From an uncultured Candidatus Saccharibacteria bacterium (lineage in GTDB: Bacteria > Patescibacteriota > Minisyncoccia > Phycocordibacterales > PALSA-1337), in assembly GCA_964412585.1 (NCBI GenBank), contig CAYPPJ010000006.1, forward strand, positions 31 to 64,030: 64,000 nt of DNA. Direction: 5' to 3'. The notes beneath the pieces were generated by a model. The model made no database searches and was not told where the DNA came from. It saw only the letters and a program-made list of their open reading frames with translations. This document shows positions 1 to 64,000 of the stretch, one piece after another. Positions within the stretch are counted from its first letter, which is position 1. The number at the start of each line of letters is the position of its first letter. The translations under genes were made by a program, and so were the position numbers.

Positions 1-325
1 GTGGGAACAGGCTAAACCGCATTCGTGCGGGGTTGCGGGAGTGACTCGTCCTCAAAGGAACTTTGATTGTATACACCAATGTCTCGCAAGGGACGGAGTT
101 GATGTAGCCTAGAGCGATCTAGGTGCCTGGTTGTAGGAGAAGGCTCCACAATCACCACAACAGAGTTGACACCACCCAGTGGAAGCGTCTGTATGGCCAC
201 AGGCAATTTCACATCTCGATCAGAGAGTCCGATCCGACAGGGGTTGAACTCCACTGATAGCCTAAATGAAGCTCTTGCCCCGACCTCCCGGTAGATGACA
301 GCATCGACCGGGACTTTTATTTGAA

Positions 326-1310
326 TTACAAACTAAAATTCTTCAACGAGTACAAGTCCTCATTTTCCTCCTTTTGTACATCAGCTGGTGCACGGTCGTC
401 AACAGGCGTAGAGACTGGAGACTCGAGATTAGAGACTTGCTGAGAAGCAGAATCGGCAGGTTTTGCGGTCTGATCCTTCTTCGCACCTTCAATTTTTTCG
501 AGAAGCATTCTCAAATCATCAGGTGAAAAGAAATCAATCGTGACCGTACCTCCCTCCTTGGTCTTTTCAATCCTCACACGCGTACCCAACGACTCAGTAA
601 AATTTTTCTCAAGCTCAATAAATGCGGGATCCAGATACTTGCCCTTGTTACGAATACGCTCCGTAGCGACGCGACGTGACAGACTTTCAGCTTCACGCAC
701 CGTGAGCTTCTTGGTCATGATCTCCTTGAACAAGACCACCTGCTCTTCAGGGCGGTCAGTGAGCATGAGGAGCGGTCGAGTATGACCCTCTGAAATCTTT
801 CCTTCTTCGAGCGCGTTGATCATCTCATCAGGCAGGGACAAAATACGCATAGAGTTTGAAACATACTCGCGACTCTTGCCCACCTTCTCGGCGATCTGCG
901 CCTGCTTGAGACCAAACTCTTTTGCTAGACGTTCAAAGGAACGCGCGCGATCAACGGGATTCAAATCTTCACGCTGGAGGTTTTCGATGATAGCTACTTC
1001 GAGCTTGAGCTGTGCATCTTCAGGAGCCGAACGGATAAGTGCAGGAACCTGTGACAAACCGGCGAGCTTTGAAGCACGTAGTCGACGCTCACCTGAGATG
1101 AGTTCGTACTCCACCGTCATACCACCACTCTCATGAAATACTTCCTTGCGCGTCACTACGAGGGGCTGAAGGACGCCATACATGCGAATAGACTCGGACA
1201 GGCTCTTGAGCGCCATTTCATCAAATTCACGGCGTGGCTGATACGGGTTGGGGCTGACCTTGTCGACGTCAATCCAAAAGATAGCGTCGTTTACATATGC
1301 AGATGACATG
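326..1310 (-). CDS. parB: ParB/Spo0J chromosome partitioning protein. The tracked ORF is trimmed to the internal Met (MSSAYVNDAIF) because its N-terminal extension would overlap the tRNA-Leu on the other strand.
   Basis: GERRLRASKLAGL ParB box motif, C-terminal HTH region and acidic tail. Confidence 0.8.
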
Positions 1311-1367
1311 CGCCTATTATAATAGTTATTTGATTTTCGTGCGAATTCGGGTAGACTGATGTAACAA

Positions 1368-1449
1368 GCCGGGATGGCGGAATTGGTAGACGCACACGAC
1401 TCAAAATCGTGCGGAGTAATCCATGGGAGTTCGATTCTCCCTCCCGGCA
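1368..1449 (+). tRNA. tRNA-Leu(CAA) with a long variable arm.
   Basis: Acceptor GCCGGGA/TCCCGGC, anticodon stem CACGA/TCGTG with loop CT-CAA-AA, T-arm GGAGTTCGATTCTCC, long extra arm. Confidence 0.8.
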
Positions 1450-1450
1450 C

Positions 1451-2359
1451 ATGAAAACCAAACTCCTCGTTATCTGCGGACCCACTGCAGTGGGTAAAAG
1501 TGATTTGGCTGTATTTTTGGCTGAACAATTCAATGGAGAAGTTATCTCCGCCGATTCACGCCAAGTCTACAAGGGTCTTGATATTGGCACGGGCAAAATT
1601 ACTACTGCCGAAATGCGTGGCATCCCACATTACCTTCTCGATATCGCCGATCCACATGATCGCTTCACCACGATTGACTGGAAACAACACGCAGAAAAAG
1701 CTATTGCCGATATCAGCTCACGTGGCAAACTCCCCATCATTTGTGGCGGCACCGGATTTTACATTTCAACCCTGATCGACGACCTTGGCTTTCCAGAAGT
1801 TGAAGCAGATACCGAAGAACAGAAAAAACTCGAGGCTTTATCCGTCGATGAACTATTCCTCGAACTCAAAAAGGTTGACCCTCATCGTGGTGCCACTATC
1901 GATCCAAAAAATAAGCGTCGCCTGGCACGCGCTATCATTATTGCTCGCGCACTGGGCTCGGTACCACCAGTCACTCAGTCCGTGGAGTCACCGTATGATC
2001 TCTGCATGATTGGTGTGAATCTCCCATCGGAAGAATTGAAAGCACGAATTCATGCGCGCTTGGTCCAGCGCCTTGATGCAGGCATGATTGAAGAAGCGCA
2101 ACGCCTGCACGCTGAAGCACCTCTTGGCGCCGGACTTTCATTTGAACGCATGGATGAGCTCGGACTTGAATACAGATATTTGGGATATTTTTTGAAAAAT
2201 GAATTGACCCGCGAAGAACTTATCGAGCGACTTTCAGCAAAGATTTGGCAGTACGCAAAACGTCAGATGACCTGGTTCAAACGTGACACTCGCATCACCT
2301 GGTTTGCCCCAACAGACCGTGAACAAATTCGCCATTCCGTGGCTCAATTCCTCGCTTAG
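1451..2359 (+). CDS. miaA: tRNA dimethylallyltransferase MiaA.
   Basis: P-loop ICGPTAVGKS at the N-terminus, ISADSRQVYKGLDIGTGK motif. The start is the Met immediately after the tRNA. Confidence 0.85.
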   Translation: MKTKLLVICGPTAVGKSDLAVFLAEQFNGEVISADSRQVYKGLDIGTGKITTAEMRGIPHYLLDIADPHDRFTTIDWKQHAEKAIADISSRGKLPIICGGTGFYISTLIDDLGFPEVEADTEEQKKLEALSVDELFLELKKVDPHRGATIDPKNKRRLARAIIIARALGSVPPVTQSVESPYDLCMIGVNLPSEELKARIHARLVQRLDAGMIEEAQRLHAEAPLGAGLSFERMDELGLEYRYLGYFLKNELTREELIERLSAKIWQYAKRQMTWFKRDTRITWFAPTDREQIRHSVAQFLA

Positions 2360-2437
2360 ATCAAGGTGCTCCGGTACTTGATTTTATCCAAATATAGTGG
2401 TACAATAGTAACAGGCTCTTTGTAAAGCCTGAAACAA

Positions 2438-3220
2438 ATGAAACTCCTCGACCGGGGTCATGTTGTGGCCTCGGCCAAACGGATCCCTTTCAAGCCGACT
2501 GCACTTGTAGTCGTCACACCAAAACGGACAACTCCGTTTCTTGGTTTCAGTGGACTCTGGAGCGTCGGCGACCAGTGGACACTTGCGCCGTCAGCGCTCG
2601 ATCGGTCGATGGTTTCGTGCCCTCTTCGAGGACATGAAAAACATGCGATCCATTCGCTCAATCACGTGTCCCTCATGGATTACGTGCTTGACGCGGAAGA
2701 GCGCCTCAAGGCCAATGGCCCCTCAATCCTGATGGGCCAATCGGCTGGCGGGTATGTGGTGCAGATTTTGGCAAACCGCAACCCTGAGCTGGTCAAAGGC
2801 GTTGTGCTCTTCGCGAGCTCAATGCCCAAAGCACCCGGCGTACGGGCAGTACGTTTCCAAGCCAAGTTCCTGTGGTACTCGTGGTACCTCATGACCGGCT
2901 TCGAATTCTGTTTACGGCCAGCTCAATACCGTTTCGTCCAAGGACGCACCAAGGTGCTACTCGGACGCGAATCAGGTCGTGCCGCTGCCGATGTGCTGGG
3001 ACGCAAGATCCCCGTCGAGCCGATCCTCCATTGTCCTGTGTACAGTATCACGGGAAATATGGATCAGTTCGCGGACGTCGGACGTCAGAAACTTCTCGCC
3101 GACTATCACCATGCGGACTTCGAAGTCATCTTCGGGGACCACATGTTCCACTGCGACAAAGAAGTCGCACCCCGAGCTTTCAGGCTCGTTCGAGACTGGT
3201 GCTTCAAGCATCAGATCTAA
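2438..3220 (+). CDS. Alpha/beta-hydrolase fold protein; start uncertain.
   Basis: GQSAGG nucleophile-elbow (GxSxG) motif, later Asp/His candidates. Confidence 0.45.
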   Translation: MKLLDRGHVVASAKRIPFKPTALVVVTPKRTTPFLGFSGLWSVGDQWTLAPSALDRSMVSCPLRGHEKHAIHSLNHVSLMDYVLDAEERLKANGPSILMGQSAGGYVVQILANRNPELVKGVVLFASSMPKAPGVRAVRFQAKFLWYSWYLMTGFEFCLRPAQYRFVQGRTKVLLGRESGRAAADVLGRKIPVEPILHCPVYSITGNMDQFADVGRQKLLADYHHADFEVIFGDHMFHCDKEVAPRAFRLVRDWCFKHQI

Positions 3221-3234
3221 ACTCACGCGATCTG

Positions 3235-3276
3235 CCGGAACCTCATCACTGGGGTTCCGGCATACTTTTTTATATA
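3235..3276 (+). terminator. Rho-independent terminator.
   Basis: GCCGGAACC...GGTTCCGGC hairpin followed by a T-run. Confidence 0.6.
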
Positions 3277-3389
3277 AATAAAAAAGCGGCCGGACGACAA
3301 GCGTCTAGCCGCGAAAGGTATGAGTGGTGTTTGGCACAAATGGCCGGGGTGTCAACTGGCTTTCAGCCGACACCATCTTCGCCTTCAAT

Positions 3390-3791
3390 CTAGGTAGCCG
3401 GTTCGGATGTTCGCGCATCTCCCGGAAACCCGTGCTTCTCCTGGTCAGCCAGCCAGCGGAAAACATAGTCAACAATCGAGTGGGCCTGCCGCACGGCTGG
3501 ATAGGTCGTCGCCCCCGACGGTTCAAAGCGCATAAAGGAAAACTTCTTCGCGAGAACGTCCAGCGGGACTCCGTACTGCAACAGGAGGCTGGTCAACGTA
3601 CCAATGGTATTAAGTAGCCCTTCAATGGTGTTCCCCGAACCATTCATTGTAATAAATAGTTCCCCCGGTGTGTTGTCATCGTAGAGTCCTACGGTGAGGT
3701 ATCCTTCGTACCCGCCGAACGCAAACTTGTGGGTGATTGCCTTGCGCGTTTCCGGAAGCGAACGACGAGATGGTGCTATCGATGTGCTCAT
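3390..3791 (-). CDS. Standalone class II ribonucleotide reductase (NrdJ) C-terminal domain-like protein, TSCPD-like.
   Basis: HKFAFGGYEGYLTVGLYDD..GELFI...LLQYGVPLDVL...RFEPSG...SIVDYVFRWLA matches my recollection of the C-terminal segment of B12-dependent RNR. It is only 133 aa with no NrdJ body adjacent. Confidence 0.5.
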   Translation of the reverse strand: MSTSIAPSRRSLPETRKAITHKFAFGGYEGYLTVGLYDDNTPGELFITMNGSGNTIEGLLNTIGTLTSLLLQYGVPLDVLAKKFSFMRFEPSGATTYPAVRQAHSIVDYVFRWLADQEKHGFPGDARTSEPAT

Positions 3792-3886
3792 GTATTGCCT
3801 TTCATTTCATTATCTCGTATCGCCATGACACAAGATGGTAGATTCAAATCTAAGACTACACCTAGAATATTGGCTGTCAAGAATAC

Positions 3887-5050
3887 TTACTTCTTCCTCC
3901 TCAAATACCTCTTCCCTTTTAGTTTCTCCGGCAAATAACTGTCCGCGCCACTCCCCGGCTTATTCGGATATTTCTCATACCCCTTCCCATAATTCAACTC
4001 CTTCATCAGCTTCGTCGGAGCATTCCTGATCTTGAGAGGTATTGGCAAATTTCCCATCTTCCTGACATCATCGAGCGCCTCGAAATAGGCATCATTCGCC
4101 GAACGATCTTTTGCAGCCAGCGCCAGATATGCTGTACCGTGCGCCAGGTTGATCCCCGCTTCGGGGAGACCGATAGACTCCACCGCCCGAAAGACTTCAT
4201 TGGCCACGACCAGCGCCGTCGGCTGAGCCAGACCAATATCTTCCGAGGCAAAGATGACCATGCGTCGCGCAATGAACTTGGGATCTTCACCACCTTCGAT
4301 CATGCGGGCCAGATAATAGATGGCCGCATCAGCATCGCCAGCACGCATGCTCTTGATGTAGGCCGAGATGGTATCGTAATGTTCCTCCCCTTTCTTATCA
4401 AAACGGATAAAGGCGTGCTCGAAGGTATTCTTGAGGGTCTCCAGCGTGATCGAGCCATAGAGTCGCTGGGCATTTTCCAAAGCCGTGATGGCGATACGCG
4501 CGTCGCCATTGGCCAGAGCCACCAGCCAGTCCAGCGCATCCTTGGGCACCTTGATCTTGGTACGCTTCACAATACTCTTGAGGTCGGCTTCGGTGAGACT
4601 CTTCAGCACAAAGACGCGACAGCGTGACAACAGTGCGGGGATGATCTCGAAACTCGGATTCTCCGTGGTCGCGCCCACCAAGACCAGTCGACCGCTCTCC
4701 ACGTACGGCAGCAAGAAATCCTGCTGGGCTTTGTTGAAGCGATGGATCTCGTCGAGGAACAAGAGCTTGGGACGATTTTCCAGTAAGGTATCTGACTCCT
4801 CAACAATGGCACGAATGTCGTCCTTGCCCGCAGAGACAGCCGAGAGTTCGTAGAGTCGCGCATTGAGTGCCGCGGCATATATCTTGGCCAAGGTTGTCTT
4901 GCCCGTCCCCGGCGGGCCCCAGAGGATGAATGAGAAGAGATGCTTGTCAGTGATCGCCTGGTACAGCGCCTTACCCTTGCCCACCAAGTGTTCCTGGCCG
5001 ACGTAGTCTTTGAGCGTTTGCGGGCGAATGAGGGATGCGAGGGGTTGCAT
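3887..5050 (-). CDS. rarA: Replication-associated recombination protein A (RarA/MgsA), AAA+ ATPase.
   Basis: Walker A GPPGTGKTTLAK, Walker B LFLDEIHRFNKAQQD, MgsA C-terminal helical domain. Confidence 0.85.
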   Translation of the reverse strand: MQPLASLIRPQTLKDYVGQEHLVGKGKALYQAITDKHLFSFILWGPPGTGKTTLAKIYAAALNARLYELSAVSAGKDDIRAIVEESDTLLENRPKLLFLDEIHRFNKAQQDFLLPYVESGRLVLVGATTENPSFEIIPALLSRCRVFVLKSLTEADLKSIVKRTKIKVPKDALDWLVALANGDARIAITALENAQRLYGSITLETLKNTFEHAFIRFDKKGEEHYDTISAYIKSMRAGDADAAIYYLARMIEGGEDPKFIARRMVIFASEDIGLAQPTALVVANEVFRAVESIGLPEAGINLAHGTAYLALAAKDRSANDAYFEALDDVRKMGNLPIPLKIRNAPTKLMKELNYGKGYEKYPNKPGSGADSYLPEKLKGKRYLRRKK

Positions 5051-5051
5051 C

Positions 5052-6644
5052 TTATTCTTTCAGAAAACTTATAAACTCATTTTCTAGTTCAAAACTCAAT
5101 TCGCCCTGCTTAAGAGAATTCAACATTTCAATAGGCTTTTGGGAAGAAGATGCAGGCTTAGTAAATCCAAGGTATTTTTCTAAATCCGGGGTAAGTTTTT
5201 TAATGACTGACGTGTAGCTATTTTTGTTAGCAAATATATCACTATTTCTTTCTTTGTTATCAGGATTAGACTCGTCATCTATATCAAATAATACTTTATG
5301 CTTGATACCAAATTCACTACATAATGTCATAAAACGCGGAATATTATATTTTCCTCCACAATCGATAACGTAAATATTTAAACCAAGTCCCTTTTCAAAA
5401 ATTAAGTAATTCAGAAAGACTTTGTCTGTTGGGCCTTCGACTAATATGACCTCATCCACAAAAAACATGGTATTCCTGTCAGGATTCAACCATAGTATAA
5501 AATTGAAGACATCTTCTTCTAATTTCATGCCATCTAGAAATTCCTTACCTGCACGAAAAATTTCACTATGCCCATCCTTTCGAATTAATCTTGAAATACT
5601 TGCCAAGGCATCACTTTTTGTACTAATTAAGTTTGGGGAATGAGTACACAAAATGACTTGTCCAGTAGCCGATTGCGCAATCTTCTCCAAACCTATGAGC
5701 AATTTTCTTTCTTGATCATAATGCAATAAAGCCTCTGGTTCTTCATACAATAAAAGTGTAAAATTGCCATTAAAATTTTTCTTATCAGTTTTAACTCTCT
5801 TTCCTTCAATTTCTGCCCAAAGAAGCAATAAATTGTTAACTATTGCCCTCTGTGCCCCAGAGCCTAAAAACATTGGGTCTTCCTCTTGATTTGTCTCGTC
5901 AGAAATGAAACGCAGTTGAGAACCTGTCAAAACAATATCTTCTGGTGTTGGAGGTAACAATGTGATTTTGGTTCGTAAATTCCAAGAAGAAAGTTTTTTA
6001 GTTAAATCCTCTTCAATTTCATTAATGCTGTTTAAATTGCCACTATTTTTTACTGGACTCCTTAAATCTTGGGCAAAAGACTTTGTATTTTTAACAAGCT
6101 CTGTCCAGGAAGGTAATGATTCAAGGGTATCAGATATTATTCTGGTTAATAATTTCGTAAATATTGATGATTTTACCTGTTTAAGTTCATCAGAAAGACC
6201 TTTGACGGCAGGGACATAGATGATATTTCCTAACTTTCCAATTTGCACATTTTTCGCGCCAAAGAAATCCTCTTCTCGCTCTGTTATAATTCCATCACGA
6301 TTCTCAAAGCCATGAGGCTTACCTTTTAAATTATCCCTAGAAAAACGTTTAATTACTTTCAGTTTATTATCGGGTAACTTATAAAATTCAGGCAATTGAG
6401 AAAATTCTTCTTCACTTAAACAAAACTCGAGTGTTATTTCTATACTTGAATCAGCACCACATCCCCTAAAAAAATCTTCATTTGTAACATTATAATCGCC
6501 ATAAAAGGCTCTCAAAGCGTGTATTACGCACGATTTCCCTGCGTTATTTTGTCCAATAAGTGTCCAAACATCATCTTTTGGACCTGCAACTTTGACATCC
6601 TTCAAAGATCGAAAATTCTTAATTTCTACTGATAGTAATTTCAT
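5052..6644 (-). CDS. Class-1 OLD-family ATP-dependent endonuclease (N-terminal ABC-like ATPase plus C-terminal Toprim).
   Basis: IKNFRSL..LIGQNNAGKS Walker A, LLLYEEPEA Walker B, CTHSP H-loop, Toprim VILVEGPTDKVFL plus DIDDESNPDN acidic motif. Low GC relative to flanks by eye. Confidence 0.7.
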   Translation of the reverse strand: MKLLSVEIKNFRSLKDVKVAGPKDDVWTLIGQNNAGKSCVIHALRAFYGDYNVTNEDFFRGCGADSSIEITLEFCLSEEEFSQLPEFYKLPDNKLKVIKRFSRDNLKGKPHGFENRDGIITEREEDFFGAKNVQIGKLGNIIYVPAVKGLSDELKQVKSSIFTKLLTRIISDTLESLPSWTELVKNTKSFAQDLRSPVKNSGNLNSINEIEEDLTKKLSSWNLRTKITLLPPTPEDIVLTGSQLRFISDETNQEEDPMFLGSGAQRAIVNNLLLLWAEIEGKRVKTDKKNFNGNFTLLLYEEPEALLHYDQERKLLIGLEKIAQSATGQVILCTHSPNLISTKSDALASISRLIRKDGHSEIFRAGKEFLDGMKLEEDVFNFILWLNPDRNTMFFVDEVILVEGPTDKVFLNYLIFEKGLGLNIYVIDCGGKYNIPRFMTLCSEFGIKHKVLFDIDDESNPDNKERNSDIFANKNSYTSVIKKLTPDLEKYLGFTKPASSSQKPIEMLNSLKQGELSFELENEFISFLKE

Positions 6645-6696
6645 AACCTAATCCTACTCTTCCTAGAAATTTTGTCTAATAACAGTTCTTAGCGCC

Positions 6697-7212
6697 CTAA
6701 AAACAAACCACAAATGATAGAAAAATTAAGATTATACCAGCAGTTGATGCTGAAATAGCAAGTGATAGATGACTATCTATATTCTCAGCAATTTTAAGTT
6801 CTGAAACTTCTGATACGTCGTTAACGTTTGCGTCAAATTCTGAATTTATCTTACTTAATTTTGAAAAATCTTTATCAATTATTGCTTTCTTAATTTCGCG
6901 CGTTTCCCGAACTGATTGATTAATTCTTTTTTCAGTATCATTAAATTGACCGAGTAATCTGTTTTTTGTATTCAACATCAAAAACAAAATTGATCCAACA
7001 ACAAAACATTCACCAAAGAAAAATAGCTTCATGCTAATAACACTCGAAAATGCTGTAAAACCAAATCCGGCAATTAGTCCGAGTACCCCTAAAAGCGAGA
7101 TAATATAGTTAACAGAAATTTGATATTCTTCGCGATGATTTTTAAGAAATTTCTCACGCAGCGAAATTATGAACTGCCCGTATTCAATTGCTTTTTCGAG
7201 TTCAGTTTTCAT
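6697..7212 (-). CDS. Small membrane protein (two central TM helices, a C-terminal TM, a coiled-coil-like charged segment) encoded directly upstream of the OLD nuclease.
   Basis: Hydrophobic segments ISLLGVLGLIAGFGFTAFSSVI, FFFGECFVVGSILFLML and GIILIFLSFVVCF. Same low-GC island. Its stop lies 52 bp from the OLD start, and its start lies 2 bp after the upstream gene's stop. Confidence 0.5.
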   Translation of the reverse strand: MKTELEKAIEYGQFIISLREKFLKNHREEYQISVNYIISLLGVLGLIAGFGFTAFSSVISMKLFFFGECFVVGSILFLMLNTKNRLLGQFNDTEKRINQSVRETREIKKAIIDKDFSKLSKINSEFDANVNDVSEVSELKIAENIDSHLSLAISASTAGIILIFLSFVVCF

Positions 7213-7214
7213 AT

Positions 7215-7745
7215 TTAAAAATTATAAACCCACCCAGGCTGCCACTTAAAATGCGTGGTCACCAGCTTTTCCAAGGGCACACCATTCAAGACATTCTCAA
7301 TGCCATACTGGGTGGCGCGATGACCGATGACCATCACTCGCTTGCCATCATAGTTTTTCTTGAGATCATCGAGAAATGATTTCATGCGAGCCGTGGTCTG
7401 GGTATAGCTCTCGCCATTAGGAAACGGCGTCGAGATGCGCTGCGGCTTTTCGGCATCAACGATCTCGCTGGGCTTCTGGGTCAGATCGCCATAATTGCAT
7501 TCGCGGAGCCTTGCATCGCGGATGATGGGCCACTTGGTGCCAAAGCCGATCTCGGCGCTCTTGTACGCACGCTGGAGGTCGGAGCAGAAAATGGCATCGA
7601 AGTGGTCGTCCTTGTAACGCTGGCCCATCTCGACCGACTGACGTTCACCGAGCGGCGAGAGCGCGACATCATTCCATCCGGATGACAGATGGGCTTCGTT
7701 GTCGAAGGTGGTGCCGTGGGCTTCGAAGATGAGGGTGAGGGGCAT
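7215..7745 (-). CDS. Histidine phosphatase (phosphoglycerate mutase) family protein with a variant active-site motif.
   Basis: LIFEAHGTT...GWNDVALSPLGERQ...VMVIGHRATQ family pattern. The canonical RHG reads AHG. Confidence 0.55.
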   Translation of the reverse strand: MPLTLIFEAHGTTFDNEAHLSSGWNDVALSPLGERQSVEMGQRYKDDHFDAIFCSDLQRAYKSAEIGFGTKWPIIRDARLRECNYGDLTQKPSEIVDAEKPQRISTPFPNGESYTQTTARMKSFLDDLKKNYDGKRVMVIGHRATQYGIENVLNGVPLEKLVTTHFKWQPGWVYNF

Positions 7746-7871
7746 GCCACTATAGTACTCCCCTCCAGTGCATTGATGAATATTGACATGAGTCTATATT
7801 CGTGCTTATATATTATTAACTGCACTTTATGTGCCTCAAAAGCACAGCAAACCACAACACAAAGGACACCC

Positions 7872-8378
7872 GTGAATTTCAAAAACTCACGACTCAAAAT
7901 TGCCTATTACGATGAACCTGACATGGCGCCAAATCCTCTACAATGTGTCGCCTATCATATCTACGGCAGACAAATCGTCTTTACCGGCTTACACAACGGT
8001 GATGACGGTCCGCGCGGATCTACGATCAACTACGCAGAAGAGGTCGTCCGAGCGATTGCTACGCAAGAAGCGATTGATGGACGTCGGTATACTTTCTACG
8101 ATCTGCAGACGTGCCGTGGGTATGGTGGGCGTGGCGGAGAATATTACCGAGGAAGTTATTGCCTCAATGAGCTCGAGCTCTCCTGGCCACAAGATGGCAA
8201 CACACCCAATCGTGACGTTAGATGGATTGAAGGTCATGCCAATGAGGAGGTTCTGTCCGATTTCGCAGAATTCATCTGGGATGATCTGCCCGTCGGAACA
8301 CCTATAAACATTGCTGTCCAACGAGGCGGACTCAAGCCGTTACTACCCCAGCAAAAACTGCTGAGTACACGCGCGTGA
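7872..8378 (+). CDS. Hypothetical protein; GTG start chosen after an AAAGGA RBS because the longer ATG ORF would be antisense to the phosphatase gene.
   Basis: ORF followed by a terminator hairpin. No recognisable motifs. Confidence 0.35.
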   Translation: MNFKNSRLKIAYYDEPDMAPNPLQCVAYHIYGRQIVFTGLHNGDDGPRGSTINYAEEVVRAIATQEAIDGRRYTFYDLQTCRGYGGRGGEYYRGSYCLNELELSWPQDGNTPNRDVRWIEGHANEEVLSDFAEFIWDDLPVGTPINIAVQRGGLKPLLPQQKLLSTRA

Positions 8379-8396
8379 CAACTACGCGTTCACACA

Positions 8397-8426
8397 CCCC
8401 GGAATCGGTTTCCGGGGATTTTTATT
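8397..8426 (+). terminator. Rho-independent terminator.
   Basis: CCCCGGAA-TCGG-TTCCGGGG hairpin followed by a T-run. Confidence 0.6.
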
Positions 8427-8549
8427 TCCTTGATTCCCTACAATCCCCTTTGCTACAATACCTCCACTAGAAATTCCCCTCCGTAACTCAAGCACTGACA
8501 GCGCACGCTGGGTGCTTTTTTATCTACTTATTAACCTAAATATCACAAC

Positions 8550-9008
8550 ATGAATAAAACAACTGAACTCCTCAACCTAATAAAATGGATGGCTATACAA
8601 GCTCAACTTCAGCTAGCCCCGCAATCTCAATTTCCTGAAAGGAAACAAATATGGTGGGCGTGTCTAGGACAAAATATCGGTATTGAAACAAACGGCAAAA
8701 ACTATCGTTTTGAAAGACCGGTATTGGTAATAAAAGCATTCAATGCGTGCGCGCTATTTGTCGCACCTCTCACAAGCACTCTAGGGACTCATCAATTTCT
8801 TATTGAATTTAACCACCTAGGACAAAAGAAATCAGTCAACGTGTCTCAATTGCGAACACTAAGTGCCAAAAGATTTACAAAAAAGATCTCCGACATGTCA
8901 GATGCTGATTTTGACCGCATTATTTCATCGATTCAGAAAATTGTCCTCAATAAACCTGAAACCCCGCAGAGCGGGGTTTCTTTTGAGCTCCCTCACGAAG
9001 TGGAGTAA
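8550..9008 (+). CDS. PemK/MazF/Kid-family toxin-like protein, orphan.
   Basis: KQIWWACLG..G.E..G, RPVLVI, VAPLTS and SQLRTLS resemble Kid/PemK (GEIW, RPVLIV, VVPVTS, Q.RT.D). AT-rich. No antitoxin ORF upstream. Confidence 0.55.
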   Translation: MNKTTELLNLIKWMAIQAQLQLAPQSQFPERKQIWWACLGQNIGIETNGKNYRFERPVLVIKAFNACALFVAPLTSTLGTHQFLIEFNHLGQKKSVNVSQLRTLSAKRFTKKISDMSDADFDRIISSIQKIVLNKPETPQSGVSFELPHEVE

Positions 9009-9218
9009 AAGGTTCGGAAAGACTTTCCAGTCCCTCCTCGAATCCTCTAATAATGGAGGATGAATAAGCAAATTGTATTCTCCTAAAATGAGAAAGTCAA
9101 GATTACGAATTGTCTCTTCCTGTATACATTGACACCACCTAAAAATAATGTTAATAAGAACATGGCTTTGTTAGATAACCCAGTACGGCCGCAAGGCCTT
9201 TGAAAGGAAACCCTACCC

Positions 9219-10685
9219 ATGAGACAAAAACCAATGGATTGGTTCGCCCAGAGGATTATTGAACCTCGGGACGAAATCAAGGAACGAAACCACGAGGCGT
9301 CGAAAGGACTGATTGGCTTCAGCTTCTTCACCTTGCTCGCATTCAAATCCCCTCTTCCCGCAAAAATCGTAGCAGTTGCCTGGCCGGCCATCGGCCTCCT
9401 GGTGCTGTACATCCGCCTCGGTCTTGAGGCGAAACACTACAAGTCCAGCCGCTGGACTGAGTTCTTGATCGGGTGGAAATTATGGGCCGAGATGGTCATG
9501 GAGATCTATCTTTGGCCGCTCCAACTACTCTTCATCTTGATCGGCAGTCGAGATACATGCTCGTACCGAAACACACTCCGAACCGTCCGCGTTGACACCT
9601 TGATTGAAAAGCTTGGCAAAGTTGGCCACGCCTTCGATTCGGCAGAACGGATGTTCGGCGATGATGTAGACCATGCTGCAGAGCAAGGTCGCGCTATCGA
9701 GGAACTGCCAGAGCAAATGGTTTTGACGGCAAAAACGGGCGCAGTCTGCGGTGCCACAGTCATGACCATGGCGACCAGTGCGGCTTCAGCTGCATCACCG
9801 GTACCGGTCACACCTACCAACAGTATCAATGTCTCGGTCACCGGCTGGGCCACTGCTGTTGGAGATATTTCGGCACAAGGCAAGCCCAAAGGGAGTCTTG
9901 AGTACGCGCGAGCATTCGTCACAGTCTCGGATGAGACACTCCGTACCAGCTTCTTCACCGAACTGGCGCTGGACGCGTTTCAGACACCAACGAATCCCGA
10001 TGTTCTCAAACGCTTCTTCTTCACCTTCAATCTTGACGACAAGACAACGGTGAATGTCGGACGCATGTTTGTAGCTGGTGGCTGGATAGGCCCCGGGCCG
10101 ACAGACTTGGAGACTGTGGACTACTTCAGGTTTCCCTTCACCTTTCAGGGCTACGCTGCCCAGGTGGATGTGAGTCGAGGTCCTTGGCACTTCCTCGCAG
10201 ACGTGTCGGGTGTTACCGGACTCTCGTTTCTCGATGGTGGTCAATTCGACATCATTGAGCACAGCGGGCACCTGTCACGGTCATTCGGCTCGCCATATGA
10301 GCTCGGGCTGACATGGCAAGTGAGCGAGAAGTTTGCTCGCGTAGCGGTGACTGGCTCTGCCAATCCGCTGCCCTGGCTCACGACTCGCGGCATGTTCTAT
10401 TACGACCGCGAGGTCGGACAAGGTCAGCGCACCAGTACCATCGGATGTTATGGCTTCGCCAGCGTCCAGCCCTTCCATTCGATCCCGTGGCTCTCCGTTC
10501 ACGGTCAGGCAGATGACAAAATCGGCCTCGACCATCCAGAACAGGAACCACTGACGGTTACTATTGGTATGCGAGCAACGTTCAGCAAACGCCACTCGTT
10601 CATCATGGATTACCGTTCAAGTTACGGCTCCGCTCACGCAGGCGACTCCGACGGAGTCCGCATGGCGTGGCAGACGACGTTCTGA
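9219..10685 (+). CDS. Hypothetical membrane-associated protein in a high-GC block. N-terminal TM helices, beta-rich C-terminal half ending in a terminal Phe.
   Basis: Long ORF with hydrophobic N-terminal segments; no catalytic motifs recognised. Confidence 0.45.
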   Translation: MRQKPMDWFAQRIIEPRDEIKERNHEASKGLIGFSFFTLLAFKSPLPAKIVAVAWPAIGLLVLYIRLGLEAKHYKSSRWTEFLIGWKLWAEMVMEIYLWPLQLLFILIGSRDTCSYRNTLRTVRVDTLIEKLGKVGHAFDSAERMFGDDVDHAAEQGRAIEELPEQMVLTAKTGAVCGATVMTMATSAASAASPVPVTPTNSINVSVTGWATAVGDISAQGKPKGSLEYARAFVTVSDETLRTSFFTELALDAFQTPTNPDVLKRFFFTFNLDDKTTVNVGRMFVAGGWIGPGPTDLETVDYFRFPFTFQGYAAQVDVSRGPWHFLADVSGVTGLSFLDGGQFDIIEHSGHLSRSFGSPYELGLTWQVSEKFARVAVTGSANPLPWLTTRGMFYYDREVGQGQRTSTIGCYGFASVQPFHSIPWLSVHGQADDKIGLDHPEQEPLTVTIGMRATFSKRHSFIMDYRSSYGSAHAGDSDGVRMAWQTTF

Positions 10686-10790
10686 AGGTTTCCTACAATT
10701 CTTCGCAGGCGCATCGGCAACGATGCGCTTTTTTTATACAACAAAAAACCCACCATTCGGCGGGCTCTTTGTGCGCGATGCGCGGAGATA

Positions 10791-11303
10791 TTATTTGTTT
10801 TGAGACTGCTCAAAGGCGCTATAGACGCTAGCAGTATTCTTTGCTGAAAGCCCTGAATCAATGACAGCGATAGGTGATGTCGAACGTGTTGCCTGGCATT
10901 TTTCATTGGTAACTGTACATGCGATTTCAATCACAATATTCTGACCAATCTCAGTCTTTGATGGAACCCAGACCGCATCACCATCATTTTGGGTAAATGA
11001 AGCGATAGTACGGATGAGCTTGTAACTCACTGGATCTGAACTTTCTCGGCGGAGGATATTGATCGTGACTGTTGGCGAAGAATAATTTTGAGATGTCCAC
11101 TTGATATGCTGAACTTCGCCAACCTTGACGGTACCTGAGATTGATTCTACAAGTGCCAACGAAGCTCCACTCACGACAGGGGTCTGTGTTACAGGAGTGA
11201 CGGCGACATTTGTTGAGCTCGGAGAGGTCAATGCGGCGATGATAAGGATGACCGCAGCGACGATAACTGAAACAATCAGAGCCGTCTTAGGTGAAGATTT
11301 CAT
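10791..11303 (-). CDS. Hypothetical N-terminally anchored secreted protein.
   Basis: N-terminal TM LIVSVIVAAVILIIAAL followed by a Thr/Val-rich linker. Confidence 0.45.
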   Translation of the reverse strand: MKSSPKTALIVSVIVAAVILIIAALTSPSSTNVAVTPVTQTPVVSGASLALVESISGTVKVGEVQHIKWTSQNYSSPTVTINILRRESSDPVSYKLIRTIASFTQNDGDAVWVPSKTEIGQNIVIEIACTVTNEKCQATRSTSPIAVIDSGLSAKNTASVYSAFEQSQNK

Positions 11304-11403
11304 AAATAAAATAGTGTTATTACTAACGGTAATGATTATATCATACAGGTATATAATGTCAAGTCAAGGGTTGCTGTGGGGATAAACACTCGACACTTCT
11401 ATG

Positions 11404-11473
11404 CGGGCGATCGAGGAATCGAACCTCGGACAGCGGTTTTGGAGACCGCAGTTATGCCACTTAACTAATCGCC
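11404..11473 (-). tRNA. tRNA-Trp(CCA).
   Basis: Reverse complement gives GGGCGAT...GCGGT-CTCCAAA-ACCGC...GGTTCGATTCC...ATCGCCCG. Confidence 0.75.
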
Positions 11474-11485
11474 CAAATTTCTCTA

Positions 11486-11628
11486 CCTCGAGAAATTTGG
11501 ATCGAGAGATTTCCTCTGGCGAAGCCGGAGGAAATTCGAGACCGAAATTTCCCTTCCTAAGGAAATTCGCGTCGAAAGATTTTTCATGGCGTAGCCGTGA
11601 AAAATTTTCGTGCAGAATTTCCCTATTA
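11486..11628. repeat. Array of four degenerate tandem direct repeats of about 35 bp, each internally palindromic, between tRNA-Trp and rpmG.
   Basis: Units GAGAAATTTGGATCGAGAGATTTCCTCTGGCGAAGCC, GAGGAAATTCGAGACCGAAATTTCCCTTCCTAAG, GGAAATTCGCGTCGAAAGATTTTTCATGGCGTAGCC and GTGAAAAATTTTCGTGCAGAATTTCCC. Confidence 0.55.
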
Positions 11629-11692
11629 CCCCCCTATTTAGCAAAAAAGAGGATATCGTAATCCTACCCTCTTTTTCATCTCTATGCAAAAT

Positions 11693-11848
11693 TATTTCTT
11701 TGCTTCCTTGAAGACCACGTGCTTCCTCAGCTTCGCGCTGTATTTCTTGAGCTCGATCTTCTTTTCGACCGTCTTCTTGTTTTTGCGTGACCAATAGGTC
11801 TCGCCGGTCGACTTGTTTTTGAGTTGTATAAGCTTTTCTTGTGACATA
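11693..11848 (-). CDS. rpmG: 50S ribosomal protein L33 (Cys-less form); absent from the ORF track because it is only 51 aa.
   Basis: Translation MSQEKLIQLKNKSTGETYWSRKNKKTVEKKIELKKYSAKLRKHVVFKEAKK matches the L33 pattern KNK..L.LKKY....KH..FKE.K. Confidence 0.7.
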
Positions 11849-11948
11849 AAGGTATAAAATGGCTAAAAATCGTGTCGCCGTACTATAGCATATAAAATTG
11901 TAGGCCGCAACGCGTGCAAGCGTTGCGGCCCCTAATCATCAAGTCAGT

Positions 11949-13067
11949 TCACGGATTCACTCCGACTGCTTCAGCCTTGCCGACAGGAACTGGGCCACCA
12001 CCACCCGATGGCGAACCATAGTAGCGATGAAGAGTGATCCAACCCCGATCAATCGGCTTGGGACCATTGGGCAGGACCGTCACCACCACTTTTCCAGCAT
12101 TCAGGTTCACGGTGTTAACGCGAGTTTCTTTTCCTCCCCAAGGATACACCGTGCTGTTGTCCTTGAGTTCAAGGGCGACCATATCGCCTTGCTCGGTAAC
12201 TTGGTGCACATAGAACGTGACATCGCCCCAGAGTGACAGCTCCAAGCCTCCATCATCCACGTCGGTGAATATAACCTTTCCCGGCGTGTTCGTTCCAGCG
12301 GTAGTGGGGACACTACAATCAAATGGAACCCCTCCGAGGGAGAACCACGCATCAGTGCGGTCGTTGGGAAATTCAACCCCGACGACGTTGCCGATGTATT
12401 TGATTGCCACATAGCCTTCGTCAGGCGTGACAGGCTTCTTGAACGGCTCAAGTGTTCCTTGTCCCAATGGACTGCCATCACTCCGTTTGCGGAGTGTGTA
12501 GTGATACGAACCACCAACTGGCGGGAGATACGCAGCAAAATTGCCGTTCTCATCGCTGCCGTAGCCGTATCCATAGGTAAATCCTTCGATGTCAAGATCA
12601 ACATCATTGAGATCTGCCCCTGGAGGCAACGGTAAGACGATCTTAATGTCGCCAGGCCGCAGGATAACCTCCATACGATCACCTTTTACGACGTTCTGCA
12701 GGTAGGCGTACCCGTAACCGGCGTACGCGCCTTTCGACGAGCGGGCGTCCACATTCAGGTTGACTTCCTTCATGCGGCCACCATTCGCCATCGGAATACC
12801 GAAGATGGGCTTCGGCAACGGAATATTCACTCCGTTGATCGAGAGGTTGGTGATGGCGAAGTCCGACTTGCGCACCACAAACTTCATCCAAGTGTCCTGC
12901 CATTTGTCATTGACCAAGGACTTGGCGCTGATGGAACAGTCGAACGAGGTCGGTGGCTTCATGACGAAGCCACGGGCAACGTTCAACGGGTTGATGTTGG
13001 CATCGTCCTGGGCCTGCACACACATGCAGAGGGCGATAGCGGAGAGGACTGCGAACAGTTTTTTCAT
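11949..13067 (-). CDS. Secreted hypothetical protein with signal peptide.
   Basis: N-terminal MKKLFAVLSAIALCMCVQAQ signal; high-GC block; Gly/Tyr-rich repeats. Confidence 0.5.
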   Translation of the reverse strand: MKKLFAVLSAIALCMCVQAQDDANINPLNVARGFVMKPPTSFDCSISAKSLVNDKWQDTWMKFVVRKSDFAITNLSINGVNIPLPKPIFGIPMANGGRMKEVNLNVDARSSKGAYAGYGYAYLQNVVKGDRMEVILRPGDIKIVLPLPPGADLNDVDLDIEGFTYGYGYGSDENGNFAAYLPPVGGSYHYTLRKRSDGSPLGQGTLEPFKKPVTPDEGYVAIKYIGNVVGVEFPNDRTDAWFSLGGVPFDCSVPTTAGTNTPGKVIFTDVDDGGLELSLWGDVTFYVHQVTEQGDMVALELKDNSTVYPWGGKETRVNTVNLNAGKVVVTVLPNGPKPIDRGWITLHRYYGSPSGGGGPVPVGKAEAVGVNP

Positions 13068-13099
13068 TTTCGTTCTAGTTTGCTGTTGGTTTGACCGAA

Positions 13100-13411
13100 T
13101 TATTTGACCGAGACCGTGACCGTGTTGGAAAGGGTGTACCCGAGCGCATTAAGTGCCGCTTCAGTGACATCCTGCGCATTCGTCGCTTCCTGCACGAACC
13201 CCGCCGGCACTTCCGGTTGACCCGGTGTAGCGACGACTGATTCCTGATCCGTGGCTTTCGCGTGCGATTGGCGGCTCATATACAACAGAGCCACCATCAC
13301 CACAAGCAAAATCCCACAGAAGATCAACAGGATACGGAACCCACGAAACATCGTGGGAGTACCAAACGTTTGCGGATTTTTCATAGGCTTGTTCCTTCCG
13401 TCCTTCGACAA
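13100..13411 (-). CDS. Small single-TM membrane protein, hypothetical.
   Basis: ILLIFCGILLVVMVALLYM hydrophobic segment. Confidence 0.35.
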   Translation of the reverse strand: MSKDGRNKPMKNPQTFGTPTMFRGFRILLIFCGILLVVMVALLYMSRQSHAKATDQESVVATPGQPEVPAGFVQEATNAQDVTEAALNALGYTLSNTVTVSVK

Positions 13412-13586
13412 TCAACACCTGCTGCCGTAGCAAAAGGCTTGGTTAATTGTTTGTTTGACTGACATGATGATGTCAAAGGACTAAAAATGGGGCTTTTTAC
13501 TACCCCTTTTGTACGGGCGTCAATATAGCATAATAATAGTGTAAAGTCAAGTGCTCCCGCTACGTTAAAGGGAGTACAATAAACCC

Positions 13587-14789
13587 ATGAGACGCCTCCT
13601 CACCCGCCTTTCCAAACGTCGCTTTCCCTACGAACCACTGGTCACGGTCACTATTTCCCGTACACGACTGATCCACAACCTCCACGAGTTCATGAAGGTC
13701 GCACCACGAGGTACCGTCGCACCAGTCCTCAAAAGTAACGCCTACGGACATGGCCTTGTGGATGTGGCACGCATTATAGAAGCAGAACGACGTAGTGATG
13801 GCCGTGCCAAAAAAGACCACATCCCCTTCTTGGTGGTCGATTCATTTTTTGAAGCTGTTGCACTCCGCGCCGCACGAGTCAGATCACCACTTCTCATCAT
13901 TGGCTATACGCGACCAGAAACCATAGCGCGCTCACGTCTCCGTGACGTGTCTTTTACTATTAGCTCTATCGAAACTCTCCGTCACATCGCTGAGTATCAA
14001 TACTCCTTCTTCGACTTTGGTGGTAAACGAATCTCTATTCATCTGAAAATAGATACCGGTATGCACCGCCAAGGTATCCTGCCAAGCGAACTCCACGAGG
14101 TCTCCGACCTGCTCGACATGAATCCGTCCATCGTACTCAAAGGCATATGTTCACATTTTTCATCAGCCGATGACCCAGATCCTTCGGCAACAGAATCACA
14201 GATTCATATCTGGAACAAAGTAGCGAAAGAGCTGCATAATCAATACTCCTCACTCGAACATATCCATATCAGCAACACAGACGGTCATCGCTACGTCAAA
14301 GAATGTTACGCGACTGTCTCCCGGCTCGGCCTTGGCCTCTATGGGCTCGCTGATGGCAGCGTCTTTTCTCCCCCACTCGACCTCAAACCAGTCATGAGTT
14401 TGGAAACAATCATCACTGGTACAAAAAAATTGCAACGTGATGACACAGTCGGCTACGGTAATACATTCAAAGCTGAAAAAGAAATGACCATCGCCACACT
14501 TCCTCTCGGTTACTACGAAGGTGTCGACCGCCGACTTTCAAATAAAGGAATTGTGTTGGTTGGCCCAGAGCGTGTTCCGTGTAAGATCATCGGCCGAGTC
14601 AGCATGAATATCACTGTTATTGATGTGACCGATATACCGCCCGTACAAGCTGGCACCACGGTCACTGTTATAAGCAACCAGCCGCATGACCCAAATTCAG
14701 TAGTGCATATGGCAGAGATGGCTGGAACTATTCCCTATGAGATTGCGGTGCATGTGTCAGGACTGCTCAAGAGAGTGGTGGTTGACTAA
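13587..14789 (+). CDS. alr: Alanine racemase.
   Basis: PLP-lysine motif APVLKSNAYGHG; size and C-terminal beta-domain pattern. Confidence 0.8.
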   Translation: MRRLLTRLSKRRFPYEPLVTVTISRTRLIHNLHEFMKVAPRGTVAPVLKSNAYGHGLVDVARIIEAERRSDGRAKKDHIPFLVVDSFFEAVALRAARVRSPLLIIGYTRPETIARSRLRDVSFTISSIETLRHIAEYQYSFFDFGGKRISIHLKIDTGMHRQGILPSELHEVSDLLDMNPSIVLKGICSHFSSADDPDPSATESQIHIWNKVAKELHNQYSSLEHIHISNTDGHRYVKECYATVSRLGLGLYGLADGSVFSPPLDLKPVMSLETIITGTKKLQRDDTVGYGNTFKAEKEMTIATLPLGYYEGVDRRLSNKGIVLVGPERVPCKIIGRVSMNITVIDVTDIPPVQAGTTVTVISNQPHDPNSVVHMAEMAGTIPYEIAVHVSGLLKRVVVD

Positions 14790-14838
14790 TATGAATGTAG
14801 TGGTACTCTGAGGCTAAACCAACCCCGGAGAATACGTT

Positions 14839-14976
14839 TATGAACCTATGGATTAATGTGGGCCTGATCCTTCTTGTCATTGCGGAACTTGCCGTCTTGG
14901 CATTCGTCATCATGGCGAATCTGATCAAGCGACAACGTGAAGAGCAGTTTCGTTTCGAGCAGAAGCATTCCTGAAA
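14839..14976 (+). CDS. Small (45 aa) single-TM protein, hypothetical; absent from the ORF track.
   Basis: GGAGA RBS 8 nt upstream of the ATG. MNLWINVGLILLVIAELAVLAFVIMANLIKRQREEQFRFEQKHS. Followed by a terminator hairpin. Confidence 0.35.
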
Positions 14977-14990
14977 GATCGCCGCCCCCC

Positions 14991-15023
14991 AACGACAAAG
15001 GCCGGACACGATGTTCCGGCCTT
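14991..15023 (+). terminator. Rho-independent terminator.
   Basis: GGCCGGA-CACGATGT-TCCGGCC hairpin followed by a T-run. Confidence 0.55.
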
Positions 15024-15111
15024 TATCTTGTGCGCCGTGCTGGACTCGAACCAGCGATGCCCATTGGGCCGCGGATTTACAGTCCGCTGCAATAGCCGCT
15101 ATGCGAACGGC
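15022..15111 (-). tRNA. tRNA-Tyr(GTA) with a long variable arm.
   Basis: Reverse complement gives GCGCCGT...GCGGA-CTGTAAA-TCCGC...long extra arm...GGTTCGAGTCC...ACGGCGCA. Confidence 0.75.
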
Positions 15112-15157
15112 GCGCATGTTCGCTCACATAAGGAACAAATCGATTCTAACATATGTA

Positions 15158-16114
15158 TCAAAAATATACATCTAATTTCTCTAGGGCTTCCAGCACAAAG
15201 CGCCTTCGTATATTCGAAGGAACATCGCCGGCCGAGTGATAGACCGGCATCAGCGCATCGTAGTCAGAAGTAATCAGAGATATCTTCGACTGGAGTTTTT
15301 GTATGCCCGCGATTGGAAATGCGAGTTTTATGATCGGGCCCTTCTTTAGGATTTCCGTCGGAGCATATCCGATGCAATCAACCACGACAATATGCCGCGC
15401 CGCCAACATCAGCCGCGGATATTTCTTCTCAAAATTGCGATATCCTTTGCCCCAATAGGTCGGATAGTCATACGACATCTCTTCATTGCCATCAAAGACG
15501 AATAGCGTTTCCTCAAGGCGTTTTGGTTTATCAATTATGGCCTGCAACATAAGCGCCGTTCCGCTGGCATTATCAATGGCTCCAGGACCGACAGAGTCAA
15601 CGTGCGAAAACACTATGGTTTTTGGATTTCTTCGGTTTCCTACCAAAATCTGATATGTCGTCTGTACTTTCTTCAGGACTTTCAGCTCCCCTTTTAGGTT
15701 GCGGGCTTTGAATAAAGCCGGCAAGGAACCAGCGGCAACCGCGCACGACGGTGCAAAAGAGAAATTAGCCCGCGAGATCGCCTTGGAGCGCGGATTGAAG
15801 TTTATGTGCGGAACATCAAGAAAATAACGCGACGACACCAATGAGCTAGTATACGCGGTCACCTCATCAAATGTGCCCGAAGTAAATCCAGTCGGCATGC
15901 AAGGAATGTTTTTTCTATCGGCACGTAACACGCATTTTTTCCAAACTGGCAACTCAACACGATACGTTTCAGTCTTGTAGGTAATACCAAACTCACGTAA
16001 TACTGAAGAAATAACATCGCATGCCTTTTTGGCTGCAACACCTTGCCGCGTTCCCAAAGCTGCCAGTTTACTGACGACAGTATCGAATATAAAATTGTTT
16101 GTTTTGTTTTTCAT
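15158..16114 (-). CDS. M28-family (aminopeptidase-like) zinc peptidase; internal Met start chosen.
   Basis: FSHVDSVGPGAIDNASGTALMLQ motif typical of M28 peptidases. Confidence 0.5.
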   Translation of the reverse strand: MKNKTNNFIFDTVVSKLAALGTRQGVAAKKACDVISSVLREFGITYKTETYRVELPVWKKCVLRADRKNIPCMPTGFTSGTFDEVTAYTSSLVSSRYFLDVPHINFNPRSKAISRANFSFAPSCAVAAGSLPALFKARNLKGELKVLKKVQTTYQILVGNRRNPKTIVFSHVDSVGPGAIDNASGTALMLQAIIDKPKRLEETLFVFDGNEEMSYDYPTYWGKGYRNFEKKYPRLMLAARHIVVVDCIGYAPTEILKKGPIIKLAFPIAGIQKLQSKISLITSDYDALMPVYHSAGDVPSNIRRRFVLEALEKLDVYF

Positions 16115-16204
16115 GGAGGCTTTGGGGCACACATTACTAGTATATAAAGTCCCAACAGACAAGCATAGAGCTTGGCTGTTGGGACGCGAGAGGGACAACA
16201 ACGC

Positions 16205-17242
16205 TCACAATGGGCGGCCGAAACGAAGCACCTCATCAGCAAACCATCGGGTCATGGCGGCGGTCTCGTCAGTCCAATACTGCAGTGGACAGAGCCGCTC
16301 ACTGGCTCGTACCGGCTCGTCAAGGATATGCTGATTGACGTAGAGCATGTCAGGACGAAGCGGCGCCGTTTTGACGACCATGGGCATGAAGCCGGTGGCC
16401 GAGCGAATGGCGTCCATCTCTTTTTCGAAGAGACGCCGAGCTTCAGGAACACCGCCAGTCTCATTATCATAGGTCTCCAACAAGACGAAGGTCCCATCGA
16501 GAAACATAGACAAGTAGAGGTGGTAATACCATTTGGATGAGGGACGGACGGTCAGATCCAGCGCCTCGCTTTCAGTGTAATGCGACGAGGGCGAATCCTT
16601 ACCATCGCCATTGCACCGCCAGACCGTAGCCGGTTTTTTTCCTGCCCGATTGACTTGAGCAAGCACTCGACCATAGGTATCTGACAAATCAGTCCACAGA
16701 TACGGTTCAGGAAATGAGCGAAAGACATTCTGTTGCATCTGCCAGTGATACTGGGCCAGCGAAACGCCGTTGGTGTACAGACGATCCATGCGGGCCATGT
16801 TCAGCTCATCATAAACCTTAACTTGAGGCTGAGTAATCAAAGGTCGATTATCCACCACCAAGCGGGCCTTTTTTGACCACGACACGAACGGCACTCGCGC
16901 ACGGAATAGTTTGTCGTTGCTTCCAGAATTGAACGAATCGCGGGTGAATGCGAGAACGGTGGGTACCAAGCCGAGACGACGGGAGAGCAGATAGCAAGCC
17001 ACGTCTTCACTGCACACTCCTGGAATCTGTCGAGCCAACACGCCATAGGATTTTTCCTGATCGATCACCGGCGCGGAGCCGATGATCCCCGAACCGATCC
17101 CTTCGCGGATAAACCGGCTGTATTCCGGAATACCGAAGGTTCTTTCGACGTGCTGATCAAGCATGGCCCGAATAGTATGTTGTTTCTGTCTGCGCCGCCG
17201 CAGCTCTTCTTTCACCTGAACCACTGAAGTAAGGTAATACAT
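16205..17242 (-). CDS. Hypothetical protein in a high-GC segment.
   Basis: Long ORF with coherent codon usage; no motif recognised. Confidence 0.4.
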   Translation of the reverse strand: MYYLTSVVQVKEELRRRRQKQHTIRAMLDQHVERTFGIPEYSRFIREGIGSGIIGSAPVIDQEKSYGVLARQIPGVCSEDVACYLLSRRLGLVPTVLAFTRDSFNSGSNDKLFRARVPFVSWSKKARLVVDNRPLITQPQVKVYDELNMARMDRLYTNGVSLAQYHWQMQQNVFRSFPEPYLWTDLSDTYGRVLAQVNRAGKKPATVWRCNGDGKDSPSSHYTESEALDLTVRPSSKWYYHLYLSMFLDGTFVLLETYDNETGGVPEARRLFEKEMDAIRSATGFMPMVVKTAPLRPDMLYVNQHILDEPVRASERLCPLQYWTDETAAMTRWFADEVLRFGRPL

Positions 17243-17669
17243 AATGCAGTACTGTAGGTTGTTGTTGCCAAGGAACTCCAGCTCGTTCTAAGCACACTCA
17301 TGCTTAGATGCTGGTGACATACTTCAAGCTATTATCCGAGAGGTGGCGAGGATGGCTTAATATATTTCATCAAATACCAAACATGATTCATATAGATATG
17401 AACCCAAAGAAGATGGAGCGTATGAAGCTTGTTGTTGGTATAGATGTTCATGTGTGAGTGGCTCAGATCTAGACTAAAAGAAAAACCCCAGTCGGGAGTA
17501 TGCCGGCTGAGGTTTTTCCTAATAAGAGCAGATCCTATAAGGCAAAAGCCAAAACAGCCGGCATGGTAAGGTGCCAGAGCGTAAGGGCTGACGTGTTGTT
17601 CTTATAAGTCATGTAATGTAATGATAGCTGTAAGACAATAAAAAAGTCAACTATGTAAGATGCCCTAAC

Positions 17670-20378
17670 CTATTTCTGCCCTACCATCTTTGGCATCACG
17701 ATTGGGCTTTCACCTTTGTGTTTCTTTTTGACCTCAAAGGTAAATTCGGCAGCGCCTCCTTCTTTTGTGTTCTTTGGCATCGGTTTGACACCGACCTCAA
17801 CAGTCCCGCCCTTGGCTACTTCCTGACTAATGAGCAGATTGGCAACCGGTGTAAGTATTTTGGTCTGAATCAGACGCTTGAGTGGACGCGCACCGAACTG
17901 TGGATCATAACCTTCCTTGGCCAAATATTCATACACGGTCGGCAGCAATACGAGATCAATAGACTTTTCAGCCAAACGCTTGACCACCTGATCAACTTGG
18001 ATCTTGACGATGTCCTTTATTGCCTCCGGCGAGAGAATATCGAAAATAATCGTATCATCAACACGATTCAAAAACTCCGGACGGAAATAATCTTTGAGTG
18101 AAGATAGTATTTTATTCTTGGCCTCAATATAGTTTTCCTTGTCTCGATTACCTGAAGTATGCGAGAAGCCAAGTTTCTCCATGCGATCAATATGTTGTGC
18201 GCCAATGTTCGAGGTCATGATGATGACAGTATTGCGGAAATTGACCACACGACCCTTTGAATCAGTGAGACGTCCGTTGTCCAGAACTTGCAGGAGTACG
18301 TTGAAAACTTCTGGATGAGCTTTTTCAATCTCATCAAAGAGAATGACGGCGTACGGACGGTGGCGAACCATCTCAGTGAGACCTCCCGCCTCGTCATAGC
18401 CAACATATCCTGGAGGCGCACCGATGAGTTTCGAGACGGAATGCTTTTCCATGAATTCAGACATGTCGACGCGAATGAGCGACTTTTCGTCATTGAACAA
18501 AAATTCTGCCACAGCTTTGGTAAGCTCAGTCTTTCCGACACCAGTCGGTCCAAGGAAGATAAACGAGCCGATCGGACGGTTCGGGTCAGCGATACCTGCG
18601 CGCGAACGGCGGATGGTATCTGAGATCTTCTTGACGGCTTCATCTTGTCCGACAATACGCTTCTTGAGCTCTTCATCCATGCGGGTCAACTTGTGTGCCT
18701 CAGACTCCAACATGCGCGAAACAGGAATACCCGTCCAACGAGCGACCACGCCAGCGATATCCTCGGCATTGATCTCTTCTTTGAGGATACGGCGGGACGA
18801 CTGAAGTTTTTTGAGACGCTTGCTCTTTTGGTCAAGATCTTTTTCGAGCGCGGGGATAGTGCCATAGCGAATCTCCGCAGCCTTGGAAAGATCGGCACGC
18901 GCCTCAGCCATCTCGGCCTCCACGCGGAGTCCCTCGAGTTCTTTCTTGATGCGCTTGATGTCACCAATAGTTTCTTTTTCATTTGTCCATTTGAGCTCAA
19001 GCTCAGACGTACTTTCTTTGAGATCCGCGATCTCCTTTTCTATCTTGGCCATGCGTGCCTTGGCAACTTTGTCAGTCTCCTTCTTGAGAGCTTCGCGCTC
19101 TATTTCTAGACGCATAATCTTGCGGCGCGTCTCTTCCAATGCTGGTGGCATATTTTCGAGCGAAATGCGCAATGAAGAAGCGGCCTCATCTACGAGGTCG
19201 ACAACTTTGTCTGGTAGGAATCGATCGGTGATGTAGCGGCTCGCCAAGGTTACAGCAGCGACAATCGCGTCATCAGTGATGCGAACGCCGTGGAACAGCT
19301 CATATTTTTCTTTGATGCCACGGAGAATAGCGATGGCATCTTCGACTGATGGTTCGTTGACGAACACCGGCTGGAAGCGACGGGTAAGCGCAGGATCTTT
19401 TTCGATATGTTTCTGATACTCCTTGAGTGTCGTAGCACCAATTGCGCGAAGTTCACCGCGTGCGAGTGCAGGTTTCATCATGTTTGAAGCATCCATTGAG
19501 CCTTCTGAGGCACCAGCACCAACAAGTGTGTGCATCTCGTCAATAAAGAGAATGATCTTGCCATCTGCTTTCTCAACTTCTTTCAAAATGTTTTTGAGAC
19601 GCTCTTCGAACTCACCACGATACTTTGTACCGGCAATGAGCGAACCAAGATCGAGCGAGACCAATTCCTTGTCTTTGAGCGACTCAGGAATATCGCCTTG
19701 TGCCATACGAAGTGCCAAACCTTCAGCAATAGCGGTCTTTCCTACTCCCGCTTCACCAATGAGGATCGGGTTGTTTTTGGTACGACGTGAGAGGATCTGG
19801 ATAATGCGCATGATCTCACTGTCGCGACCAATAACAGGATCGAGTTTGTTTTCTTTGGCAAGTTTGGTGAGTGAACGCGCGTACTTGTAGAGCGTGCGGA
19901 ACTTTTTTGGCTCCGACTCCTGTGATGGCGGATTTTTCTTGAGCTCCTCGATGATCTTGATAACTGCATCACGCTCTATTTTGAAGCGGGACAGAATATC
20001 GCGAGCAACACATGGTACGTCGAATATGGATAGAAAAATGTGTTCGGTCGAAATAAACTCTTCCTTCATGGTTGAAACCACGCGGAGTGAGTTGTCGAGA
20101 ATCTGTGCAAGATCAGGGGTCAGGTAGATCTGATAGGACGGGGAAAGGACGTTTGAGCCATCTGGCGACTCGATGTGTTCAAGAACAACGTCAGTGAGAA
20201 CTGCGGTATCGACTTCCATTTTATCCAAAATCGAGGTTACCATGCTCTCTTCCTGGAGGATGAGGGCGCACAAAAGATGCACAGGATTGACATGGTTTTG
20301 GCCACGTTCTATGGCCAATTCATGGGCTCTGCGCAAGGCTTCTCGGGCTTTTGTAGTGAGTTTATTCAGAGGAGGCAT
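17670..20378 (-). CDS. clpB: ATP-dependent chaperone ClpB.
   Basis: Two AAA modules (GEAGVGKT..., [12 protein letters not shown]), middle coiled-coil domain, Clp N-domain, about 900 aa. Confidence 0.9.
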
Positions 20379-20465
20379 ACGGGGTTATAGTACTATGAAA
20401 ATAGCCACAAGGTCAAATATGACCCTATTTACAAGTTAGCTGGAACTGGCGTCTAGATTTATTAT

Positions 20466-22751
20466 TTACTTTGCTACCTTCACCGCTTCATCAAACTGGA
20501 TCGAGAGTAGTCGTGATGCTCCATCAGAACCCATGGTAACTCCATACAAAACTCCAGCACGCGACATGGTCTCGCGGTTGTGTGTAATCAGAATCAACTG
20601 GGATTGTTTTGAAAGATTTTCAATCATATCTCCATACTTCTTTGAGTTCGCCTCATCAAGTGCCGCGTCAGTTTCATCAAGGATAATAAATGGTGGTGGA
20701 TTGACTTGGGAGACAGCAAAAAGAAGTGCGATAGATGTCAGCGCTCGTTCACCACCAGAGAGCATCATCAAACCCTTCACTTTCTTGCGGGGCAGGCTGA
20801 CATTAACCTCCAATCCTTCTGGACCCTCTTCAGTACCTGATTCTCCGGACATGTCGCCCTCCGTACTCCCTGCTCCGTACTCCGTACTTCCTGCACTCAA
20901 CGCATCACTCAAATCTTCCACATCACTCTTCTTTCGGCGCTTCACTTCTTTGACCACGGTAAGCTCAGCTTTACCGCCACCAAACATCAATGAAAAATAT
21001 TTCTGGAACTCCGTGTTTATTTTGAGAATGCCACTTTTGAATTCATAATCGATACGCACATCGAGATCAGCGATGAGGGCGAGCAATTCTTTCTTTGCCT
21101 TATCCAAATCCTCGAGCTCACGCGCCAAAAATGCATCACGCTCCTCGGTCTCTTTGTATTCCTTCATGACTTCCTGACCACCAGCAGCACCCGAGTCTTC
21201 GAGACGGATCTTGATCTTCTCGATCTGCTTGCGACACTGCTCCTGTGCCTCTCGAGTACGTTCGTGAACTTTCGGCAGATCATAGGTCACCGCATCCCTT
21301 CCTACCATGATGCCTGCCTCACCCAGTTCGCGCTTGAACGCTTCTTCTTCGTGCGAAATAGAATTGAGCGCCACAGTCAGATTGCCCACCACATGTCGAA
21401 CTTCATTTTGACGCGCAATGATACGAAAGACATCCTTTTCCGCATCTCGATTTGTATCTTTTTCACGTTCGATAGTCTGCTTGAGTTCAGCATACTCCTG
21501 AACATATTTGGCTTCCTTTTCAGAAAAATCAGCCAGTTTCGACTCAAGATGAGAACGTTCCTTTGAAAGCTTCGTAATCTCTTGTTCCATATCACTGATC
21601 AGCGCAGAATCAGTATTGGAGCGATGGCGAGCCACAAAACCTTTCAGTGCCGCTATCACCTCATTGAATAGGCGCTTCACATCATCGATAGTTCCGAATG
21701 ATTCAACTGTACGTATGACCTCTTCAACATCTTTGAGATAAACCGTACGAGACTCTTCACTCTTGAGGCGTGACTCTTCTTTTTCGATCGCCCTCTTGTT
21801 GGCTGAAATTTCACCTTCAATGCGACCGAGTTCGCGACCGATAGTATCTTTCTCCGCTCGCGTCTGTGCCAGTTTGCCTTCAAGTGCAATAACTTCATCA
21901 CTCTTCCTATCTTTATTTTTTGAATCAACCAGTATTTTCTTGGCGCGCTCGAGTTCACGTTCCAACTCAACCAACTCTTTTTTGGGACCAGAAATCTCCG
22001 CGTTCATGCGGTCTTTTTCGGTACGTATATAAATATCCTCGTGCGCAAAATAGTCCTTGTACAACGCGACAAGTTCCCTGCGCATCTCTTCTGCTTTTTC
22101 TACCTTCTCAACCTGTTTCTTCAAAAAGCGTAAGTGTGGGGCAATCTCGCGTCGTAGTGATGCAACACGCTCCATGTTCTCATCGGTACGTTCGAGCTTG
22201 CGGATGCTTTCCAACTTCTTCCACTGATAGATCTTGAGACCGAGTGCATCCTCGATCATTTCGCGTCGCTCACGAATCGATGCGGAAAGGATACGATCTG
22301 CTTCTCCTTGGGAAATAATATGATGACCTGTCGCACCAATATGTGCAGTGGCGAGTAACTCAACAATATCTTTGAGACGAACCTGGGAACCATTCAGAAA
22401 ATATTCATTGGTGTTATCGCGGTGGACGACACGCTCGATCGAGACCTCATCAAAGTCGATACCCTGGAATAGTTTCTGTGTATTATCAAAAACGAGTTTG
22501 ACGCTGGCACGATTTGCCCTACTCGCCGCTGCCGGACCATCCCCACCACCGTTCCAGATCATGTCTTCTCCACGCTTGCCACGCAGAGACTTGATTGACT
22601 GTTCACCCAACACAAAACGAAAGGCTTCGGCAGTGTTCGATTTACCCGAGCCATTGGGACCCACCACACCGGTAATAGGAGTATTGAATGTCAAAGAAGC
22701 CTTCTTTGCGAAGGATTTGAAACCGGCGAGTTCGAGGCTCTTCAGATACAT
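20466..22751 (-). CDS. SMC/RecN-like coiled-coil ABC ATPase; short (761 aa) with no recognisable hinge.
   Basis: N-terminal GPNGSGKSN Walker A, long coiled coil, C-terminal LSGGE signature and ILDETDAALD Walker B. Confidence 0.6.
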   Translation of the reverse strand: MYLKSLELAGFKSFAKKASLTFNTPITGVVGPNGSGKSNTAEAFRFVLGEQSIKSLRGKRGEDMIWNGGGDGPAAASRANRASVKLVFDNTQKLFQGIDFDEVSIERVVHRDNTNEYFLNGSQVRLKDIVELLATAHIGATGHHIISQGEADRILSASIRERREMIEDALGLKIYQWKKLESIRKLERTDENMERVASLRREIAPHLRFLKKQVEKVEKAEEMRRELVALYKDYFAHEDIYIRTEKDRMNAEISGPKKELVELERELERAKKILVDSKNKDRKSDEVIALEGKLAQTRAEKDTIGRELGRIEGEISANKRAIEKEESRLKSEESRTVYLKDVEEVIRTVESFGTIDDVKRLFNEVIAALKGFVARHRSNTDSALISDMEQEITKLSKERSHLESKLADFSEKEAKYVQEYAELKQTIEREKDTNRDAEKDVFRIIARQNEVRHVVGNLTVALNSISHEEEAFKRELGEAGIMVGRDAVTYDLPKVHERTREAQEQCRKQIEKIKIRLEDSGAAGGQEVMKEYKETEERDAFLARELEDLDKAKKELLALIADLDVRIDYEFKSGILKINTEFQKYFSLMFGGGKAELTVVKEVKRRKKSDVEDLSDALSAGSTEYGAGSTEGDMSGESGTEEGPEGLEVNVSLPRKKVKGLMMLSGGERALTSIALLFAVSQVNPPPFIILDETDAALDEANSKKYGDMIENLSKQSQLILITHNRETMSRAGVLYGVTMGSDGASRLLSIQFDEAVKVAK

Positions 22752-22952
22752 GGTATGCGCCTTCTATTATAGCGATAAGCGAGGATTTATAAAAGTTGGC
22801 TTTTAGGAAGCAGCCGCACATGTGTGCACATGACCGCCGTTTATTGACTAATTTGCAAAAAGTTGTAGTGTGACAACTAGGGTCCTTTGACATTTGCCAA
22901 GGACATATACAAAGGAATGCGGGAAACATAACAAACAACCTACGAGGTTAAT

Positions 22953-24029
22953 ATGCAAAGTAATAAGAAAAGCTGCGCAGTCCGCGTTGCGTGCCTGCTC
23001 ATGGTACTATTCGCACTGGTCATCTGTCTCTTCATGAGCAGTGAAGTCGGGCTCGAGAATTTCATTGAACATCTCTGGCCAAACGGATATTTGTACGAGT
23101 GGTGGATCGTGGCGGCCGTGATTGTGATTTTTGCCGCCGGTACCATCTGGGCGTTCCGCCCATTATGGACGGAAAAACGACGTCGAAACGACCCGGTTTC
23201 ACGTGTTTCGACATGTGCAATCATTGCGGTACTCTCATCCGCCATGGTCATGATGCCGGTATATGCGACCCCTTCGGCCGATGCTTCAGTCATAGATTAC
23301 AGCTTCCAATATGAACTCTATGGGTACCTGCCCGAGGGTTTGCCCCTCAATGGGGTGGGCTCGCCCAGTGCCCTGCTCTATGGGCCGACCGATGAACATA
23401 ATCTGACTGTTGTATGTGCCGTCGTAGTGGTCGTGACGGTAACGGTCGTTGCCGGAGTCGCCTATGTGACCTACAAGATTATCAAAGCCTGCGATGGCAT
23501 CAGCAAGAAAAAGAAGAAGCAGTTGGAGGACAACGATCCTGATGGGGGCACAAACACATCATCTACGGTCTCGGCATCATTTGTCATTGGATATGTCCCG
23601 CCAACGACAGCCGACAATGCCAACTGCGACTGCGCACAGCCGCCATTCAATTTCAACTTTGGTGGCGCATCCGCAGTCGCGACGAATCTCTCAGCATACG
23701 TCCCTGACCAAGAAAAGGCAGCAGATCTCGACTCATATTTGACACGGAAAGGGCTTTCAACAAACCGGGTTGGTAGCAGTTTCTCCATAGGCAATCAGAC
23801 GGTAGATTCTCTGGCAGGCCTACCGGTTCAAGTTGCTTACCACAACGGAGTCATCGTCGTATCAATTGATGGCAAAACAAACACTGCTACAACCACAATT
23901 GAATACTCGAGTGACCTCACAAGCTGGCGCACACTCGGCGCCATATCAGTACCTGTCGGAACTCGTATCAACGTCGGCGATAGCGTTACTGACAGATCCG
24001 GTCCGCAAGGATTCTGGCGAGTACGCTGA
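22953..24029 (+). CDS. Multi-pass membrane protein, hypothetical.
   Basis: Several hydrophobic helices and a Lys run KKKKQ. Confidence 0.45.
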   Translation: MQSNKKSCAVRVACLLMVLFALVICLFMSSEVGLENFIEHLWPNGYLYEWWIVAAVIVIFAAGTIWAFRPLWTEKRRRNDPVSRVSTCAIIAVLSSAMVMMPVYATPSADASVIDYSFQYELYGYLPEGLPLNGVGSPSALLYGPTDEHNLTVVCAVVVVVTVTVVAGVAYVTYKIIKACDGISKKKKKQLEDNDPDGGTNTSSTVSASFVIGYVPPTTADNANCDCAQPPFNFNFGGASAVATNLSAYVPDQEKAADLDSYLTRKGLSTNRVGSSFSIGNQTVDSLAGLPVQVAYHNGVIVVSIDGKTNTATTTIEYSSDLTSWRTLGAISVPVGTRINVGDSVTDRSGPQGFWRVR

Positions 24030-24111
24030 CCCATTGGGCATGCACACCTTGAGTACTTGGCAAAAATTGGGTAGAGGACGGCTGTCGCGAGGCGGCCGTC
24101 CCTTTTATTAA

Positions 24112-24810
24112 TTACCACCCCTTCACCTCCAGAGCCTTCTCAGCCGCTTGCTGTTCCGCCTCTTGTTTGGACTGCCCCGTCCCAGAAGCAACTTGGACAT
24201 CCTTGAGAAAAACCCCCAGAGTAAACTTTTTATCATGGTCCGGCCCAACTTCCTTGAGTGTCTTATAGGACGGCGTCACTCCTTCTTTTTCTTGTGCTTT
24301 CTCCTGAAAACGGCTTTTGGCATCTATCCACAATTTTTTGCTTATAATCTCCTCAATATCGATAACCTCGAGCACTCGCTCTGAAATAAAATTTGCGGCA
24401 GCATTGTATCCTTGATCCATATAGATAGCGCCGATAACTGCCTCCACGGCATTGGCGAGAATGATCGAACGCGCACGGCCCGTGTCCTTGGCTTCACCTT
24501 TTGAGAGTAAAATGAACTGATTGAGTCCTAGATGTTCAGCAACCTTGATCAAACTCATCGTATTTACTATTGCAGATCGGAATGCTGTAAGCTCGCCTTC
24601 CTGCTTTTTTGGATATTTGCGGAAGAGATAGCTGGTGACCACCAATTCCAACACCGCGTCACCGAGAAATTCGAGACGTTCGTTGTGCTCCAAGCCTGCG
24701 CCTTTATTTTCATTTAAAAAGGAACGGTGCGTGCACGCAGTCCGGAGTGTGGTGATATCGCGGAATTCCACCCCGATTTTTTTTGCTAATTTTTCTATTG
24801 TTTCAATCAT
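24112..24810 (-). CDS. rnc: Ribonuclease III.
   Basis: ERLEFLGDAVLELVV signature; C-terminal dsRBD. Confidence 0.9.
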   Translation of the reverse strand: MIETIEKLAKKIGVEFRDITTLRTACTHRSFLNENKGAGLEHNERLEFLGDAVLELVVTSYLFRKYPKKQEGELTAFRSAIVNTMSLIKVAEHLGLNQFILLSKGEAKDTGRARSIILANAVEAVIGAIYMDQGYNAAANFISERVLEVIDIEEIISKKLWIDAKSRFQEKAQEKEGVTPSYKTLKEVGPDHDKKFTLGVFLKDVQVASGTGQSKQEAEQQAAEKALEVKGW

Positions 24811-24832
24811 GGGATGAAAACACTCTCACTTT

Positions 24833-25732
24833 CTATTTTCCCTCACTGACAATCTGAACGGCTTTGGTAACAATCGGTAGAATATCGTTATAAAAATTGA
24901 GTTCGAGGATATCGGCAAGCTTGAACCATTTTGCATCATCAAGGCCTGGCTTCTTTGCCAACTGCAGTTCCGTAAACTTCGACTCTGCGAGATAATAATG
25001 AACCTGTTTGCGAATCTTGCCAATTTCAGGATCGTTGGCAATGTATTCATTCTGACCGAGATCAGCAATAATCTTCACATCCAAACCAATCTCTTCTTTC
25101 ACCTTGTTGATAGTCCCCTGATCAGGCTCAATGCCTTCGGGAATCTTTCCTTTCGACAACGTCCAGTGACCAAACACATCATGAACAAAGGCGAAATAGA
25201 CTTGGTCACCATCCCATCCGTAGACAACTGCGCCACCAAGATGCTGGATTGGCATCTGTTCGTACGGCACATCAACTTTCTTTTTCTTTGCAGGCTGTGC
25301 ATCCTTGCCCGGTTCACCGAGCTCCTTGTAGACAGCACCGAGCACACCGTTGACAAAGCGACCACTGGTCTCACCGCCAAATGTTTTGGCGAGCTCGATA
25401 GATTCGTTGATAGCGACTTTTGCAGGAACTTCTGAACGATCTGAGAAAAGAAGCTCGTAGAGTCCGAGGCGTAGTACATTGCGATCTACGGGAGAAATCT
25501 TGTCGAGTGGCCAATCTGGCGCAGCCTTGGTAATGATGTCGTTGAGATCTTGTTTCTTCGCCAAAATACCCTTCAACAGAACCTCCATGAAGGAAATATC
25601 AGTTACGCCTGGAGCAAACTCCTTTGCATTGCGTGCGACAATAGTACTCGCGGTCTCATCATGTTGACCACGAGCATCCCACTCGAAGAGGGACTGTAAG
25701 ACGACTGAACGTGATAAGTGTCTATTGGCCAT
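24833..25732 (-). CDS. nusB: NusB-like N-terminal domain fused to a C-terminal NUDIX hydrolase domain.
   Basis: N-terminal 140 aa NusB-like (RSVVLQSLFEWD...). C-terminal GKIPEGIEPDQGTINKVKEEIGL is a Nudix box (Gx5Ex7REUxEExGU-like). Confidence 0.55.
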   Translation of the reverse strand: MANRHLSRSVVLQSLFEWDARGQHDETASTIVARNAKEFAPGVTDISFMEVLLKGILAKKQDLNDIITKAAPDWPLDKISPVDRNVLRLGLYELLFSDRSEVPAKVAINESIELAKTFGGETSGRFVNGVLGAVYKELGEPGKDAQPAKKKKVDVPYEQMPIQHLGGAVVYGWDGDQVYFAFVHDVFGHWTLSKGKIPEGIEPDQGTINKVKEEIGLDVKIIADLGQNEYIANDPEIGKIRKQVHYYLAESKFTELQLAKKPGLDDAKWFKLADILELNFYNDILPIVTKAVQIVSEGK

Positions 25733-25853
25733 GATTTAGATAAAGAACAATTGTATGTACGCTATAGATTTATGATTCAAGATTTAATCCTATATGTATA
25801 ATAGCTTAAACCCTCAATCTTATACCCAGACTCTCAAGTATCAGCGAACCGAA

Positions 25854-26072
25854 CTATTTCTTGGTAGCCTCTGCCTTTTTTGCTTTCTTCGCAACCTTGG
25901 CTGCAAGATTGAGGACCTTGCGACCATTATACCATCCACAGTTCATGCAGAGAGTATGGCTCTTGTGAGCAACACCACAGTTTCCGCACTTTGAAACACG
26001 CCCTGCAGTGAGTGCGTGATGTGAACGGCGGTTGCCGGTGTGACTCCTTGTTGAACGCATGCGTACTACCAT
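25854..26072 (-). CDS. rpmF: 50S ribosomal protein L32 (zinc-ribbon form).
   Basis: MRSTRSHTGNRRSHHALT N-terminus, CGNCG...CMNCG. Confidence 0.75.
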   Translation of the reverse strand: MVVRMRSTRSHTGNRRSHHALTAGRVSKCGNCGVAHKSHTLCMNCGWYNGRKVLNLAAKVAKKAKKAEATKK

Positions 26073-26310
26073 GGAAAAGAGTATGACATATTCATAGATT
26101 TTTCGCAAATTAATCACTCATCCATGCAGGCTTCAGACATAATTTGCCAATCTGCGTCAAATGCGGTACATTGTTTTGGCAACGCGTGTAAGTATTTCGC
26201 CAACGCGCGCTTGAATTCTTTATCTGTCACGCTTTGCGCCCATATATACATATAGGCGCTTCGCTCGAATGTGATGCGAGTGTAGGAACACTCGCGCCAC
26301 ATTCTCACTC

Positions 26311-26383
26311 GCGCCCATAGCTCAGTTGGTAGAGCAGATCCCTCTTAAGGATAAGGTCGTAGGTTCGATCCCTACTGGGCGCA
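26311..26383 (+). tRNA. tRNA-Lys(CTT).
   Basis: GCGCCCA acceptor, D-arm GCTCAGTTGGTAGAGC, anticodon loop CT-CTT-AA, T-arm GGTTCGATCCC, 3' TGGGCGCA. Confidence 0.75.
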
Positions 26384-26513
26384 CAATACAAGGACATATA
26401 ATCAGACAGTCCACAATCCCCATCTTGACATGGTTATATACTCATGCTACTTTTCGAAATGGATTTCATACACTGAATTCGACTCCCCAAAACCCCAACC
26501 CCCGTTTGAACTA

Positions 26514-26921
26514 ATGAAAGACAAAATTCTCGTACTCGGCTCCACTAACATTGGCCGTGTAATCGAATCCGCTCTTGGCACCACTTTTGGAGTCACCACA
26601 CTCCCCATCAACAATGGCTTCGACGGTATGCAGGCACGACACATGTTGCTGTCTGAACCGAACATCAGAAAAGTGTTTGTTGTGCCCAACAACGGACAAT
26701 TGTGTGACGGTCTCAAGACGGTTATCGCCGACGCGCAAAAACGCCGCAAGCCCTGCACCGTCCTTGCTGATGCAGGTTGTAGTGCATCAGGATCACTTCG
26801 GGATCAATCCGAACGTGTTGGCGCCAACTTCGTGAGCGGTGACATCGACCGGGAAACTATCGTCGCGCTCGCCACATCGTCAGTTGCTCAGGCATCTCAT
26901 TTGCCCCATGTGACACATTAG
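26514..26921 (+). CDS. Hypothetical protein with a receiver-like (CheY-like) fold pattern but lacking the phospho-acceptor Asp residues.
   Basis: KILVLGS...VFVVPNNG pattern; weak call. Confidence 0.3.
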   Translation: MKDKILVLGSTNIGRVIESALGTTFGVTTLPINNGFDGMQARHMLLSEPNIRKVFVVPNNGQLCDGLKTVIADAQKRRKPCTVLADAGCSASGSLRDQSERVGANFVSGDIDRETIVALATSSVAQASHLPHVTH

Positions 26922-27103
26922 CCGGTCTCACACACTGCACAGTTTTATTGTTCTTTATGATTGGATAGGTAGACCAAGGCTCGCCAGGCACATGTCAGGC
27001 GGGTTTTTTATTTGTATATAAAGACTTGACTATATTATATATGTGAAGTAAAAATACAACTGAATTTAATGATAGTCATGGAGTTCACAACCGAAAGGCA
27101 CAC

Positions 27104-27832
27104 ATGAATCCCCAGCACCCCACGGAGCTTCATGTTGGAGCTCCGTACATGGATATTATCCCGACCGCTGATGGAGGGTTTCTCTTCACTTGGTCGGGAC
27201 CGCATCTGTATCAAGAAGTTTTCTTGAGCATGCACACAACGTTCCTGCAATGCGAACGAGGAATGTTCATCAGACTCAGCACACCAGCTTCACAGGGTAC
27301 TATCCGTATTGATCGAACCCTGTCCAAGCTTGTTGCACAATACGGCACCATTGAAATGCTCCACATTACCGTCATTGCAGGAGCAACGGTTGCGAATATA
27401 TCAATGTTCTACCAGAACCTTGATCGTTACCGTGCGCATTTGTTTACCTACGAAATGGCTGGCCTCAAGCAGCGTATGGGTGAACAGGCACGCGTGTTTT
27501 ACGAAACCTACCTTGAACCTCCAAAAGTTAAGACCGCAACAACGGTAACTACTAATGGACACGGTGATACTCGAGCGTCTCTCATGAGGTGCCTTTTGGC
27601 CAACATGGCATTCATCGGGATACTTCTCGGCTGGTCGTTGCGAAACCATCACTTACTAAAGCAGCCCGAACAACGAAAGCGAGCACTCCGCAGAGTTGCT
27701 CGATTACGGCGATCTCGCAAGAAGCCAACATCAGCCGCAAAACTAGGCAAACTGGTGGCTTCTCGACGAAAAGCTCTTCGCAAAAAAACACCTCAAAAAC
27801 GTCGTCCGCTACTCGCTATGCGTACCACATAA
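27104..27832 (+). CDS. Hypothetical protein with a central TM helix and a strongly basic C-terminal tail; high-GC island gene 1.
   Basis: FIGILLGWSL TM; RRVARLRRSRKKP...KRRPLL tail; own terminator. Confidence 0.45.
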   Translation: MNPQHPTELHVGAPYMDIIPTADGGFLFTWSGPHLYQEVFLSMHTTFLQCERGMFIRLSTPASQGTIRIDRTLSKLVAQYGTIEMLHITVIAGATVANISMFYQNLDRYRAHLFTYEMAGLKQRMGEQARVFYETYLEPPKVKTATTVTTNGHGDTRASLMRCLLANMAFIGILLGWSLRNHHLLKQPEQRKRALRRVARLRRSRKKPTSAAKLGKLVASRRKALRKKTPQKRRPLLAMRTT

Positions 27833-27833
27833 G

Positions 27834-27860
27834 CAGACCCTCCACCGAGGGTCTTTTTTA
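27834..27860 (+). terminator. Rho-independent terminator.
   Basis: AGACCCTC-CACC-GAGGGTCT hairpin followed by a T-run. Confidence 0.6.
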
Positions 27861-28008
27861 TACTTGACAGAATACTTTAAATATGCTAGTATATAACAAA
27901 AGTTTAACATTGCTGTTTGAATCTCTATACAAACCGTAGAGAGACAGCAACATTCATATGGCAGTAATGCCACGTTGAGTGCAACCCGCACATTCGGAGC
28001 CACATACC

Positions 28009-28806
28009 ATGAAAAAGATCCAACCGGCCGGAAAGGCCGAAACCAAACCCACTCGCCGCAGTCGCAAAGTAGTTGCAAAGGCATCCTCGACCCGTCGTCC
28101 CTCGAAAGAAAAAACGGAAAAAACGACGCCAGAGTTCCCTGCTTACGACGAAGATGCGTGGAAGTGGATGGCGGAGCAGTCAATCCCTGGAGCTTACTCG
28201 CCGATTATGTACATCGGCGTGGAAGTTTCCCACCAGATCTCGGCAATTCTCGGTCGTCCGATGACGCTCGAGGAAGCCCAGTACTTGGTGAAGATTGATG
28301 GCGACTTCGTTAAATGCGCCTATACGGGAACTGAGTTCCAGCCCGTCGAGTACGTCTTCCGGGTCCCCCCGGGACTCAAGGATAAGCTCGCCGCAGGGGC
28401 AAAGTTGACAGAAGTCGAACTCGTAACTGGGGGCGCCTTCTACTTCAACAAAGGCAAGGGTGAAATGATGCCGTTGAGCGGGTCGGTCTTCGAGTATGAT
28501 CGCCGAGCGCAAGCCTACCGCTGGTGCATGTCCAGTCCGCTGGTCATTGCCGCCAACGAGGCACGAAAGATTACCGGCCACATGAAGTGGGGCGCGCCCT
28601 CACATCAGATCAGCAAAATCATGAATGCACGGCAGGAAAACCGTGAGCGTCATGAAAAGATTGCCGGACTGATGAATGAGGTGTTTGCACCTCGCCGCGA
28701 CAGCCGCTTCGGCATCGGGAAGGAAGCCAAGGGAGAGCTGGGCAAGCTCAAGCTCCGTCATCGTAATGGTCGCCGGCAACGGCACCATGAAGTCACGGAG
28801 GACTAA
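28009..28806 (+). CDS. Hypothetical protein with a basic N-terminal region; high-GC island gene 2.
   Basis: ORF in a GC-rich segment; antisense ORFs are judged GC artefacts. Confidence 0.45.
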   Translation: MKKIQPAGKAETKPTRRSRKVVAKASSTRRPSKEKTEKTTPEFPAYDEDAWKWMAEQSIPGAYSPIMYIGVEVSHQISAILGRPMTLEEAQYLVKIDGDFVKCAYTGTEFQPVEYVFRVPPGLKDKLAAGAKLTEVELVTGGAFYFNKGKGEMMPLSGSVFEYDRRAQAYRWCMSSPLVIAANEARKITGHMKWGAPSHQISKIMNARQENRERHEKIAGLMNEVFAPRRDSRFGIGKEAKGELGKLKLRHRNGRRQRHHEVTED

Positions 28807-29070
28807 ACGCTTCGAAACCTTGTGAATTAAGGTACAAATAGAATAACCCAGCTCCAGATGAATCACCGTCTGGAGCTAAACCTTTTATACTGAAGAACCT
28901 ATATTCTTAGCCCTCCTTTTTATATAAATATTTTATGATAATAGGCTTGACAAACCTATTGAATATGTTATAATTGTAAACGTACCTGAAGACTTGATTG
29001 AAACGACTTTTGAAAACAAACCCTTGCCTGAAGACTTAGAGCTTTAGGCAGCATCCCAGAAAGAAAAAAC

Positions 29071-30171
29071 ATGAAACGCACGAAGCCCGCAGCAACGCTT
29101 CCCCCTCCTGCCGCAACGAGCCAAGCCCCGATCACGGCGGCAGCTCGGAAAGCAAAGGGGAACAGTCCTGCAAAGCCGGCTGCCGGCCACAAGCCGACAA
29201 CTGGTTCGAACCGACCCACTCCCCAGCCCAAAGCTGGAGCGGCCACCACCAAGACTACCGTCAAGGTCAGTACGACCTCGACTACAGGTCCCGGTAAAGG
29301 TGGTGGCAAGAAGCCGGCGGCTCGCAAGACCGCCACAACTTCTACTGCGCGCACGCGTCCGGTCAAACCCGGAACGCCGTCGCCGACCGCACCGAAAACC
29401 CCGACTAACCAGCCCGCCAAACAGCCTGCCAAAAAAGCTCGCAATTGGAGCTGGCTCTGGTGGATCTTGATTGCGGTGGCAGTCGCTGGCCTGGTGTTGT
29501 TTGTCTTGTCGAAGGTGTTCGGCCCCAAAGCCGCGACTCTTCCCAAGGCAGTGGTGGCGCCCGCCATCAGCAACAGCATCCCGGCGATCACGCCCACCAA
29601 CACGGTTGGTGCGGTAAGCAATGCCGTGAGCGCGGCAGCAACAAATATCGCTCCTTCGCTGGCGCCATCCGCGCCGACGAACGTCCCCGCCGCCGTCCCT
29701 ATCGCGATGAAGATCGAAGGGGATGGAAACAACGGCAACACGATGTTGGTGAATTATGGAACAGTCCATGTCACCGAGACCGTGGGCAACGCTTGGGCAA
29801 GCGTTGACGGTGGGCCGACAGCGGCATACCGTGGTCACCCCGCCCCAGTGGCTGCAGCGCCGCAAGGAACCTGGTTCCCTGCTGGCTGCCTCACCTGGAT
29901 GTCCGTCGAGGTCCCGCCCAACGAGCGGAACAAGGACACATACACTGTCGAGGTCAAGGTCGACCAAAAGCAGTGCATCAAAGTCCCTGTACCACCGCCG
30001 GGCTGGAAGATGTTCTACTCCTATCAGGCAAACGGGCCTCTGGAGAAGTTCATTGACGGAAAGCCAGTCGCGGACGGAAACCTCCCGTCAGGTGAAGTTG
30101 GGTTCTTTGGAGGACCCACGTGCACTGAGTGCACCCTGAAGATCAGCTTCAGGCACCTCATCAAAAACTGA
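29071..30171 (+). CDS. Hypothetical membrane-anchored protein with a long disordered Pro/Thr/Lys-rich N-terminal region and a C-terminal Cys-containing extracytoplasmic domain; high-GC island gene 3.
   Basis: WSWLWWILIAVAVAGLVLFVL TM helix; codirectional with neighbours; terminator downstream. Overlapping minus-strand ORFs rejected. Confidence 0.5.
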   Translation: MKRTKPAATLPPPAATSQAPITAAARKAKGNSPAKPAAGHKPTTGSNRPTPQPKAGAATTKTTVKVSTTSTTGPGKGGGKKPAARKTATTSTARTRPVKPGTPSPTAPKTPTNQPAKQPAKKARNWSWLWWILIAVAVAGLVLFVLSKVFGPKAATLPKAVVAPAISNSIPAITPTNTVGAVSNAVSAAATNIAPSLAPSAPTNVPAAVPIAMKIEGDGNNGNTMLVNYGTVHVTETVGNAWASVDGGPTAAYRGHPAPVAAAPQGTWFPAGCLTWMSVEVPPNERNKDTYTVEVKVDQKQCIKVPVPPPGWKMFYSYQANGPLEKFIDGKPVADGNLPSGEVGFFGGPTCTECTLKISFRHLIKN

Positions 30172-30187
30172 TCCTTGTTCGATTCAA

Positions 30188-30225
30188 AGCGCGCGGAATG
30201 GCAACATTCCGCGCGTCTTCTTTTA
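30188..30225 (+). terminator. Rho-independent terminator.
   Basis: GCGCGCGGAATG-GCAA-CATTCCGCGCG hairpin followed by a T-run. Confidence 0.6.
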
Positions 30226-30402
30226 TATACAAATATACGGCTCAACTGGAGGCTATTTTAGTGAGTAAATCATTGACATTTGGTACATAATGTGATACAA
30301 TTGATACATATAACACTGGTGCGTGTGCGGCACTAATGAAACTTGAAAAGGAATTCAAACCAACGTCATGAGCGCACAACATGACCTTATGGTACGAAAA
30401 TT

Positions 30403-31398
30403 ATGAAAAAAGAAGCTGAAGAAAAGCTGGTGGCAACACCAGTTCCCTATCGTCGTACATTGGCGAGGAAGTTGTTTGTCTTGACCGGTAACCTGGTCAT
30501 GATCGCATACTTCATCGTCTTGTCCGCGTGGGGACTCGAGTACATCACACCGTTTGCTTTTGGAGCATGCGTCTTGCTGATGTGCTACATCTCTGTCATC
30601 CTGATGTTTTTCGTCAAAGGATACATGATGTTCATCGCCCCGGTGCGCGAATTATGCGCCGGAGTTCTAACCAATCTGTTCTTTGGCCGTAAGGCACCAA
30701 AGACAGATGTTGAAAGCCTGAGTCTCGATTCGATACCATCGATCGAGGAAGTAGGCTGGGGAGTATGGAACTGGAAGTTCCCTTGGCAGTCTGTAACGTA
30801 CGTTGACCTCAAACGCCACATCCCTGTCGGCGGAACAGAAGGAATTGGGTACACGAAAGACCAAGTGGAAACACCGTTCATGTGGAAAGGCTCCGTAAGG
30901 GTTCCACAGGGATACTGTGGGACACTAGTGCGTATTGGGGACGAGGCCGCCATTAGAATGGCTGAAGCATTGACTGACGCCGCAGTTGCGGAAATGATCA
31001 ACAAGGTCAAGTACAAGCAGCTTCCCTCCAAGCAGACTCATCTTGCATACAGCCTCCGGGAATACTACGAGGGGGATGGCAACATGAGCGCACGAGAAGC
31101 GGGGATCGGTCTCGCTATCGAGAAACTGGTACTCAAGTACGCCAAGCGTAGCAAGCGCGTACAAGATGCCGCTGAACTTGAAGTTCAGGCTGATAGCGTG
31201 AACGCATCAGCGGAGCGACTCATGCTCCTAGACCAAGATACACCTCCTGAACGGCGGATGACTGGCAAAGAAGCAGTCGATCGCGTCCTCACCCTCGCAG
31301 GCCAAGGAAACTTGCGCGTTTATGAGGGCCTCAAAGGTGCCGAACCTCTGATCGAGCTGGAGGATGGTCCAAGAAACAAGAAAGGTGGAAAGGATTGA
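30403..31398 (+). CDS. Hypothetical membrane protein (two N-terminal TM helices plus a cytoplasmic domain); high-GC island gene 4.
   Basis: LFVLTGNLVMIAYFIVLSAWG and FAFGACVLLMCYISVILMFFV hydrophobic segments. Confidence 0.45.
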   Translation: MKKEAEEKLVATPVPYRRTLARKLFVLTGNLVMIAYFIVLSAWGLEYITPFAFGACVLLMCYISVILMFFVKGYMMFIAPVRELCAGVLTNLFFGRKAPKTDVESLSLDSIPSIEEVGWGVWNWKFPWQSVTYVDLKRHIPVGGTEGIGYTKDQVETPFMWKGSVRVPQGYCGTLVRIGDEAAIRMAEALTDAAVAEMINKVKYKQLPSKQTHLAYSLREYYEGDGNMSAREAGIGLAIEKLVLKYAKRSKRVQDAAELEVQADSVNASAERLMLLDQDTPPERRMTGKEAVDRVLTLAGQGNLRVYEGLKGAEPLIELEDGPRNKKGGKD

Positions 31399-31400
31399 TT

Positions 31401-31910
31401 ATGGCCGACGAGAAAAAAAATGGATTCATTATTGATGCCGCCATCGGCGGTATCAACCTCGAACCAGATTCGAAGCTGAAGTGGTATGTTCGCGCAATTG
31501 CTGGCAAACCACAACAGATCGGTCTCGGTGTACTGTTCCTGCTCATTGTCATCACGGTGTGGTACTTCCGCACGTTCGGCCTAGCCGGACTACTGAAGAA
31601 CTACGACCGTTGGCACACGGGCAACAACGAGCCCTTGTCTTCACGGCAGGCATCCGTACCTACCATTACCATAACCAAGGGTGTGTGGAGTGAAAAAGTT
31701 GACTCATCGGGCCGTTCACTCGATGAACTTAACATCACTCCGCCGGTACGGCGGGCAGTCATGGTGAACGGAGATCCGAACAGGATCTATCACCTCACAG
31801 CACAAAATGACACGACCAACCTCGGCAATGACGTAAAGTCGTGGCAGTGGATGATTGAGCCGGATGAATCCGTCTCTGTCGCCACGGTCGAATACCGACT
31901 ATCACGATAG
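31401..31910 (+). CDS. Hypothetical single-TM protein; high-GC island gene 5.
   Basis: IGLGVLFLLIVITVWYF TM; stop of the previous gene overlaps the start region; terminator downstream. Confidence 0.4.
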   Translation: MADEKKNGFIIDAAIGGINLEPDSKLKWYVRAIAGKPQQIGLGVLFLLIVITVWYFRTFGLAGLLKNYDRWHTGNNEPLSSRQASVPTITITKGVWSEKVDSSGRSLDELNITPPVRRAVMVNGDPNRIYHLTAQNDTTNLGNDVKSWQWMIEPDESVSVATVEYRLSR

Positions 31911-31925
31911 GACGTGACCAAGCAA

Positions 31926-31960
31926 CTGGCCTGGAAGGTAACACTTCCAGGCCGGCTTTT
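31926..31960 (+). terminator. Rho-independent terminator.
   Basis: GCCTGGAAG-GTAACA-CTTCCAGGC hairpin followed by a T7 run. Confidence 0.6.
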
Positions 31961-31999
31961 TTTATACACTTTTTATTATAAAGAAAATAAATGCTAACC

Positions 32000-32287
32000 C
32001 TATACACTATTGACCGTATTCGCAACCAGATTGATGATGCCCCATGCAGAGAGCATAATAAACATACCGATAAGACCTCCCCACATGCTCTTCTTGCCAC
32101 GATCATGCGCTTCCCCACCCGGCTCACCCCAAATCACTTGGAATACACCGTAGACAAAAACTACGACTGCAACTGCGAACATAAGTGTGATAACCGGATT
32201 GACAATATTATCAATTATTGGATTGACTACCTTGCCAACTGCATTAGCATCAATCTCGGCATGCGCCACCTTGAGAAACGGTAACAT
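32000..32287 (-). CDS. T4SS-pilin-like (TrbC/VirB2-like architecture) small membrane protein, paralog 1 of 5.
   Basis: Signal-like N-terminus, two hydrophobic helices separated by a short charged loop (GEPGGEAHDRGKKSMWG), 95 aa. Confidence 0.45.
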   Translation of the reverse strand: MLPFLKVAHAEIDANAVGKVVNPIIDNIVNPVITLMFAVAVVVFVYGVFQVIWGEPGGEAHDRGKKSMWGGLIGMFIMLSAWGIINLVANTVNSV

Positions 32288-32298
32288 AATCTATGGGA

Positions 32299-32661
32299 TT
32301 ATGGAGTAATCTGTCGAGGATAGTTGATCTGTGGGAACTGGCTCGTCGGAGCATTCGTATCAGTACGGAATGTGTTGGTCAGGATTCGTACAAGGCCCCA
32401 GATAGAAAGGATAACGAAAAGACCGACAATGCCCCACAAAATACCCTTGCCAATCTCTTTGCGTGCATCGGCATTTTCGCCAGCCATGATGTATCGAACT
32501 GCCAAAATGATGATGTAGATGACAGCGACCGCAATGAGAATCTCAATGACGACGTTGCCGATGTTGGTGAGCTTATAGGTCAGTGAATTGACATCCGTAA
32601 TAGCCTGAGCCGAAGCGATAGCTGGTGTCAATACTGCGAGAGTTGCTAATATTTTCTTCAT
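32299..32661 (-). CDS. T4SS-pilin-like small membrane protein, paralog 2 of 5.
   Basis: MKKILATLAVLTPAIASAQA signal, then two TM helices with loop AGENADARKEIGKG. Confidence 0.45.
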   Translation of the reverse strand: MKKILATLAVLTPAIASAQAITDVNSLTYKLTNIGNVVIEILIAVAVIYIIILAVRYIMAGENADARKEIGKGILWGIVGLFVILSIWGLVRILTNTFRTDTNAPTSQFPQINYPRQITP

Positions 32662-32748
32662 GATAATTGTTTAACTATGATTAATGTTGCTGATAATTAT
32701 ACCTCGTATCTTAGAACATGGAAAGTTGACCTGTGGACTAATACCATT

Positions 32749-33348
32749 CTACGGCTCCTGGCCTCGTGGATTGTTAAGCTCGCCATCTAGTTGAGTTGCA
32801 GAAGTCGGGTTATACTCATGACCATATGGATCGAAAGATCCCGTCGGAGAAACGTTCGAGCCACTTCCATTCCCAGGAGTTGTCGGTCCACTTCCGGCCC
32901 CATTGAATGTTGGTGTAGTTGGACCACTTCCTGCTCCATTGAATGAAGGAGTAGTTGGGCCACTTCCGGAACCACCAGCACTTCCTCCAGGGAAGATGTT
33001 CTTAAATGATGTCCATGACGCTGGCTGGTTTGATTCGTTCTGAAGACCAAAGGTGTTTTGAAGAATATTGACCAATCCCCAGAAAGACAAAACAACAAAA
33101 AAACCTATAAGGCTATACATTACGTATTGACCAGCATTCTTTCTATCTTCGTTCGGCTTGATGAAATATTGGATGATATACCATACGAATATAACAACAG
33201 CCAATCCAATGAGAAGAACGAGGAACTGGTTGAGGTAGCTGATAATGAGGTCAATAATGTAAGCCAGATTCTTTCCTGCGGCAAAGGTGATGGCAGGTGT
33301 CAGAAGTGCTATGGCCGTTACGATATGGATCGAAAGATTTTTTTTCAT
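32749..33348 (-). CDS. T4SS-pilin-like small membrane protein with C-terminal GAGSGPTTP tandem repeats, paralog 3 of 5.
   Basis: Signal peptide, two TM helices with loop KPNEDRKNAGQ, repeats NGAGSGPTTP(S/T)F x3. Confidence 0.45.
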   Translation of the reverse strand: MKKNLSIHIVTAIALLTPAITFAAGKNLAYIIDLIISYLNQFLVLLIGLAVVIFVWYIIQYFIKPNEDRKNAGQYVMYSLIGFFVVLSFWGLVNILQNTFGLQNESNQPASWTSFKNIFPGGSAGGSGSGPTTPSFNGAGSGPTTPTFNGAGSGPTTPGNGSGSNVSPTGSFDPYGHEYNPTSATQLDGELNNPRGQEP

Positions 33349-33368
33349 ATTAATGTATAAAATAATAA

Positions 33369-33788
33369 TTACTTGGTGAGTGCTCCTCGAACAGTATTGA
33401 TAGTGTTCGGGTCGACACCAGACGAAGCCAGTGTATTTATAACCACCTCAACAATCACTCGAGCACCAATAACGACCGCCACGCCGATAACAATCCAAAA
33501 CAACCACTCTTTGAGCTCCTTCATCTTCGATGCGTCTCCTCGGGCCAAGATGAACTGCAAACCAACCCAGACCAAGAGTAGTACGGCAATGATGATAACC
33601 ACGTAGCTAAATATCTCAACGAAATTCTGGACGAGGCCTGAAATAGAATCTACCTTGAGGGGGTTTGAGAGAGTAAAAGTACGAGGCGTATCTGATGACG
33701 TTGCCCCAAGCAACAGTGATGGTATGCCCATAAATCCGACTATGGCGGCAGCGACCTTTGTGTACTTGGTTTGTAGAAAATAATTCAT
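33369..33788 (-). CDS. T4SS-pilin-like small membrane protein, paralog 4 of 5.
   Basis: Signal-like N-terminus, two TM helices with loop ARGDASKMKELKEW. Confidence 0.45.
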   Translation of the reverse strand: MNYFLQTKYTKVAAAIVGFMGIPSLLLGATSSDTPRTFTLSNPLKVDSISGLVQNFVEIFSYVVIIIAVLLLVWVGLQFILARGDASKMKELKEWLFWIVIGVAVVIGARVIVEVVINTLASSGVDPNTINTVRGALTK

Positions 33789-33800
33789 GAAAAGTTCTAT

Positions 33801-34337
33801 TTATGGACTACCTAGCAATGACTTGAACGCAGGATTACTGCTCAACCAACTCAACACTTGATATACGATAAACCACGCCGACAGCATAATTATAAACCCA
33901 ATGAACACTTTGGGAAAGATGGACTTTGCCTTACTAATGTTCTTTTCCTTGCCACTTATCATCAAACCTCCTGCATAACTGAACATTAGAATAGCTACCA
34001 ATACACCCACAACCATCATGATATTGATGAGGTGCTGGATGAGGAGCATCACCGCATTGAAGTCACAAGGCACATAGGAGCGACCGCCAAGATCGGCTTC
34101 TGCCTTTTTGATCAGATCAGCGTTCGGTAGAGTTGGCCCATCGCACACTGCTATTTTGAACGCTGAACTACTTGGATTTGTCGAAGGCTCAGTGAGAGGG
34201 GTCTGCATCGTCTGCGTAGGAACTGCAGTAGGAGGTGGGGGTGGCGGATTTGCAGGCGCAGGAGTCTGAGCATAACTTATATAGACTGGAGCTATAGTAA
34301 GTGCGGACAGAACTATAAATTGAGCAAATGTTTTCAT
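33801..34337 (-). CDS. T4SS-pilin-like small membrane protein with a proline-rich linker, paralog 5 of 5.
   Basis: Signal peptide, PPPPPP linker, two TM helices with loop SGKEKNISKAKS. Confidence 0.45.
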   Translation of the reverse strand: MKTFAQFIVLSALTIAPVYISYAQTPAPANPPPPPPTAVPTQTMQTPLTEPSTNPSSSAFKIAVCDGPTLPNADLIKKAEADLGGRSYVPCDFNAVMLLIQHLINIMMVVGVLVAILMFSYAGGLMISGKEKNISKAKSIFPKVFIGFIIMLSAWFIVYQVLSWLSSNPAFKSLLGSP

Positions 34338-34344
34338 GGAGTAA

Positions 34345-35644
34345 TTACTGCAATGCTTGTCTCAATATAATATCATACTCGTCACCGGCATCTTGGATGG
34401 CTTGGTACCTACTCTTTGCTCCACTCGTAATATCCGCGATCATATTGCCAAAAATATCGCGCGACTTTGTAGGATCGGCATCAAGCCAGGTCTTTGCGGT
34501 CAATGCGGCTTCATTGAATATGGTTATATAAGGATCACTTGAACCTTGAGCGATGACATCACGGCGTACCGTTGGAAGATACATGGTCTTGTTGAGTTCA
34601 GAGAGTATTGAAGGATCGGTCAAATATGAAATGACCTGGAAGACGGCCGTGGCGTTAGGAGAACTTCGTACAATAGAAAATGCATTCATGCGAGCATACC
34701 CTGCCTTTATACCTCCGGTGCGAATCTGCGGCAGCGGTGCTACATCAAAATTGAGGTTGGGATTTTTTGTTTGGATATCCTTGAGTTCGGAGGCAAAACC
34801 AAAGTACGTCGCCAAGCTTCCAGCCAGAAAAGCTGACTTGGAGGCAGGCATGCCTCTGTTCCACGAATAATCTGGGCTTGCTGGATCTACAAACTGGGTA
34901 AAGAAATCGACCGCAGGCGTAGGGTCAGCACCTCGAGATGTTTTGAGCGTGCTCTGGATAAATCCGTCTTTATCAGTGCGCGTAATCGGATTGCCCGCTT
35001 GGAGAATAAGAGAAGCCAAGATCTCTCGTGCATTGCTGACATTGGTAAAATCACCGAGTGCAATCGCCGACTTGCGGATATTTCCATTTGTATCCTTTGT
35101 AGTGAGTTTTGCGTTAAGTCCGGTAAATTCGTCCCAATATTTCGGGTACGCTGCAATACCGGCAGCATTGAACATGTCACGATTCCAATACATAACCAGA
35201 GGATCGACAGTAAATGGTATAGCGATGATTCCCGCTGAATTGAGATAAATCGTCCCTTCCTCGATGAAACTGTCAATAAAGGTGCGCTGTGGTAGTGCGG
35301 TAAATGGGATAGCTGCCAGCTTGTCGTAATGTGGTAGCAACATGTCCGCAGATATGAGGACACCATCCGGACCCTGCCCACGAGCAAGCGCTGCGACAAA
35401 CTCCTGCGAAAATGTTGCGGCCGACTTTTGAACATATCTCACGGTAATAGGTTGCGAGAGTACCGTATTGACCTTGGCTACATAATTGTTGAATGTATCT
35501 GCAGGGAATGTACCCCAGAATGTAACTGCGGGAATCGTCGTGCTCGCCGAATTTCCCTTGTACATAGCAAAGGCCGCCACTCCAGCAACAAGAAATATTA
35601 CGAAGAGTACGAGCGTGATAACTTGGAATTTGGTAATTTTCATA
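34345..35644 (-). CDS. ABC transporter substrate-binding protein (family 1, sugar-type), N-terminally anchored.
   Basis: N-terminal TM anchor then a periplasmic-binding-protein-like two-lobe sequence pattern; size about 430 aa. Confidence 0.55.
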
Positions 35645-36163
35645 TCAGTTTCGTGTAAATACAAGACCATAATGATGATCCCCTGCACCAAACGAATCTT
35701 CCAACTTAAAACCATTTTTTTCGAACAGCATCTGGGCCTTCATGGCGGGAACCAATTGTTTTGGACTTAATGCACTGACTTCACTCCAGTCGATGACCAT
35801 GACCTTACCGCCCAGTTTGAGAATACGCTTTATCTCCAAACAAAAATCATCAGGTTTTTCAATCTGAAATAACACGTTAGAAGCGATGACACGGTCAGCA
35901 ATAGCCTCGCGGAGCTTGGTGCCACCAATCTTTTCTGCATTGCCCCAGACAACTTCAATATTTCGCACACCCTGTGTCGAAGCATTTGAGCGTAGGCGTT
36001 CGAGGAGATTTTTCTGCACATCTACTGCATACACACGCCCACTGGAGCCGACTTTTTTGGCAGCCTCAATACTGTAGAATCCGGAGCCTGCGCCCAAATC
36101 GACTACCTTCTGCCCGTCAGTAAGGCCAAATTTTGCAAGATTAGCTGCAGGATCAGAGAACAT
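35645..36163 (-). CDS. Class I SAM-dependent methyltransferase.
   Basis: VVDLGAGSGFYS motif I and a downstream acidic motif. Confidence 0.7.
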   Translation of the reverse strand: MFSDPAANLAKFGLTDGQKVVDLGAGSGFYSIEAAKKVGSSGRVYAVDVQKNLLERLRSNASTQGVRNIEVVWGNAEKIGGTKLREAIADRVIASNVLFQIEKPDDFCLEIKRILKLGGKVMVIDWSEVSALSPKQLVPAMKAQMLFEKNGFKLEDSFGAGDHHYGLVFTRN

Positions 36164-36408
36164 GGGTTAATTATACCCTATTGACGAGTGGCCAAGAAAT
36201 GGGGTTTGGGGACAAATAGCTACAATTACTTTGTTAGAAGCGAAGATGGGATCGGTGTAAGGGATTCGAAGCTTACAGCTTCGGTACAGGTTTCGTATTT
36301 TTTCGGAGCACAGCTCCTCAAAAATATACTCAACCTCTTCGAATCCCTCACGCAAAGCACGCAGGTGCTTTGCCACTCTCCGTCATTCGCTCGTTTCACT
36401 CGCTCAGT

Positions 36409-36494
36409 GCGGAGGGTGAGGGATTCGAACCCTCGATACCTTGCGGTATACACGCTTTCCAAGCGTGCGCACTAGACCACTATGCGAACCCTCC
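36409..36494 (-). tRNA. tRNA-Ser(GGA) with a long variable arm.
   Basis: Reverse complement gives GGAGGGT...CACGC-TTGGAAA-GCGTG...extra arm...GGTTCGAATCCC...ACCCTCCG. Confidence 0.75.
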
Positions 36495-36594
36495 AAATGC
36501 AAGAGATTGGTACTAAAGAAATATAGCAGGGAAAATGCATTAACACCAAACTTTTTTCTCGTATCCCTAATCTCCAATTACTAATCTCTGCCCC

Positions 36595-37488
36595 CTACCA
36601 CCTACCGCTGGCTCCGCCGCCGCCCGAACTCCCCCCTCCAAATCCACCGAAACCTCCGCCGCCGCCACCGTACCCACCAAATCCCCCACCGAATCCACCA
36701 AAAAGACCTGGGCCTCGACCGCCAGATGACCTTTGAGAAAATATAAAATCGAACAACAGTCCAAACACAGCAAGAGCGATAATTGAAATAATGCCCGTGT
36801 ACATAAAACCGGCAAACAATCCGATAACAACACCAGCAATCGCGCCAACAAGACCGCCAAGCCACCACGAGGCAGTGCGGCGGAACTCCCACAACAGAAA
36901 ATTGATCCCAACAAAAAATAGAATCTGTACCGGACCTTTGAATAGCAGCCCCTCAATACCTGTAAGTTCAGACGGACTATGCTGCGTCGCCTGGCCAACA
37001 ACATCATCAGGTGCGCCGAGAATCGGTACAAGCGAGTCGACTGCGTCTGACAATCCTTGAGCATAATTACCCTGTGCAAAAGCTGGGGCTATATCGTTTC
37101 GAATAATTTCGTCTGCCTGCAAATCGGTAAGCGCTGATTCGGCACCATACCCTGTTTCTATCTTAACTTCACGCTCCTTGAGTGCAACGAGAAATAATAT
37201 GCCCGTATCATACTGGGCATCACCTATCTTCCATTCTTCAAAAAGTTTGAGAGCGTAATGTTCGATAGTATCTCCTGCGAGTGTGGGTATGATCGCGACT
37301 GTTACCTCATAGCCCGGGCCATCGCGATATATGGCATCAAGTTTCGCTTCAATATCTTTTTTTTCTTCTCCTCGTAGAACGCCAGCAAAATCATTTATAA
37401 AGCCAGTAGGACGCCCAGGATTGGTGTACGCAAAAACACTGACAGGAATAAACAGTCCGATACACATCATGATCAAGGTCTTTTTCAT
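36595..37488 (-). CDS. TPM-domain (YgcG-like) membrane protein with a glycine-rich C-terminus.
   Basis: TPM phosphatase-like domain, TM helix, GGFGGGFGGYGGGGGG tail; downstream of lemA as typical. Confidence 0.6.
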   Translation of the reverse strand: MKKTLIMMCIGLFIPVSVFAYTNPGRPTGFINDFAGVLRGEEKKDIEAKLDAIYRDGPGYEVTVAIIPTLAGDTIEHYALKLFEEWKIGDAQYDTGILFLVALKEREVKIETGYGAESALTDLQADEIIRNDIAPAFAQGNYAQGLSDAVDSLVPILGAPDDVVGQATQHSPSELTGIEGLLFKGPVQILFFVGINFLLWEFRRTASWWLGGLVGAIAGVVIGLFAGFMYTGIISIIALAVFGLLFDFIFSQRSSGGRGPGLFGGFGGGFGGYGGGGGGFGGFGGGSSGGGGASGRW

Positions 37489-37516
37489 CGAGATAGATGC
37501 ACGAGCTCTGCACAGA

Positions 37517-38074
37517 TTACTGGAGATTGACCTTAGGTGCAGTTGCCGCGCCAGCCGCTGCTTCAAAATAGCTTATCGGATCAAATCCGAATAGTGACGC
37601 AATCACCGAACGTGGGAATTGCTTGATACCAAGTTGGTACGCTTTGACCGCCTCATTGAAACGACCGCGTTCAGCATTGATACGATTTTCTGTGCCTTCA
37701 AGTTGAACCATCAGATCGCGTACAGTCGCTGAAGACGTGAGGGTTGGATAATTTTCCATAACTACCAAGAGCCTACTCAATGAAGACTCGAGCTCCCCTG
37801 CTGCTACAGCCTTTTCAGAAACCGTCTGCGCACCTGAGTATCGAGTACGAGCATCTGCAATAGCGGTAAAAATAGTCTGCTCTTGTTTCATTGATCCCTT
37901 GACCGACTCGACCAGATTTGGGATAAGGTCGAGACGTCGCTGATAGTCAGCTTCAACCTGATGCCATTGCGCAGTAGTTGATTCGCGGAGCGTGACCAAC
38001 CCATTGTATGATGACCAGCCATAGAGAACTACAAGAATGATAATAACCAAGATAACAATAAATGTTTTTTTCAT
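37517..38074 (-). CDS. lemA: LemA family protein.
   Basis: N-terminal TM plus YNGLV..R........W..V...YQRR.DLIPNLV LemA signature. Confidence 0.75.
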   Translation of the reverse strand: MKKTFIVILVIIILVVLYGWSSYNGLVTLRESTTAQWHQVEADYQRRLDLIPNLVESVKGSMKQEQTIFTAIADARTRYSGAQTVSEKAVAAGELESSLSRLLVVMENYPTLTSSATVRDLMVQLEGTENRINAERGRFNEAVKAYQLGIKQFPRSVIASLFGFDPISYFEAAAGAATAPKVNLQ

Positions 38075-38133
38075 ATTGATGTAATACGGTACAGATTATT
38101 CGAAATAATAATAGTGCTCACAGGTAATCTCTA

Positions 38134-39921
38134 TTACCACCCGCCTCCACCGCCTCCGCCACCGCCGCCACCTGAAAATCCGCCACCGCCGCTGCCACCC
38201 ATACCGCCACCCGGCATTGATGTCATGCTCGTGCTCGCCATACTATTGAAACCAGAAAGATTGCTGTAGAGCAACATGGAGTTAAAGTGTCCACCCACTG
38301 GATATCCTTCATACCATGATGGAGGATTGACATATATGTCTGCAAATTCTTTTGACCATGCACTGGCAACGCCAAGCACCATGGCATACGGCAACAATTT
38401 CTCAAAAATTTCAGGTCTCTTTTCAGGTGCATTATGAAAATTGAGTCGATCTTTCTCCGCAATCTGTAGATAATCCTTGAGGCCCAGAATGTATTCTTTT
38501 GCCGCCACACCTTTGATTGTTTTGGCTGGCATGAGACTGTGAAATACGGCCCCAATAATTATCGACAAAATAACCGATGCAATTATGGGAACAGGGCTTA
38601 TGCTCACGGCGACAGCACTAAACACTGAGTCAATAAGGTGATATACAATAATCCCTCCCCACAAAAGTATAAAAAACGACGAAGAGATCGCCTTCGCAGC
38701 CCCAGAGCTTTCGATCTTCAAGTTACTATAGTATTGCTTATCGAGAAGTGTCTGAAGAGCACTCTTCGTGATAATCGGGACTCGGGTGTAGAACGAATTC
38801 TTCAAATCCGACAGTTTTATTTTTTCTCCAGGTCCGGCATTGAGTGCAAACACATGATTGAGGAGTGTCTTATCAAATTCGTTTGGCAAGTCATCATATC
38901 TCCTGAGTAATTCGAGCTCATAGTCGGTATTTTTTATAAACCCAAGAATCTTGTTATCGACGTATTTGATCTTGAGATACCCCTTGGTGGCAAGATAAAT
39001 AATTTCAGAAGAAATGTCAGCCGAGGTAACGCCCTGATTGACGATGCCAGCGACTTCCATCGGCGTCAAACCATCTGGCACGTCATACTGTGGCACAATC
39101 ACGCCCGTACCCTTGGGATCGCGTCCTTTCTTGTACCACTTCCTAAACATCACAATAAACGTAATCAGCGGTAGCAAAATAATGATAAGCCACGTGATGT
39201 ATTTTCCGATGTTGTCAAAAAAATCATCAAGGGCTGAATACGGCACTACAATACCCTTTTGAAACCCGACAGCTGCAGTCAGTCCTTCTCCCGAACGCAG
39301 TTCATGAGAGACCCCGAATGCAAGATCACCTTGTTTTGAGAAATCAACTTCGCATACCCCTTTGCTTCCCTGGGGACCGGAGTAGCATGAAGATTGTTGA
39401 GCAACCGCACCAAGAGGCAACTCAAATTTGACCTGAGCTTTGTATATCGGGATTTCCCAATCGTTGCCAGTCACATTCCAATAAATCTCATCGATATCTT
39501 TGAGTTGTGCAACGGCACTGGTGGCCTTGTACTTGATAACGTAAGTCCGCTGACCTATAAAGGTAACATTCGCATCTCCGATCCTGATACGTACATTTCC
39601 ATTTGCGGACTGACGTACCCAGGTCACAGGATTTCCCTGCATATCAGTTACCGAAATATCCGTAATCGACATAGAGCGATTTTCGGACGAAACTGGCCTG
39701 ATATCGCGATAGATACCATGATGCGCAGACGGACCAGTGTCATAATCAATAACCTCGCGAACAGAAACTGAATTGTCGGTATTGACTGAAACTATCGACT
39801 GAAAGAGTGTAACCGCTTGCTCATGTGTCGCGAGTGACGGAATTGTCTGCGCATGCGCAACGCCGGCCATGGCCCCAAAGAAGGCCAAGCCGGCAAGAAT
39901 AAGTACGCGTATGCGCTTCAT
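38134..39921 (-). CDS. DUF2207-like membrane protein with a glycine-rich C-terminus; partner of the second lemA.
   Basis: Signal peptide, large extracytoplasmic domain, TM helices, GGGMGGSGGGGFSGGGGGGGGGGGW tail. Confidence 0.5.
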   Translation of the reverse strand: MKRIRVLILAGLAFFGAMAGVAHAQTIPSLATHEQAVTLFQSIVSVNTDNSVSVREVIDYDTGPSAHHGIYRDIRPVSSENRSMSITDISVTDMQGNPVTWVRQSANGNVRIRIGDANVTFIGQRTYVIKYKATSAVAQLKDIDEIYWNVTGNDWEIPIYKAQVKFELPLGAVAQQSSCYSGPQGSKGVCEVDFSKQGDLAFGVSHELRSGEGLTAAVGFQKGIVVPYSALDDFFDNIGKYITWLIIILLPLITFIVMFRKWYKKGRDPKGTGVIVPQYDVPDGLTPMEVAGIVNQGVTSADISSEIIYLATKGYLKIKYVDNKILGFIKNTDYELELLRRYDDLPNEFDKTLLNHVFALNAGPGEKIKLSDLKNSFYTRVPIITKSALQTLLDKQYYSNLKIESSGAAKAISSSFFILLWGGIIVYHLIDSVFSAVAVSISPVPIIASVILSIIIGAVFHSLMPAKTIKGVAAKEYILGLKDYLQIAEKDRLNFHNAPEKRPEIFEKLLPYAMVLGVASAWSKEFADIYVNPPSWYEGYPVGGHFNSMLLYSNLSGFNSMASTSMTSMPGGGMGGSGGGGFSGGGGGGGGGGGW

Positions 39922-39928
39922 GTCTATA

Positions 39929-40480
39929 CTAGAATTTAACCTCAACAGGATTCTTTGCCGCAGCATCAGCGGCATCAAGCTGGAAGAATTCCATAGCAGT
40001 AAAGTGGAATGTTGAAGCAATGATGTTACCAGGAAACACCTGAATAGCGGTGTTGAGTTCACGAACATTGCCGTTGTAATAGCGGCGAGATGCCTGGATC
40101 TTGTCCTCAGTCTCAGTCAATTCGGCCTGAAGGGAGAGGAAATTTTGATTTGCCTTGAGCTCTGGGTACGCCTCCGCGATTGCAAAGACGGATTTGAGGG
40201 CGCTTGCCAAGCCGAGTTCTGCTGCACCTTTTTGGACAGGACCCTGTGCGCCCATAGCGGCCGCACGCGCCTTGGTCACATTTTCGAATGCCTGGCTTTC
40301 ATGCGTTGCATATCCTTTGACGGTCGCGACGAGATTGGGAATGAGGTCATATCGACGCTTGAGTTGGACATCAATATCTGACCATGCCTCCTTGGTACGG
40401 TTTACCATCGACACCAAACGGTTGTACGAGACGATGGCCCACAAGACGATCACTATGACTACTATGAGTAGTATTGTCAT
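39929..40480 (-). CDS. lemA: LemA family protein, second copy.
   Basis: YNRLV...W..IDVQLKRRYDLIPNLV signature. Confidence 0.75.
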   Translation of the reverse strand: MTILLIVVIVIVLWAIVSYNRLVSMVNRTKEAWSDIDVQLKRRYDLIPNLVATVKGYATHESQAFENVTKARAAAMGAQGPVQKGAAELGLASALKSVFAIAEAYPELKANQNFLSLQAELTETEDKIQASRRYYNGNVRELNTAIQVFPGNIIASTFHFTAMEFFQLDAADAAAKNPVEVKF

Positions 40481-40525
40481 TGAGGAGATGAGTTAGAAGT
40501 GTTGATAATGCGAACGATGCGGAGC

Positions 40526-41212
40526 TTATTTCTTTGGAGCCTTTGTCTCATCAATACCTTGCGCTGTCGTGACGTATCCGAACGACTTGACCATATCGGT
40601 AAATGCTGTGTCTGAGCTTGCGACAATAGCCTTGTTGTTGTTTTGAGCCTGAGTAATGTTTGAACCAGTAAGACCCTTGCTTGCAGGATCAAGTGTGATA
40701 GATGAGAACGCGAACATATAGCAAATCGTGTCTTTCTGGAGCGAGTACATATGATTGAAGTATCCACGACCCTGAACAGTGTTCGACATAGTAATAGTGC
40801 TGAAATTTAGAGCACCGACTTTGACGGTATCACGGTTCTTGACTGTGGTGACTGGTGGAAACGCACACTTGCCTGAAGTCACTACGATATCAGCCTGGAG
40901 CTTGGCGACAGTTGAAACCTGAGCCTTGTCGATCGGCATGATAAATGAGACACCAGCTTCTGTCTCTGACTTTTCCCACGTGGTCGGATATTTGACTGAG
41001 AATCCAAGTTCTGAATTTTGATATTCAGATGACTGGCTAGAGACCTTGGTAGTTTCACTCACTGGCGCAGACGGAGTAGCACCACTGGCGACAGGTGGAG
41101 TGGCACTCGTGCCTGTATCTGTGGCAGTACCTTTGTCTGATGAACCACCAAAAATAACAATCAGAATAATAGCGATGATAACGAGTATAATGACGACAAT
41201 TCCTTTTTTCAT
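40526..41212 (-). CDS. Hypothetical N-terminally anchored protein with a Thr/Ser-rich linker.
   Basis: N-terminal TM IVVIILVIIAIILIVIF. Confidence 0.4.
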   Translation of the reverse strand: MKKGIVVIILVIIAIILIVIFGGSSDKGTATDTGTSATPPVASGATPSAPVSETTKVSSQSSEYQNSELGFSVKYPTTWEKSETEAGVSFIMPIDKAQVSTVAKLQADIVVTSGKCAFPPVTTVKNRDTVKVGALNFSTITMSNTVQGRGYFNHMYSLQKDTICYMFAFSSITLDPASKGLTGSNITQAQNNNKAIVASSDTAFTDMVKSFGYVTTAQGIDETKAPKK

Positions 41213-41311
41213 ATAATAGTAAATTACTTGCTAATTCAGTAGAGCGTTCTACTGGGTAAAACGAAAGTAACAGGGTTACTCTGTGTTGAACGTATTATAC
41301 CATACGTTACA

Positions 41312-42961
41312 CTAATATCCCATACCACCCATACCCGGATTGGCCGGAACATCCTTCTTCTCTTCCGGATCATCAGCAACAGCCGCTTCTGTCGTAAGGA
41401 GGATAGCAGCAGCTGAACATGCGTTCTCGACGCCCAGGCGAGTAACTTTGACCGGGTCAACAATGCCGGCAGCAATCACGTCGCCAACCATTTCATCTTT
41501 GAGCGCATCATAGCCAATATTTCCCTTGCCGTGTTTCACTTTGTCGATAATAACCGAACCATCTTCTTTGCCTGTGTTGATCACGATCTGACGGAGAGGC
41601 GCCTCAAGTGCTCGAGTCACAATTTCATGTCCGAGAATGATCTCGGGCGACAACGTCTCGCGATGATTTTTGAGCCATTCAGCGAGACGTCCTGCCACTT
41701 TGACCAATGCCACACCTCCGCCAGCAACAATACCTTCTTCGATGGCGGCTTTTGTAGCGTTGACCGCATCTTCTATCTTGAGTTTCAAATATTTCATCTC
41801 GGTCTCAGTAGCAGCGCCAACGCGGATGACCGCAACTCCTCCAGAAAGCTTGGCGATACGCTCTTCGAGCTTTTGTTTGTCATATTTTGATGACGAATTG
41901 TCACGTTGTTTCCTGATTTGATTGACCCGAGCTTCAATCTCACTCTTTTTTCCCTTTCCGCCAACAACTACTGTTGAGTCTTTGGTCGAAATAACCTTGC
42001 GAGCCTTACCGAGCATAGAGAGCTCGGCTTTTTCAAACTTGATACCAACTTCTTCGGTGATAACAGTCGCTCCGACGGTCACTGCAATATCTTCCAACAA
42101 AGATTTCTTAGTATCTCCATATCCTGGAGCCTTGATAGCAAGCACATTGAATGCGCCGCGCAGTTTGTTTACTACAAATGTAGCTAACGCTTCTCCATCA
42201 ACATCTTCAGCAATGATAACCAGCTCTTTCTTGCCTGTTTGTGCAAGCTGTTCGAGCAGTGGAAGTATCTCTTTCACTGAGGAGATTTTTCGATCCGTAA
42301 TGAGGATAGCTGGATCTTTGAATTCAGCTTCCATTCTCTCGGTATTTGTGACCATGTAGGCAGAAATATAGCCCTTATCGAACTGGATCCCTTCGACAAT
42401 CTCCGGATCTTCGAGTGTGGTCGATTGTGATTCCTCGACAGTGACGACGCCATCCTTACCAACTTTTTTTATTGTGCCCGCGATTATTTTTCCAAGTTCT
42501 GCTGACTCTGCAGAAATCGTGGCGACTTGATGTATCTCCTCATCTGACTTGATTGGTTTTGCCTGCTTCTTGAGTTCTTGCACGGCATACTTTGAGGCAG
42601 ACTCAATGCCAGCCTTGATACCCATAGCATTGACCCCCATGGTTGTATGCTTCATGCCTTCAGTAATGATCGCCTGAGTGAGGATCGTTGCGGTAGTAGT
42701 TCCGTCGCCCGCGTTGTCATTGGTCTTCGTCGCAACCTCCTTGATGATCTCCGCGCCCATATTCTCAAACTTGTCCTTGAGTGAAATTTCTTTGGCGATC
42801 GAGACACCATCATTGGTAATGGTCGGGCTGCCGTACCCTTTATCCAAGACGACATTCCTGCCGCGAGGACCGATAGTGATCTTGACCGCATCGGCGACAG
42901 CATCTATGCCGCGCTTGAGGGCCTTTCGTGCTTCTTCGTTGTAGAGAATTTTTTTGGACAT
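41312..42961 (-). CDS. groL: Chaperonin GroEL.
   Basis: Full-length Cpn60 with AAVEEG-like motifs and C-terminal GGMGGM. Confidence 0.95.
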
Positions 42962-43059
42962 AATTTTAAGAAAGAGATTAGTAATGAGTAACTAGTAATT
43001 AGAATAGTCGCAAATGTCGCCAGTGCTTTTCTAGTTACTAATTACTGATTACTAGTTAC

Positions 43060-43365
43060 TTATTTTATTACTGCTAATATCTCGCTTTCACGCACAAGAT
43101 AATATTCTTCGCCATCAACACTGACTTTGTCTCCCCATTGAAAAATAACTTTATCTCCAACCTTGACCGTAAGTGGAATCTTTTTACCTTCTTCAATACG
43201 ACCTGGTCCGACAGCAACTACTTCACCTCGCTTTCCATTTTTTTCTTCATTCACTGTGACAGGAATAATAATGCCTGATGAGGTCTTTTTTTCCTTATCA
43301 TCAGAGTGCTCGCGAATAAGTACGCGGTCCTGAAGTGGTTGTATCTTTTTTGAGATGTCTTTCAT
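43060..43365 (-). CDS. groS: Co-chaperonin GroES.
   Basis: IQPLQDRVLI...GIIIP...GEVVAVGPGR...VKVGDKV pattern; internal Met start chosen. Confidence 0.85.
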   Translation of the reverse strand: MKDISKKIQPLQDRVLIREHSDDKEKKTSSGIIIPVTVNEEKNGKRGEVVAVGPGRIEEGKKIPLTVKVGDKVIFQWGDKVSVDGEEYYLVRESEILAVIK

Positions 43366-43508
43366 GTGTATATGGTTAGGCTGGTAATGTAGTCGCATTA
43401 TATAGAAATGGTGTACATGTGCAAGAGGAATAAGATTGACATAATAATGATTTGATAGTATTGTTTTTCACGAATAGAACCCAGAACAACTAGAAATGGA
43501 GGTTTGTC

Positions 43509-44075
43509 TTGAATGTTTCCGTTCCACCACTCAAAGAGAACCCGTGGACAGCGGTTCCCTTCGGTTACAACTTCAACCGAGATTGTTCAGCCATCGGTGT
43601 TCAGACTGAACTCCGACTCGAGCGACTCGTCCAGGCGGCTCGTCGTGACGGCTACAATATCCCCTGTATCGTGCTTTCCCCAGGGTTTCCACCCCTGCTC
43701 TCGAGAAGTGCCCTGCAAACCAGAACTATGGCTTCAATGATGAAGACCTGGCTGATAAATGAGGGTACATTCAAGCCCGAACAAATCATGGAGAGCGACG
43801 ACAGTTCGATTTGGAACAGCATGAGTGAAATGCGTGAGTCCATGAGAATTATCGAACGTGACAATCTCCCACGAAATATCCTCGCTGTTACCACATGGAA
43901 TCATGCATTCCCGCGACTATGGATTGCCTGGAACATCCTCGTGGCACTTCGTCCAGAATGGCATGTCCGATTTGCGGTCACATGCCGGTGTCGAGTCAAT
44001 ATGAGCCATGAACTCCTCGGCACCGCAAAATATGTGCCTGAAGCTCTTATATCGCGCTTTCGTCATTCCAATTAA
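43509..44075 (+). CDS. Hypothetical protein, possibly DUF218/YdcF-like.
   Basis: Weak resemblance only. Confidence 0.3.
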   Translation: MNVSVPPLKENPWTAVPFGYNFNRDCSAIGVQTELRLERLVQAARRDGYNIPCIVLSPGFPPLLSRSALQTRTMASMMKTWLINEGTFKPEQIMESDDSSIWNSMSEMRESMRIIERDNLPRNILAVTTWNHAFPRLWIAWNILVALRPEWHVRFAVTCRCRVNMSHELLGTAKYVPEALISRFRHSN

Positions 44076-44202
44076 GAATCCGGCTAGTCTGCAACACCTT
44101 CCCCGCCAGACCCCTTGGTCCGGCGGGGACTTTTTCTATATATAGAGCCACCAAATCACCTTTTATTTGCAAAAATGACCCCCCTATGCTATGATATACT
44201 CA

Positions 44203-44424
44203 ATGAAGTCTCTCCTCCCGTATATCCAGATAATCCTGTCCGTTCTTATTGTTGCTGCGATTCTCTTGCAACGTACTGGTGCACAGGTTGGCGGCGCATT
44301 CGGTGGATCCGATAACTTTAGCTCTGCGTTCCATACCCGCCGCGGATTTGAGAAAGGACTCTTCATATTCAGCATCATCATCGCTATCCTGTTCGCAGTC
44401 TCTGCTCTGCTCAACTTGATCTAA
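44203..44424 (+). CDS. secG: Preprotein translocase subunit SecG.
   Basis: Two TM helices with the LLQ..G..GGAFGGS...RRG.EK loop pattern; about 74 aa. Confidence 0.65.
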   Translation: MKSLLPYIQIILSVLIVAAILLQRTGAQVGGAFGGSDNFSSAFHTRRGFEKGLFIFSIIIAILFAVSALLNLI

Positions 44425-44550
44425 TCACAGAAATTCGGAATTCTGAATTCTTGTCGAAATCGTAATACACATCTCGCTTATATTATTTTACAGAATGTAC
44501 GTATTTGAAAGTATATAGAATTTAGAATTCCGTGTTTCTCTCTTAACATC

Positions 44551-46305
44551 GTGAACGACGAACAACTTCCACACGAACTCCGCCTGAAGCGCGGTTCACA
44601 TATCCTGAATTATATTAGACAGTTCTCTGCGACAGAGAAAGTTGTTTTCGGTATATTTGTTATTGCAGCCGCTGTAACCATGATCATCATGGCCGCACGT
44701 CTCAATTCCACTTTTAGTGTCGAAATACCTGCATACGGCGGCAGTCTCAACGAAGGAGTCATCGGACTTCCCCGTAGTATCAACCCGGTACTTGCGCTCG
44801 GCGATGTTGACCGCGATCTTTCTGCACTCATATATTCTGGTCTTACTAGATACAGTAAAGGAAAAATTGTCGGGGATCTCGCTCAATCATTCAAAGTATC
44901 TGCGGATGGATTGACCTACACATTCAAGCTCAAGCCTGATCTTACATTCCATGATGGAACACCCCTCACTACCGAAGACGTCGCATTCACTATCCAAAAA
45001 ATTCAAGACCCGGCTGTCAAAAGCCCGCGTCGTATCGACTGGACTGATGTGACGGTCACGATCATCTCGCCGACAGAGATCAGCTTTGTCTTGAAACAAC
45101 CCTATAGCCCATTCCTGACCAACACGACCATCGGTATTCTACCGAAGCATATCTGGGGCTTGGTGAGCGATGAACAATTCATTTTCAGTCAATTCAACAT
45201 TGAACCGATCGGGTCAGGCCCATACCGCCTCTCATCAATTTCGCGTGATAACGGTGGCATACCAGTAAGCTACACCCTCACATCTTCGCGAGAGTACTAC
45301 GGTAAGATGCCGTACATCAAGACGATTATATTCAACTTTTTTCCTGAGGAGAATGCAGGGCTCAACGCACTCGACCAAGGATCGATCGATAGTTTGAGTG
45401 GCATTTCACCAGAAGCTGGCCATCGACTCGCGACAGATTCAGCGCAGCCATATACCGTACTTTCCTCACCACTCCCTCGTACATTCAGCGTTTTTTTGAA
45501 TCAAGATCAAAATGCGCTCTTTGCAGACAAAACGATTCGACAAGCATTGGACATGTCTATCGATCGAACTACTCTTATTGAAAATGTCCTCAAGGGCTAT
45601 GGCGAACCTCTGACTGGCCCAGCACCATTTATTTCTTCATCAAGCACGGTAGTTCGCAGCGCTCCTTCCGCATCCACATCGATACAGCTGGCGCAAGCGT
45701 TATTGGAAAAAAATGGCTGGAAGAGGATCTCTGGTGTATATACCAAGAAGAACACCAAAACAGGGACCACCACCTTGTCTTTCGATATATACACTGTCGA
45801 TTCACCTGACCTCAAGCAGGCTGCTGAACTCGTCAAAAATGCGTGGACCGCACTTGGTGCTCACGTAACAGTCAAAGTCTATGAAGGAACCGACTTTTAT
45901 CAAAATATAATCCGCACAAGAAAATATGACGCACTCTTGTTCGGCGAAGTCATCGGCAAAGACCGTGACTTGTATGCATTCTGGCATTCATCACAACGCA
46001 AATCGCCCGGTCTCAATGTTGCCATGTATACAAATGCCAAAGTTGATAAACTACTCGACGATATCCGCACAACCAATGACGAAGATGCCCGCGCGCTCAA
46101 GTACGTCCAATTCGACCAACTGATCCGCGCAGACATCCCCGCCATTTTCTTGTATACCTCCGATTTTATTTACGCAGTACCTAAGTCACTTAAAAATATC
46201 CAACTCTCTTCCCTCTCATCATCAGCTGACCGATGGAGTGACGTCACCCAATGGTATATGGAGACAGAGAATGTATGGAACATTAACTTATTCACAAGCA
46301 GATAA
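44551..46305 (+). CDS. ABC transporter substrate-binding protein, family 5 (peptide/nickel type), N-terminally anchored.
   Basis: N-terminal TM, about 580 aa; sequence pattern typical of SBP_bac_5. Confidence 0.6.
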   Translation: MNDEQLPHELRLKRGSHILNYIRQFSATEKVVFGIFVIAAAVTMIIMAARLNSTFSVEIPAYGGSLNEGVIGLPRSINPVLALGDVDRDLSALIYSGLTRYSKGKIVGDLAQSFKVSADGLTYTFKLKPDLTFHDGTPLTTEDVAFTIQKIQDPAVKSPRRIDWTDVTVTIISPTEISFVLKQPYSPFLTNTTIGILPKHIWGLVSDEQFIFSQFNIEPIGSGPYRLSSISRDNGGIPVSYTLTSSREYYGKMPYIKTIIFNFFPEENAGLNALDQGSIDSLSGISPEAGHRLATDSAQPYTVLSSPLPRTFSVFLNQDQNALFADKTIRQALDMSIDRTTLIENVLKGYGEPLTGPAPFISSSSTVVRSAPSASTSIQLAQALLEKNGWKRISGVYTKKNTKTGTTTLSFDIYTVDSPDLKQAAELVKNAWTALGAHVTVKVYEGTDFYQNIIRTRKYDALLFGEVIGKDRDLYAFWHSSQRKSPGLNVAMYTNAKVDKLLDDIRTTNDEDARALKYVQFDQLIRADIPAIFLYTSDFIYAVPKSLKNIQLSSLSSSADRWSDVTQWYMETENVWNINLFTSR

Positions 46306-46337
46306 CACCTTAATACAACACTAGAATCACAATTAAT

Positions 46338-48386
46338 ATGAACCCTATTCAACCAAACAATAACCAACCCCCACGACCTCCACGAGACAGGAACTTCAAG
46401 TTCCAGCGTCGCCCGCACCAAGGTCACACGCGTACACTGCGCACTGATACATCAGGTGCGGCTACTTCGAACAAACCTGTCTTTCATCACGACCACAAGG
46501 GACACTCCCACGCGCCAGTGAGCACACAAGCTGCCAATGGTCATCGCGTCGTCCTCGGCCGTGGTGCTCACAAACATCCAGGAGCCGTCAAACATATTGC
46601 CGGCGCGCGCATGGATATTATTCGTCCCGACGCCGCAAAACCAATGCGCCGCCATGGTCCCGCAAAACCTATGGTGAAACGCGAGGGAGACGTCGTCCCC
46701 GCACTCGCTCCAGACGCTATCCGTATCATCCCACTAGGTGGTGTCGAAGAGATCGGCAAGAACATGACCGCTATCCAATATGGTGACGACATCGTCGTTG
46801 TTGATATTGGCTTCCAGTTTAAAGACGACGATACACCTGGTATCGACTTTATCCTGCCAAACACCAAGTATCTCGAGGAACGTCAGGACAAGATTAGAGC
46901 TGTTCTCATTACCCACGGTCACCTTGACCACATCGGTGGTATTCCCTATATCATGCCCCGTATTGGCAATCCGCCAGTCTATACCCGCCTTCTCACCTCG
47001 ATTTTGATCCAAAAGCGCCAAGAGGAATTTCCTCATGTGCCAAAGATTGATATGAAAGTTGTTGAAAAAAATGAAACAATCACTATTGGTAAACTCAAGG
47101 TCAAATTCTTTGCGGTAACCCACACCATCCCCGATGCTATGGGTGTCATCATAGAAACCCCGTATGGATCAATCGTCCATACCGGTGACCTCAAGCTCGA
47201 CCATGATGATGGTGTTCCTACTGAACAAGAAGTCGCAGAGTATGACCGTGCATTCAAAAATGAAAAAGTATTGATGCTCATGGCCGACTCGACCAACGTT
47301 GAGAACCCAGGCTTCTCATTGCCTGAAAAGACTGTGCACAAGAATCTCGAACTTATTATCCAGAATATGACTGGTCGTCTCATCATTGCAACATTCTCTT
47401 CTCTCTTGGAGCGCTTGCTCAAGATTGTTGAGTTCTCGGAAAAATATGGCAAGAAAGTTGTCGTCGAAGGGCGCAGTCTCAAACAGAATATCGAGATCTG
47501 TAAGGGTCTTGGACTGGTCAAAGCAAAGAAAGAAACCTTCATCACATCTGATGATATCGACAATTACCCGCCTGATCGTATTGTCATCCTTTCGACTGGT
47601 GCACAGGCAAACGACTTTTCTGCGTTGGTACGCATGTCCAACAAGACTCATGCCAAAATCAAGCTCACCCCACGCGACACCGTTGTTCTATCATCATCAG
47701 TCATTCCGGGAAATGAACGTCCAATCCAGAAGTTGAAAGACAATATCTCGCGCCAAGGAGCAAAAATTCTCCACTATCGCATTGCCGATGTCCACTCATC
47801 AGGACACGCCAATCGTGATGAGACAGCGTGGATCCATCGTGCTATCAAGCCGAAATTCTTTATGCCGCTTCACGGATATCACTACATGCTTCGCGCCCAC
47901 TGTGACATCGCAAAGGACGCCAATGGTCTCGCCGAGTCAGATGTGGTTATCCCTGATAACGGTTCTATTATTGAAATCCAGGCAGGTGGTACCAAACTGG
48001 TTAAACTCAAAGAAAAGGCAGCCTCAGGCCTGGTGCTTGTCGATGGATTCTCTGTCGGTGATGTGCAGGATGTGGTCATTCGTGACCGTCAGGCACTGGC
48101 TCAAGATGGTATCTTCATCATCTTCGGCATCCTCAATGCCCAGACCGGCAAGCTCAAAAAGTCTCCGGACATCATCTCGCGCGGTTTCGTCTATCTTCGC
48201 GAATCACAGGATCTTCTCCACGAAGTACGCCTCTTGATCAAAGATACAGTCGAAAAATCTACTCGCGGTATGAATCCTATCAACGTTGATTTCATCAAAG
48301 ACAATGTGACAGATAACGTCTCGAAGTTTTTGATGCAGAAGACTGCAAAGAGGCCGATGGTGATACCGGTGTTGCTCACGATTTAA
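46338..48386 (+). CDS. rnj: Ribonuclease J with a roughly 120-aa low-complexity N-terminal extension.
   Basis: Metallo-beta-lactamase motif LITHGHLDHIGG, beta-CASP and C-terminal domain. Confidence 0.85.
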   Translation: MNPIQPNNNQPPRPPRDRNFKFQRRPHQGHTRTLRTDTSGAATSNKPVFHHDHKGHSHAPVSTQAANGHRVVLGRGAHKHPGAVKHIAGARMDIIRPDAAKPMRRHGPAKPMVKREGDVVPALAPDAIRIIPLGGVEEIGKNMTAIQYGDDIVVVDIGFQFKDDDTPGIDFILPNTKYLEERQDKIRAVLITHGHLDHIGGIPYIMPRIGNPPVYTRLLTSILIQKRQEEFPHVPKIDMKVVEKNETITIGKLKVKFFAVTHTIPDAMGVIIETPYGSIVHTGDLKLDHDDGVPTEQEVAEYDRAFKNEKVLMLMADSTNVENPGFSLPEKTVHKNLELIIQNMTGRLIIATFSSLLERLLKIVEFSEKYGKKVVVEGRSLKQNIEICKGLGLVKAKKETFITSDDIDNYPPDRIVILSTGAQANDFSALVRMSNKTHAKIKLTPRDTVVLSSSVIPGNERPIQKLKDNISRQGAKILHYRIADVHSSGHANRDETAWIHRAIKPKFFMPLHGYHYMLRAHCDIAKDANGLAESDVVIPDNGSIIEIQAGGTKLVKLKEKAASGLVLVDGFSVGDVQDVVIRDRQALAQDGIFIIFGILNAQTGKLKKSPDIISRGFVYLRESQDLLHEVRLLIKDTVEKSTRGMNPINVDFIKDNVTDNVSKFLMQKTAKRPMVIPVLLTI

Positions 48387-48420
48387 GACACACGAGCCAA
48401 AGGGGTGCACATGTATGTTC

Positions 48421-48491
48421 GGATACGCGCGTTCGGCCGTGCTCGGCCGCCGCTATTCTCGGCCTCATCGGCCTGTGAAATGTATCCTCAC
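48421..48491. repeat. GC-rich palindromic MITE/RPE-like element, copy A, intergenic.
   Basis: About 85-90 percent identical by hand alignment to 56818..56890; imperfect TIR TCGGATAC/GTATCCTC; GC-rich core CGGCC..GGCCG. Confidence 0.65.
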
Positions 48492-48668
48492 ACACATGCG
48501 CGCCCCTTTGGCGTGCTTCCTTAAACTGAGCAGAACCCCTCCACTCCAACAGAACTGCGCAGCGATAGGGTTTTCGAACAACAACATAAAGTCACAGCCG
48601 TACTCCGCGTACCTCCGTCTTTTCATGTTGTTGTGAGGAAACCTCTGGCGCGGAGCAGTTCGGCAACA

Positions 48669-50021
48669 CTACAACCCCTGCAACGGATCAATCATAGTTC
48701 GTTGGATGTTGTCTGCTTTTGCAATCACACTATTACCATACGAAGCAATGAGAGACGAGGCGCTACAGGATTTGCCAGAATAGTACTTGCAAGCTGCGTT
48801 TCGCTCTGATGAATAGGTGCCACCTGAAGCTCCTAGGTCTCCCAAATAGATTGATGAGGCCATGAACGCATGCGATGGATTCCATGGATCAGGAATACCT
48901 GAGATGCCTAGATTGGCCGCAATACGATCCTCAAATAGTACCCACGTTGAAGCAATAAACTGCGCAGGACCCATCGCACCACCCCAGCCGACTGATTGAG
49001 GACATGAAACGACCTGCTTCATCGGATCTCCTCCGAGTTTTTTCACAATATCAATAAATGGTTCCACATCACGCCCCGGCTTCATAACTTTTGCAACATA
49101 AGAACCAGTTTTTTTACTGATACCTTCACCTGTTTGTGTATTGGTCAGGTAGCATGCGCCGACATTTGCTCCCAACGCGGACTCTTGGGTCAGAATGGCT
49201 AATACGAAGGCTGGTCTAACGCCTGTCTTTGCAGCAGCTGCCTGCGCATACTTGAGCGCATCGCCAAATGGAATTGGATTGGAGTCACGCAACTGGAACA
49301 ATGCGGCACGTATCTGGGAGGCACGTGCGCGCTTCTCAGCAAGAACAGCTGAATACGCTTTTTCATTGCCTTTGCTTGCGGCTAAGAGACGCTGTTTCTC
49401 AGCCTCATTTGCCTTAATACTCTTTTCTTCTTGCTGGATAATATAACGAGCATCTGTCTCTGCGTTTTTGCGTTTATCAAGCGTACTTTTTTCTGCCTCA
49501 GTCTCTGACTTATCCGATCGGATCCGTTCAAAGGTAGTCTTGAGACCCTCTTGCACTGATTGGAACGAATCAAGATCTGTAAAAAATCCAGTCAGCGTCG
49601 TCTGAGACAAAAGCATTTCAGGCAGTGTATATGTCCCCGCCTCATTGGTCTTGCGCATAATCTGTGCCAAGGTATCTCGTCCACGATCAATACGATCTTC
49701 CAGTTTCCCAATATATACCTCTTTATTTTTTATATCTTTTCCGAGGCTTTCAATAAGCAAATTTTTTGCCTTGATGTTGAGCTGAGCAACTTTGATTTTT
49801 GCCGACAACACGGAAATATCTTTTTGCAATGACGAACTCTGTCCCTGGGCTGAAGCAAGGTCTTTTTCAGCCTGTTTCTGGTCGGCTTCAACCTGTGCCA
49901 ATTCACGTTCTAGTTGTGCTTTTTGTTCAGGAGTAAGAACCTGGGCATGTAGAGGTGCAAAAAATGCCATAAGTGACAATATTAAAACCGCCAGGATGTA
50001 GATTCGTTGCCTGATGTTCAT
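48669..50021 (-). CDS. Secreted coiled-coil protein with a C-terminal lysozyme-like (lytic transglycosylase-type) peptidoglycan hydrolase domain.
   Basis: Signal/TM N-terminus, long heptad-rich region, C-terminal AFVLAILTQESALG motif with a catalytic-Glu context. Confidence 0.5.
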   Translation of the reverse strand: MNIRQRIYILAVLILSLMAFFAPLHAQVLTPEQKAQLERELAQVEADQKQAEKDLASAQGQSSSLQKDISVLSAKIKVAQLNIKAKNLLIESLGKDIKNKEVYIGKLEDRIDRGRDTLAQIMRKTNEAGTYTLPEMLLSQTTLTGFFTDLDSFQSVQEGLKTTFERIRSDKSETEAEKSTLDKRKNAETDARYIIQQEEKSIKANEAEKQRLLAASKGNEKAYSAVLAEKRARASQIRAALFQLRDSNPIPFGDALKYAQAAAAKTGVRPAFVLAILTQESALGANVGACYLTNTQTGEGISKKTGSYVAKVMKPGRDVEPFIDIVKKLGGDPMKQVVSCPQSVGWGGAMGPAQFIASTWVLFEDRIAANLGISGIPDPWNPSHAFMASSIYLGDLGASGGTYSSERNAACKYYSGKSCSASSLIASYGNSVIAKADNIQRTMIDPLQGL

Positions 50022-50086
50022 GTATGGTAAGTATAGCAAAAAGCGCACCGACGTGCGCCTTTTGTGATGACGTATGATGTGGTGAA

Positions 50087-50773
50087 TTATTTCTTGTCAG
50101 CCTTCTTTTCTGCCTTTGCATCTGCAGCTGGAGCAGCTCCCGCCTCACCTTCGACCTCTTCCTTACCCTTCTTTTCAACTTCGATAGCTGACATGTCGAT
50201 AGCTGTTGGCGCTTCTTCGACTTCTTCCTTTGCAACTGCAATAGATGCGATAACTTCCTCTGGATTGATCTTGAGCTCAACACCTTTTGGAAGTACAAGG
50301 TCTTTTGCCTTGATGACATCAGTAAGCTCAACAAGCTTCGAAATATCAACAGTGAGATCATGTGGAAGATCGCGAGGAGCAGCCTCGATCTCAATCTCAC
50401 GATGAACTTTGACGAGAATGCCTGCCTTGTCCTTTACGGCCGGAGAAACGCCTGTAAAGTCCAATGGGACAGAAACCTCTACTTTCTTTCCCTTTTCGAT
50501 AACATAAAAATCAGCATGGCGAACCTCACCGGAAAGTGGATGGATATCTACCTCGTGGATGAGAGTCTCATGCTCAGTACCAGCGGCATCTTTGAGAATG
50601 ACGACTGAGGATTCACCTGCCTTTTTCCAGACCTTCGTAAACTCCTTGGCGTTCAACGTTATCGAAGTTGACGCCTCTTTTGGGCCGTAAAAAACAGCCG
50701 GCATCTTGCCTGCGGCCCTGATAGCTTCGAGCTTATCGGTCGAAACGCGCTTTTCTGCGGTTAATGACAACAT
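50087..50773 (-). CDS. rplY: 50S ribosomal protein L25/general stress protein Ctc.
   Basis: L25 N-domain pattern plus Ctc-type C-terminal domain with an acidic/Lys tail. Confidence 0.75.
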   Translation of the reverse strand: MLSLTAEKRVSTDKLEAIRAAGKMPAVFYGPKEASTSITLNAKEFTKVWKKAGESSVVILKDAAGTEHETLIHEVDIHPLSGEVRHADFYVIEKGKKVEVSVPLDFTGVSPAVKDKAGILVKVHREIEIEAAPRDLPHDLTVDISKLVELTDVIKAKDLVLPKGVELKINPEEVIASIAVAKEEVEEAPTAIDMSAIEVEKKGKEEVEGEAGAAPAADAKAEKKADKK

Positions 50774-50778
50774 GCGGA

Positions 50779-51735
50779 CTATCTTACACTAATTGGTGGA
50801 AAAAGCAACCCGCGAGCCATGCGAGCGGAGCCGGGGTCGTATGACACCAACCCGCGAGCCATGCGAGCGGAGCCGTCCTCCAGGGTGAGGGCAACCCGCG
50901 AGCCATGCGAGGCAGGCTGGGGTTGCATGGCACCAACCACGTGTTCTGGGATACCAGCAAGATAAATCTCGTTAAGTTGCGATAGTGTTAGTGGCGTCTG
51001 AAACACTCCAACATCATCAATCATTCCTTGAAAAAAGAATATCCCTGCATATGCGTACCCAATCCTCGTAAACTGGGGTTGTGGTCCACAGGTATATGCG
51101 GGGACCCCGGCAGCAGTTACATCCCTTCCATTCACATACAAGGTCGCTTTTGTTCCCTCGACTATGATTGCGACATGCTGCCACTTATTGAGACTCAACA
51201 CACCGGTATTGCTAGAAAATGTGAGCGATTCACAAACATATTGGATACCAGCATTTGCATTTATACTAAAACCAGTATTACCTCCTCCTGTCCCCATGAA
51301 GCCGCGTACACCAGAAAACAACGTCGGGTATATCCACGCCATATACGTAAACGAGACCGGCGATGGGTAAACGGATGGAGGATTTGGGTTGATATCAACA
51401 AAGCTTGAAGACCCGTTAAAACTCAACGCATATCCAGTACCTGATGGCGTCGTTGCAACATATCCGTATGGTGACACCATACTTGTTGGCGATCCGTGCC
51501 GCTTGTATATAGACGCGTCTAGTGCCTGACCTGACCCCGTATTAAAATCATACCAACCAAATGCTGTAAGCGACAATAATCTATATACAGCCGATGAAAA
51601 AGATTGGCCTGCGGAGATCTGGGCTTTGTCTCGAACACCACTCAGTGCAACAAGCACCACTGACGAGAGCATGCTAATAATGGAAATCACCACCAGAAGC
51701 TCAATCAATGTGAAGCCTGTAGTGTATCGTTTCAT
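50779..51735 (-). CDS. Type IV pilin-like protein with a LamG/concanavalin-like domain and a C-terminal GSARMARGL tandem repeat, paralog 1 of 3.
   Basis: Prepilin N-terminus GFTLIELLVVISIISML; WQHVAIIVEGTKATLYVNG LamG-like motif; C-terminus encoded by a 3 x 43-bp DNA tandem repeat. Confidence 0.6.
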   Translation of the reverse strand: MKRYTTGFTLIELLVVISIISMLSSVVLVALSGVRDKAQISAGQSFSSAVYRLLSLTAFGWYDFNTGSGQALDASIYKRHGSPTSMVSPYGYVATTPSGTGYALSFNGSSSFVDINPNPPSVYPSPVSFTYMAWIYPTLFSGVRGFMGTGGGNTGFSINANAGIQYVCESLTFSSNTGVLSLNKWQHVAIIVEGTKATLYVNGRDVTAAGVPAYTCGPQPQFTRIGYAYAGIFFFQGMIDDVGVFQTPLTLSQLNEIYLAGIPEHVVGAMQPQPASHGSRVALTLEDGSARMARGLVSYDPGSARMARGLLFPPISVR

Positions 51736-51818
51736 TGAGTATTAAAATCAAACGCACGTAAACTTATCGCTCATATACAAGAGTAAATGCTGCGTTGTGG
51801 CGAATTTTCATCACAGCA

Positions 51819-52619
51819 TTATTGTAGCGCAAGTTGATGATTATTTCGACCTTCTGCATATATTGCCCGCACCTCCATAGCGGTCAATGATTCGGCAAAA
51901 ATCTGCACGTCGTCAATCAGGCCTTTAAATTTATAATTATTTGTCATGCCATTACCAATGGTAAAATCTTGTAACTGAAACAGGCTATTGGAAGTTGCGA
52001 CACTGCCTATCAATTTACCATCTATGTACATTGAGAGTTGACCGGATTTGGTGTCAAAATTGCAAAAAATATGATGCCATTTACTATCATAGATAAGAGC
52101 ATTGGGAACTGCGACACCAAATTGCTGCCAACATGTTGTGTTCGTGCCATTGTGATATATTTGCCGTCCACTACCATCATTATTAAATACAAGTAAATAT
52201 TCATACGATACGCCCGAATCGAGCGCGGCATTGTTTCGGTTAACCCAAAGTGAATATGCATAACTGGCATTTGAAAGTGTACGTGGTATTGATGGAGTAT
52301 ACGTTAGACGATTCACCTGATTCTGGGCATCAAAAGCTGAACCGGCGGAAAAGCTCGAAACGCGACCAATCGATACTGCTGTCGTAAAATTGTTCGATTG
52401 ATCAAGAGGTGCACCTGAGCCCTCATTGAAGTTCGCAAAGAAGATCATATCCGAACCAAGTTTATGATAGTTGTATGTCGCAAAAGTAACAATACTCCCT
52501 ATTCTTCCTTTATCACGCGCACCTTGTAGTGCCACCAACACAACTGATGACAACATGCTGATAATCGATAGGACCACCAGTAATTCAACAAGAGTAAAGG
52601 CTTTGGTATATCGTTTCAT
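51819..52619 (-). CDS. Type IV pilin-like protein with a LamG-like domain, paralog 2 of 3.
   Basis: AFTLVELLVVLSIISML N-terminus; WHHIFCNFDTKSGQLSMYIDG. Confidence 0.6.
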   Translation of the reverse strand: MKRYTKAFTLVELLVVLSIISMLSSVVLVALQGARDKGRIGSIVTFATYNYHKLGSDMIFFANFNEGSGAPLDQSNNFTTAVSIGRVSSFSAGSAFDAQNQVNRLTYTPSIPRTLSNASYAYSLWVNRNNAALDSGVSYEYLLVFNNDGSGRQIYHNGTNTTCWQQFGVAVPNALIYDSKWHHIFCNFDTKSGQLSMYIDGKLIGSVATSNSLFQLQDFTIGNGMTNNYKFKGLIDDVQIFAESLTAMEVRAIYAEGRNNHQLALQ

Positions 52620-52622
52620 TTT

Positions 52623-53498
52623 TTACTGTGCTTCAGCAAGTGTGTGTGTTGGTAAGCCGGCTGCATACATACGCTCAATGTCAGAAGCGGCGAGTGATTG
52701 CGTATATATAGCAACATCATCGATACCACCCTTGAAGGTCTGCGACGCACCATTGTTTAAGTAACCAAGACGGACACACGAAACACGCCTACTTACTCCC
52801 GTAGCACTGGCAAGCATAGGCCCTGGTATTTTTTTGCCATTTACGAAAAACGTGTGTGTGTTACTGGTTGCATTATATGTATAGGCCACATGAGTCCACT
52901 TTGCTTTTGGAATATAGCCGGTTCCGTCATACCACTGGTTGGATCCAACGCCACCATTATAAATGGCGACCTGAACTCCACTCGTAGCAGCAAACCAATA
53001 CAAGCTCGCTAAACGATTGTTCACATCACCACAGTTTGTCGTAATATCACTATAAAAAATCCATCCGTCAGCAGATGTCAAACTCGGCTTGACCCACATC
53101 GAGACTGTGTAGTTCGAAAATGTATTGTCGGGCATTTGTGCAGCAAGTGCAAACTGGCCTCCAACATTTGTACCAAGACCATCCAGTACGTACGATTGAC
53201 CAGCACCGTTTGGATTATCTGTCGTCGAGAAAGTTCCTGCTGCACCATTGGTTCCAACAAAAGCATATTGTGACTGATTGACTAGGGCACCTTTATTGAA
53301 GTCGGAATAGAGTATCGCATCTGCACCAAATGCATGATAGGTATAGCCAGAGAATCGTACCCCCGCACTTACCTGTCCTTTGTCTCTTGCCCCTTGGATA
53401 GCCACCAACACCACTGACGCAAGCATCGAGATAATCGACATAACCACTAGAAGTTCGACGAGAGTGAATGCTTTTGCATCAAGACGACGGTGGATCAT
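52623..53498 (-). CDS. Type IV pilin-like protein with a LamG-like domain, paralog 3 of 3.
   Basis: AFTLVELLVVMSIISML N-terminus; WTHVAYTYNATSNTHTFFVNG. Confidence 0.6.
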   Translation of the reverse strand: MIHRRLDAKAFTLVELLVVMSIISMLASVVLVAIQGARDKGQVSAGVRFSGYTYHAFGADAILYSDFNKGALVNQSQYAFVGTNGAAGTFSTTDNPNGAGQSYVLDGLGTNVGGQFALAAQMPDNTFSNYTVSMWVKPSLTSADGWIFYSDITTNCGDVNNRLASLYWFAATSGVQVAIYNGGVGSNQWYDGTGYIPKAKWTHVAYTYNATSNTHTFFVNGKKIPGPMLASATGVSRRVSCVRLGYLNNGASQTFKGGIDDVAIYTQSLAASDIERMYAAGLPTHTLAEAQ

Positions 53499-53626
53499 GG
53501 GATAAGATTAGAGAGCAAAATATCGAAGCATTATAAAGGTGGTAATAATATTCGCAACAAAAGCCAAGATCAGCACAATATATATTGAGCGCGGCAGTTT
53601 CGCCGTGTGAGCACGAGTATGTATCT

Positions 53627-53908
53627 TCATAAGATGTATGAAATAATGAAATAAGTAATTGCTATATTGATAAGTATAATGATAATAAGTATCCCTTGCG
53701 CAGCAGCAGGGGTCGTAGCGAACCCTTTTTTCATGAGCCATTGGACCATCTTTGGATCATTCCGATTTATAACGGGAGCTCCACCTCCACCAAAAGATGG
53801 GGGTGCAGAAAAACCGCCAGGAGCTGGTCGTTGCGGCGTATAATTAAATTTGTCTTCTTCAAATTCTACTCCTGAGGACATAATATAGATCTGTTTAGCT
53901 GACATCAC
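53627..53908 (-). CDS. Small C-terminally anchored membrane protein, hypothetical.
   Basis: Gly/Pro-rich segment then a hydrophobic C-terminus. Confidence 0.3.
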   Translation of the reverse strand: MMSAKQIYIMSSGVEFEEDKFNYTPQRPAPGGFSAPPSFGGGGAPVINRNDPKMVQWLMKKGFATTPAAAQGILIIIILINIAITYFIISYIL

Positions 53909-53973
53909 TCATTATAGCAGAATACTGCCCTAGATACGCCACCAATGTGGACAACCAGGCCCTTCATAGGTAT

Positions 53974-54838
53974 CTAAATACCGTTGATAATCCTCAGTTT
54001 TTCTTCTACTACTTTTTGCATAGCTAGCTTTGCTGGCTTGAGAAATTTGTACGGAGCAACCTCATCCCCATCGTTGGAAAGTGACTTGAGTAGACCTGAG
54101 CGGTATGCGATGCGTAGCTCAGTATTAACATGAACAATAGCCACACCAGCTTTGACTGCCGCACGAATATCCTCCGCAGAATTGCCCGATGCGCCATGAA
54201 GGACAAGAGGAACTCCTGTGGCCATAGAAATTTCTTTGACCCGGGCGATATTGAGAGCTGGGTCACCACCGCGGACAACCCCGTGAATATTCCCGACCGC
54301 TGGCGCCAAGAGGTCCACACCCGTCTCTTTGACAAACTGGGCCGCAACCTCTGGTTTGGTCATATTGGTATCACCAACGACTGCCCCGTCCGGAATCGCA
54401 TCCAATATTTTTGATGATGTTCCAATAAAGCCGAGTTCGCCCTCGACGATCACATCTCGACCTGATTTTTTGGCAAACTCAACACATTTGTGTGCGATTG
54501 AGACATTTTCCTCAAAAGAAAGTTGTGCGCCATCAAAAATCACCGCATCAAATCCTGCTGTTATCGCTTCTTTGACACGCTCAAATGAATATGTGTGATC
54601 TGCATTCAAGAAAATGGGCTGACCGCGATGTTCGCGAACACTTTTTACCACCGCAGTAATCTCATTGACCCCCACATAGTCACGTTCGCCTTCTGAAACA
54701 CCAATGATGACAGGTAGATTGAGTTCCTTGGCCGCATCGACAACTGCCCATACACCATCGAGAGTAGAAACATTAAAATGACCAATAGCGACGTGTTTTG
54801 ACTGCGCATCTTTTATATATTCGCGAAGTGTTTTCATA
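53974..54838 (-). CDS. fba: Class II fructose/tagatose-bisphosphate aldolase.
   Basis: VAIGHFN, LNADHT, VLHGASG motifs; internal Met start. Confidence 0.75.
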
Positions 54839-54903
54839 GTGAAAAAGCGATTAGTAATCTCCGTGTGCATAATTGTACCACACAACAATGATATAATACT
54901 TCC

Positions 54904-55899
54904 ATGTTCCACAGACCTCTTGACCTCATCACTATCGGCGACATCACCACCGATGCGTTCATCAAACTCAAAGAAGCAGAGGTGCACTGCAAGATTGACC
55001 ACAATACCTGCGAGATTTGCATGTCTTTTGGCGATAAAATCCCTTTTGAAAGTGCCAAGATCGTCAAGGGTGTAGGTAATGCGGCAAATGCAGCTGTTGC
55101 GGGTGCCCGACTCGGTCTGCGTACGGCACTGGTTGCAAACATTGGCACAGACCTCAATGGTCAGGAGTGCATGAATTCACTTCAGCACAATCATGTAGTC
55201 ACGTCATATATCAGGAAAAATGAAGGCAAGGCCACCAATTATCATTATGTCTTATGTTATGGCGCTGAGCGAACAATACTAGTCAATCATGTCGACTATG
55301 ACTACAAGCTGCCGAAATTACCAGAGGCACGATGGATCTATCTAACGTCATTGGCTTCAAATACTTTTCCATATCATATGGCAGTTGCCGACTATATCGA
55401 GGCTCACCCACAGATGCGTGTGGCTTTCCAACCTGGCACATTCCAAATGAAGCTTGGCTTTGATGAATTGAAACGTATCTACTCACGAACAGATGTTTTT
55501 ATCGTAAATGTCGAAGAAGCACAGCGCATGCTCAATACCGATTCACACGACGTAAAGTTACTAATGTCCAAGCTGCACAATTTTGGACCAAAGCTCATTC
55601 TGGTAACTGATGGTCCGAAAGGGGCCTATATGTTCGATGGCGACCACCACTATTTCATGCCAATCTATCCGGATCCAAAACCACCCACTCAGCGTACTGG
55701 ATGTGGCGACGCATTTGCCTCAACCTTCGTCTCCGCTCTCGCTATGGGTAAATCACCTCTAGAAGCCCTGACTTGGGCACCAGTCAATCCGATGTCAGTC
55801 GCACAGTTCGTTGGCGCACAAGAAGGGTTACTTACTCTCGAACAACTTGAATGGTGGCTTAAAAAAGCACCGGCAGATTATCGGGTCAAAGAGATTTAG
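54904..55899 (+). CDS. PfkB-family carbohydrate kinase.
   Basis: C-terminal TGCGDAFASTFV (DTxGAGD-type) motif; N-terminal GG-type pattern. Confidence 0.65.
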   Translation: MFHRPLDLITIGDITTDAFIKLKEAEVHCKIDHNTCEICMSFGDKIPFESAKIVKGVGNAANAAVAGARLGLRTALVANIGTDLNGQECMNSLQHNHVVTSYIRKNEGKATNYHYVLCYGAERTILVNHVDYDYKLPKLPEARWIYLTSLASNTFPYHMAVADYIEAHPQMRVAFQPGTFQMKLGFDELKRIYSRTDVFIVNVEEAQRMLNTDSHDVKLLMSKLHNFGPKLILVTDGPKGAYMFDGDHHYFMPIYPDPKPPTQRTGCGDAFASTFVSALAMGKSPLEALTWAPVNPMSVAQFVGAQEGLLTLEQLEWWLKKAPADYRVKEI

Positions 55900-57254
55900 G
55901 TATGCAATCGCCTGAATTCACCCCACTTCCCTTCAACAATCGCTTTTCGTGCATTTTTTACCAGATGCACCAAGAAATAGAGGTTGTGTATTGAAGTTAA
56001 TGTGGCGGCCAGCATTTCTTTGGCACGGAAAAGATGTGCAAGGTACGCCTTTGTATAGTTGGTGCAGGTATAACAACCACAGTCCTTTTCTATAGACGTA
56101 AAATCAGAGACAAACTGTGCATTGAATAAATTAATTCGGCCTCCTTTTATATATGCCGCTCCGTTGCGAGCGATACGTGTAGGCGCGACGCAATCGAAGG
56201 TGTCAATACCATTCTCAATTCCTAAAATGAGATCCTCGGGTTCGCCAATACCCAGGAGGTGACGTGGCTTATTCTCAGGCAATTCTTCGCAGACCCAGCC
56301 GACTGCGGTTCCAATGTCATCTTTATCAAATGAACCACCGATACCAAACCCGTCGAAATCCATTGAACCAATTGTTTTGGCAGAATGTCTACGTAGATCT
56401 TCGTGACGACCGCCCTGAACGATGCCAAATAAGGCGGACGTGCGAGACAAGATTTTTCTGGACACGCCGTCGACGCGTGGTCGCGTCGCGGCTGGTTCTC
56501 CCTCGCCTTCGCTCGGTCCGAAGCGTCCAGAAAAACTGTCTCCCACGTCCGCCTTTCGGTGTGCATCCAAACAACGCTGCGCCCAGGCATGAGTACGTTC
56601 AACAGCTGCTTTCTGCTTCTCATACGACTCCTGCGGTGAGAGACATTCATCAAATGCAAAAATAATGTCGGCACCAATGGCGTGCTGGATTTCAATGGAG
56701 CGTTCAGGAGTGAAGCGGTGCGTTGAACCATCGATGATTGATTTGAAGGTGACGCCATCATCGTCGATTTTGGCTAACTTAACGGACTTAGCTTCGTCGG
56801 ACATGAGTTCTGATACGCGCGTTCCGGCCTGCTGGCCGGCCGCTATGCTCGGCCTCAACGGCCTGTGCAATGTATCAGAACCCATGTCCTTCTTTGCTTC
56901 GTCCGTATCTGTTTGCCGTCCAATCTTCGATCCACCACCAAACGCCGGACCGAGTGAAAATGCTTGGAAGCCTCCCGAGTCCGTGAAGGTCGGGCCCTTC
57001 CAATTCATAAATTTTCCAAGACCTCCGGCTTTTTTGAGGACTTCAGTACCTGGTTGAAGATAGAGATGGTATGTATTCGCAAGAATGGCATCAGCCCCGA
57101 GTGAAGCGACCTGCTCTGGTGTAAGTGACTTTATCGTCGCTTTTGTGCCCACAGGAATAAAGGCGGGAGTCTGAATGTCCCCATGCGGTGTTTTGATGAC
57201 GCCTGCACGGCCCTTTGCGCCAGGAATCTTTGCTTCAATAGAAAATGAGAGCAT
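55896..57254 (-). CDS. tgt: Queuine tRNA-ribosyltransferase (Tgt) carrying two in-frame GC-rich insertions.
   Basis: FTDSGGFQ, catalytic-region motifs and the zinc-binding CxCxxC..H C-terminus; extra segments of about 55 and 40 aa. Confidence 0.8.
   Translation of the reverse strand: MLSFSIEAKIPGAKGRAGVIKTPHGDIQTPAFIPVGTKATIKSLTPEQVASLGADAILANTYHLYLQPGTEVLKKAGGLGKFMNWKGPTFTDSGGFQAFSLGPAFGGGSKIGRQTDTDEAKKDMGSDTLHRPLRPSIAAGQQAGTRVSELMSDEAKSVKLAKIDDDGVTFKSIIDGSTHRFTPERSIEIQHAIGADIIFAFDECLSPQESYEKQKAAVERTHAWAQRCLDAHRKADVGDSFSGRFGPSEGEGEPAATRPRVDGVSRKILSRTSALFGIVQGGRHEDLRRHSAKTIGSMDFDGFGIGGSFDKDDIGTAVGWVCEELPENKPRHLLGIGEPEDLILGIENGIDTFDCVAPTRIARNGAAYIKGGRINLFNAQFVSDFTSIEKDCGCYTCTNYTKAYLAHLFRAKEMLAATLTSIHNLYFLVHLVKNARKAIVEGKWGEFRRLHT
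56431..56555. repeat. GC-rich element flanked by a 12-bp perfect TIR, inserted in-frame in tgt.
   Basis: AAGGCGGACGTG ... CACGTCCGCCTT; internal palindrome CGACGCGTGGTCGCGTCG; GC far above the gene average. Confidence 0.55.
56818..56890. repeat. GC-rich palindromic MITE/RPE-like element, copy B, inserted in-frame in tgt.
   Basis: 9-bp perfect TIR TTCTGATAC/GTATCAGAA; about 85-90 percent identical by hand alignment to copy A. Confidence 0.65.
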
Positions 57255-57307
57255 GAGGTAAGAATAGAGAATATCGGCCCAATTAGCAAGAAAATGCGTG
57301 GCTAAGC

Positions 57308-58021
57308 TTGTTCTGTTATAATGAACACACTATGCATAACGAACATTCACCCATATCGCGCAAGGACGTTCACGCTGATACGACCAAGCATCATCTGGAA
57401 CAGATTAACAAAGAGTTCAAAGATGGTTTTGAGTTTCTAAAGAAATATCCAAAATCAGTCACTATATACGGATCTGCTCGAACAAAACATGACTCAAAAG
57501 AATTCAAGCTCGCCGAGCAGCTCGGACATCGCATTGTAAAAGATCTCAAATATGCGGTCGTCACGGGCGGTGGGCCAGGAACCATGGAAGCTGCTCACAA
57601 AGGTGCCCGCGAAGCTGGTGGGCAAGCAGTCGCGCTTGGCATTTCTCTTCCTCATGAAGCAAACGTCAATCACTACGCCACCGACCGACTCCAATTCACG
57701 TACTTCTTTTCTCGTAAAGCTATGCTCGCGTTCGCTGCAGAAGCATATGTGTTCTTCCCTGGTGGATTTGGAACCTTTGATGAACTGTTCAGCACACTTA
57801 CATTGATCCAGACTCGCAAAGTCCCTTCTGTTCCTGTTATTCTGGTTGGTTCATACTTTTGGAATGACCTCGCCAATTTCATCAATAAGAAAATGTTTGA
57901 GCAACAAGAGGCTATCGCCGACTATGATCGAAACATATTCAAGATAACTGATGACATTGATCAGATTATAGACATCATTCGCACTGCACCAGTTTCAGAA
58001 TGGTGGAGAAATATCAACTAA
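57308..58021 (+). CDS. LOG-family protein (cytokinin riboside 5'-monophosphate phosphoribohydrolase-like, Rossmann fold).
   Basis: VTGGGPGTMEA and PGGFGTFDEL motifs. Confidence 0.7.
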   Translation: MFCYNEHTMHNEHSPISRKDVHADTTKHHLEQINKEFKDGFEFLKKYPKSVTIYGSARTKHDSKEFKLAEQLGHRIVKDLKYAVVTGGGPGTMEAAHKGAREAGGQAVALGISLPHEANVNHYATDRLQFTYFFSRKAMLAFAAEAYVFFPGGFGTFDELFSTLTLIQTRKVPSVPVILVGSYFWNDLANFINKKMFEQQEAIADYDRNIFKITDDIDQIIDIIRTAPVSEWWRNIN

Positions 58022-58044
58022 TATTCTTCCTTACAAAAAATCCC

Positions 58045-59328
58045 CTATTTGGGGATTTTTTGATAATTCTTGCTTGTCGGATCCTCACTCTTTTCTCTAC
58101 GCACAAAAGCAATGAATACAAGCCATCCCGCGCCGACAGCAGCTCCTGCAATGTAAACTGGTGCCGCTGGAGCAATAGTTGCCGCCAAGAATCCAGCCAA
58201 GACCGGTGGCGCTATTTGTGAAAATGCCTGAACGCTTGTATTAATACCCAAAATCTCACCTTGTATAGCTGCGGGAGCACGACGACTCGCCAAGCTTGGC
58301 AGCAACGACATACTTATGCCATTTGCTAGTGCGAAGAAAGCGCCAGTCAACAAAAGTCCTGGAATGGTGTACGGTAAATAAAACGCAAAAATTCCCAACG
58401 AACCGAGCACGAGCGACCACCGAAGTAGAACAACCTCATCGTAGTAGCGCGATAACAGTGGCACAAGCACGGCTTGTGCTATGACAATCCATAGGCCCGC
58501 ATATCCAATATAGTATCCGATACCAACCTGAGTCATATTAAATCGATCAATCAGATAGACACTAAAGAATGTGGCCACAAATGTTATACCCGCATTGAAG
58601 AAGAAATTGGTAGCAAACACTGAACGTAGACGCCGCATTCCGTATGCGCGAATGATATCAGCGAGGCCTTTATGGAATTTGAGCGGAGTTCCCGCCACGC
58701 GCGTGTTCGTCTCACCCACATAGCGGTATACCAAAAATGCATTAAAGCCTGAGAGTGCCGCCGCAAACAAAAACGGGGTGGTAATACTGAACCATGAAAT
58801 AAGCGTCGGATCAGAAAGAAGTCCCCCGAGGACTGGGCCAATAATAAAACCAGTCCCATATGCCGCACCGATCAACCCGAAATGCTTTGCACGATCTTTT
58901 GGTCGAGTTAGATCGGCAATAGCTGCTTGCGCCACCGAAATACTTCCCCCTGCTATACCATCTACAACGCGGGAGAAAAAGAGAAGGAAAATGTTATGAG
59001 TCACAATACCGATCGCAAGGATCAGAAAACCGACAGCCGTACCAATGAGGGCAACAGTCAATATAGGGCGACGACCATGACGATCAGAAAGTTGTCCAAG
59101 GACCGGCGCAGAAAAGAACTGGATCATTGGGTAGGTCGCAATGAGAAAGCCGAGGAGAATATATCCAAGGGTCAGAGAGGCTGATGGCGGCAGCACATAG
59201 TACATCGAATCCGGGTTCGCAAAGAGTTGTGGAACCACCGGAACGAGAATACCGTAACCTACGAGGTCGAGGAATATAGCGAGCAAGATGACTGGCAGGG
59301 CTCGCGGGTTGTTTTTTGACATAAACAC
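58045..59328 (-). CDS. MFS transporter.
   Basis: 12 predicted TM segments; GxLaDrxGrrP motif LGQLSDRHGRRP. Confidence 0.8.
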   Translation of the reverse strand: MFMSKNNPRALPVILLAIFLDLVGYGILVPVVPQLFANPDSMYYVLPPSASLTLGYILLGFLIATYPMIQFFSAPVLGQLSDRHGRRPILTVALIGTAVGFLILAIGIVTHNIFLLFFSRVVDGIAGGSISVAQAAIADLTRPKDRAKHFGLIGAAYGTGFIIGPVLGGLLSDPTLISWFSITTPFLFAAALSGFNAFLVYRYVGETNTRVAGTPLKFHKGLADIIRAYGMRRLRSVFATNFFFNAGITFVATFFSVYLIDRFNMTQVGIGYYIGYAGLWIVIAQAVLVPLLSRYYDEVVLLRWSLVLGSLGIFAFYLPYTIPGLLLTGAFFALANGISMSLLPSLASRRAPAAIQGEILGINTSVQAFSQIAPPVLAGFLAATIAPAAPVYIAGAAVGAGWLVFIAFVRREKSEDPTSKNYQKIPK

Positions 59329-59364
59329 TATTGTAGCAAGAAAATGCCCGGTCTTGAAGATGTA

Positions 59365-59472
59365 GGCCAGGAGGCGGGCATGGTGTTTCGATGGTAGGTA
59401 AAGTCACATTAATACTCCGCATACTGCCGTCTTTTACCGGACAGAGAAACACCATGCCCGCCTCCTGGCCCT
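59365..59472. repeat. Perfect 25-bp inverted repeat (stem) with a 58-nt loop in the MFS leader region.
   Basis: GGCCAGGAGGCGGGCATGGTGTTTC ... GAAACACCATGCCCGCCTCCTGGCC. Confidence 0.6.
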
Positions 59473-59490
59473 TACGTATCAATAGTCTAG

Positions 59491-59522
59491 TTACCCACGA
59501 AAAAACCCGCCTTTCGGCGGGT
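59491..59522 (-). terminator. Rho-independent terminator, bidirectional in shape, downstream of the RRM gene.
   Basis: A-run, AACCCGCC-TTTC-GGCGGGTT, T-run. Confidence 0.65.
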
Positions 59523-59549
59523 TTTTTCTCTAAGGAGTGTCCTTGGCTG

Positions 59550-59801
59550 TTACGCTTTTGGGCGAGCCTCCGATACGACAATCTTGCGACCATCGAGTTC
59601 TGAACCATTCAGTTTCTCAATAGCGGCTGAAGCATCTGCATCACCGGCCATTTCTACGAAGCCGAAGCCCTTTGAGCGGCCTGACATCTTATCCATGATA
59701 ACGGTTGCTGATTCTACAGCACCTGCCTGTTCGAAGTGTGACTTCAGGGTCTGGTCAGTAGTACCCCAGGCAAGACTGCCTACGAAAAGTCTCTTTGACA
59801 T
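59550..59801 (-). CDS. RRM-type RNA-binding protein.
   Basis: RNP2 LFVGSL and RNP1 KGFGFVEM motifs. Confidence 0.8.
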   Translation of the reverse strand: MSKRLFVGSLAWGTTDQTLKSHFEQAGAVESATVIMDKMSGRSKGFGFVEMAGDADASAAIEKLNGSELDGRKIVVSEARPKA

Positions 59802-59905
59802 GTTTCTTTGTTCTCCCGTGCGTTAATTTAACAGCGTAAGGACGAGATACTTACACGCGCACTAGTATAGCACATTGCTGGGATAAAAGCAAGTGCCTTC
59901 CTTCC

Positions 59906-62900
59906 CTATGATGTTGGGGCGTCTGATGGGACTGGAGCAGGTTCCGGTGCTGGCGCAGGAGCTGGTGCTGGTATCGATTCTGGAGTTGGTGCAGGCGCAG
60001 GAGCTGGAGCTGGGGCCGGAGTCGGTTCTGGAGCTGGAGTTGGTGCAGGCTCTGGAGCTGCGGCTGGTACAGTGGTATCAGTTGAAGAGGTAGTTGTGTC
60101 AGTTGTCGTTGTTGTATCGGTCACAGAACTTCCTTCTGAAGCCGGTTCCCCTGTACCTGAGGAACTAGTACCTGCGCCAGTTGTCATCTCTGGTGAAGTT
60201 GTAGCTGATTCTGCTGGTGGAGTCACGACGTTGACGGTCGTTGTATTATTCCCTGTTGGAGTTGTTGTTTGGGCGACCGGTGGAGTCGAAACTACTGTCG
60301 CACTTTGCGCTGTACTAGGTGCTTCGGCAGTACATGCCCCTGGACGCTTGTCCCAATCACCATTGCGAATCTGAACACAAAAGACTTGTCCTGTTGCAAC
60401 ATCATTGATCTCAAGACCCTTTGATACAGCCACGGTCTGAGCTTCGACACGGTCTGAATAGACAATGTGTGCTGTCATTTTATCCATAGTCCAGTCCCCT
60501 GCGCTTTGCAATGATTCTTTGACAGCAACCGCGACTCGAGAAATAAATGAAGGCGTCGAGCTTGCCAGTGTCTCGGCAGTGCTCGATGCAATCTGGACAC
60601 GTACGGCAGATGCGATAACAGTGATAAATGTTGAGCTTGAAGTGAGTGCTGAAAGACTATTCTCAATGCGTGCAGTAGTCCTATCGTCAAAGAGAGCGAC
60701 GATCGAAGAGGTTGTGGCAGTCAATTCGTCGATACGAGCTGAAAGAATCGAAACTGTGTTATTTGTTGTATCGAGCGCACTTGCCAACGTCCTCGTGGTT
60801 TGAGAAGTTGATGCCAAGTTGGTTGTTAATGACTGCATATCGGCTGCAGTGTTCGAGCTGAGTACATTGAGAGTTGCCGTCGTACTTGCGAGAGTAAATT
60901 CAAACCCTGAATTTTGGCTGCCGAGTTGAATCGTAGTCGAAGCGAGCGAACCGATCTGTCCCTGTTGTTCTTGGATTGCCTTGACTACCGTAGCGATCAT
61001 GGCACGGTCATCGATACCTGTCAGTTCTCCCTTTTCGTTATGCGTTGCAAAATGGTCGTTAACTGCACCCGCATCTTCTGCAATAAAACCATATCGAGTA
61101 CGACCATCACCTTCATTATAGACAAATGAAACCGGCTGCAGATCACGGATAGCTGCAAGGCCATTCAAGGACAAAGCGGTAATGTCATGCTTTGTCGCAC
61201 GTATAGACGAAGTACATGCATCTGAACCAGAGTTGTAAACAACTTCTTTACCCGCAGTCAAGCAGAGTGACCCTGCGCCGAAGTTTCCAGTCAAACCGCT
61301 CATAGCAACAGTTCCTGCAACGGCAAGTGTTCTCCATGGTGTGGTGGTACCGATGCCGACACTGCCATCTTTATCAATAAGCAGTAAGGTGCTGTTTGAA
61401 CTCGATGCTACCACTAACAAAGGAGTCGTGCTTCCTGATCCGCCCTGTATTGAGACTCGGCCAAATGGAGTAGTTGTACCGACACCGAACATACCGTTGC
61501 CGGCGATCGCGTCGTTGCTAACAAGCAAACTCGCATTAGTGACTTTTACATCAGCCTGGCCGGCTCCACCACCAGTAGGTCCTGTTGTGAAGACGAGCCT
61601 ATCGTTGTTGGAGCTACCACCACTATTGTATGTCTGTATAGCAAATGCATCGGTCTTGGTGCCGCCATTGTATCCCAAAGATGTAAGATATCTTTTTACA
61701 TTAGTAGACGTCAAACCAGCTTGTATATTTTCAGTCTGGAATGTTCCGGTAACTTTTACGTTACCAGTCGCACGACCAACACGGAATCGTTCGGTATAGG
61801 GGAATGAACCACTGCTTGAATCGGCAAAGACCAAGTCGCCATACTGCCCTGATCTCGTATCGCCATACAACGTCGAACCCGCTGCCCCAGGAATAAACCA
61901 CTGCAAGCCCATCTGTGAATTTGAACTAGCACCAGACACCCACCTAATCAATGATTGGGTAGTACTTGCCATGTTTATCTGACCATTGTCTTGAATAGAT
62001 ATCATCTCTTTATCAGCAGAATCAGAAAGCACAAATGCACGACCTGTACCCGTGCCAGATCCTTTGATAGCAAGTTTTGCAGATGGTGAGGTCGTACCAA
62101 TACCAACATTACCACCACCATTGAAGATAGCGTCGTAGTTGTTGGTTCCACCGGTGACAGAAGAAACGTAGAGACCAATATTATTCGCGTTCGATCCATT
62201 CCATGTGCCTGTTGAGGAGATGTTAATGCCTGTTTTGTTAATAGAAGCAGTTGATGATGTTGCAGTGTTTAGCACTTTGATACCGTCGAACGCTGCAGTT
62301 TTGGCCGTCGAAATCGCTTCCGACGATATGTCGAGTAATGCGGTAGGAAGCTTTGCTGCCCCGATAGACCAGAGACCATTTCTGATACGTCCTGTTTCAA
62401 CATCAAGATTGGAGAATATGATGTTTCCACTTGCCGAAAATGCGCTATTCAATTCCGTATCACCGTTGTTCGTATTGTAATCAATAATGAACTTACTGCC
62501 TGATGCGTTACTGCGCAGGAGACCAGACTTAGTAAGGGTGTTATCAGTCTTTAATGATAGGTAGAAACCAGGCTGCTGATAACTTCGCAATTCACCGCCA
62601 CCGATATTTCCATCAGCACCTGACGAGATAACACCGTCGACATCAAATAGGTTCGTACTTGCAGTCGATGAACCGACCTTTACTTTTCCGTTATCAAGCA
62701 CCTGGAAGAGCATGCGGTTATTCGAATCTGAAATAATAGTATTTCGTGTAGTCCCAGTCGTACCTCCTTTTATTGCAAGATTTGAAGCAAATGGTGTCGA
62801 GGAGCCAATGCCTAATTTACCTCCCGTAAAGACAAGTCCAGTTCCAGATGTAATCGAGCTTCCATCAAAATAATTCACACCATTGGTAGTCTGGGAATTT

Positions 62901-64000
62901 GCATTGGTACCACCATACGCAGTCGCAAGTGTACCGCCTGTGATGTTATCTGCATTCAAGCCTGTTATCCCTACACCATCACCAAAGAATGACCCGCCCG
63001 TTGTAATATCTCCCGCTGACTCGAAGGTAGAGTCCGTGTACATATTTCCGAAAAATTCGTGATTATAGGATGCTGAATTGGGTCCACCATATCCAAAAAG
63101 TGAAGAATTGGCTTCAAACTCCATCGGGCCTGTTGAATTGGCGATAATACCATTCACGTCAAGTTTGTATGCTGGCGTAACGCCAATGCCAACATTACCA
63201 TTCACGACCAGACTTCCATCAGTACCCAAAACTCCGCCAATTACCCTGTAGAGATTCGTATCTGATCCTGAATTGTTATCACCTGCAGAAGAGAAGGCAA
63301 ACTTATAATCTGATGGCACACGGAATTCCTTGAGTGAATCGGTAAGGTTAAGAGCGAGAGTTCCCTGCTCCCAGACACCGAGATTCGATCCATTTGATGC
63401 AAAACCATCGAGAGGATAATCCTTGAAGCTAATTGAAGGCCCATTCACACCTGCACCTGCTATAACACTTCCATTTGGGAATGAAGCCTTTGTTGAACTA
63501 ATAAAGCTGTTAGTTGCCAACTTTGTATTACCATTCACCTGTAGTCCGCCCGCAAGCGTACTCGTAGCAGTCGTGGATGTCGCTGTGTAATATGATGAGA
63601 CAACTTCACCAACAACAGAGAGTTTAGCGTATGGTGAGCTGGTTCCAATACCAACATTCCCTCCATTAAAGAATGATGTGGCATTATTTGTTATGTTAAG
63701 ATTGCCATTCGCTGAGGTAAGCGCCGTATCATTCAAATACATTGAGCCAGTACCTGTGCGCAATGTTCCCTTCACCCACAAGTTTGCAGCGAAAGATGAT
63801 GTTGCATTTGCTCCTGTGCCATTGACATCAATAAAGCCGGCGAAAGTGCTTGTTGCGGTAGTGGATGTTGCCGTAAAGTATGCCGCTGTTGGACCACTTG
63901 TAGCAGTAAGTGTAGTCCCAGAAGTAAAGGCTGCCAACATTCCCGCAGTACCACCGGTAACACCTGAACCACCAGTGATACCCAGTGTCGAGGTTGCTAC
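59906..64000 (-). CDS. Giant tail-fibre-like surface protein, partial (N-terminus beyond the window). It has Gly/Thr/Ser-rich beta-helix-like repeats, a C-terminal intramolecular chaperone (peptidase S74) domain, and a Pro-Ala/Thr-rich tail.
   Basis: SSIRATKHDITAL...GFIAEDAGAV...ATHNEKGELTGIDDRAMIATVVKAIQEQQ matches the endosialidase-chaperone domain pattern; PAPAPAPEP low-complexity C-terminus. Confidence 0.6.
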   Translation of the reverse strand, partial: VATSTLGITGGSGVTGGTAGMLAAFTSGTTLTATSGPTAAYFTATSTTATSTFAGFIDVNGTGANATSSFAANLWVKGTLRTGTGSMYLNDTALTSANGNLNITNNATSFFNGGNVGIGTSSPYAKLSVVGEVVSSYYTATSTTATSTLAGGLQVNGNTKLATNSFISSTKASFPNGSVIAGAGVNGPSISFKDYPLDGFASNGSNLGVWEQGTLALNLTDSLKEFRVPSDYKFAFSSAGDNNSGSDTNLYRVIGGVLGTDGSLVVNGNVGIGVTPAYKLDVNGIIANSTGPMEFEANSSLFGYGGPNSASYNHEFFGNMYTDSTFESAGDITTGGSFFGDGVGITGLNADNITGGTLATAYGGTNANSQTTNGVNYFDGSSITSGTGLVFTGGKLGIGSSTPFASNLAIKGGTTGTTRNTIISDSNNRMLFQVLDNGKVKVGSSTASTNLFDVDGVISSGADGNIGGGELRSYQQPGFYLSLKTDNTLTKSGLLRSNASGSKFIIDYNTNNGDTELNSAFSASGNIIFSNLDVETGRIRNGLWSIGAAKLPTALLDISSEAISTAKTAAFDGIKVLNTATSSTASINKTGINISSTGTWNGSNANNIGLYVSSVTGGTNNYDAIFNGGGNVGIGTTSPSAKLAIKGSGTGTGRAFVLSDSADKEMISIQDNGQINMASTTQSLIRWVSGASSNSQMGLQWFIPGAAGSTLYGDTRSGQYGDLVFADSSSGSFPYTERFRVGRATGNVKVTGTFQTENIQAGLTSTNVKRYLTSLGYNGGTKTDAFAIQTYNSGGSSNNDRLVFTTGPTGGGAGQADVKVTNASLLVSNDAIAGNGMFGVGTTTPFGRVSIQGGSGSTTPLLVVASSSNSTLLLIDKDGSVGIGTTTPWRTLAVAGTVAMSGLTGNFGAGSLCLTAGKEVVYNSGSDACTSSIRATKHDITALSLNGLAAIRDLQPVSFVYNEGDGRTRYGFIAEDAGAVNDHFATHNEKGELTGIDDRAMIATVVKAIQEQQGQIGSLASTTIQLGSQNSGFEFTLASTTATLNVLSSNTAADMQSLTTNLASTSQTTRTLASALDTTNNTVSILSARIDELTATTSSIVALFDDRTTARIENSLSALTSSSTFITVIASAVRVQIASSTAETLASSTPSFISRVAVAVKESLQSAGDWTMDKMTAHIVYSDRVEAQTVAVSKGLEINDVATGQVFCVQIRNGDWDKRPGACTAEAPSTAQSATVVSTPPVAQTTTPTGNNTTTVNVVTPPAESATTSPEMTTGAGTSSSGTGEPASEGSSVTDTTTTTDTTTSSTDTTVPAAAPEPAPTPAPEPTPAPAPAPAPAPTPESIPAPAPAPAPEPAPVPSDAPTS

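Follow-up and report, generated by a model that had tools for sequence, protein, structure and literature searches.

An intact Class 1-type OLD nuclease gene in a strain-variable slot between a histidine phosphatase gene and rarA of a Patescibacteria genome

The window analysed here, a 64-kb stretch of DNA from a Candidatus Saccharibacteria genome, contains a low-GC segment of 2,164 bp (positions 5051 to 7214, coding on the minus strand) that encodes an OLD family nuclease and a small membrane protein with three hydrophobic helices (TM protein). This segment is probably acquired cargo of a hotspot between a histidine phosphatase gene and rarA, with a standalone Class 1 OLD nuclease as its functional core and a TM protein that is no dedicated partner of it. 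We observed that the domains of the nuclease are intact, that the composition of the segment is foreign, that the content of the slot varies among relatives, and that conserved co-occurrence of the two genes is absent.

The 530-aa protein (positions 5052 to 6644, minus strand) belongs to the OLD family and, with ATPase and Toprim both intact, is of the Class 1 type. Pfam AAA_15 matches aa 1-340 (4.8e-31), Pfam OLD-like_TOPRIM matches aa 394-456 (1.5e-15), and the best PADLOC model is Old (2.8e-50, aa 1-484). The ABC-type ATPase region (aa 1-340, positions 5625 to 6644, minus strand) carries the Walker A motif GQNNAGKS (31-38), the ABC signature LGSGAQR (260-266), the Walker B motif LLLYEEPE (297-304), and the H-loop THSP (334-337). 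The Toprim core (aa 394-458, positions 5271 to 5465, minus strand) carries VILVEGPTDK (399-408) and DIDDE (454-458), which include the predicted catalytic Glu403 and the acidic motif D454-x-D456. In an alignment of 27 subfamily sequences (A1), none of the core residues of the above motifs varies, nor do E403, D454, and D456, which align with the Toprim of TsOLD; nuclease activity is predicted from these conserved catalytic residues. The first-pass annotation had described a full OLD architecture, and every motif that it named is present, with both ATPase and Toprim intact on profile search; it had also placed the nuclease gene 52 bp downstream of that for the membrane protein, and we confirmed both open reading frames, on the minus strand with 52 nt between them.

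The same annotation had assigned the nuclease to Class 1, and this assignment is borne out by the ranking of structure matches, the similarity to phage P2 Old, the protein length, and the gene neighbours. A search of solved structures with the subfamily profile ranked TsOLD (6p74) best (E 2.4e-25, 92 bits), ahead of GajA (E 3.7e-14, 55 bits); the Eco8 OLD was matched at 2.9e-9 over the N-terminus only, and AriA at 2.3e-7. Phage P2 Old shares 25.9% identity with the protein over aa 1-460 (E 4e-17). At 530 aa, the protein is close in length to TsOLD (528 aa) and shorter than GajA chains (575-675 aa), and, judged by length and alignment, it appears to lack the Class 2 Toprim helical insert. Membership of the other OLD classes was considered and rejected. 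We found no gene for a UvrD-like helicase in the segment or its flanks, so that the adjacent GajB of Gabija (Class 2) is missing; the gene downstream, rarA/mgsA, codes for an AAA+ protein and not for an SF1 helicase. Pfam lists no reverse transcriptase domain for any gene within ±8 kb (L008), and with the NCBIfam Eco8 effector model the protein reaches 50.9 bits, short of the cut-off of 250, which speaks against a retron-associated (Class 3) OLD. A single open reading frame encodes both ATPase and Toprim, with no separate AriB (DUF4435), which sets the protein apart from PARIS (Class 4). Taken together, the evidence points to an ordinary single-gene Class 1 OLD, a known kind of nuclease.

The closest OLD homologues (50-65% identity) are from Patescibacteria, and in this analysis the subfamily was seen only in Patescibacteria-type contigs. 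We compared ten distinct neighbourhoods of these homologues. In about eight, the homologue is nested in or adjoins restriction-modification (R-M) genes, including HsdS, HsdM, Type II methyltransferases and restriction enzymes, and Type III Mod and Res, and we therefore place the subfamily in a defence context; one homologue (L028) is located between a Type III mod and its res. The neighbours otherwise differ from one context to the next, with no conserved partner gene.

The segment extends from the stop codon of the phosphatase gene to the start codon of rarA and has a GC content of 0.331, whereas the 2.5-kb flanks reach 0.543 and 0.482. No other region of the window falls below 0.40 GC (1-kb windows; mean 0.476, sd 0.039), and GC at third codon positions (GC3) is 0.264 in the OLD gene and 0.233 in the TM gene, compared with 0.68 in rarA and 0.695 in the phosphatase gene. 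The contrast is far beyond chance, and the segment is clearly foreign by composition and horizontally acquired. The AT-rich character and horizontal acquisition suggested at first reading are thus upheld by windowed GC and codon-position analysis, both of which separate the segment from its flanks. No att-like direct repeats, terminal inverted repeats, shared junction motif, or integrase were found at the segment ends, so integrase-mediated insertion is unsupported; entry by recombination-based replacement within the conserved flanks is more likely. A phage origin of the cassette is likewise unsupported, as IMG/VR viral contigs yielded no relatives of the OLD subfamily or of the TM family, and GenBank phages none of the TM protein. 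The 52-nt spacer between the TM and OLD genes (positions 6645 to 6696, minus strand) is purine-rich (AGGAAGAG...) ahead of the ATG and contains one weak promoter-like match. Promoter- and terminator-like sites in the region are no commoner than in shuffled sequence, and for this reason no independent transcription unit can be assigned to the TM and OLD genes.

Comparison with relatives shows that the slot is a strain-variable hotspot flanked by core genes. On the left is a conserved gene for a histidine phosphatase (His_Phos_1, 176 aa, GC 0.546; positions 7215 to 7745, minus strand), which shares 86-88% nucleotide identity with relatives that carry other cargo, and on the right is the conserved rarA/mgsA (387 aa, GC 0.546; positions 3887 to 5050, minus strand). 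Three relatives (L049, L051, and L053) retain both flanking genes at 80-88% nucleotide identity and have unrelated cargo between the same junctions: homology with them ends at or within ~15 bp of position 7215 and restarts at 5050-5056. The cargo of L049 comprises a DUF2726 nuclease-fold protein together with proteins of 186 and 341 aa, that of L051 a HerA-like ATPase of 657 aa (matched by the PADLOC HerA model at 3.8e-28), and that of L053 a SLOG-methyltransferase, a Zeta toxin, and three small open reading frames. GC content of this cargo is 0.36-0.376, compared with values near 0.5 in the flanks. OLD, the HerA-like ATPase, the Zeta toxin, and the DUF2726 protein are suggestive of cargo rich in defence or conflict genes; several open reading frames among the cargo of the slot had no match, and we found no complete known system there.

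The position of the OLD gene, on the same strand as rarA with its stop codon 1 nt from the rarA ATG, could also be read as functional coupling, in which the OLD protein would serve a housekeeping role in DNA replication or repair together with RarA instead of defence. Such non-defence members of the family exist: archaeal Cran1 is an OLD-family ATPase with a non-defence role (PMC12796447). We consider this reading extremely improbable, since in the relatives unrelated cargo comes just as close to rarA (overlapping it by 1 nt at one extreme and 12 nt away at the other), the OLD gene varies among strains and is foreign in composition, its closest homologues reside in R-M loci, and adjacency of OLD and rarA across the lineage is contradicted.

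The other gene of the segment (positions 6697 to 7212, minus strand) encodes an all-helical protein of 171 aa from an uncharacterised family with the motif G[IL]IAGFGFTAF...LFFxGE...G..L.F.SF. Its hydrophobic segments span about aa 32-59, 60-82, and 148-171, the second and third being separated by a charged helical segment of ~65 aa, which agrees with the topology described at first reading. The protein has no match in Pfam, NCBIfam, PADLOC, or PHROGs, and a Foldseek search of the PDB with its AF2 model (pLDDT 84.8) returned nothing beyond generic matches to long helices, none with E below 1. An exhaustive HMM search recovered 105 representatives of this small family, whose helical membrane proteins occur in low-GC CPR-like genomes. 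The nearest homologue (P0002, 68% identity) comes from a contig of 1 kb that stops at this gene. Other members occur in housekeeping contexts, beside Mur ligase/PBP and FtsEX/CTP synthase genes.

Some family members adjoin phosphatase genes, and the ATG of the TM gene lies 2 nt past the phosphatase stop codon. The TM gene could accordingly be tied to the histidine phosphatase in function or synteny, with OLD as a separate insertion between this pair and rarA. In L066/L067, a family gene is located directly upstream of the gene for a phosphatase that is 44% identical, over its full length, to the phosphatase of the window (E 1.5e-55), in L004-L007 a family gene adjoins a more distant His_Phos_1-like gene, and three of the six sampled family contexts are phosphatase-adjacent. 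Against such a tie, L004-L007 and L066/L067 are syntenic and therefore not independent, and in L004 the match to His_Phos_1 is a faint one. Gene order is moreover reversed (phosphatase then TM in the window, TM then phosphatase elsewhere), GC3 differs strongly between the two genes, and close relatives keep the phosphatase gene without the TM gene, with the homology break no more than ~15 bp from the phosphatase stop codon. We regard a functional or syntenic tie between the TM and phosphatase genes as unlikely.

The first-pass annotation had proposed that the nuclease and the membrane protein form a new two-gene configuration, and co-occurrence fails to support it from either side. Five non-self contexts of the TM family were sampled from the 105 representatives (P0003, P0004, P0255, P0256, and P0258), and none has an OLD or PARIS-like gene within 5-8 kb, where the contig reaches that far. 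Conversely, none of the ten distinct contexts of close OLD homologues has a TM-family gene (tblastn) or any adjacent small TM open reading frame, and none of 12 distant OLD contexts has a TM-family gene. The TM protein is thus not supported as a dedicated OLD partner, and we attribute the adjacency of the two genes in one strain to the variable hotspot whose cargo slot holds them both. A dedicated abortive-infection-like system, in which the membrane protein would serve as sensor, anchor, or effector, is quite improbable on these grounds, even though the two genes are 52 nt apart on one strand in a common low-GC segment and remain intact in every contig of this strain population with a complete OLD gene. 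The one exception among the distant OLDs (L023, 30% identity) has a three-TM open reading frame ~100 bp upstream, which is non-homologous to the TM protein. Further arguments against a pair are the lack of PADLOC, PHROGs, and fold matches for the TM protein, the housekeeping contexts of its family, and the fact that Class 1 OLDs are known to act alone (PMC12392090, PMC10568477). If it were true, a two-gene system would provide a fifth genetic context for the OLD family and a way into the question of how Class 1 OLDs detect infection.

The TM and OLD genes may nevertheless have been acquired together as one fragment, as they are co-oriented, closely spaced, and of the same extreme composition. 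A variant of the pairing idea is that the TM protein was recruited in this lineage only recently, to anchor a Class 1 OLD at the membrane or to act as its sensor, in which case the pair would be too young for conserved co-occurrence; the contig of the nearest TM homologue (P0002) might carry it. We judge such a nascent pair very improbable. The one positive argument for it is adjacency. In a separate contig (L014), the OLD gene breaks off near aa 284 and gives way to unrelated low-GC sequence without Pfam matches, which may reflect a rearrangement or an assembly chimera.

Returning to the reading that we prefer, a standalone OLD gene as hotspot cargo, we propose that horizontally acquired DNA fills the slot between the phosphatase gene and rarA in this Patescibacteria (Paceibacteria-type) genome, and that the TM gene either arrived in or was brought to the slot that also holds OLD. 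By analogy with P2 Old, TsOLD, and the Vibrio cholerae OLD, the protein would probably act as a homodimer, in which a two-metal Toprim nuclease, under control of the ABC-type ATPase, would nick or degrade invading (phage) DNA. OLD would then be a standalone defence gene against phages or mobile elements, and its transcription may be by read-through from the phosphatase gene through to rarA.

The nearest known systems are the Class 1 OLDs, which include phage P2 Old, Thermus scotoductus OLD (PDB 6P74), Vibrio cholerae Vc OLD, and E. coli YbjD. The protein resembles them in length and in having no helicase, reverse transcriptase, or separate nuclease partner, yet its identity to P2 Old is only ~26%. 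With Gabija it shares the ATPase-Toprim architecture, and many PADLOC GajA models match it (1e-18 to 1e-30), but it is about 50 aa shorter than GajA, and a GajB/UvrD-like helicase is absent on either side, both here and in nine of the ten closest OLD contexts; the exception (L033) has a PIF1-type helicase upstream. PARIS follows a similar logic of ABC ATPase plus Toprim, but the AriA model and structures match only the ATPase part of the protein, and AriA and AriB are separate where ATPase and Toprim are fused here.

In genomic setting, the subfamily departs from the description of Class 1 OLDs. According to a 2023 review, Class 1 OLD genes are not proximal to other defence genes (PMC10568477), whereas members of the present subfamily are mostly inside or beside R-M operons. 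This context is like that of the HEC-04 ABC-ATPase-TOPRIM fusions, which are embedded in defence systems (bioRxiv 10.1101/2024.01.29.577857); the likeness is one of gene context, and the copy in the window differs in being located in the phosphatase/rarA hotspot and not in an R-M system. A Patescibacteria OLD subfamily that is habitually nested in R-M operons qualifies the textbook picture of Class 1 OLDs as isolated genes.

Defence hotspots flanked by core genes have been described in E. coli, Pseudomonas, and Vibrio. The P2 old locus has also been described as such a hotspot (PMC10568477). The phosphatase/rarA slot differs from known hotspots in lacking an integrase, att repeats, and a junction motif, and in having cargo packed gene-to-gene in an apparent operon of a very compact CPR genome. 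It resembles them in its conserved flanks, its strain-specific low-GC cargo, and, suggestively, its conflict-type genes (OLD, HerA-like ATPase, DUF2726 protein, and Zeta toxin), and it indicates that Patescibacteria, although their genomes are very compact, swap OLD nucleases and other conflict genes at a sharply defined hotspot between core genes.

Both the ORF listing and the sequence place the gene of the 171-aa three-TM protein (6697-7212, minus strand) first and the co-oriented 530-aa OLD gene (5052-6644, minus strand) second, separated by a 52-nt spacer, as the first-pass annotation had it. The packing is extremely tight: 2 nt lie between the stop codon of the flanking histidine phosphatase gene (7215-7745) and the start of the TM ORF, and 1 nt between the end of the OLD ORF and the ATG of rarA/mgsA (3887-5050). 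GC content is 0.331 in this island (5051-7214, minus strand) versus 0.543 and 0.482 over the 2.5 kb on either side, and across the whole 64-kb window only the island falls below 0.40 (1-kb windows; mean 0.476, sd 0.039). GC3 is 0.264 for OLD and 0.233 for TM, compared with 0.68 for rarA and 0.695 for the phosphatase gene. The island is compositionally foreign, and the contrast with both flanking genes described at first reading is borne out. Promoter- and terminator-like matches in the region are no commoner than in shuffled sequence, so the island is probably transcribed by read-through from the phosphatase gene.

By the named relatives of RarA (Candidatus Pacebacteria, Taylorbacteria, and Paceibacterota), the host is assigned to Patescibacteria. 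Close relatives retain both flanks, with nucleotide identities of 86-88% for the phosphatase gene and 81-84% for rarA, and their homology to the window stops at the end of the phosphatase gene (7215), or no more than about 15 bp from it, and restarts at 5050-5056. In between, one relative carries a DUF2726 (restriction-endonuclease-like) protein and unassigned proteins of 186 and 341 aa (L049:6001-9955), another a 657-aa HerA-like ATPase (L051:6001-9667; PADLOC HerA, 3.8e-28), and a third a SLOG/LOG-methyltransferase fusion, a Zeta toxin, and three small ORFs (L053:3273-8167). In a further locus (L057:5399-8167), which has no nearby phosphatase gene, a Zeta toxin gene and two ORFs lie upstream of rarA, and L059 has an ordinary intergenic region there. 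The alternative cargoes are all low in GC (0.36-0.376 vs about 0.5 in the flanks), and all cargoes are packed gene-to-gene, run in the same direction as rarA, and abut it at distances between a 1-nt overlap and a 12-nt gap. Neither repeats nor att-like sites nor a common junction motif were found at the slot, and no integrase lies within it. Since the same flanks enclose different cargo between identical junctions, the slot between the phosphatase gene and rarA (region 3887-7745 with both genes) is a strain-variable hotspot flanked by core genes in this Patescibacteria lineage. The simplest route of cargo exchange is homologous recombination in the conserved flanks, with low-GC donors; the OLD subfamily has a GC content of 0.33-0.36, and this subfamily and the TM family occur in genomes of 0.32-0.44 GC. 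The proposed horizontal acquisition is thus upheld by the foreign GC and GC3 and by the variable slot with its sharp homology breaks.

A contig from the same sample series (L014:1-5252, equivalent to window 8281-5792) shows full identity to the window as far as 5792, at about aa 284 of OLD; from there it runs on in unrelated low-GC (0.343) sequence, whose five ORFs lack significant Pfam matches. Either OLD is disrupted in that strain or the contig is an assembly chimera. Beyond the phosphatase gene, a PemK/MazF-like toxin gene (8550-9008, plus strand; 152 aa, Pfam 3e-11) has GC (0.405) and GC3 (0.366) below its surroundings and occupies the same place in L051 and L053. An antitoxin for it was not identified, and the co-oriented upstream ORF of about 200 aa (7776-8378) has no Pfam match.

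The OLD protein matches Pfam AAA_15 (aa 1-340, 4.8e-31) and OLD-like_TOPRIM (aa 394-456, 1.5e-15), and its top PADLOC model is 'Old' (2.8e-50, aa 1-484), with AriA and many GajA models ranking behind. Walker A (aa 31-38), the ABC signature (aa 260-266), Walker B (aa 297-304), the H-loop (aa 334-337), and the Toprim catalytic set (Glu403, D454-x-D456) have core residues that are invariant across the nearest relatives in a 27-sequence alignment. Judged by these profiles and motifs, the ATPase and the Toprim catalytic set are both intact, as first proposed. The nearest solved structure is the Class 1 OLD of Thermus scotoductus (TsOLD, 6P74; 6.6e-12 for the single sequence and 2.4e-25 for the subfamily profile), followed by GajA (3.7e-14), retron Eco8 OLD (2.9e-9, N-terminus only), and AriA (2.3e-7); phage P2 Old aligns over aa 1-460 (25.9% identity, E 4e-17). 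Genetic context and length are the criteria that separate the OLD classes (PMC10568477, PMC7049728). Because no helicase or reverse-transcriptase gene lies near OLD, a single ORF encodes both ATPase and Toprim, and its kin are TsOLD and P2 Old, the protein is a Class 1 OLD by every computationally testable criterion, in agreement with the original assignment.

OLD belongs to a distinct subfamily of about 530 aa (50-65% identity), whose named members are from the 'Parcubacteria group' or 'Patescibacteria group'. Genome and metagenome scans yielded 13 close OLD loci representing 10 distinct contexts; tblastn of the TM family against all 13 gave no match, and no small TM ORF abuts OLD at these loci. 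The nearest homologs instead nest in or abut restriction-modification operons: HsdS overlaps the OLD start in L024 and L030 (with HsdM and DUF2130 upstream in L030), a Type I/IIG-like methylase lies upstream and HsdS downstream in L016, a Type II methyltransferase neighbours OLD in L017, RadC lies upstream and a MutH-type Type II REase downstream in L027, Type III mod and res enclose OLD in L028, and L033 and L032 have a Type ISP C-terminal domain protein with a PIF1 helicase and a C5-methylase with Vsr, respectively. Among 12 distant OLD loci (about 23-31% identity), a three-TM ORF lies upstream only in L023, a gammaproteobacterial MAG (1 of 22 OLD contexts). This 124-aa ORF (L023:5530-5904), about 100 bp upstream of an OLD homolog with 30% identity, is not homologous to the window TM protein.

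Five non-self TM-family neighbourhoods were retrieved, and all of them lack OLD- and PARIS-like genes within 5-8 kb, as far as the contig reaches. They comprise FtsEX, an acetyltransferase, TM, a distant His_Phos_1-like gene, and PfkB (P0003, 48% identity); DUF2569, TM, a TPR protein, and HSP20 (P0004, 44% identity, Candidatus Nomurabacteria); a CBASS CD-NTase/Cap15 pair 1.7-3.2 kb upstream, three small ORFs, TM, and PG-binding proteins (P0255); PBP, Mur ligase, two ORFs of no assigned family, and TM (P0256); and FtsEX, CTP synthase, LOG, a 241-aa ORF, TM, His_Phos_1, and an acetyltransferase (P0258). For the nearest homolog, P0002 (68% identity), the contig is 1 kb long and stops at the gene. 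With no co-occurrence from the TM side (OLD in 0/5 contexts) or the OLD side (TM family in 0/10 close contexts), the suggested new module of OLD and a dedicated membrane partner is not supported; this is the outcome that the first reading itself named as refuting the pairing. We consider it very improbable that OLD and TM became associated very recently in this lineage alone. The CBASS-like pair near P0255 (L061:1771-3293; a CD-NTase C-terminal domain protein and a Cap15-type effector) and a DNA methylase, all 1.7-5 kb upstream of P0255, form a defence island in a further CPR-like genome; the island is set apart from the TM gene by three small ORFs and a gap of 430 bp.

The TM protein has no match in Pfam, NCBIfam, PADLOC, or PHROGs. 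A word-indexed search returned only three relatives, and an HMM run exhaustively over 1.84 billion cluster representatives gave 105 family proteins at E <= 1e-3 and 29 at <= 1e-10, mostly 160-215 aa long, with the motif G[IL]IAGFGFTAF...LFFxGE in TM helices 1-2 and G..L.F.SF in the last helix. One representative, P0257, ends in ...EIGRASCRERV, which resembles translated sequencing-adapter sequence; we take the entry to be probably an artefactually terminated ORF. An AF2 model (25 sequences, pLDDT 84.8) is all-helical (H4-57, H61-112, H116-130, H141-168) and predicts a TM hairpin with helices that continue as a soluble stalk, probably in the cytoplasm, and then a TM helix at the C-terminus; Foldseek against the PDB gave generic long-helix matches only (E >= 1). 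A His_Phos_1 phosphatase adjoins the TM-family gene in three of six sampled contexts (window 6697-7745, L066:5001-6174, L004:36-1634), and the L066 phosphatase shares 44% identity with that of the window over its full length (E 1.5e-55), in reversed gene order; a functional or syntenic link between the two proteins is possible. The housekeeping envelope and division contexts and the recurrent phosphatase adjacency suggest a lineage-specific membrane protein, not the defence effector initially envisaged.

P2 Old and TsOLD have 5'-3' exonuclease activity and linearise plasmids (PMC7049728, PMC10568477), and the nickase Vc OLD blocks replication of the phage genome (PMC12392090). By analogy with characterised Class 1 enzymes, the window OLD would form a homodimer in which the ATPase regulates a two-metal nuclease, would nick or degrade phage DNA and thereby block phage genome replication, and may act as a single-gene defence; the neighbourhoods of its closest homologs are of defence type.

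The window OLD lacks a defining feature of each of Gabija, retron-type OLD, and PARIS. Class 1 OLD genes have been described as not proximal to other defence genes (PMC10568477), whereas its closest homologs lie in or beside restriction-modification operons. This nesting resembles the ABC-ATPase-Toprim fusions already described within other defence operons (HEC-04, bioRxiv 10.1101/2024.01.29.577857), and core-gene-flanked hotspots are a known phenomenon. With its Class 1 features, and with both embedding and hotspots described before, the finding belongs to a known kind.

Follow-up and report, generated by a model that had tools for sequence, protein, structure and literature searches.

The five-gene array and its flanking genes

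The 64 kb stretch of DNA analysed here, which we refer to as the window, is chromosomal and belongs to a Taylorbacteria-like member of the class Paceibacteria. Positions 32000–34337 are filled by five consecutive minus-strand open reading frames, whose coordinates and lengths match those of the preliminary description (95, 120, 199, 139 and 178 aa in ascending coordinate order), and each encodes a VirB2-like pilin paralogue. Read in the direction of the coding strand these are g1 (33801–34337, 178 aa), g2 (33369–33788, 139 aa), g3 (32749–33348, 199 aa), g4 (32299–32661, 120 aa) and g5 (32000–32287, 95 aa), with gaps of 12, 20, 87 and 11 nt between successive genes. The genes were called alike and independently on six metagenome contigs, and the sole mismatch concerns the start of g1, which the JGI annotation places at an internal methionine to give 135 aa rather than the 178 aa used here; we regard the longer form as correct, since the orthologue at a related locus (L011) retains the signal peptide with which this form begins. 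Searches with position-specific HMMs found no PF18895-family reading frames in the 64 kb window besides g1–g5. The tail of g3 includes a 36 bp tandem repeat of 2.6 copies (32875–32969, minus strand; Tandem Repeats Finder score 127).

Seven nucleotides upstream of g1, on the same strand, lies a gene for a solute-binding protein of the SBP_bac_1 family (34345–35643; 432 aa from the conserved start; PF01547, 65 bits; PF13416, 60.6 bits), which has an N-terminal transmembrane helix as an anchor. Its closest solved structures are sugar-binding proteins, namely 4r9f MBP1 (E 5e-15) and MalE-like proteins, and searches of the 64 kb window revealed no ABC permease or ATPase to accompany it. The conserved block is headed by a class I SAM methyltransferase gene (35645–36163, minus strand; 172 aa; Methyltransf_31/11/25), which is separated by 1 nt from the start of the solute-binding protein gene and holds the same position in related loci. 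It is synteny alone that suggests roles for the methyltransferase and the solute-binding protein.

The methyltransferase ATG is preceded, at a distance of 7 nt, by a TATAAT hexamer (36170–36175, minus strand) that is a weak, sequence-based candidate for the operon promoter, and a consensus scan identified TTTCCA-17-TATAAT within the 87 nt gap between g3 and g4 (32696–32724, minus strand), a possible internal promoter for g4 and g5. Promoter and terminator scans returned sites no more commonly than chance, with 12 promoter-like sites found in the region and 9.5 expected. A 12 bp GC-rich hairpin (31926–31955) with a T-run on the plus strand is located between g5 and a convergent plus-strand gene, and is the predicted end of both transcription units. 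We considered the convergent downstream genes at 30403–31398 and 31395–31910 as possible hidden T4SS components, and neither has a Pfam or NCBIfam match. For the first, a word-based search returned only three proteins, one being the window sequence itself and the others two relatives, and the AlphaFold2 model was unusable (pLDDT 40). Both are only patchily conserved beside the array, and we leave them unassigned.

Family membership and topology of the encoded proteins

All five proteins exceed the gathering score of the T4SS_pilin family PF18895 (26.6 bits), with scores of 32.4, 43.2, 34.0, 38.6 and 28.2 bits for g1 to g5 respectively. For the TrbC/VirB2 model PF04956 the gathering score is 27.9 bits; g2, at 37.1 bits, is the one protein to exceed it, g4 falls short with 18.0 bits, and no match was obtained for g1, g3 or g5. 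HMMs built for each array position match the other paralogues with E values from 1e-5 to 1e-17, and direct comparison of the g2 and g4 families with hhalign gives a probability of 95.8% (E 8e-9). Homologues of g2 (n = 141) come from Taylorbacteria, Paceibacterota and Patescibacteria, and nearly all carry both PF18895 and PF04956 annotation. The preliminary description had interpreted the genes as tandem paralogues of VirB2/TrbC-type or CPR-type T4SS pilins and proposed a profile HMM search as a check, and the outcome of that search upholds the interpretation for all five through PF18895 and additionally for g2 through PF04956.

A second explanation, kept as a fallback in the preliminary description, is that the genes belong to an unrelated family whose resemblance to pilins is one of topology alone; small two-helix proteins of a holin-like kind, or membrane peptides of a generic one, would be candidates. 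Weak matches to DctQ, MscL, holin and CrgA families, all below threshold, point in this direction, as does a Foldseek search with the bare hairpin, which returned generic helical hairpins only and is uninformative. As a family assignment this is refuted, and we consider it scarcely credible: the curated PF18895 threshold is passed five times out of five and that of PF04956 by g2, the PF18895 profile is matched by 27,114 cluster representatives, and the homologues are named as TrbC/VirB2 family or pilin proteins in their source databases.

Connections to individual characterised systems are more distant. Proteins g2–g5 align across the whole hairpin with NF045849 (Mbov_0395, from Mycoplasma ICEs) and NF045890 (pLS20_p028) at 20–29 bits, below the curated cut-offs of 40 and 150 respectively, and these weakly similar proteins likewise belong to wall-less or monoderm hosts, although they are encoded by single genes inside mobile-element T4SS clusters, unlike the present array. 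Comparison of the g2 family profile with R388 TrwL is not significant (hhalign, E 0.45), a search of PDB sequences with the same profile found no solved pilin, and tblastn with g2 against 72,556 plasmids gave zero matches; only the Pfam profiles link the array proteins to experimentally characterised pilins. None of the five proteins matches PF07963, the class III signal peptide and N-methylation motif at the N-terminus of T4P pilins. True T4P pilins with that motif are encoded elsewhere in the window, at 50779–53498.

Each of the five proteins has two strong hydrophobic segments flanking a short loop that contains Lys or Arg residues (Kyte-Doolittle), and the AlphaFold2 model of g2 is a helix-loop-helix hairpin with helices at residues 49–81 and 86–122 (pLDDT >90). 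A Sec-type leader, hydrophobic and ending in a small-x-small cleavage motif, is predicted for g1–g4. The g5 leader is only 10 residues long (MLPFLKVAHA; 9–12 residues in orthologues) and, although its A-x-A ending is conserved, it appears too short to constitute a true signal peptide. The architecture initially ascribed to all five, a signal-like N-terminus followed by two helices, is supported for g1–g4, and for g5 in its two helices but not in its signal peptide.

Both appendages noted earlier are real: g1 contains the PPPPPP stretch, and g3 the GAGSGPTTP repeats. In g1 a Pro-rich linker follows the signal peptide, and a Cys motif that is conserved (CDGP...VPCDF) lies between this linker and the two-helix hairpin; this N-terminal region is the most variable across species, with total length ranging from 152 to 423 aa. 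The C-terminal tail of g3 is repetitive and rich in Gly, Ser, Pro and Thr, the 36 bp unit giving rise to FNGAGSGPTTP repeats, and tail variation takes the whole protein from 122 to 242 aa across species. Protein g4 has a near-fixed length (117–120 aa) and is the most conserved in more distant relatives (68–91% identity), and g5 orthologues are 82–100 aa long. The hairpin cores are conserved, and variation is confined to the low-complexity appendages.

Conservation of gene order and positional orthology

The methyltransferase gene, the solute-binding protein gene and g1–g5 keep one order wherever a related locus is long enough to reveal it, and wherever such a locus extends far enough upstream the solute-binding protein gene lies ahead of the array. 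The seven-gene order is intact in 16 of 20 GTDB species loci, the remaining four being cut by contig ends or having split or merged reading frames, and it is also present in six further loci (L007, L009, L010, L011, L039 and L040). One genome that carries the operon is OY969557.1, an 876 kb chromosome with the array at about 105 kb. For each gene of a relative, the best match is the gene in the corresponding position of the window array, with scores about 2 to 11 times those of any other paralogue. Every one of g1–g5 has a positional orthologue in more than 20 species. Orthologues are 49–94% identical, and paralogues 21–39% (mean about 28%). Relative to L011, dN is far below dS wherever dS could be estimated; the dN/dS comparison with the closest relative is qualitative only, because dS is saturated. 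The operon is 100% identical among the six metagenome contigs.

These observations bear on whether the array is a diversified repertoire of pilins, whose members would be interchangeable variants serving antigenic variation or adaptation to host strains. The VirB2 paralogues of Bartonella and Anaplasma have been proposed to be antigenic or host-range variants of this type, and the preliminary description offered a diversified repertoire, with reservations, for the present genes. The low identity within the array is compatible with such a role, as are the low-complexity, length-variable appendages of g1–g3. It is not supported here, however, and for this lineage is largely refuted: orthology is one-to-one by position and gene order is fixed in more than 20 species, unlike in the variable repertoires, conservation of the hairpin cores is accompanied by a dN far below dS, g4 and g5 are nearly constant in length, the window contains no extra copies, and six contigs carry the same operon. 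The same host-strain versatility has been suggested for tandem VirB2-like arrays of Patescibacteria, which have a mean internal identity of 25%, close to the value of about 28% found here (PMC12102498), and the fixed orthologous set speaks against it. That every predicted pilin of the Southlakia epibionticum array is reported to be essential likewise speaks against redundancy (PMC10633639). We therefore regard interchangeable variants as improbable. The array is a fixed set of five parts, neither a recent nor a variable expansion, and its paralogues diverged anciently.

Many related proteins carry between 2 and 15 hairpins fused behind one signal peptide, with 8 PF18895 domains in one example (P0127) and 14 in another (P0136). 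Since these fusions set different modules side by side, they support hetero-assembly.

Relationship to T4SS machinery and a possible heteromeric assembly

The earlier claim that T4SS genes are not adjacent to the array holds for every substantial reading frame in the window. Neither the substantial reading frames of the 64 kb window nor, in about 25 related loci, the sequence up to 10 kb from the array contained a recognisable VirB4, VirD4 or VirB6, and no T4SS genes were found in the approximately 8 kb beyond the left end of the window, where PBP5, SerRS, DprA and TopA are encoded. Any recognisable T4SS gene would lie 30 kb or more from the array. In diderm VirB2/TrbC/TraA systems a single major pilin gene next to virB3 and virB4 is the norm. 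The array proteins resemble the pilins of such systems (R388 TrwL, the Agrobacterium T-pilin and F-pilin) in their two-helix hairpin and short basic loop and, for g1–g4, in a predicted signal peptide, and g2 does so by passing PF04956, which the other four paralogues fail. They differ in having a monoderm host, additional N- or C-terminal appendages and no significant similarity to TrwL, and in that no virB3 or virB4 was recognised beside the array, whether in the window or up to 10 kb from it in the roughly 25 related loci.

Arrays of this general kind are known. An account of Patescibacteria describes 441 tandem VirB2-like arrays of 2–11 genes in 383 assemblies, an array being defined as at least two VirB2-like genes in tandem or one gene apart with low within-array identity (Quinonero-Coronel 2025, PMC12102498), and the five contiguous genes reported here, with paralogue identities of 21–39%, conform to this definition. 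They share with the published arrays the PF18895 family, the phylum, a tandem arrangement on one strand, and a chromosomal location without a relaxase nearby; they differ in their distance from virB4 and in belonging to a Taylorbacteria-like member of the Paceibacteria, the largest numbers of published arrays being reported from Microgenomatia and Saccharimonadia. The parts of that description used here mention no orthologous set of five fixed members behind a solute-binding protein and a methyltransferase. The same source lists VirB4 in 2,417 of 3,035 Patescibacteria assemblies and a pilin gene near virB4 in just 1,135 of the 1,948 VirB4-containing assemblies with VirB2-like genes, and unlinked pilin genes are therefore common. 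Its Table S1 scores GCA_001821055.1, a relative in which the same array occurs (L015), as VirB4-positive, and 9 of the 23 Taylorbacteria assemblies in the published table have no listed VirB4, gaps that could reflect either incomplete MAGs or true absence.

The closest experimental parallel is Southlakia epibionticum ML1, in which an essential array of six pilins is located within the T4SS cluster SEML1_0006–0019 (Wang 2023, PMC10633639; PMC12857230). Like the present array, it consists of side-by-side VirB2-like pilins of similar structure and divergent sequence in a monoderm epibiont, and the requirement for all of its pilins fits non-redundant subunits. It differs in its position within a virB4/virB6 cluster, in having six genes rather than five, and in coming from another class of Patescibacteria, the present lineage being known from genes alone.

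The interpretation we favour, with a probability of about 60%, is that g1–g5 encode the five distinct, non-redundant components of a single heteromeric surface structure of T4SS type, a filament or conduit, specified by a conserved chromosomal operon. Proteins g1–g4 would enter the membrane via Sec and then shed their signal peptides, and all five hairpins, including that of g5, would be oriented with the basic loop on the cytoplasmic side and the two ends outside the cell. We infer that the array depends on a T4SS, in that a monoderm-type Patescibacteria system (VirB4, VirB3 and VirB6) encoded elsewhere on the chromosome would pull the hairpins from the membrane, and the extracted hairpins would come together at the cell surface as a single pilus-like filament or conduit of heteromeric composition. 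Proteins g4 and g5, which are small and invariant, may be structural subunits and g1–g3 the bearers of surface-exposed spacers or adhesive parts, with none of the five acting as an interchangeable antigenic or host-range variant. The presumably co-transcribed solute-binding protein may act at the same surface in the binding or capture of host-derived glycans.

An alternative is that the products form, together with the solute-binding protein, a hetero-oligomeric membrane or surface complex that is independent of any T4SS and has no VirB4 component, for example an uptake or receptor module for host sugars. The solute-binding protein gene is only 7 nt from g1, is invariably linked to the array and has no ABC permease or ATPase in the window, and fusions of 8–14 hairpins resemble polytopic membrane proteins more than classical pilus subunits. 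The array never adjoins virB4 in the window or the related loci examined, and the Taylorbacteria assemblies without a listed VirB4 (9 of 23; PMC12102498) are consistent with this. However, PF18895 is by definition a family of T4SS pilins, the TrbC/VirB2 threshold is exceeded by g2, and in the sole species tested experimentally the array lies inside a T4SS cluster and is essential (PMC10633639, PMC12857230). The linkage to the solute-binding protein may be mere conserved synteny, and arrays of other classes lack it, with PKD-repeat proteins present instead in one case (L041). To our knowledge, no transporter class pairs two-helix hairpins with a family 1 solute-binding protein. On balance we consider a T4SS-independent complex unlikely, although it deserves more weight than the other alternatives.

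A more specific and distinctly speculative proposal is that g1–g5 are obligate stoichiometric partners in a heteromeric filament or channel built with the solute-binding protein as a nutrient-capture conduit, possibly without canonical VirB4 machinery. VirB2-type pili have a five-start geometry, as seen in F-pilus and T-pilus structures, and by analogy one possibility is that each paralogue fills one strand of such a pilus. If the partners are indeed obligate, the widespread single chains of 2–15 hairpins would represent this hetero-assembly in covalently joined form.

Earlier work had already described the family, the arrays and a probable T4SS link, and the gain here is incremental; what is new is the fixed positional set of five genes, the linkage to the solute-binding protein, the conserved cores and the fused multi-hairpin relatives. 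Patescibacteria depend on host bacteria, and the Patescibacteria T4SS with its unusual pilin arrays is the one system of this kind for which a requirement in growth has been demonstrated (Wang 2023, PMC10633639); a pilus has so far been seen in no Patescibacterium (PMC12857230). In a large Paceibacteria lineage in which the set is unlinked to virB4 and always linked to a sugar-type solute-binding protein, the question moves from a variable repertoire to a multi-subunit structure. Proteins g1–g5 are concrete candidates for modelling, proteomics and cryo-ET, and the fused multi-hairpin relatives point likewise.

Family membership and architecture of the pilin array

Five consecutive minus-strand open reading frames at 32000-34337 (g1 to g5 in transcription order; 178, 139, 199, 120 and 95 aa) are separated by 12, 20, 87 and 11 nt, and gene calls in six independent metagenome contigs recovered the same genes, in agreement with the tandem array of the preliminary description. 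Its two hydrophobic helices with a short charged loop are also seen, as hydropathy gives two strongly hydrophobic segments and an intervening short Lys/Arg-containing loop in all five products, and the AlphaFold2 model of g2 is a helix-loop-helix hairpin (pLDDT >90). The signal-like N-terminus ascribed to every gene holds for four of the five: g1-g4 have a hydrophobic leader ending in a small-x-small motif, but the g5 leader, with an A-x-A end kept in orthologues, has 10 residues (MLPFLKVAHA), fewer than a Sec signal peptide needs. Both appendages remarked on earlier are real, a PPPPPP linker in g1 and GAGSGPTTP repeats in g3, the latter encoded by 2.6 copies of a 36-bp repeat (32875-32969).

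Profile searches uphold the proposed assignment to T4SS pilins (TrbC/VirB2 and CPR-type). PF18895 (T4SS_pilin) scores are 32.4, 43.2, 34.0, 38.6 and 28.2 bits for g1 to g5, all above the Pfam gathering score of 26.6 bits, and g2 also exceeds the PF04956 (TrbC/VirB2) cut-off (37.1 versus 27.9 bits); NCBIfam matches to pilin-like conjugal transfer proteins (Mycoplasma ICEs, pLS20) were only sub-threshold. Position-specific HMMs of array members match other paralogues with E-values of 1e-5 to 1e-17 and match nothing outside g1-g5 in the 64 kb window, and hhalign relates the g2 and g4 families with 95.8% probability; these sequence and profile comparisons show the five to be true paralogues. Comparisons with experimentally characterised pilins added no further support: Foldseek with the hairpin returned generic hairpins alone, a sequence-profile search of the PDB gave no pilin among its matches, an hhalign comparison with R388 TrwL was not significant, and a plasmid search found no match. 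Membership of the pilin family is secure, and it is highly improbable that g1-g5 merely resemble pilins in topology.

Conservation of the array among relatives

Tandem VirB2-like arrays in Patescibacteria are already published. By searching 3,035 Patescibacteria genomes for PF04956 and PF18895, Quinonero-Coronel et al. 2025 (PMC12102498) recovered 441 VirB2 arrays (2-11 genes each, in 383 assemblies) whose members share on average 25% identity within an array, and they suggest that array variability may aid adaptation to different hosts. A diversified repertoire was likewise raised in the preliminary description, and it is contradicted here by conserved gene order, positional orthology and conserved cores.

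The order methyltransferase gene, solute-binding protein (SBP) gene and g1-g5 is kept in related loci L007, L009, L010, L011, L039 and L040, the last with six pilin genes. Among 20 GTDB species loci with the block, retrieved through two g4 peptide patterns, it is intact in 16 and cut at contig ends in two; one has the SBP gene and g1 merged as one ORF, and one has split ORFs. In locus L030 (OY969557.1, 95871-116200), on a complete 876-kb chromosome, both the SBP gene and g1 are represented by two separate ORFs, reflecting either gene decay or assembly indel errors. Each relative's gene has as its top match the window gene at the equal position, scoring about 2-11 times higher than other paralogues, and identities are 49-94% for orthologues versus 21-39% for paralogues. 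Conservation covers the hairpin cores and the short motifs that flank them (e.g. AQAITDVNSLTYKLTN and NTFRTDT in g4, CDGP...VPCDF in g1); length changes are confined to low-complexity appendages (total protein lengths of 152-423 aa for g1, 139-277 for g2 and 122-242 for g3), and g4 (117-120 aa) and g5 (82-100 aa) have near-fixed lengths. In the comparison with the closest relative, genes with estimable dS have a dN much lower than dS, g1 and g2 being too saturated and dS exceeding 1 for g3 and g5, and the 4.3 kb operon is 100% identical among the six metagenome contigs. This pattern contradicts a variable pilin repertoire in this lineage, which we consider improbable, and favours five non-redundant subunits that would belong to one structure.

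Fused relatives and proposed mode of assembly

A profile of the five paralogues (E up to 1e-3) matched 27,114 cluster representatives among 1.84 billion proteins. Many top matches carry 2-15 hairpin modules in one polypeptide after one signal peptide (P0127, P0128, P0129, P0133, P0136 and P0141), with eight Pfam PF18895 domains in P0127 (820 aa) and 14 in P0136 (1775 aa). The P0127 locus (L041, 9925-16481), like the window array, lies near rpmF-nusB-rnc; after the P0127 gene come two further pilin genes, of which one has a PKD domain, and a gene for a 718-aa PKD-repeat protein, and there is no VirB4 within 10 kb. Since a two-transmembrane module whose termini both lie outside can be chained with its topology unchanged, the fusions argue that different hairpins adjoin in one assembly. 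No mention of such fusions was found in the literature consulted. The novelty is modest: a fixed orthologous five-gene set, its SBP linkage and natural hairpin-module fusions.

The most likely reading, with a probability of roughly 0.6, is that g1-g5 would be assembled by a T4SS into a pilus-like filament or conduit, in which g1-g3 may carry exposed spacers or adhesive parts. We infer T4SS dependence from the family and by analogy with Southlakia epibionticum, in which predicted pilins within the T4SS cluster are essential (Wang et al. 2023, PMC10633639); a 2025 review speculates on a pilus-like conduit (PMC12857230). In line with the preliminary description, the 64 kb window lacks VirB4, VirD4, VirB6 and any other gene recognisable as T4SS, no T4SS genes are found in about 8 kb past its left end, and no VirB4-like ORF lies within 10 kb of the array in about 25 related loci. 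This constant separation from virB4, and the fact that a sugar-type binding protein is always linked to the array, would fit a T4SS-independent surface or membrane complex, which we think unlikely although it deserves consideration. In PMC12102498, only 1,135 of 1,948 VirB4-positive assemblies have pilin genes close to virB4, and Paceibacteria virB4 tends to sit close to dnaA and dnaN; its Table S1 lists 9 of 23 Taylorbacteria assemblies as VirB4-negative and GCA_001821055.1 as VirB4-positive, a genome in which locus L015 carries the same array.

Genomic surroundings

The window is chromosomal, and encodes ParB, MiaA, MgsA, alanine racemase, ClpB, SMC, RNase III, NusB, GroEL, RNase J, L25, class II aldolase, TGT and five tRNAs. 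MAGs labelled Candidatus Taylorbacteria, Paceibacterota or Patescibacteria are the closest relatives, and GroEL shares 94% identity with its counterpart in Taylorbacteria MAG nzgw447. The SBP gene (34345-35643, minus strand) lies directly upstream of g1 on the same strand with a 7 nt gap, and encodes a transmembrane-anchored family 1 protein whose nearest solved structures are sugar-binding proteins. Upstream, 1 nt away, is a small SAM methyltransferase gene (35645-36163, minus strand) with a TATAAT hexamer 7 nt ahead of its start, and a GC-rich hairpin lies 3' of g5. Despite two solute-binding proteins, this SBP_bac_1 and an SBP_bac_5 (44551-46305, plus strand), no ABC permease or ATPase genes are present in the 64 kb window.

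The terminal hairpin is shared with a convergent five-gene cluster (27104-31910, plus strand; 242, 275, 366, 331 and 171 aa), whose proteins have no significant family match and whose last two genes are partly syntenic in relatives; the AlphaFold2 model of the 331-aa protein is unusable (pLDDT 40). At 28968-30171, where local GC content is 56%, JGI calls a 257-aa minus-strand gene and Logan a 366-aa plus-strand gene; a same-strand gene of variable length (about 250-520 aa; 378 aa in L007) at the matching position in relatives would favour the latter, a Pro/Ala/Thr-rich membrane protein.

A second, unrelated pilin array (50779-53498, minus strand) has three tandem type IV pilus pilin genes (318, 266 and 291 aa), each with an N-terminal methylation motif and a Laminin_G_3/concanavalin-like domain. 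It adjoins a gene for a 459-aa protein (48669-50048, minus strand) that has a coiled coil in its N-terminal part and matches lytic transglycosylase SLT_2 below threshold (23.4 bits, cut-off 24.3), and which could be a candidate cell-wall-opening enzyme of a surface machine. A 1344-aa protein (59906-63940, minus strand) has a Peptidase_S74 intramolecular-chaperone domain, a type that occurs in phage tail-spike and endosialidase proteins and is unusual among the chromosomal genes of a genome this small. An OLD-family ATPase/TOPRIM nuclease (5052-6644, minus strand) adjoining MgsA and a MazF/PemK toxin (8550-9008, plus strand) may serve in defence or as toxin-antitoxin genes. A cluster of LemA, DUF2207, LemA and TPM-domain genes (36595-41212, minus strand), which all encode membrane proteins, is situated between the pilin operon and GroEL and is partly conserved in relatives.

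Follow-up and report, generated by a model that had tools for sequence, protein, structure and literature searches.

A Y-shaped palindromic module downstream of rnj and in-frame in tgt of a Patescibacterium: a probable low-copy dispersed family

Introduction

Selfish palindromic repeats that lie in-frame in essential genes are textbook knowledge for Rickettsia. CPR bacteria are regarded as having streamlined genomes with little mobile DNA, and introns in their rRNA genes are frequent. Several other classes of hairpin-associated sequences are established. The REP/BIME sequences are imperfect palindromes of 20–40 nt, which are clustered and accompanied by a RAYT transposase. IS1397 and ISKpn1 insert in the loops of REP/BIME, and class C group II introns insert after terminator hairpins. 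The IVS of 23S and 16S rRNA are excised by RNase III, and perfect stems of 20–30 bp are of the type cleaved by this enzyme. The likeness to Rickettsia palindromic elements (RPEs) discussed below is drawn from a review (PMC10969869) and from the work of Ogata et al. (2000) on these elements. RPEs insert in-frame in genes, and Correia hairpins in transcripts are processed by RNase III (review PMC10969869). No description of selfish in-frame palindromic repeats in CPR was found in the searchable literature. Here, a palindromic repeat present twice in a 64-kb stretch of DNA from a Patescibacterium, hereafter the window, is described and compared with these systems.

Position and extent of the two copies

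In a repeat search within the window, the core of copy A (48417–48486, plus strand) aligned without gaps over 70 nt to the core of copy B inside tgt (56807–56876), with 86% identity. The first-pass annotation had reported a second copy after rnj, 85–90% identical to a stretch of tgt, and this copy is real. Both stretches lie where they had been placed, with small shifts: the string quoted for the intergenic copy spans 48421–48487, the annotated end being approximately 4 nt too far, and the tgt copy, annotated at 56818–56890, starts approximately 10 nt earlier. A 20-nt sub-pattern of A and B matched twice in the 64-kb window, compared with 0.01 matches expected by chance. The covariance model R1 (94 positions, 37 pairs) was matched end to end by copy A at 48408–48501 on the plus strand (101.6 bits, E = 7e-24) and by copy B at 56798–56891 on the plus strand, antisense to the tgt mRNA (105.5 bits). 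The reverse strand of copy A scored only 26.9 bits, and an unfiltered search of the whole window with R1 gave copies A and B and no third copy. The shared unit was ~76–94 nt long, roughly TTCGGATAC...GTATCCTCAC, and the G+C content of the element was ~60%, with ~47% for the window.

The core of copy A was composed of the inner part of stem P1, the P2 hairpin (CGGCCG-TGCT-CGGCCG), the junction CGCTAT, and the P3 hairpin (CTCGGCC-TCATC-GGCCTGTG). Outside P1, copy A had an additional 13-bp GC-rich stem. The whole palindrome around copy A (48396–48512) was formed by two arms of 31 nt (48396–48426 and 48482–48512) with 84% complementarity, and its outer locus-specific stem, GCCAAAGGGGTGC / GCGCCCCTTTGGC, began 10 nt past the rnj stop codon. 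The arms of copy B (56782–56816 and 56872–56906) were 35 nt long and 77% complementary. The terminal inverted repeat of the intergenic copy had been described as degenerate; its GGATAC/GTATCC repeat is in fact perfect. Copy A was no degenerate relic. It was structurally the more complete of the two, and its arms extended further than the well-paired ones in tgt.

Copy A lies in a 282-nt spacer (48387–48668) between two convergent genes. Directly upstream is rnj (46338–48386, plus strand), which encodes RNase J with the Pfam domains RNase_J_b_CASP, RNase_J_C, and Lactamase_B. The convergent SLT-like gene (48669–50048, minus strand) encodes a protein of 450–459 aa, whose orthologues showed weak or faint SLT_2 matches; the window protein itself gave no Pfam match at E ≤ 1e-5. 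The spacer also contains a second, unrelated long hairpin (48558–48655). In L128, from a related Patescibacterium, the rnj spacer was 12 nt long compared with 282 nt in the window, and the flanking C-termini were identical to those of the window at 30/30 (rnj) and 26/30 (SLT-like) residues. This was the only clean empty site, with neither hairpin nor module. The spacer of L135 was 79 nt long and element-free. No direct repeat flanking copy A was found.

An artefact of MDA or assembly was rejected, as the identical sequence was present in two JGI samples and covarying copies were present in independent assemblies. Palindromes created by assembly are also unlikely because related copies were found in independent JGI, NCBI, and Logan assemblies.

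Predicted fold and its conservation

Copies A and B folded into the same Y-shaped three-way junction on either strand, with z values from −5.5 to −9.3. The minimum free energies of the copy A palindrome were −68.4 (plus strand) and −76.2 kcal/mol (minus strand), with z values of −8.2 and −9.3, respectively. The Y was composed of the closing stem P1 and the two hairpins P2 and P3. The P2 hairpin had a GCG/CGC base, a 5–6-bp stem, and a UGCU-type loop, and was followed by the short junction CGCUAU and the P3 hairpin, CUCGGCC-UCAWC-GGCCUGUG.

When five sequences were compared, 89% of the cells were paired and both sides had changed in 21 of the 37 pairs, which was matched by none of 500 shuffles; slid controls gave 31–40%. 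When nine copies from seven contexts were aligned, with four rows fitted by the model so that the structure was somewhat favoured, 93% of the cells were paired and both sides had changed in 27/37 pairs (slid controls, 33–42%). The P2 stem alone occurred as CGGCCG/CGGCCG, CCGGCC/GGCCGG, TTTTTC/GAAAAA, CCGAC/GTCGG, and CTCGC/GCGAG. The sequence was conserved in P3 and the junctions; elsewhere pairing alone was kept.

These changes were followed into the protein encoded by the tgt copies. With the replacement of a GC-rich P2 by TTTTTC/GAAAAA in part of the copies, the Tgt peptide changed from AAGQQAG to GIFQQKN. Similarly, the change of P3 from GGCC/GGCC to GCGC/GCGC or GCGGC/GCCGC altered the peptide from RPLRPS to SAMSAS or SGLAAS. 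What is kept is therefore the nucleic-acid fold and not the peptide. The repeat is no simple terminal-repeat element but a structured module of ~76 nt in which pairing, and not terminal sequence, is conserved.

In the tgt copies, the extra non-Watson–Crick pairs were A·C in the orientation of the pattern, that is, G·U on the mRNA strand. Such mismatches numbered one or two per tgt copy with none of the opposite kind, which is suggestive as to the strand under selection, although the events are too few for a conclusion.

Known structured elements were also considered. Within the window, Rfam 15 gave nothing at the gathering threshold beyond five tRNAs, and around copy A at E ≤ 10 it gave generic miRNA-hairpin models only (best E, 0.04). 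A hammerhead ribozyme was rejected by inspection, the CUGAUGA/GAAA core being missing, and no Rfam family of other self-cleaving ribozymes was matched. An integron attC site was likewise rejected, since its R boxes (GTTRRRY) were lacking. No T-run or terminator-like site was present at 48396–48512 on either strand, which excluded an intrinsic terminator; the tails beyond the copy A stem read GTGCTTCC (plus strand) and TCGTGTGT (minus strand).

Copies outside the window

The first-pass annotation would have dropped the repeat family had nothing been found beyond the two loci. Further members were present in orthologues of tgt, behind secF and rplL, and in group I introns of 16S rRNA genes; full-length, structure-conserving copies occurred in at least five other genomes, in four other contexts. 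R1 was built from five copies, and the remaining copies scored 71–101 bits. Copy L102 lies directly after secF in an uncultured bacterium with 38% G+C. Copy L138 (2505–2690) lies immediately after rplL in assembly GCA_040384245.1, which also contains the tgt copy L127 (1522–1615) and is possibly a metagenome rather than a single genome. The L138 copy had been called as an ORF of 62 aa (P0122), which is spurious.

Three further copies were located in 16S rRNA genes, at L121 3650–3743, L122 11006–11099, and L125 1400–1493, in each case immediately upstream of the group I intron core matched by Rfam. The introns split these 16S genes within the 790-loop region, following GGGAUU or GGGAUUAGAUA. 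In each intron, the module was placed in the 5′ region, between the 5′ splice site and the core, on a stem of 15–20 bp. The 16S gene of L121 spans 3031 nt, which implies further insertions inside it.

A better-anchored pattern scan of metagenomes gave six loci, of which four were real, all within 16S rRNA genes. The pattern CTCGGCCTCANCGGCCTGTG matched at least 117 high-GC genomes by chance in the genome collection, and L102 was the only real copy among the matches listed; the scan was full of chance matches because the pattern is GC-rich. In viral contigs, chance matches only were obtained, none of them confirmed by R1. The copy number was low, with two copies in 64 kb and none in the ~60 kb of L134–L137 plus L129, which has a half-copy only. 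The three intergenic copies all started within ~10 nt of a stop codon and were sense to that gene, and the 16S intron copies were likewise in sense orientation. Sense orientation was seen in four of five independent loci, which is not significant.

The in-frame copy in tgt

The tgt gene (55896–57254, minus strand) encodes queuine tRNA-ribosyltransferase (452 aa, PF01702) and hosts copy B and a second in-frame palindrome (56430–56555), described below. Copy B was translated in-frame as KDMGSDTLHRPLRPSIAAGQQAGTRVSELMSD, and the tgt ORF was intact. The element-encoded peptide, of which DTLHRPLRPSIAAGQQAGTR is the candidate translation product, was 32 aa long, and the frame was kept in three orthologues with different peptides. 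The named relatives of Tgt are annotated as Candidatus Taylorbacteria, Parcubacteria, Paceibacterota, and Patescibacteria.

An alignment of Tgt with 20 orthologues had three variable insertion sites, which were occupied by different palindromes across the orthologues. The full element was present at the identical codon site in L126, L127, and L128, all from related Patescibacteria, so that the site was full in four genomes including the window. In L129, the element was reduced to the half that starts at the P2 loop, and in L134 and L137, P2 and one arm remained. L135 and L136 had other sequence at this site, and L139, the closest relative (82% identity), had six bases instead of the palindrome. 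Copy B was flanked by a 12-nt direct repeat, GACGAAGC(A/T)AAG, which matched at 11/12 positions and was placed asymmetrically, 3 nt from one arm and 1 nt from the other. The tgt insertion is an old one kept by compensatory change, with which selection on a host function would be equally compatible.

The AlphaFold model of Tgt had a mean pLDDT of 51 with disordered insert segments, which was too poor for placing the insertions on the protein surface. Peptide searches gave no in-frame copies outside tgt. A representative protein library yielded one unrelated repeat protein with the element peptide, and a query of concatenated peptides from five frames gave no matches. A profile of element-encoded peptides matched only P0122, the spurious ORF over the L138 copy. 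These are weak negatives because known positives, including known Tgt proteins in the five-frame search, were missed as well.

Other palindromes in the window

The second palindrome in tgt (126 nt, 56430–56555, at residues ~234–275) is unrelated to copy B, and its fold on the mRNA strand had an energy of ~−83 kcal/mol (z −10). Members of its family lie in-frame in tgt of L134 (~10610–10735), L135 (~8560–8690), and L136 (~6425–6555). In L126, a member is intergenic (1952–2075), between tgt and pfkB, whose stop codons overlap elsewhere. These palindromes make up a second RPE-like family. Core-less perfect in-frame palindromes were found at the second insertion site of tgt in L126 (~1300–1345, 21-bp arms, CAGGGAGGTCAGACCTTGATA/TATCAAGG...) and in L127 (~1865–1925, 28-bp arms), a site that in other orthologues is either empty or occupied by the element with its core. 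Hairpin matches were also obtained at the third variable site of Tgt.

A third family was represented by the hairpins 48558–48655, in the rnj spacer, and 59363–59480, which share a 37-nt apical core (TAAAGTCACAGCCGTACTCCGCGTACCTCCGTCTTTT) with 81% identity on unrelated stems. It is likewise built as the apex of a palindrome. The arms of hairpin 59363–59480 were perfect over 25 bp, and the spacer between the RRM and MFS genes that holds it was missing in L129, where these genes overlap. More inverted repeats of 15–34 nt were located at 42977–43064, 44418–44550, 36257–36429, 52046–52122, 11064–11130, and 25812–25914, several of them in spacers by groEL, an SBP_bac_5 gene, and a tRNA.

Three N_methyl/Laminin_G_3 (pseudopilin-like) paralogues span 50779–53498 on the minus strand, and the first of them contains three tandem repeats of 42–48 nt at 50805–50938 (GCAACCCGCGAGCCATGCGAGCGGAGCC...). 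An OLD-family AAA/TOPRIM nuclease gene was located at 5052–6644 (minus strand). An RNase III gene was located at 24112–24810 (minus strand); the enzyme is a candidate processor of long perfect hairpins if these are transcribed.

Exchange between loci

Core identity between copies A and B was 84%, compared with 61–75% between B and the orthologous tgt copies. The best match of the B core was the intron copy L121 (87%). When copy A was compared with the tgt copy of L128, the 5′ half was 100% identical and the 3′ half only 62%, which indicated a mosaic core. The cores of L127 tgt and L138 rplL were identical at 64/65 positions and were carried on different outer palindromes. The tgt orthologues L126 and L127 had a core identity of 90%. 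The arms of the tgt copies were 56–81% identical to each other and 11–52% identical to arms at other loci, so that the arms followed the locus. Paralogous copies were more alike than orthologous ones and cores were mosaic, which indicates copying or gene conversion between loci. Transposition, re-insertion, and gene conversion are the processes suggested for the module by this pattern.

All copies were placed at the apex of a longer, locus-specific palindrome of unrelated sequence. The paired length was extended by 13–22 bp in copy A, by ~10 bp in tgt, and by 15–20 bp in the 16S introns; the outer pairing comprised arms of ~31 bp in L138 and 27 bp in L102. Only the inner 10–20 nt of the arms were common to the copies. 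The apex position may have arisen in any of three ways: the module entered the loops of hairpins already present, the flank was duplicated in inverted form at insertion, or palindrome tips were converted. No consistent target-site duplication was found: there was none at A, L102, or L138, and a repeat at B only. Among the window ORFs scanned with Pfam, no transposase, RAYT, Y1, or homing endonuclease was found, nor was an autonomous partner element among the window ORFs scanned.

Proposed mode of spread and alternative explanations

Copy A probably belongs to a family of small non-coding palindromic modules that are dispersed, at low copy number, among Patescibacteria (CPR; Paceibacteria/Parcubacteria-like). 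With moderate confidence, the favoured reading is that the module is selfish and non-autonomous, RPE-like or MITE-like in action. The module would be copied between loci, or homogenised among the copies within a genome, and would land or survive only where the harm is small. Such low-harm sites would be those after stop codons (rnj, secF, and rplL), a peripheral helix in a group I intron of 16S rRNA, and a Tgt loop of variable sequence in which the module is in-frame and translated. Spread of the module was probably hairpin-directed. The folded form, whether a single-stranded DNA hairpin, a cruciform, or RNA, would be the substrate of a trans-acting factor, for which the conserved P3 and junction may be the recognition site. 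As each copy is carried on a different long locus-specific palindrome, the module would enter the hairpin apex or convert the apex of existing palindromes.

A host function at the RNA level was considered as the main alternative to a selfish module. The element would serve at the 3′ end or in processing (as a site for RNase III, for example), would stabilise the transcript, or would terminate transcription in both directions in a non-canonical way. It would be selected by the cell and would recur because it is useful, not because it is mobile. The compensatory changes that keep the structure across species fit this explanation, as do the three intergenic copies in sense orientation within ~10 nt of stop codons, the sense intron copies, and the G·U-type mismatches on the tgt mRNA strand. 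The RNase III gene encoded at 24112–24810 and the Correia precedent for RNase III cutting (PMC10969869) fit it also. However, the element is dispensable: L128 has its 12-nt rnj spacer without a hairpin, and four close orthologues of tgt have lost half of the copy or lack it. Copy B is antisense in a coding region, where a hairpin of −44 kcal/mol with RNase III cleavage would be costly, and neither a T-run after the stem nor an Rfam family was found. The orientation count of 4/5 loci was not significant. Moreover, a similarity of paralogues above that of orthologues, together with mosaic cores, is unexpected for independently selected sites. A host-functional RNA is considered unlikely.

An origin in 16S group I introns was judged less probable still. 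The module would come from, or be carried by, a peripheral domain of these introns, and the other copies would be debris of reverse splicing, homing, or recombination. It occupies the same position in three distinct 16S genes, past the 5′ splice site and ahead of the core recognised by Rfam, and the core of copy B is closest to an intron copy (L121). Nevertheless, no other intron sequence accompanied copies A, B, L102, and L138, and no Rfam match to a group I intron (RF00028) was obtained in the window or L102. The intron copies share the module alone with the others, not the arms, and the match to the intron core in L122 and L125 begins 3′ of the module and does not include it. These data are explained equally well if the module was inserted into a peripheral helix of the intron.

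A one-off duplication or conversion between tgt and the rnj spacer without a family, or a chance similarity of GC-rich sequence, had in its favour the two copies only in 64 kb and the many high-GC genomes matched by the P3 string alone, but is excluded as extremely improbable by the full-length copies in at least five other genomes and four other contexts, by the 0.01 matches expected for the shared 20-mer, and by the recurrence of a tgt and an intergenic copy, the latter at a different site, in GCA_040384245.1.

One conserved enzyme, Tgt, hosts two in-frame elements, and under the selfish reading an intron of 16S rRNA is invaded as well. The module is a concrete source for lineage-specific insertions in CPR proteins and rRNA genes, and a natural data set on the joint constraint of nucleic-acid pairing and protein coding. 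It also makes the recogniser of a conserved hairpin at the tips of unrelated palindromes a tractable question. Such hairpins can break assemblies, mislead gene callers (e.g. P0122), and confound homology-based annotation of CPR genomes.

A broader proposal can be put forward only tentatively. CPR genomes of the Paceibacteria type may hold an undescribed class of apex modules, with several families of ~60–120-nt branched cores that are exchanged between, or colonise, the tips of long locus-specific palindromes located behind stop codons, in helices of rRNA introns, and within protein-coding genes. These would be targeted to hairpins or cruciforms, or would duplicate their flanks, without a classical cut-and-paste transposase, and lineage-specific coding palindromes would arise as a by-product. 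If this were true, the insertions that set CPR proteins apart would derive in large part from such palindromes.

Relation to described repeat systems

REP/BIME sequences with RAYT were rejected as relatives, as the present element is a branched, unclustered unit of 94 nt and no Y1/RAYT was found among the window ORFs. In IS1397, ISKpn1, and class C group II introns, as in the module, a mobile sequence lies at or next to a pre-existing hairpin. These elements are autonomous and carry their own enzyme, whereas the module has 76–94 nt and no ORF, and may be targeted to loops; the empty site of L128 lacks the hairpin too. The rRNA IVS resemble the module as extended hairpins in RNA genes that are patchy in distribution and dispensable. 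They differ in that the module lies within a group I intron and not in a helix of the mature rRNA, and in that it is also found in coding and intergenic positions.

When compared with MITEs (Correia/NEMIS and ERIC), the module shares inverted-repeat ends, a non-autonomous nature, insertion polymorphism between strains, and transcript hairpins that RNase III could cut. The terminal inverted repeats were 31 nt in A and 35 nt in B (84% and 77%, respectively), and the unit of ~94 nt had no transposase ORF and was present in two copies in the window and two in GCA_040384245.1. Filled and empty sites were seen both at rnj (282 and 12 nt) and at tgt (full, partial, or empty). In contrast to MITEs, the conserved part is an internal branched core rather than the termini; a flanking direct repeat was seen at copy B only, and no related IS or transposase was seen among the window ORFs scanned. 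Of the earlier assignment to a dispersed MITE-like family and not to coincidence, the dispersed family is retained, whereas MITE-like applies only loosely, with no consistent target-site duplication and no transposase in the window.

The RPEs share more with the module. Both are small palindromic repeats (~100–150 bp) that encode no mover, occur in intergenic positions and in-frame in conserved protein genes that are left intact, as tgt is here, and are tolerated in RNA genes. Furthermore, both are found as several families per genome in the reduced genomes of host-dependent bacteria. The phylum is unrelated, the copy number seen here is much lower, and Tgt was the sole host protein obtained for this family in searches that also missed known positives. 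RPE families have a conserved sequence throughout, whereas the present family combines strong covariation of the pairs with outer stems that are specific to each locus. Since the organism is a Patescibacterium, sequence homology to RPEs is not expected, and the likeness is one of working and not of membership.

The hairworm mitochondria likewise contain long near-perfect inverted repeats in-frame in functional protein genes, with both coding and structure preserved. There, both arms encode conserved regions of the protein, whereas the palindromes in Tgt were inserted in variable loops in particular lineages only, and their cores are shared with intergenic copies. Among the systems compared, RPEs and the coding palindromes of hairworm mitochondria are the nearest analogues of the module.

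What the first reader, a model, noticed from the sequence alone, without database searches (positions are those of the whole stretch)
55896..57254. Two GC-rich TIR-flanked palindromic elements inserted in-frame in tgt (RPE-like)
Tgt here has two extra segments relative to the conserved core, as I recall it from E. coli Tgt. The first lies between the DSGGFQ motif and the following beta-strand. It contains a 73-bp element (56818-56890) with a perfect 9-bp TIR (TTCTGATAC/GTATCAGAA) and a GC-rich palindromic core. The second lies before the GIVQGG motif. It is bounded by a perfect 12-bp TIR (AAGGCGGACGTG/CACGTCCGCCTT, 56431-56555) and has an internal CGACGCG-TGGT-CGCGTCG palindrome. Both keep the reading frame open. 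This mirrors Rickettsia palindromic elements, which insert into ORFs and are translated as extra peptide loops. I have not seen it reported for this kind of genome.
Basis: seen in the sequence. Interest (0 to 1): 0.65.

Follow-up and report, generated by a model that had tools for sequence, protein, structure and literature searches.

The report
Translated palindromic repeats inside CPR genes
The tgt gene of this Parcubacteria (CPR) bacterium carries two in-frame copies of a hairpin-forming repeat that is scattered through Patescibacteria genomes, between genes and inside many housekeeping genes, much like the "protein-coding palindromes" so far known mainly from Rickettsia.

Summary
Each is a very stable ~91-125-nt hairpin: a long stem topped by two small hairpins. 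The first element's coordinates were off by 10 nt.

- Both inserts belong to one repeat superfamily. A third copy lies between genes in the same window (48396-48512).
- Covariance models found about 20 copies in 80 related tgt loci, and 112 more in 118 stretches of reference genomes. Almost all of those stretches are Patescibacteria, and one genome has at least 7 copies.
- 54 of 74 classified copies sit in-frame inside conserved genes: Tgt, PcrA, TsaD, IleS, UvrB, Fmt, Def, DnaG, SMC, MnmA and RsmA.
- They occur in both orientations, which encode unrelated peptides.
- The junction nucleotides are nearly invariant. The stems vary, but almost only by Watson-Crick double changes.
- Close relatives differ in whether they carry each insert.

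The family differs from classical MITEs: the terminal repeats are not conserved between copies, no partner transposase was seen, and target duplications are unclear. How it moves is unknown.

It matches no Rfam family, and I found no report of it in the searchable literature. I rate it a new variant of a known kind.

The parts
55896..57254 (-). tgt (queuine/guanine tRNA-ribosyltransferase), 452 aa, the host gene of both inserts
   Evidence: ORF. Pfam TGT, E 1.6e-131, matched in two stretches. Matches Zymomonas Tgt structures in three blocks with two unmatched inserts. Gene order LOG-like / tgt / PfkB / FBA is the same as in relatives.
56431..56555 (+). Element 2, whole hairpin (125 nt): long outer stem plus two tip hairpins. 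Encodes about aa 234-275. The family-model orientation is the + strand, antisense to tgt.
   Evidence: Inverted repeats I2 and I3. RNA MFE -85.4 kcal/mol, z -9.2 on the mRNA strand. Absent from P0003 and P0007, which have 21 nt where the window has 126.
56453..56535 (+). Element 2 conserved core: GGACACGCCGTCG - hairpin with TGGT loop - CGCGGCTGGTTCTC - hairpin - TCCGAAGCGTCC. Encodes aa 240-268.
   Evidence: Covariance model R1, 103.8 bits, E 8e-25. Homologous cores at L001 (tgt), L032 (tgt site 1), L006/L098 (intergenic), L136 (dnaG) and L095 (smc).
56782..56906 (+). Element 1, extended imperfect hairpin (35-nt arms, 77% complementary). The main 18-bp stem is 56799-56816 / 56872-56889. Encodes about aa 117-158.
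   Evidence: Inverted repeat I1. RNA MFE -73.2 kcal/mol, z -9.1. Only the 3' half is retained in P0003 and P0007; absent in P0002.
56806..56881 (+). Element 1 conserved core. On the mRNA strand it reads ACAUUGCACAGG - hairpin - CCGAGCAUAGC - hairpin with AGCA loop - GCGCGU. Encodes aa 125-150.
   Evidence: Model R2, 103.3 bits on the - strand. R1 and R2 cross-hit each other's members on opposite strands, so both tgt elements share one architecture and one orientation. Alignment of seven element-1-type copies.
56787..56798 (.). Direct repeat CTTAGCTTCGTC flanking element 1. Its partner is at 56892-56903; spacing is 105 nt, or 35 codons.
   Evidence: Family D2 (11 of 12 identical). Whether it is a target-site duplication is unresolved.
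56892..56903 (.). Second copy of the direct repeat (CTTTGCTTCGTC) flanking element 1
   Evidence: family D2.
48396..48512 (+). Intergenic copy of the element-1 subfamily (117-nt hairpin, 31-nt arms 84% complementary), in the spacer after the RNase J gene (stop at 48386) and the convergent gene 48669-50048
   Evidence: Inverted repeat I4. 85.7% identity to element 1 over 70 nt, E 6e-12. R2 97 bits and R1 29.4 bits on the opposite strand. Flanking genes.

Best explanation
The two inserts are copies of a dispersed, non-autonomous palindromic repeat family of Patescibacteria (CPR). A copy is about 110-130 bp. It has a long, copy-specific outer stem that closes a conserved three-way junction carrying two short hairpins.

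Shown:
- Copies lie between genes and inside protein-coding genes.
- Inside genes they preserve the reading frame, carry no stop codon in the frame used, and fall at positions where the host protein has no conserved counterpart.
- The element, not the peptide, is the conserved entity. The same site holds copies in either orientation, with unrelated peptides, and junction nucleotides are nearly invariant while neighbouring synonymous sites are saturated.
- Presence or absence differs between close relatives.
- Some genomes hold near-identical copies, which indicates recent spread or homogenisation.

Inferred:
- The segments are translated as extra loops of about 26-42 residues that are probably flexible and surface-exposed, as in Rickettsia palindromic elements. 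Only insertions in tolerant loops, and in the one benign frame per orientation, survive selection.
- Stem complementarity is maintained at the DNA level, with changes on one arm copied to the other (quasi-palindrome template switching or conversion between arms). This would explain double changes with almost no G-U intermediates.

Unknown: the mobilising enzyme and the insertion chemistry. The conserved junction and loops, rather than terminal repeats, are the likely recognition features, possibly as folded single-stranded DNA.
For: Family membership and copies:
- Element 1 against the intergenic copy in the window: 86% identity over 70 nt.
- Models R1 and R2 found about 20 copies in 1.05 Mb of tgt loci.
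- They found 74 + 38 copies in 118 reference-genome stretches, nearly all titled Patescibacteria lineages.
- At least 7 copies in one Nomurabacteria genome, four with identical cores.

Genic, in-frame:
- 14 of 14 tgt copies are inside the ORF.
- 54 of 74 reference-genome copies span long ORFs.
- Hosts named by NCBIfam: PcrA, TsaD, IleS, UvrB, Fmt, Def, DnaG, SMC, MnmA, RsmA.

The element, not the peptide, is conserved:
- The two orientations are about equally common (about 28 sense, 26 antisense) and give unrelated peptides at the same sites.
- Element identity is 0.81 against 0.51 at flanking third codon positions.

Selection on translation: the one frame per orientation used in genes has stops in 1 of 63 and 0 of 63 copies. 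The other four frames have stops in 9-37 of 63.

Structure:
- 92-95% of cells are paired, and 16-23 of 28 pairs show double changes.
- In helix 2 of 38 independent copies there are 61 double changes and 0 single changes.

Polymorphism in close relatives.

Loop placement: pLDDT is below 50 at residues 99-157 and 239-269, and both segments are unmatched in solved Tgt structures.

Independent insertions: a simulated in-place flip gives the wrong frame.
Against: - No transposase or other mobilising gene was found next to the copies examined, or near tgt. Only a few neighbourhoods were checked.
- Outer stems are not conserved between copies, and a clean target-site duplication was not established. 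Transposition in the classical MITE sense is therefore not demonstrated.
- Part of the pattern, the same orthologous site occupied across genomes, could reflect old insertions plus conversion between copies rather than repeated new insertions (one search gives only a modest signal).
- Translation of the inserts is inferred from frame and stop-codon statistics, not observed.
- The structure model is of moderate quality (mean pLDDT 67.8, 27-sequence alignment). Loop exposure is suggestive only.
- Very stable hairpins (-73 to -85 kcal/mol) inside an mRNA might be expected to hinder translation.
Confidence: 0.75

Rival explanations
1. A structured RNA with a function of its own sits inside the gene. 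It could be a cis-regulatory element, a ribozyme, or an intervening sequence cut out of the mRNA (for example by a double-strand-specific RNase followed by ligation). In that case the peptide is never made or is irrelevant.
For: Strong covariation supports a defined three-way-junction fold with invariant junction and loop nucleotides. The window's two elements fold 6-11 kcal/mol better on the mRNA strand than on the other strand. One copy sits in the 5' leader of a tgt gene (L069).
Against: - Copies occur in both orientations relative to host genes at about equal frequency.
- G-U pairs are almost absent, so neither strand is favoured.
- The frame used in genes is kept stop-free while the other frames are not. 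Excision would make that unnecessary.
- No Rfam family matches, even in permissive mode, including all known self-cleaving ribozymes and introns.
Confidence: 0.08
2. The extra segments are ordinary lineage-specific protein loops of Parcubacteria Tgt, kept for a protein-level role. Their palindromy is incidental.
For: The element-2 peptide FGRFG.SEGEGEPAATSPEVDGVSK recurs in several Tgt relatives. Insert sites coincide with variable loops.
Against: - The same nucleotide core occurs between genes and in at least 11 unrelated proteins.
- Opposite orientations give unrelated peptides at one site.
- Third codon positions inside the element are as conserved as the first two, while the flanks are saturated.
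- Close relatives lack the segments.
Confidence: 0.03
3. Hairpins arise on the spot through replication template switching (snap-back inverted duplication) at fragile loops. There is no mobile element, and similar cores are convergent or spread only by recombination.
For: - Tgt site 2 carries many unrelated hairpin inserts, including a perfect 21-bp palindrome (L002).
- The outer stem arms are copy-specific. At element 2 the upstream arm resembles the sequence found in relatives without the insert.
- Double changes without intermediates fit template switching.
Against: This cannot explain a 60-nt asymmetric core with near-invariant junction sequence shared by more than 130 copies in different genes and genomes. 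Nor can it explain identical copies at several loci of one genome. It may still account for the growth and upkeep of the outer stems.
Confidence: 0.06
4. The elements are intragenic invertible switches. The core flips in place between its long inverted arms, giving each host protein two alternative loops (phase variation).
For: Both orientations occur at the same site of Tgt, PcrA, TsaD, UvrB and Fmt. Both used frames are stop-free. In one genome the core appears flipped relative to shared outer flanks in intergenic copies.
Against: A simulated in-place inversion of five genic copies yields the other frame, which is Cys/Arg-rich and often has stops, not the peptide seen in reverse-orientation copies. 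No invertase was found nearby.
Confidence: 0.05

Closest known systems
Rickettsia palindromic elements (RPE; Ogata et al. 2000, 2002, as summarised in PMC10969869)
   Same: - 100-150-bp palindromic repeats that fold into long hairpins.
- Many dispersed copies.
- A large share inserted in-frame in unrelated housekeeping genes, each family carrying an open frame.
- Apparently tolerated as extra protein segments.
- Host organisms have small genomes and a dependent lifestyle (the lifestyle point is from my own knowledge).
   Different: - A different phylum.
- No sequence relationship was tested or is expected.
- The conserved part is a three-way-junction core with hypervariable but perfectly complementary stems.
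- The same orthologous site is occupied in either orientation across many genomes.
- Several unrelated hairpin families share one site.
Bacterial MITEs that carry open frames and sometimes fuse in-frame (ERIC, BOX, Anabaena MITEs; review PMC10969869)
   Same: Small, non-autonomous, multicopy, hairpin-forming, and occasionally intragenic and in-frame.
   Different: MITEs are defined by terminal inverted repeats shared among copies and with a parent insertion sequence, plus target-site duplications. Here the termini differ between copies, no parent element was seen, and duplications are unclear.
REP / REPIN sequences mobilised by RAYT (Y1/HUH) transposases (own knowledge)
   Same: Structure rather than terminal sequence appears to be what is conserved. 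Copies within a genome are homogenised. Recognition as folded single-stranded DNA is a plausible mechanism.
   Different: REPs are 20-40 nt, extragenic, and have a conserved 5' tetranucleotide. These elements are 110-130 nt, branched and mostly intragenic. No RAYT-like gene was looked for genome-wide.
GC-cluster / 'byp' hairpin elements inside yeast mitochondrial genes (own knowledge)
   Same: Mobile GC-rich hairpins that colonise coding sequence in an AT-richer genome.
   Different: Byps are skipped by translational bypassing and need not be in-frame. Here the frame is kept open and selected.

Membership tests
Rickettsia palindromic elements (RPE) | Repeated 100-150-bp palindromic sequence that folds as a long hairpin | tested here: met
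   91-125-nt hairpins with z about -9. The fold is conserved in more than 130 copies.
Rickettsia palindromic elements (RPE) | Dispersed multicopy family with both intergenic and intragenic copies | tested here: met
   3 copies in the window. At least 7 copies in genome MFVF01. 54 genic and 20 other among 74 classified copies.
Rickettsia palindromic elements (RPE) | Intragenic copies are in-frame and stop-free and sit in unrelated conserved genes; each family has a conserved open frame | tested here: met
Rickettsia palindromic elements (RPE) | Inserted peptide lies at the protein surface, compatible with the fold | tested here: inconclusive
   Insert regions have pLDDT below 50 in a model of moderate quality and are unmatched in solved Tgt structures. 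No experimental structure is available.
Rickettsia palindromic elements (RPE) | Sequence homology to RPE-1 to RPE-10 and occurrence in Rickettsia | not tested
   No RPE consensus sequences are held by the tools. The host is a Parcubacteria-type CPR bacterium, so this is treated as an analogue, not a member.
MITE (miniature inverted-repeat transposable element) | Small, multicopy, no transposase gene of its own | tested here: met
   110-130 nt. The only open frames are read-through of host genes.
MITE (miniature inverted-repeat transposable element) | Terminal inverted repeats conserved among copies and shared with a parent insertion sequence | tested here: not met
   Outer stems differ between copies while the core is conserved. 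No transposase was found in the neighbourhoods examined.
MITE (miniature inverted-repeat transposable element) | Target-site duplication of fixed length | tested here: inconclusive
   A 12-nt direct repeat flanks element 1. TAG/CTA flanks occur in one genome. Comparison of the filled site with relatives that lack the insert is not clean.
REP/REPIN-RAYT system | Short (20-40 nt) extragenic imperfect palindromes with a conserved 5' tetranucleotide, linked to a RAYT gene | tested here: not met
   The size, the branched core and the intragenic location all differ. Linkage to a RAYT gene was not tested genome-wide.
Known structured RNA families, self-splicing introns and ribozymes (Rfam 15) | Match to a curated covariance model | tested here: not met
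   Only tRNAs pass at gathering score in the window. In permissive mode there were only far-below-threshold generic hairpin (miRNA) hits.
Known structured RNA families, self-splicing introns and ribozymes (Rfam 15) | Strand-specific structure: fixed orientation to transcription, with G-U intermediates in covariation | tested here: not met
   Both orientations are about equally common. 2 G-U cells of 387, and 0 single changes in helix 2.
Intragenic invertons | A segment between inverted repeats flips in place and both states encode a protein | tested here: not met
   Simulated flips give the unused frame, often with stops.

The most novel reading that the evidence does not exclude
A phylum-wide, still-active class of branched (three-way-junction) palindromic elements has its own, so far unknown, structure-specific mobilisation machinery. 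It repeatedly targets hairpin-prone loops of core housekeeping genes in CPR bacteria. The invariant junction and loop nucleotides would be the recognition or cleavage site, probably as folded single-stranded DNA. The elements would continually rewrite the surface loops of essential proteins. This would make CPR the second and much larger realm of 'protein-coding palindromes', and would point to a new transposition mechanism.
Probability: 0.3. Interest if true: 0.8.

Novelty: new variant of a known kind. Interest (0 to 1): 0.68.

Why it matters
- Protein-coding palindromes have been treated as a peculiarity of Rickettsia. A 2024 MITE review names no other lineage with RPE-like frequency of in-frame insertions and only speculates that other prokaryotes may do the same. 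A second, far broader occurrence in another group of small-genome bacteria would allow comparative study of how selfish hairpins colonise essential genes and supply new protein loops.
- It explains part of the puzzling length variation of conserved CPR proteins. Tgt site 2 ranges from 15 to 61 residues.
- The host genes include several that, to my knowledge, are widely used as phylogenetic markers (IleS, UvrB, TsaD, Fmt, DnaG, MnmA, RsmA). Unrecognised inserts of shared nucleotide origin could mislead alignments, homology searches and structure prediction.
- The conserved branched core with hypervariable, perfectly complementary stems hints at a recognition or maintenance mechanism that differs from terminal-repeat transposition.

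Tried and rejected
- Rfam search of the window (gathering scores) and of the elements (permissive): nothing relevant.
- Short-motif regex scan of the loci for junction motifs: too noisy, though it revealed the L032 copy.
- Viral contig scan with the core pattern: 2 hits, neither confirmed by the covariance model, so no evidence that phages carry the element.
- Search for a transposase next to intergenic copies (L087, L088) and around tgt in the window: only ordinary genes.
- Idea that tgt is a special target, for example because Tgt binds UGU hairpin loops and the conserved loop is UGSU: dropped once the reference-genome scan showed many other host genes.
- Idea that the two orientations are in-place flips: simulation gives the wrong frame.
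- Within-genome against same-site similarity, used to separate concerted evolution from vertical inheritance: only a modest signal, dominated by one genome.
- BLAST of the other window hairpins (59365-59470, 44418-44550, 48569-48643) against all loci: no relatives.
- Literature searches linking RPE-like, palindromic or in-frame elements with CPR, Patescibacteria or Parcubacteria: nothing relevant found.
- One search was a mis-specified query and returned an error.
Full report
**What is at the coordinates.**
The ORF 55896-57254 on the minus strand encodes a 452-residue Tgt (Pfam TGT, E 1.6e-131, matched in two stretches). The best database relatives are Parcubacteria or 'Candidatus Taylorbacteria' MAG proteins. 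Aligned to Zymomonas Tgt crystal structures, the protein matches in three blocks. Residues 103-159 and 233-264 have no counterpart; the structure has a single residue at each place.

**The DNA features are real.**
- Element 2 is exactly as reported. It spans 56431-56555, with 19-nt arms 95% complementary, an inner perfect 11-nt arm and the CGACGCG-TGGT-CGCGTCG hairpin.
- Element 1's 9-bp repeat lies at 56808-56816 and 56872-56880, 10 nt lower than reported. It is the inner part of an 18-bp stem (56799-56889) within 35-nt imperfect arms (56782-56906).
- Each region folds into a long stem capped by two small hairpins. On the mRNA strand the free energies are -85.4 and -73.2 kcal/mol, with z about -9.
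- Together with two intergenic hairpins, they are the four most stable 130-nt segments in the 64 kb.
- GC is 0.58-0.63 locally against 0.476 for the window.

**They are copies of a repeat family.**
- A 117-nt hairpin in the spacer after the RNase J gene (48396-48512) is 86% identical to the core of element 1 over 70 nt.
- In 80 related tgt loci from metagenomes, BLAST and motif scans found an element-2-type core between genes in L006 and at tgt site 1 in L032. They also found an element-1-type core just upstream of tgt in L069.
- I built two covariance models from these few copies. Each model hits the other's members on the opposite strand. So elements 1 and 2 share one architecture and lie in the same orientation in the window's tgt.
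- In that orientation the plan is: outer stem; AC; GCSG-U; hairpin with a UGSU loop; CSGC; about 8 conserved unpaired bases; second hairpin; about 8 conserved unpaired bases; outer stem.
- A third, commoner subfamily appeared in other tgt genes: GGGGUCGCUGUCU-hairpin-AGCGCUGCCUCUC-GGCYCGUCRGCC-UGCGAGACACCCC.

**How widespread it is.**
Nearly all came from records titled Nomurabacteria, Paceibacterota, 'Saccharibacteria', Kaiserbacteria, Minisyncoccia or Patescibacteria group. A handful of evident chance hits came from other phyla.
- The model confirmed 74 + 38 copies in those stretches.
- Several genomes contributed 3-7 loci. One Nomurabacteria MAG (MFVF01) has at least seven copies. Four have identical cores, and three of those share a perfect ~30-bp outer stem, giving an element of about 129 nt.
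- Two matches in viral contigs were not confirmed by the model.

**Most copies are inside genes, in frame.**
- All 14 copies in tgt genes lie within the intact ORF.
- Of the 74 reference-genome copies classified, 54 are spanned by long ORFs with at least 40 residues on each side.
- Clustering and NCBIfam identify the hosts as Tgt, PcrA/UvrD-type helicase (one gene holds two copies), TsaD, IleS, UvrB, Fmt, Def, DnaG, SMC, MnmA and RsmA. The family profiles are typically split at the insert.
- Sense and antisense orientations are about equally frequent (about 28 and 26).
- In Tgt, PcrA, TsaD, UvrB and Fmt, the same site carries the element in either orientation in different genomes. This produces unrelated peptides: GSLS..A..ALPLGSSACETP against GVSQADGPRGSA.....DSDP.
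- For the common subfamily, the single frame per orientation used in genes has stops in 1 of 63 and 0 of 63 copies. The other four frames have stops in 9-37 of 63.

This is the signature expected if the segment is translated and only benign frames survive. It is hard to reconcile with removal from the mRNA.

**What is conserved is nucleic acid.**
- Among 17 Tgt genes carrying the common subfamily in the sense orientation, the element is 0.81 identical. Flanking third codon positions are 0.51 identical.
- Junction and loop bases are almost invariant, whereas the first hairpin's stem differs between copies yet stays paired.
- On 15 copies, 92% of cells pair and 23 of 28 pairs show changes on both sides.
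- On 38 further copies not used to build the model, 94.6% of cells pair. Helix 2 shows 61 double changes and no single-sided (G-U) change. These alignments are fitted to the model, which inflates pairing somewhat, but the slid-partner controls give 37-55% pairing.
- The near absence of wobble pairs, together with orientation independence, points to a constraint that is symmetrical between the strands. That means DNA-level palindromy rather than one functional RNA strand.
- A plausible cause, by inference, is copying of one arm onto the other by template switching at quasi-palindromes, or conversion between arms.

**Evidence for gain and loss in the window's own lineage.**
In a codon-level alignment with close relatives that share the same gene order:
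- P0003 and P0007 have 21 nt where the window has the 126-nt element-2 region.
- P0003 and P0007 retain only the 3' half of element 1, a partial deletion.
- P0002 has element 2 but lacks element 1.
- P0002 has an element-1-type copy (88 bits) in the spacer next to the neighbouring LOG-family gene, where the window has only 23 nt.
- Outer-stem arms of the orthologous element-2 copies in the window, P0002 and P0004 differ, yet they co-vary.

**The site is a hot spot for hairpins of several kinds.**
- Across 83 Tgt sequences, the segment before FGIVQGG ranges from 15 to 61 residues.
- Of the 16 long versions examined, nearly all are strong hairpins at the DNA level (z -4 to -10). They come from several unrelated sequence families, including a perfect 21-bp palindrome and a 150-nt hairpin.
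- A simulated in-place inversion of genic copies yields the unused frame, Cys/Arg-rich and often with stops. The two orientations at one site therefore look like independent insertions retained by selection, not a simple flip.

**Protein context.**
An AlphaFold2 model from a 27-sequence alignment is of moderate quality (mean pLDDT 67.8). It shows pLDDT below 50 for residues 99-157 and 239-269, between well-predicted barrel elements. This is consistent with flexible surface loops but does not prove it.

**What it is not.**
- It matches no Rfam family, including introns and self-cleaving ribozymes.
- It does not behave like a classical MITE. Terminal repeats are copy-specific, no transposase lies nearby in the neighbourhoods examined, and target duplications are ambiguous. 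There is a 12-nt direct repeat around element 1 and TAG/CTA flanks in one genome, but comparison with relatives that lack the insert is not clean.
- It is not a REP-type element in size or location.

**Comparison with known systems and novelty.**
The closest analogue is the Rickettsia palindromic element. Both show the same size range, hairpin fold, dispersed copies, frequent in-frame insertion in housekeeping genes and a conserved open frame (review PMC10969869). I treat this family as an analogue, not a member, because homology to RPE could not be tested and the phylum differs.

Distinctive features here are:
- the branched core with invariant junctions;
- hypervariable but perfectly complementary stems;
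- two-orientation occupancy of orthologous sites;
- the phylum-wide distribution.

Six full-text searches found no paper connecting such elements with CPR or Patescibacteria. That is absence from the searchable library, not proof of novelty.

**Verdict.**
The mechanism of spread is unresolved. I rate it a new variant of a known kind and of substantial interest.

Noticed in passing
window 59365-59470: A 106-nt hairpin with a 25-bp perfect stem (38-nt arms, 87% complementary) lies between the MFS transporter gene start and the RRM-protein gene stop. It is followed by a terminator-like GC hairpin and T-run near 59500. It is the second most stable 130-nt segment in the window. Models R1 and R2 do not hit it, and BLAST found no relatives in the fetched loci.
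   Followed up: partly
window 44418-44550 and 48569-48643: Two more imperfect inverted repeats (34-35-nt arms, 71-76% complementary). One lies immediately upstream of the SBP_bac_5 gene start; the other lies in the same spacer as the intergenic element copy. No relatives were found.
   Followed up: partly
Tgt relatives P0004, P0005, P0009, P0010, P0011, P0019 (alignment A2, columns ~470-495): A third variable insertion site in Tgt, between NGAAY and GRINL, is filled in several relatives but empty in the window's gene. It was not examined for hairpins.
   Followed up: no
L002, L013, L015, L024/L026, L049/L054, L060/L061, L063 (tgt site 2): Several other, unrelated families of strongly hairpin-forming in-frame inserts occupy the same Tgt loop in other Parcubacteria. 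This suggests many 'protein-coding palindrome' families, not one.
   Followed up: partly
L106, L119, L156 (genome MFVF01): Near-identical intergenic copies share sequence beyond the perfect 30-bp stem (..ATAG / TAGTG..). Relative to these outer flanks, the core appears inverted in L106 compared with L156, which hints at flipping between the perfect arms.
   Followed up: partly
L150:368-4099 (-): This IleS (1244 aa) contains, besides the palindromic insert, an internal histidine-phosphatase / phosphoglycerate-mutase-like domain (residues ~573-740, E about 1e-21) between the two halves of the synthetase match.
   Followed up: no
L088:3555-4160 (+) and L088:3319-3452: This nucleoside diphosphate kinase is about 60 residues longer than usual and its Pfam match is split in two, so it may hold another insert. 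Just upstream, model R1 gives a weak hit (29 bits) to a 134-nt variant with enlarged hairpins.
   Followed up: no
window 50782-53498 (-): Three tandem paralogous genes encode proteins with an N-terminal prepilin-type methylation motif plus a Laminin_G_3 (concanavalin-like) domain. They lie next to the L25 gene.
   Followed up: no
P0008: A 459-aa database protein is 98% identical to this Tgt over 72% of the query, but also carries PF17191 and PF01336 (tRNA anticodon-binding OB fold) domains. It may be a fusion or a chimeric assembly.
   Followed up: no
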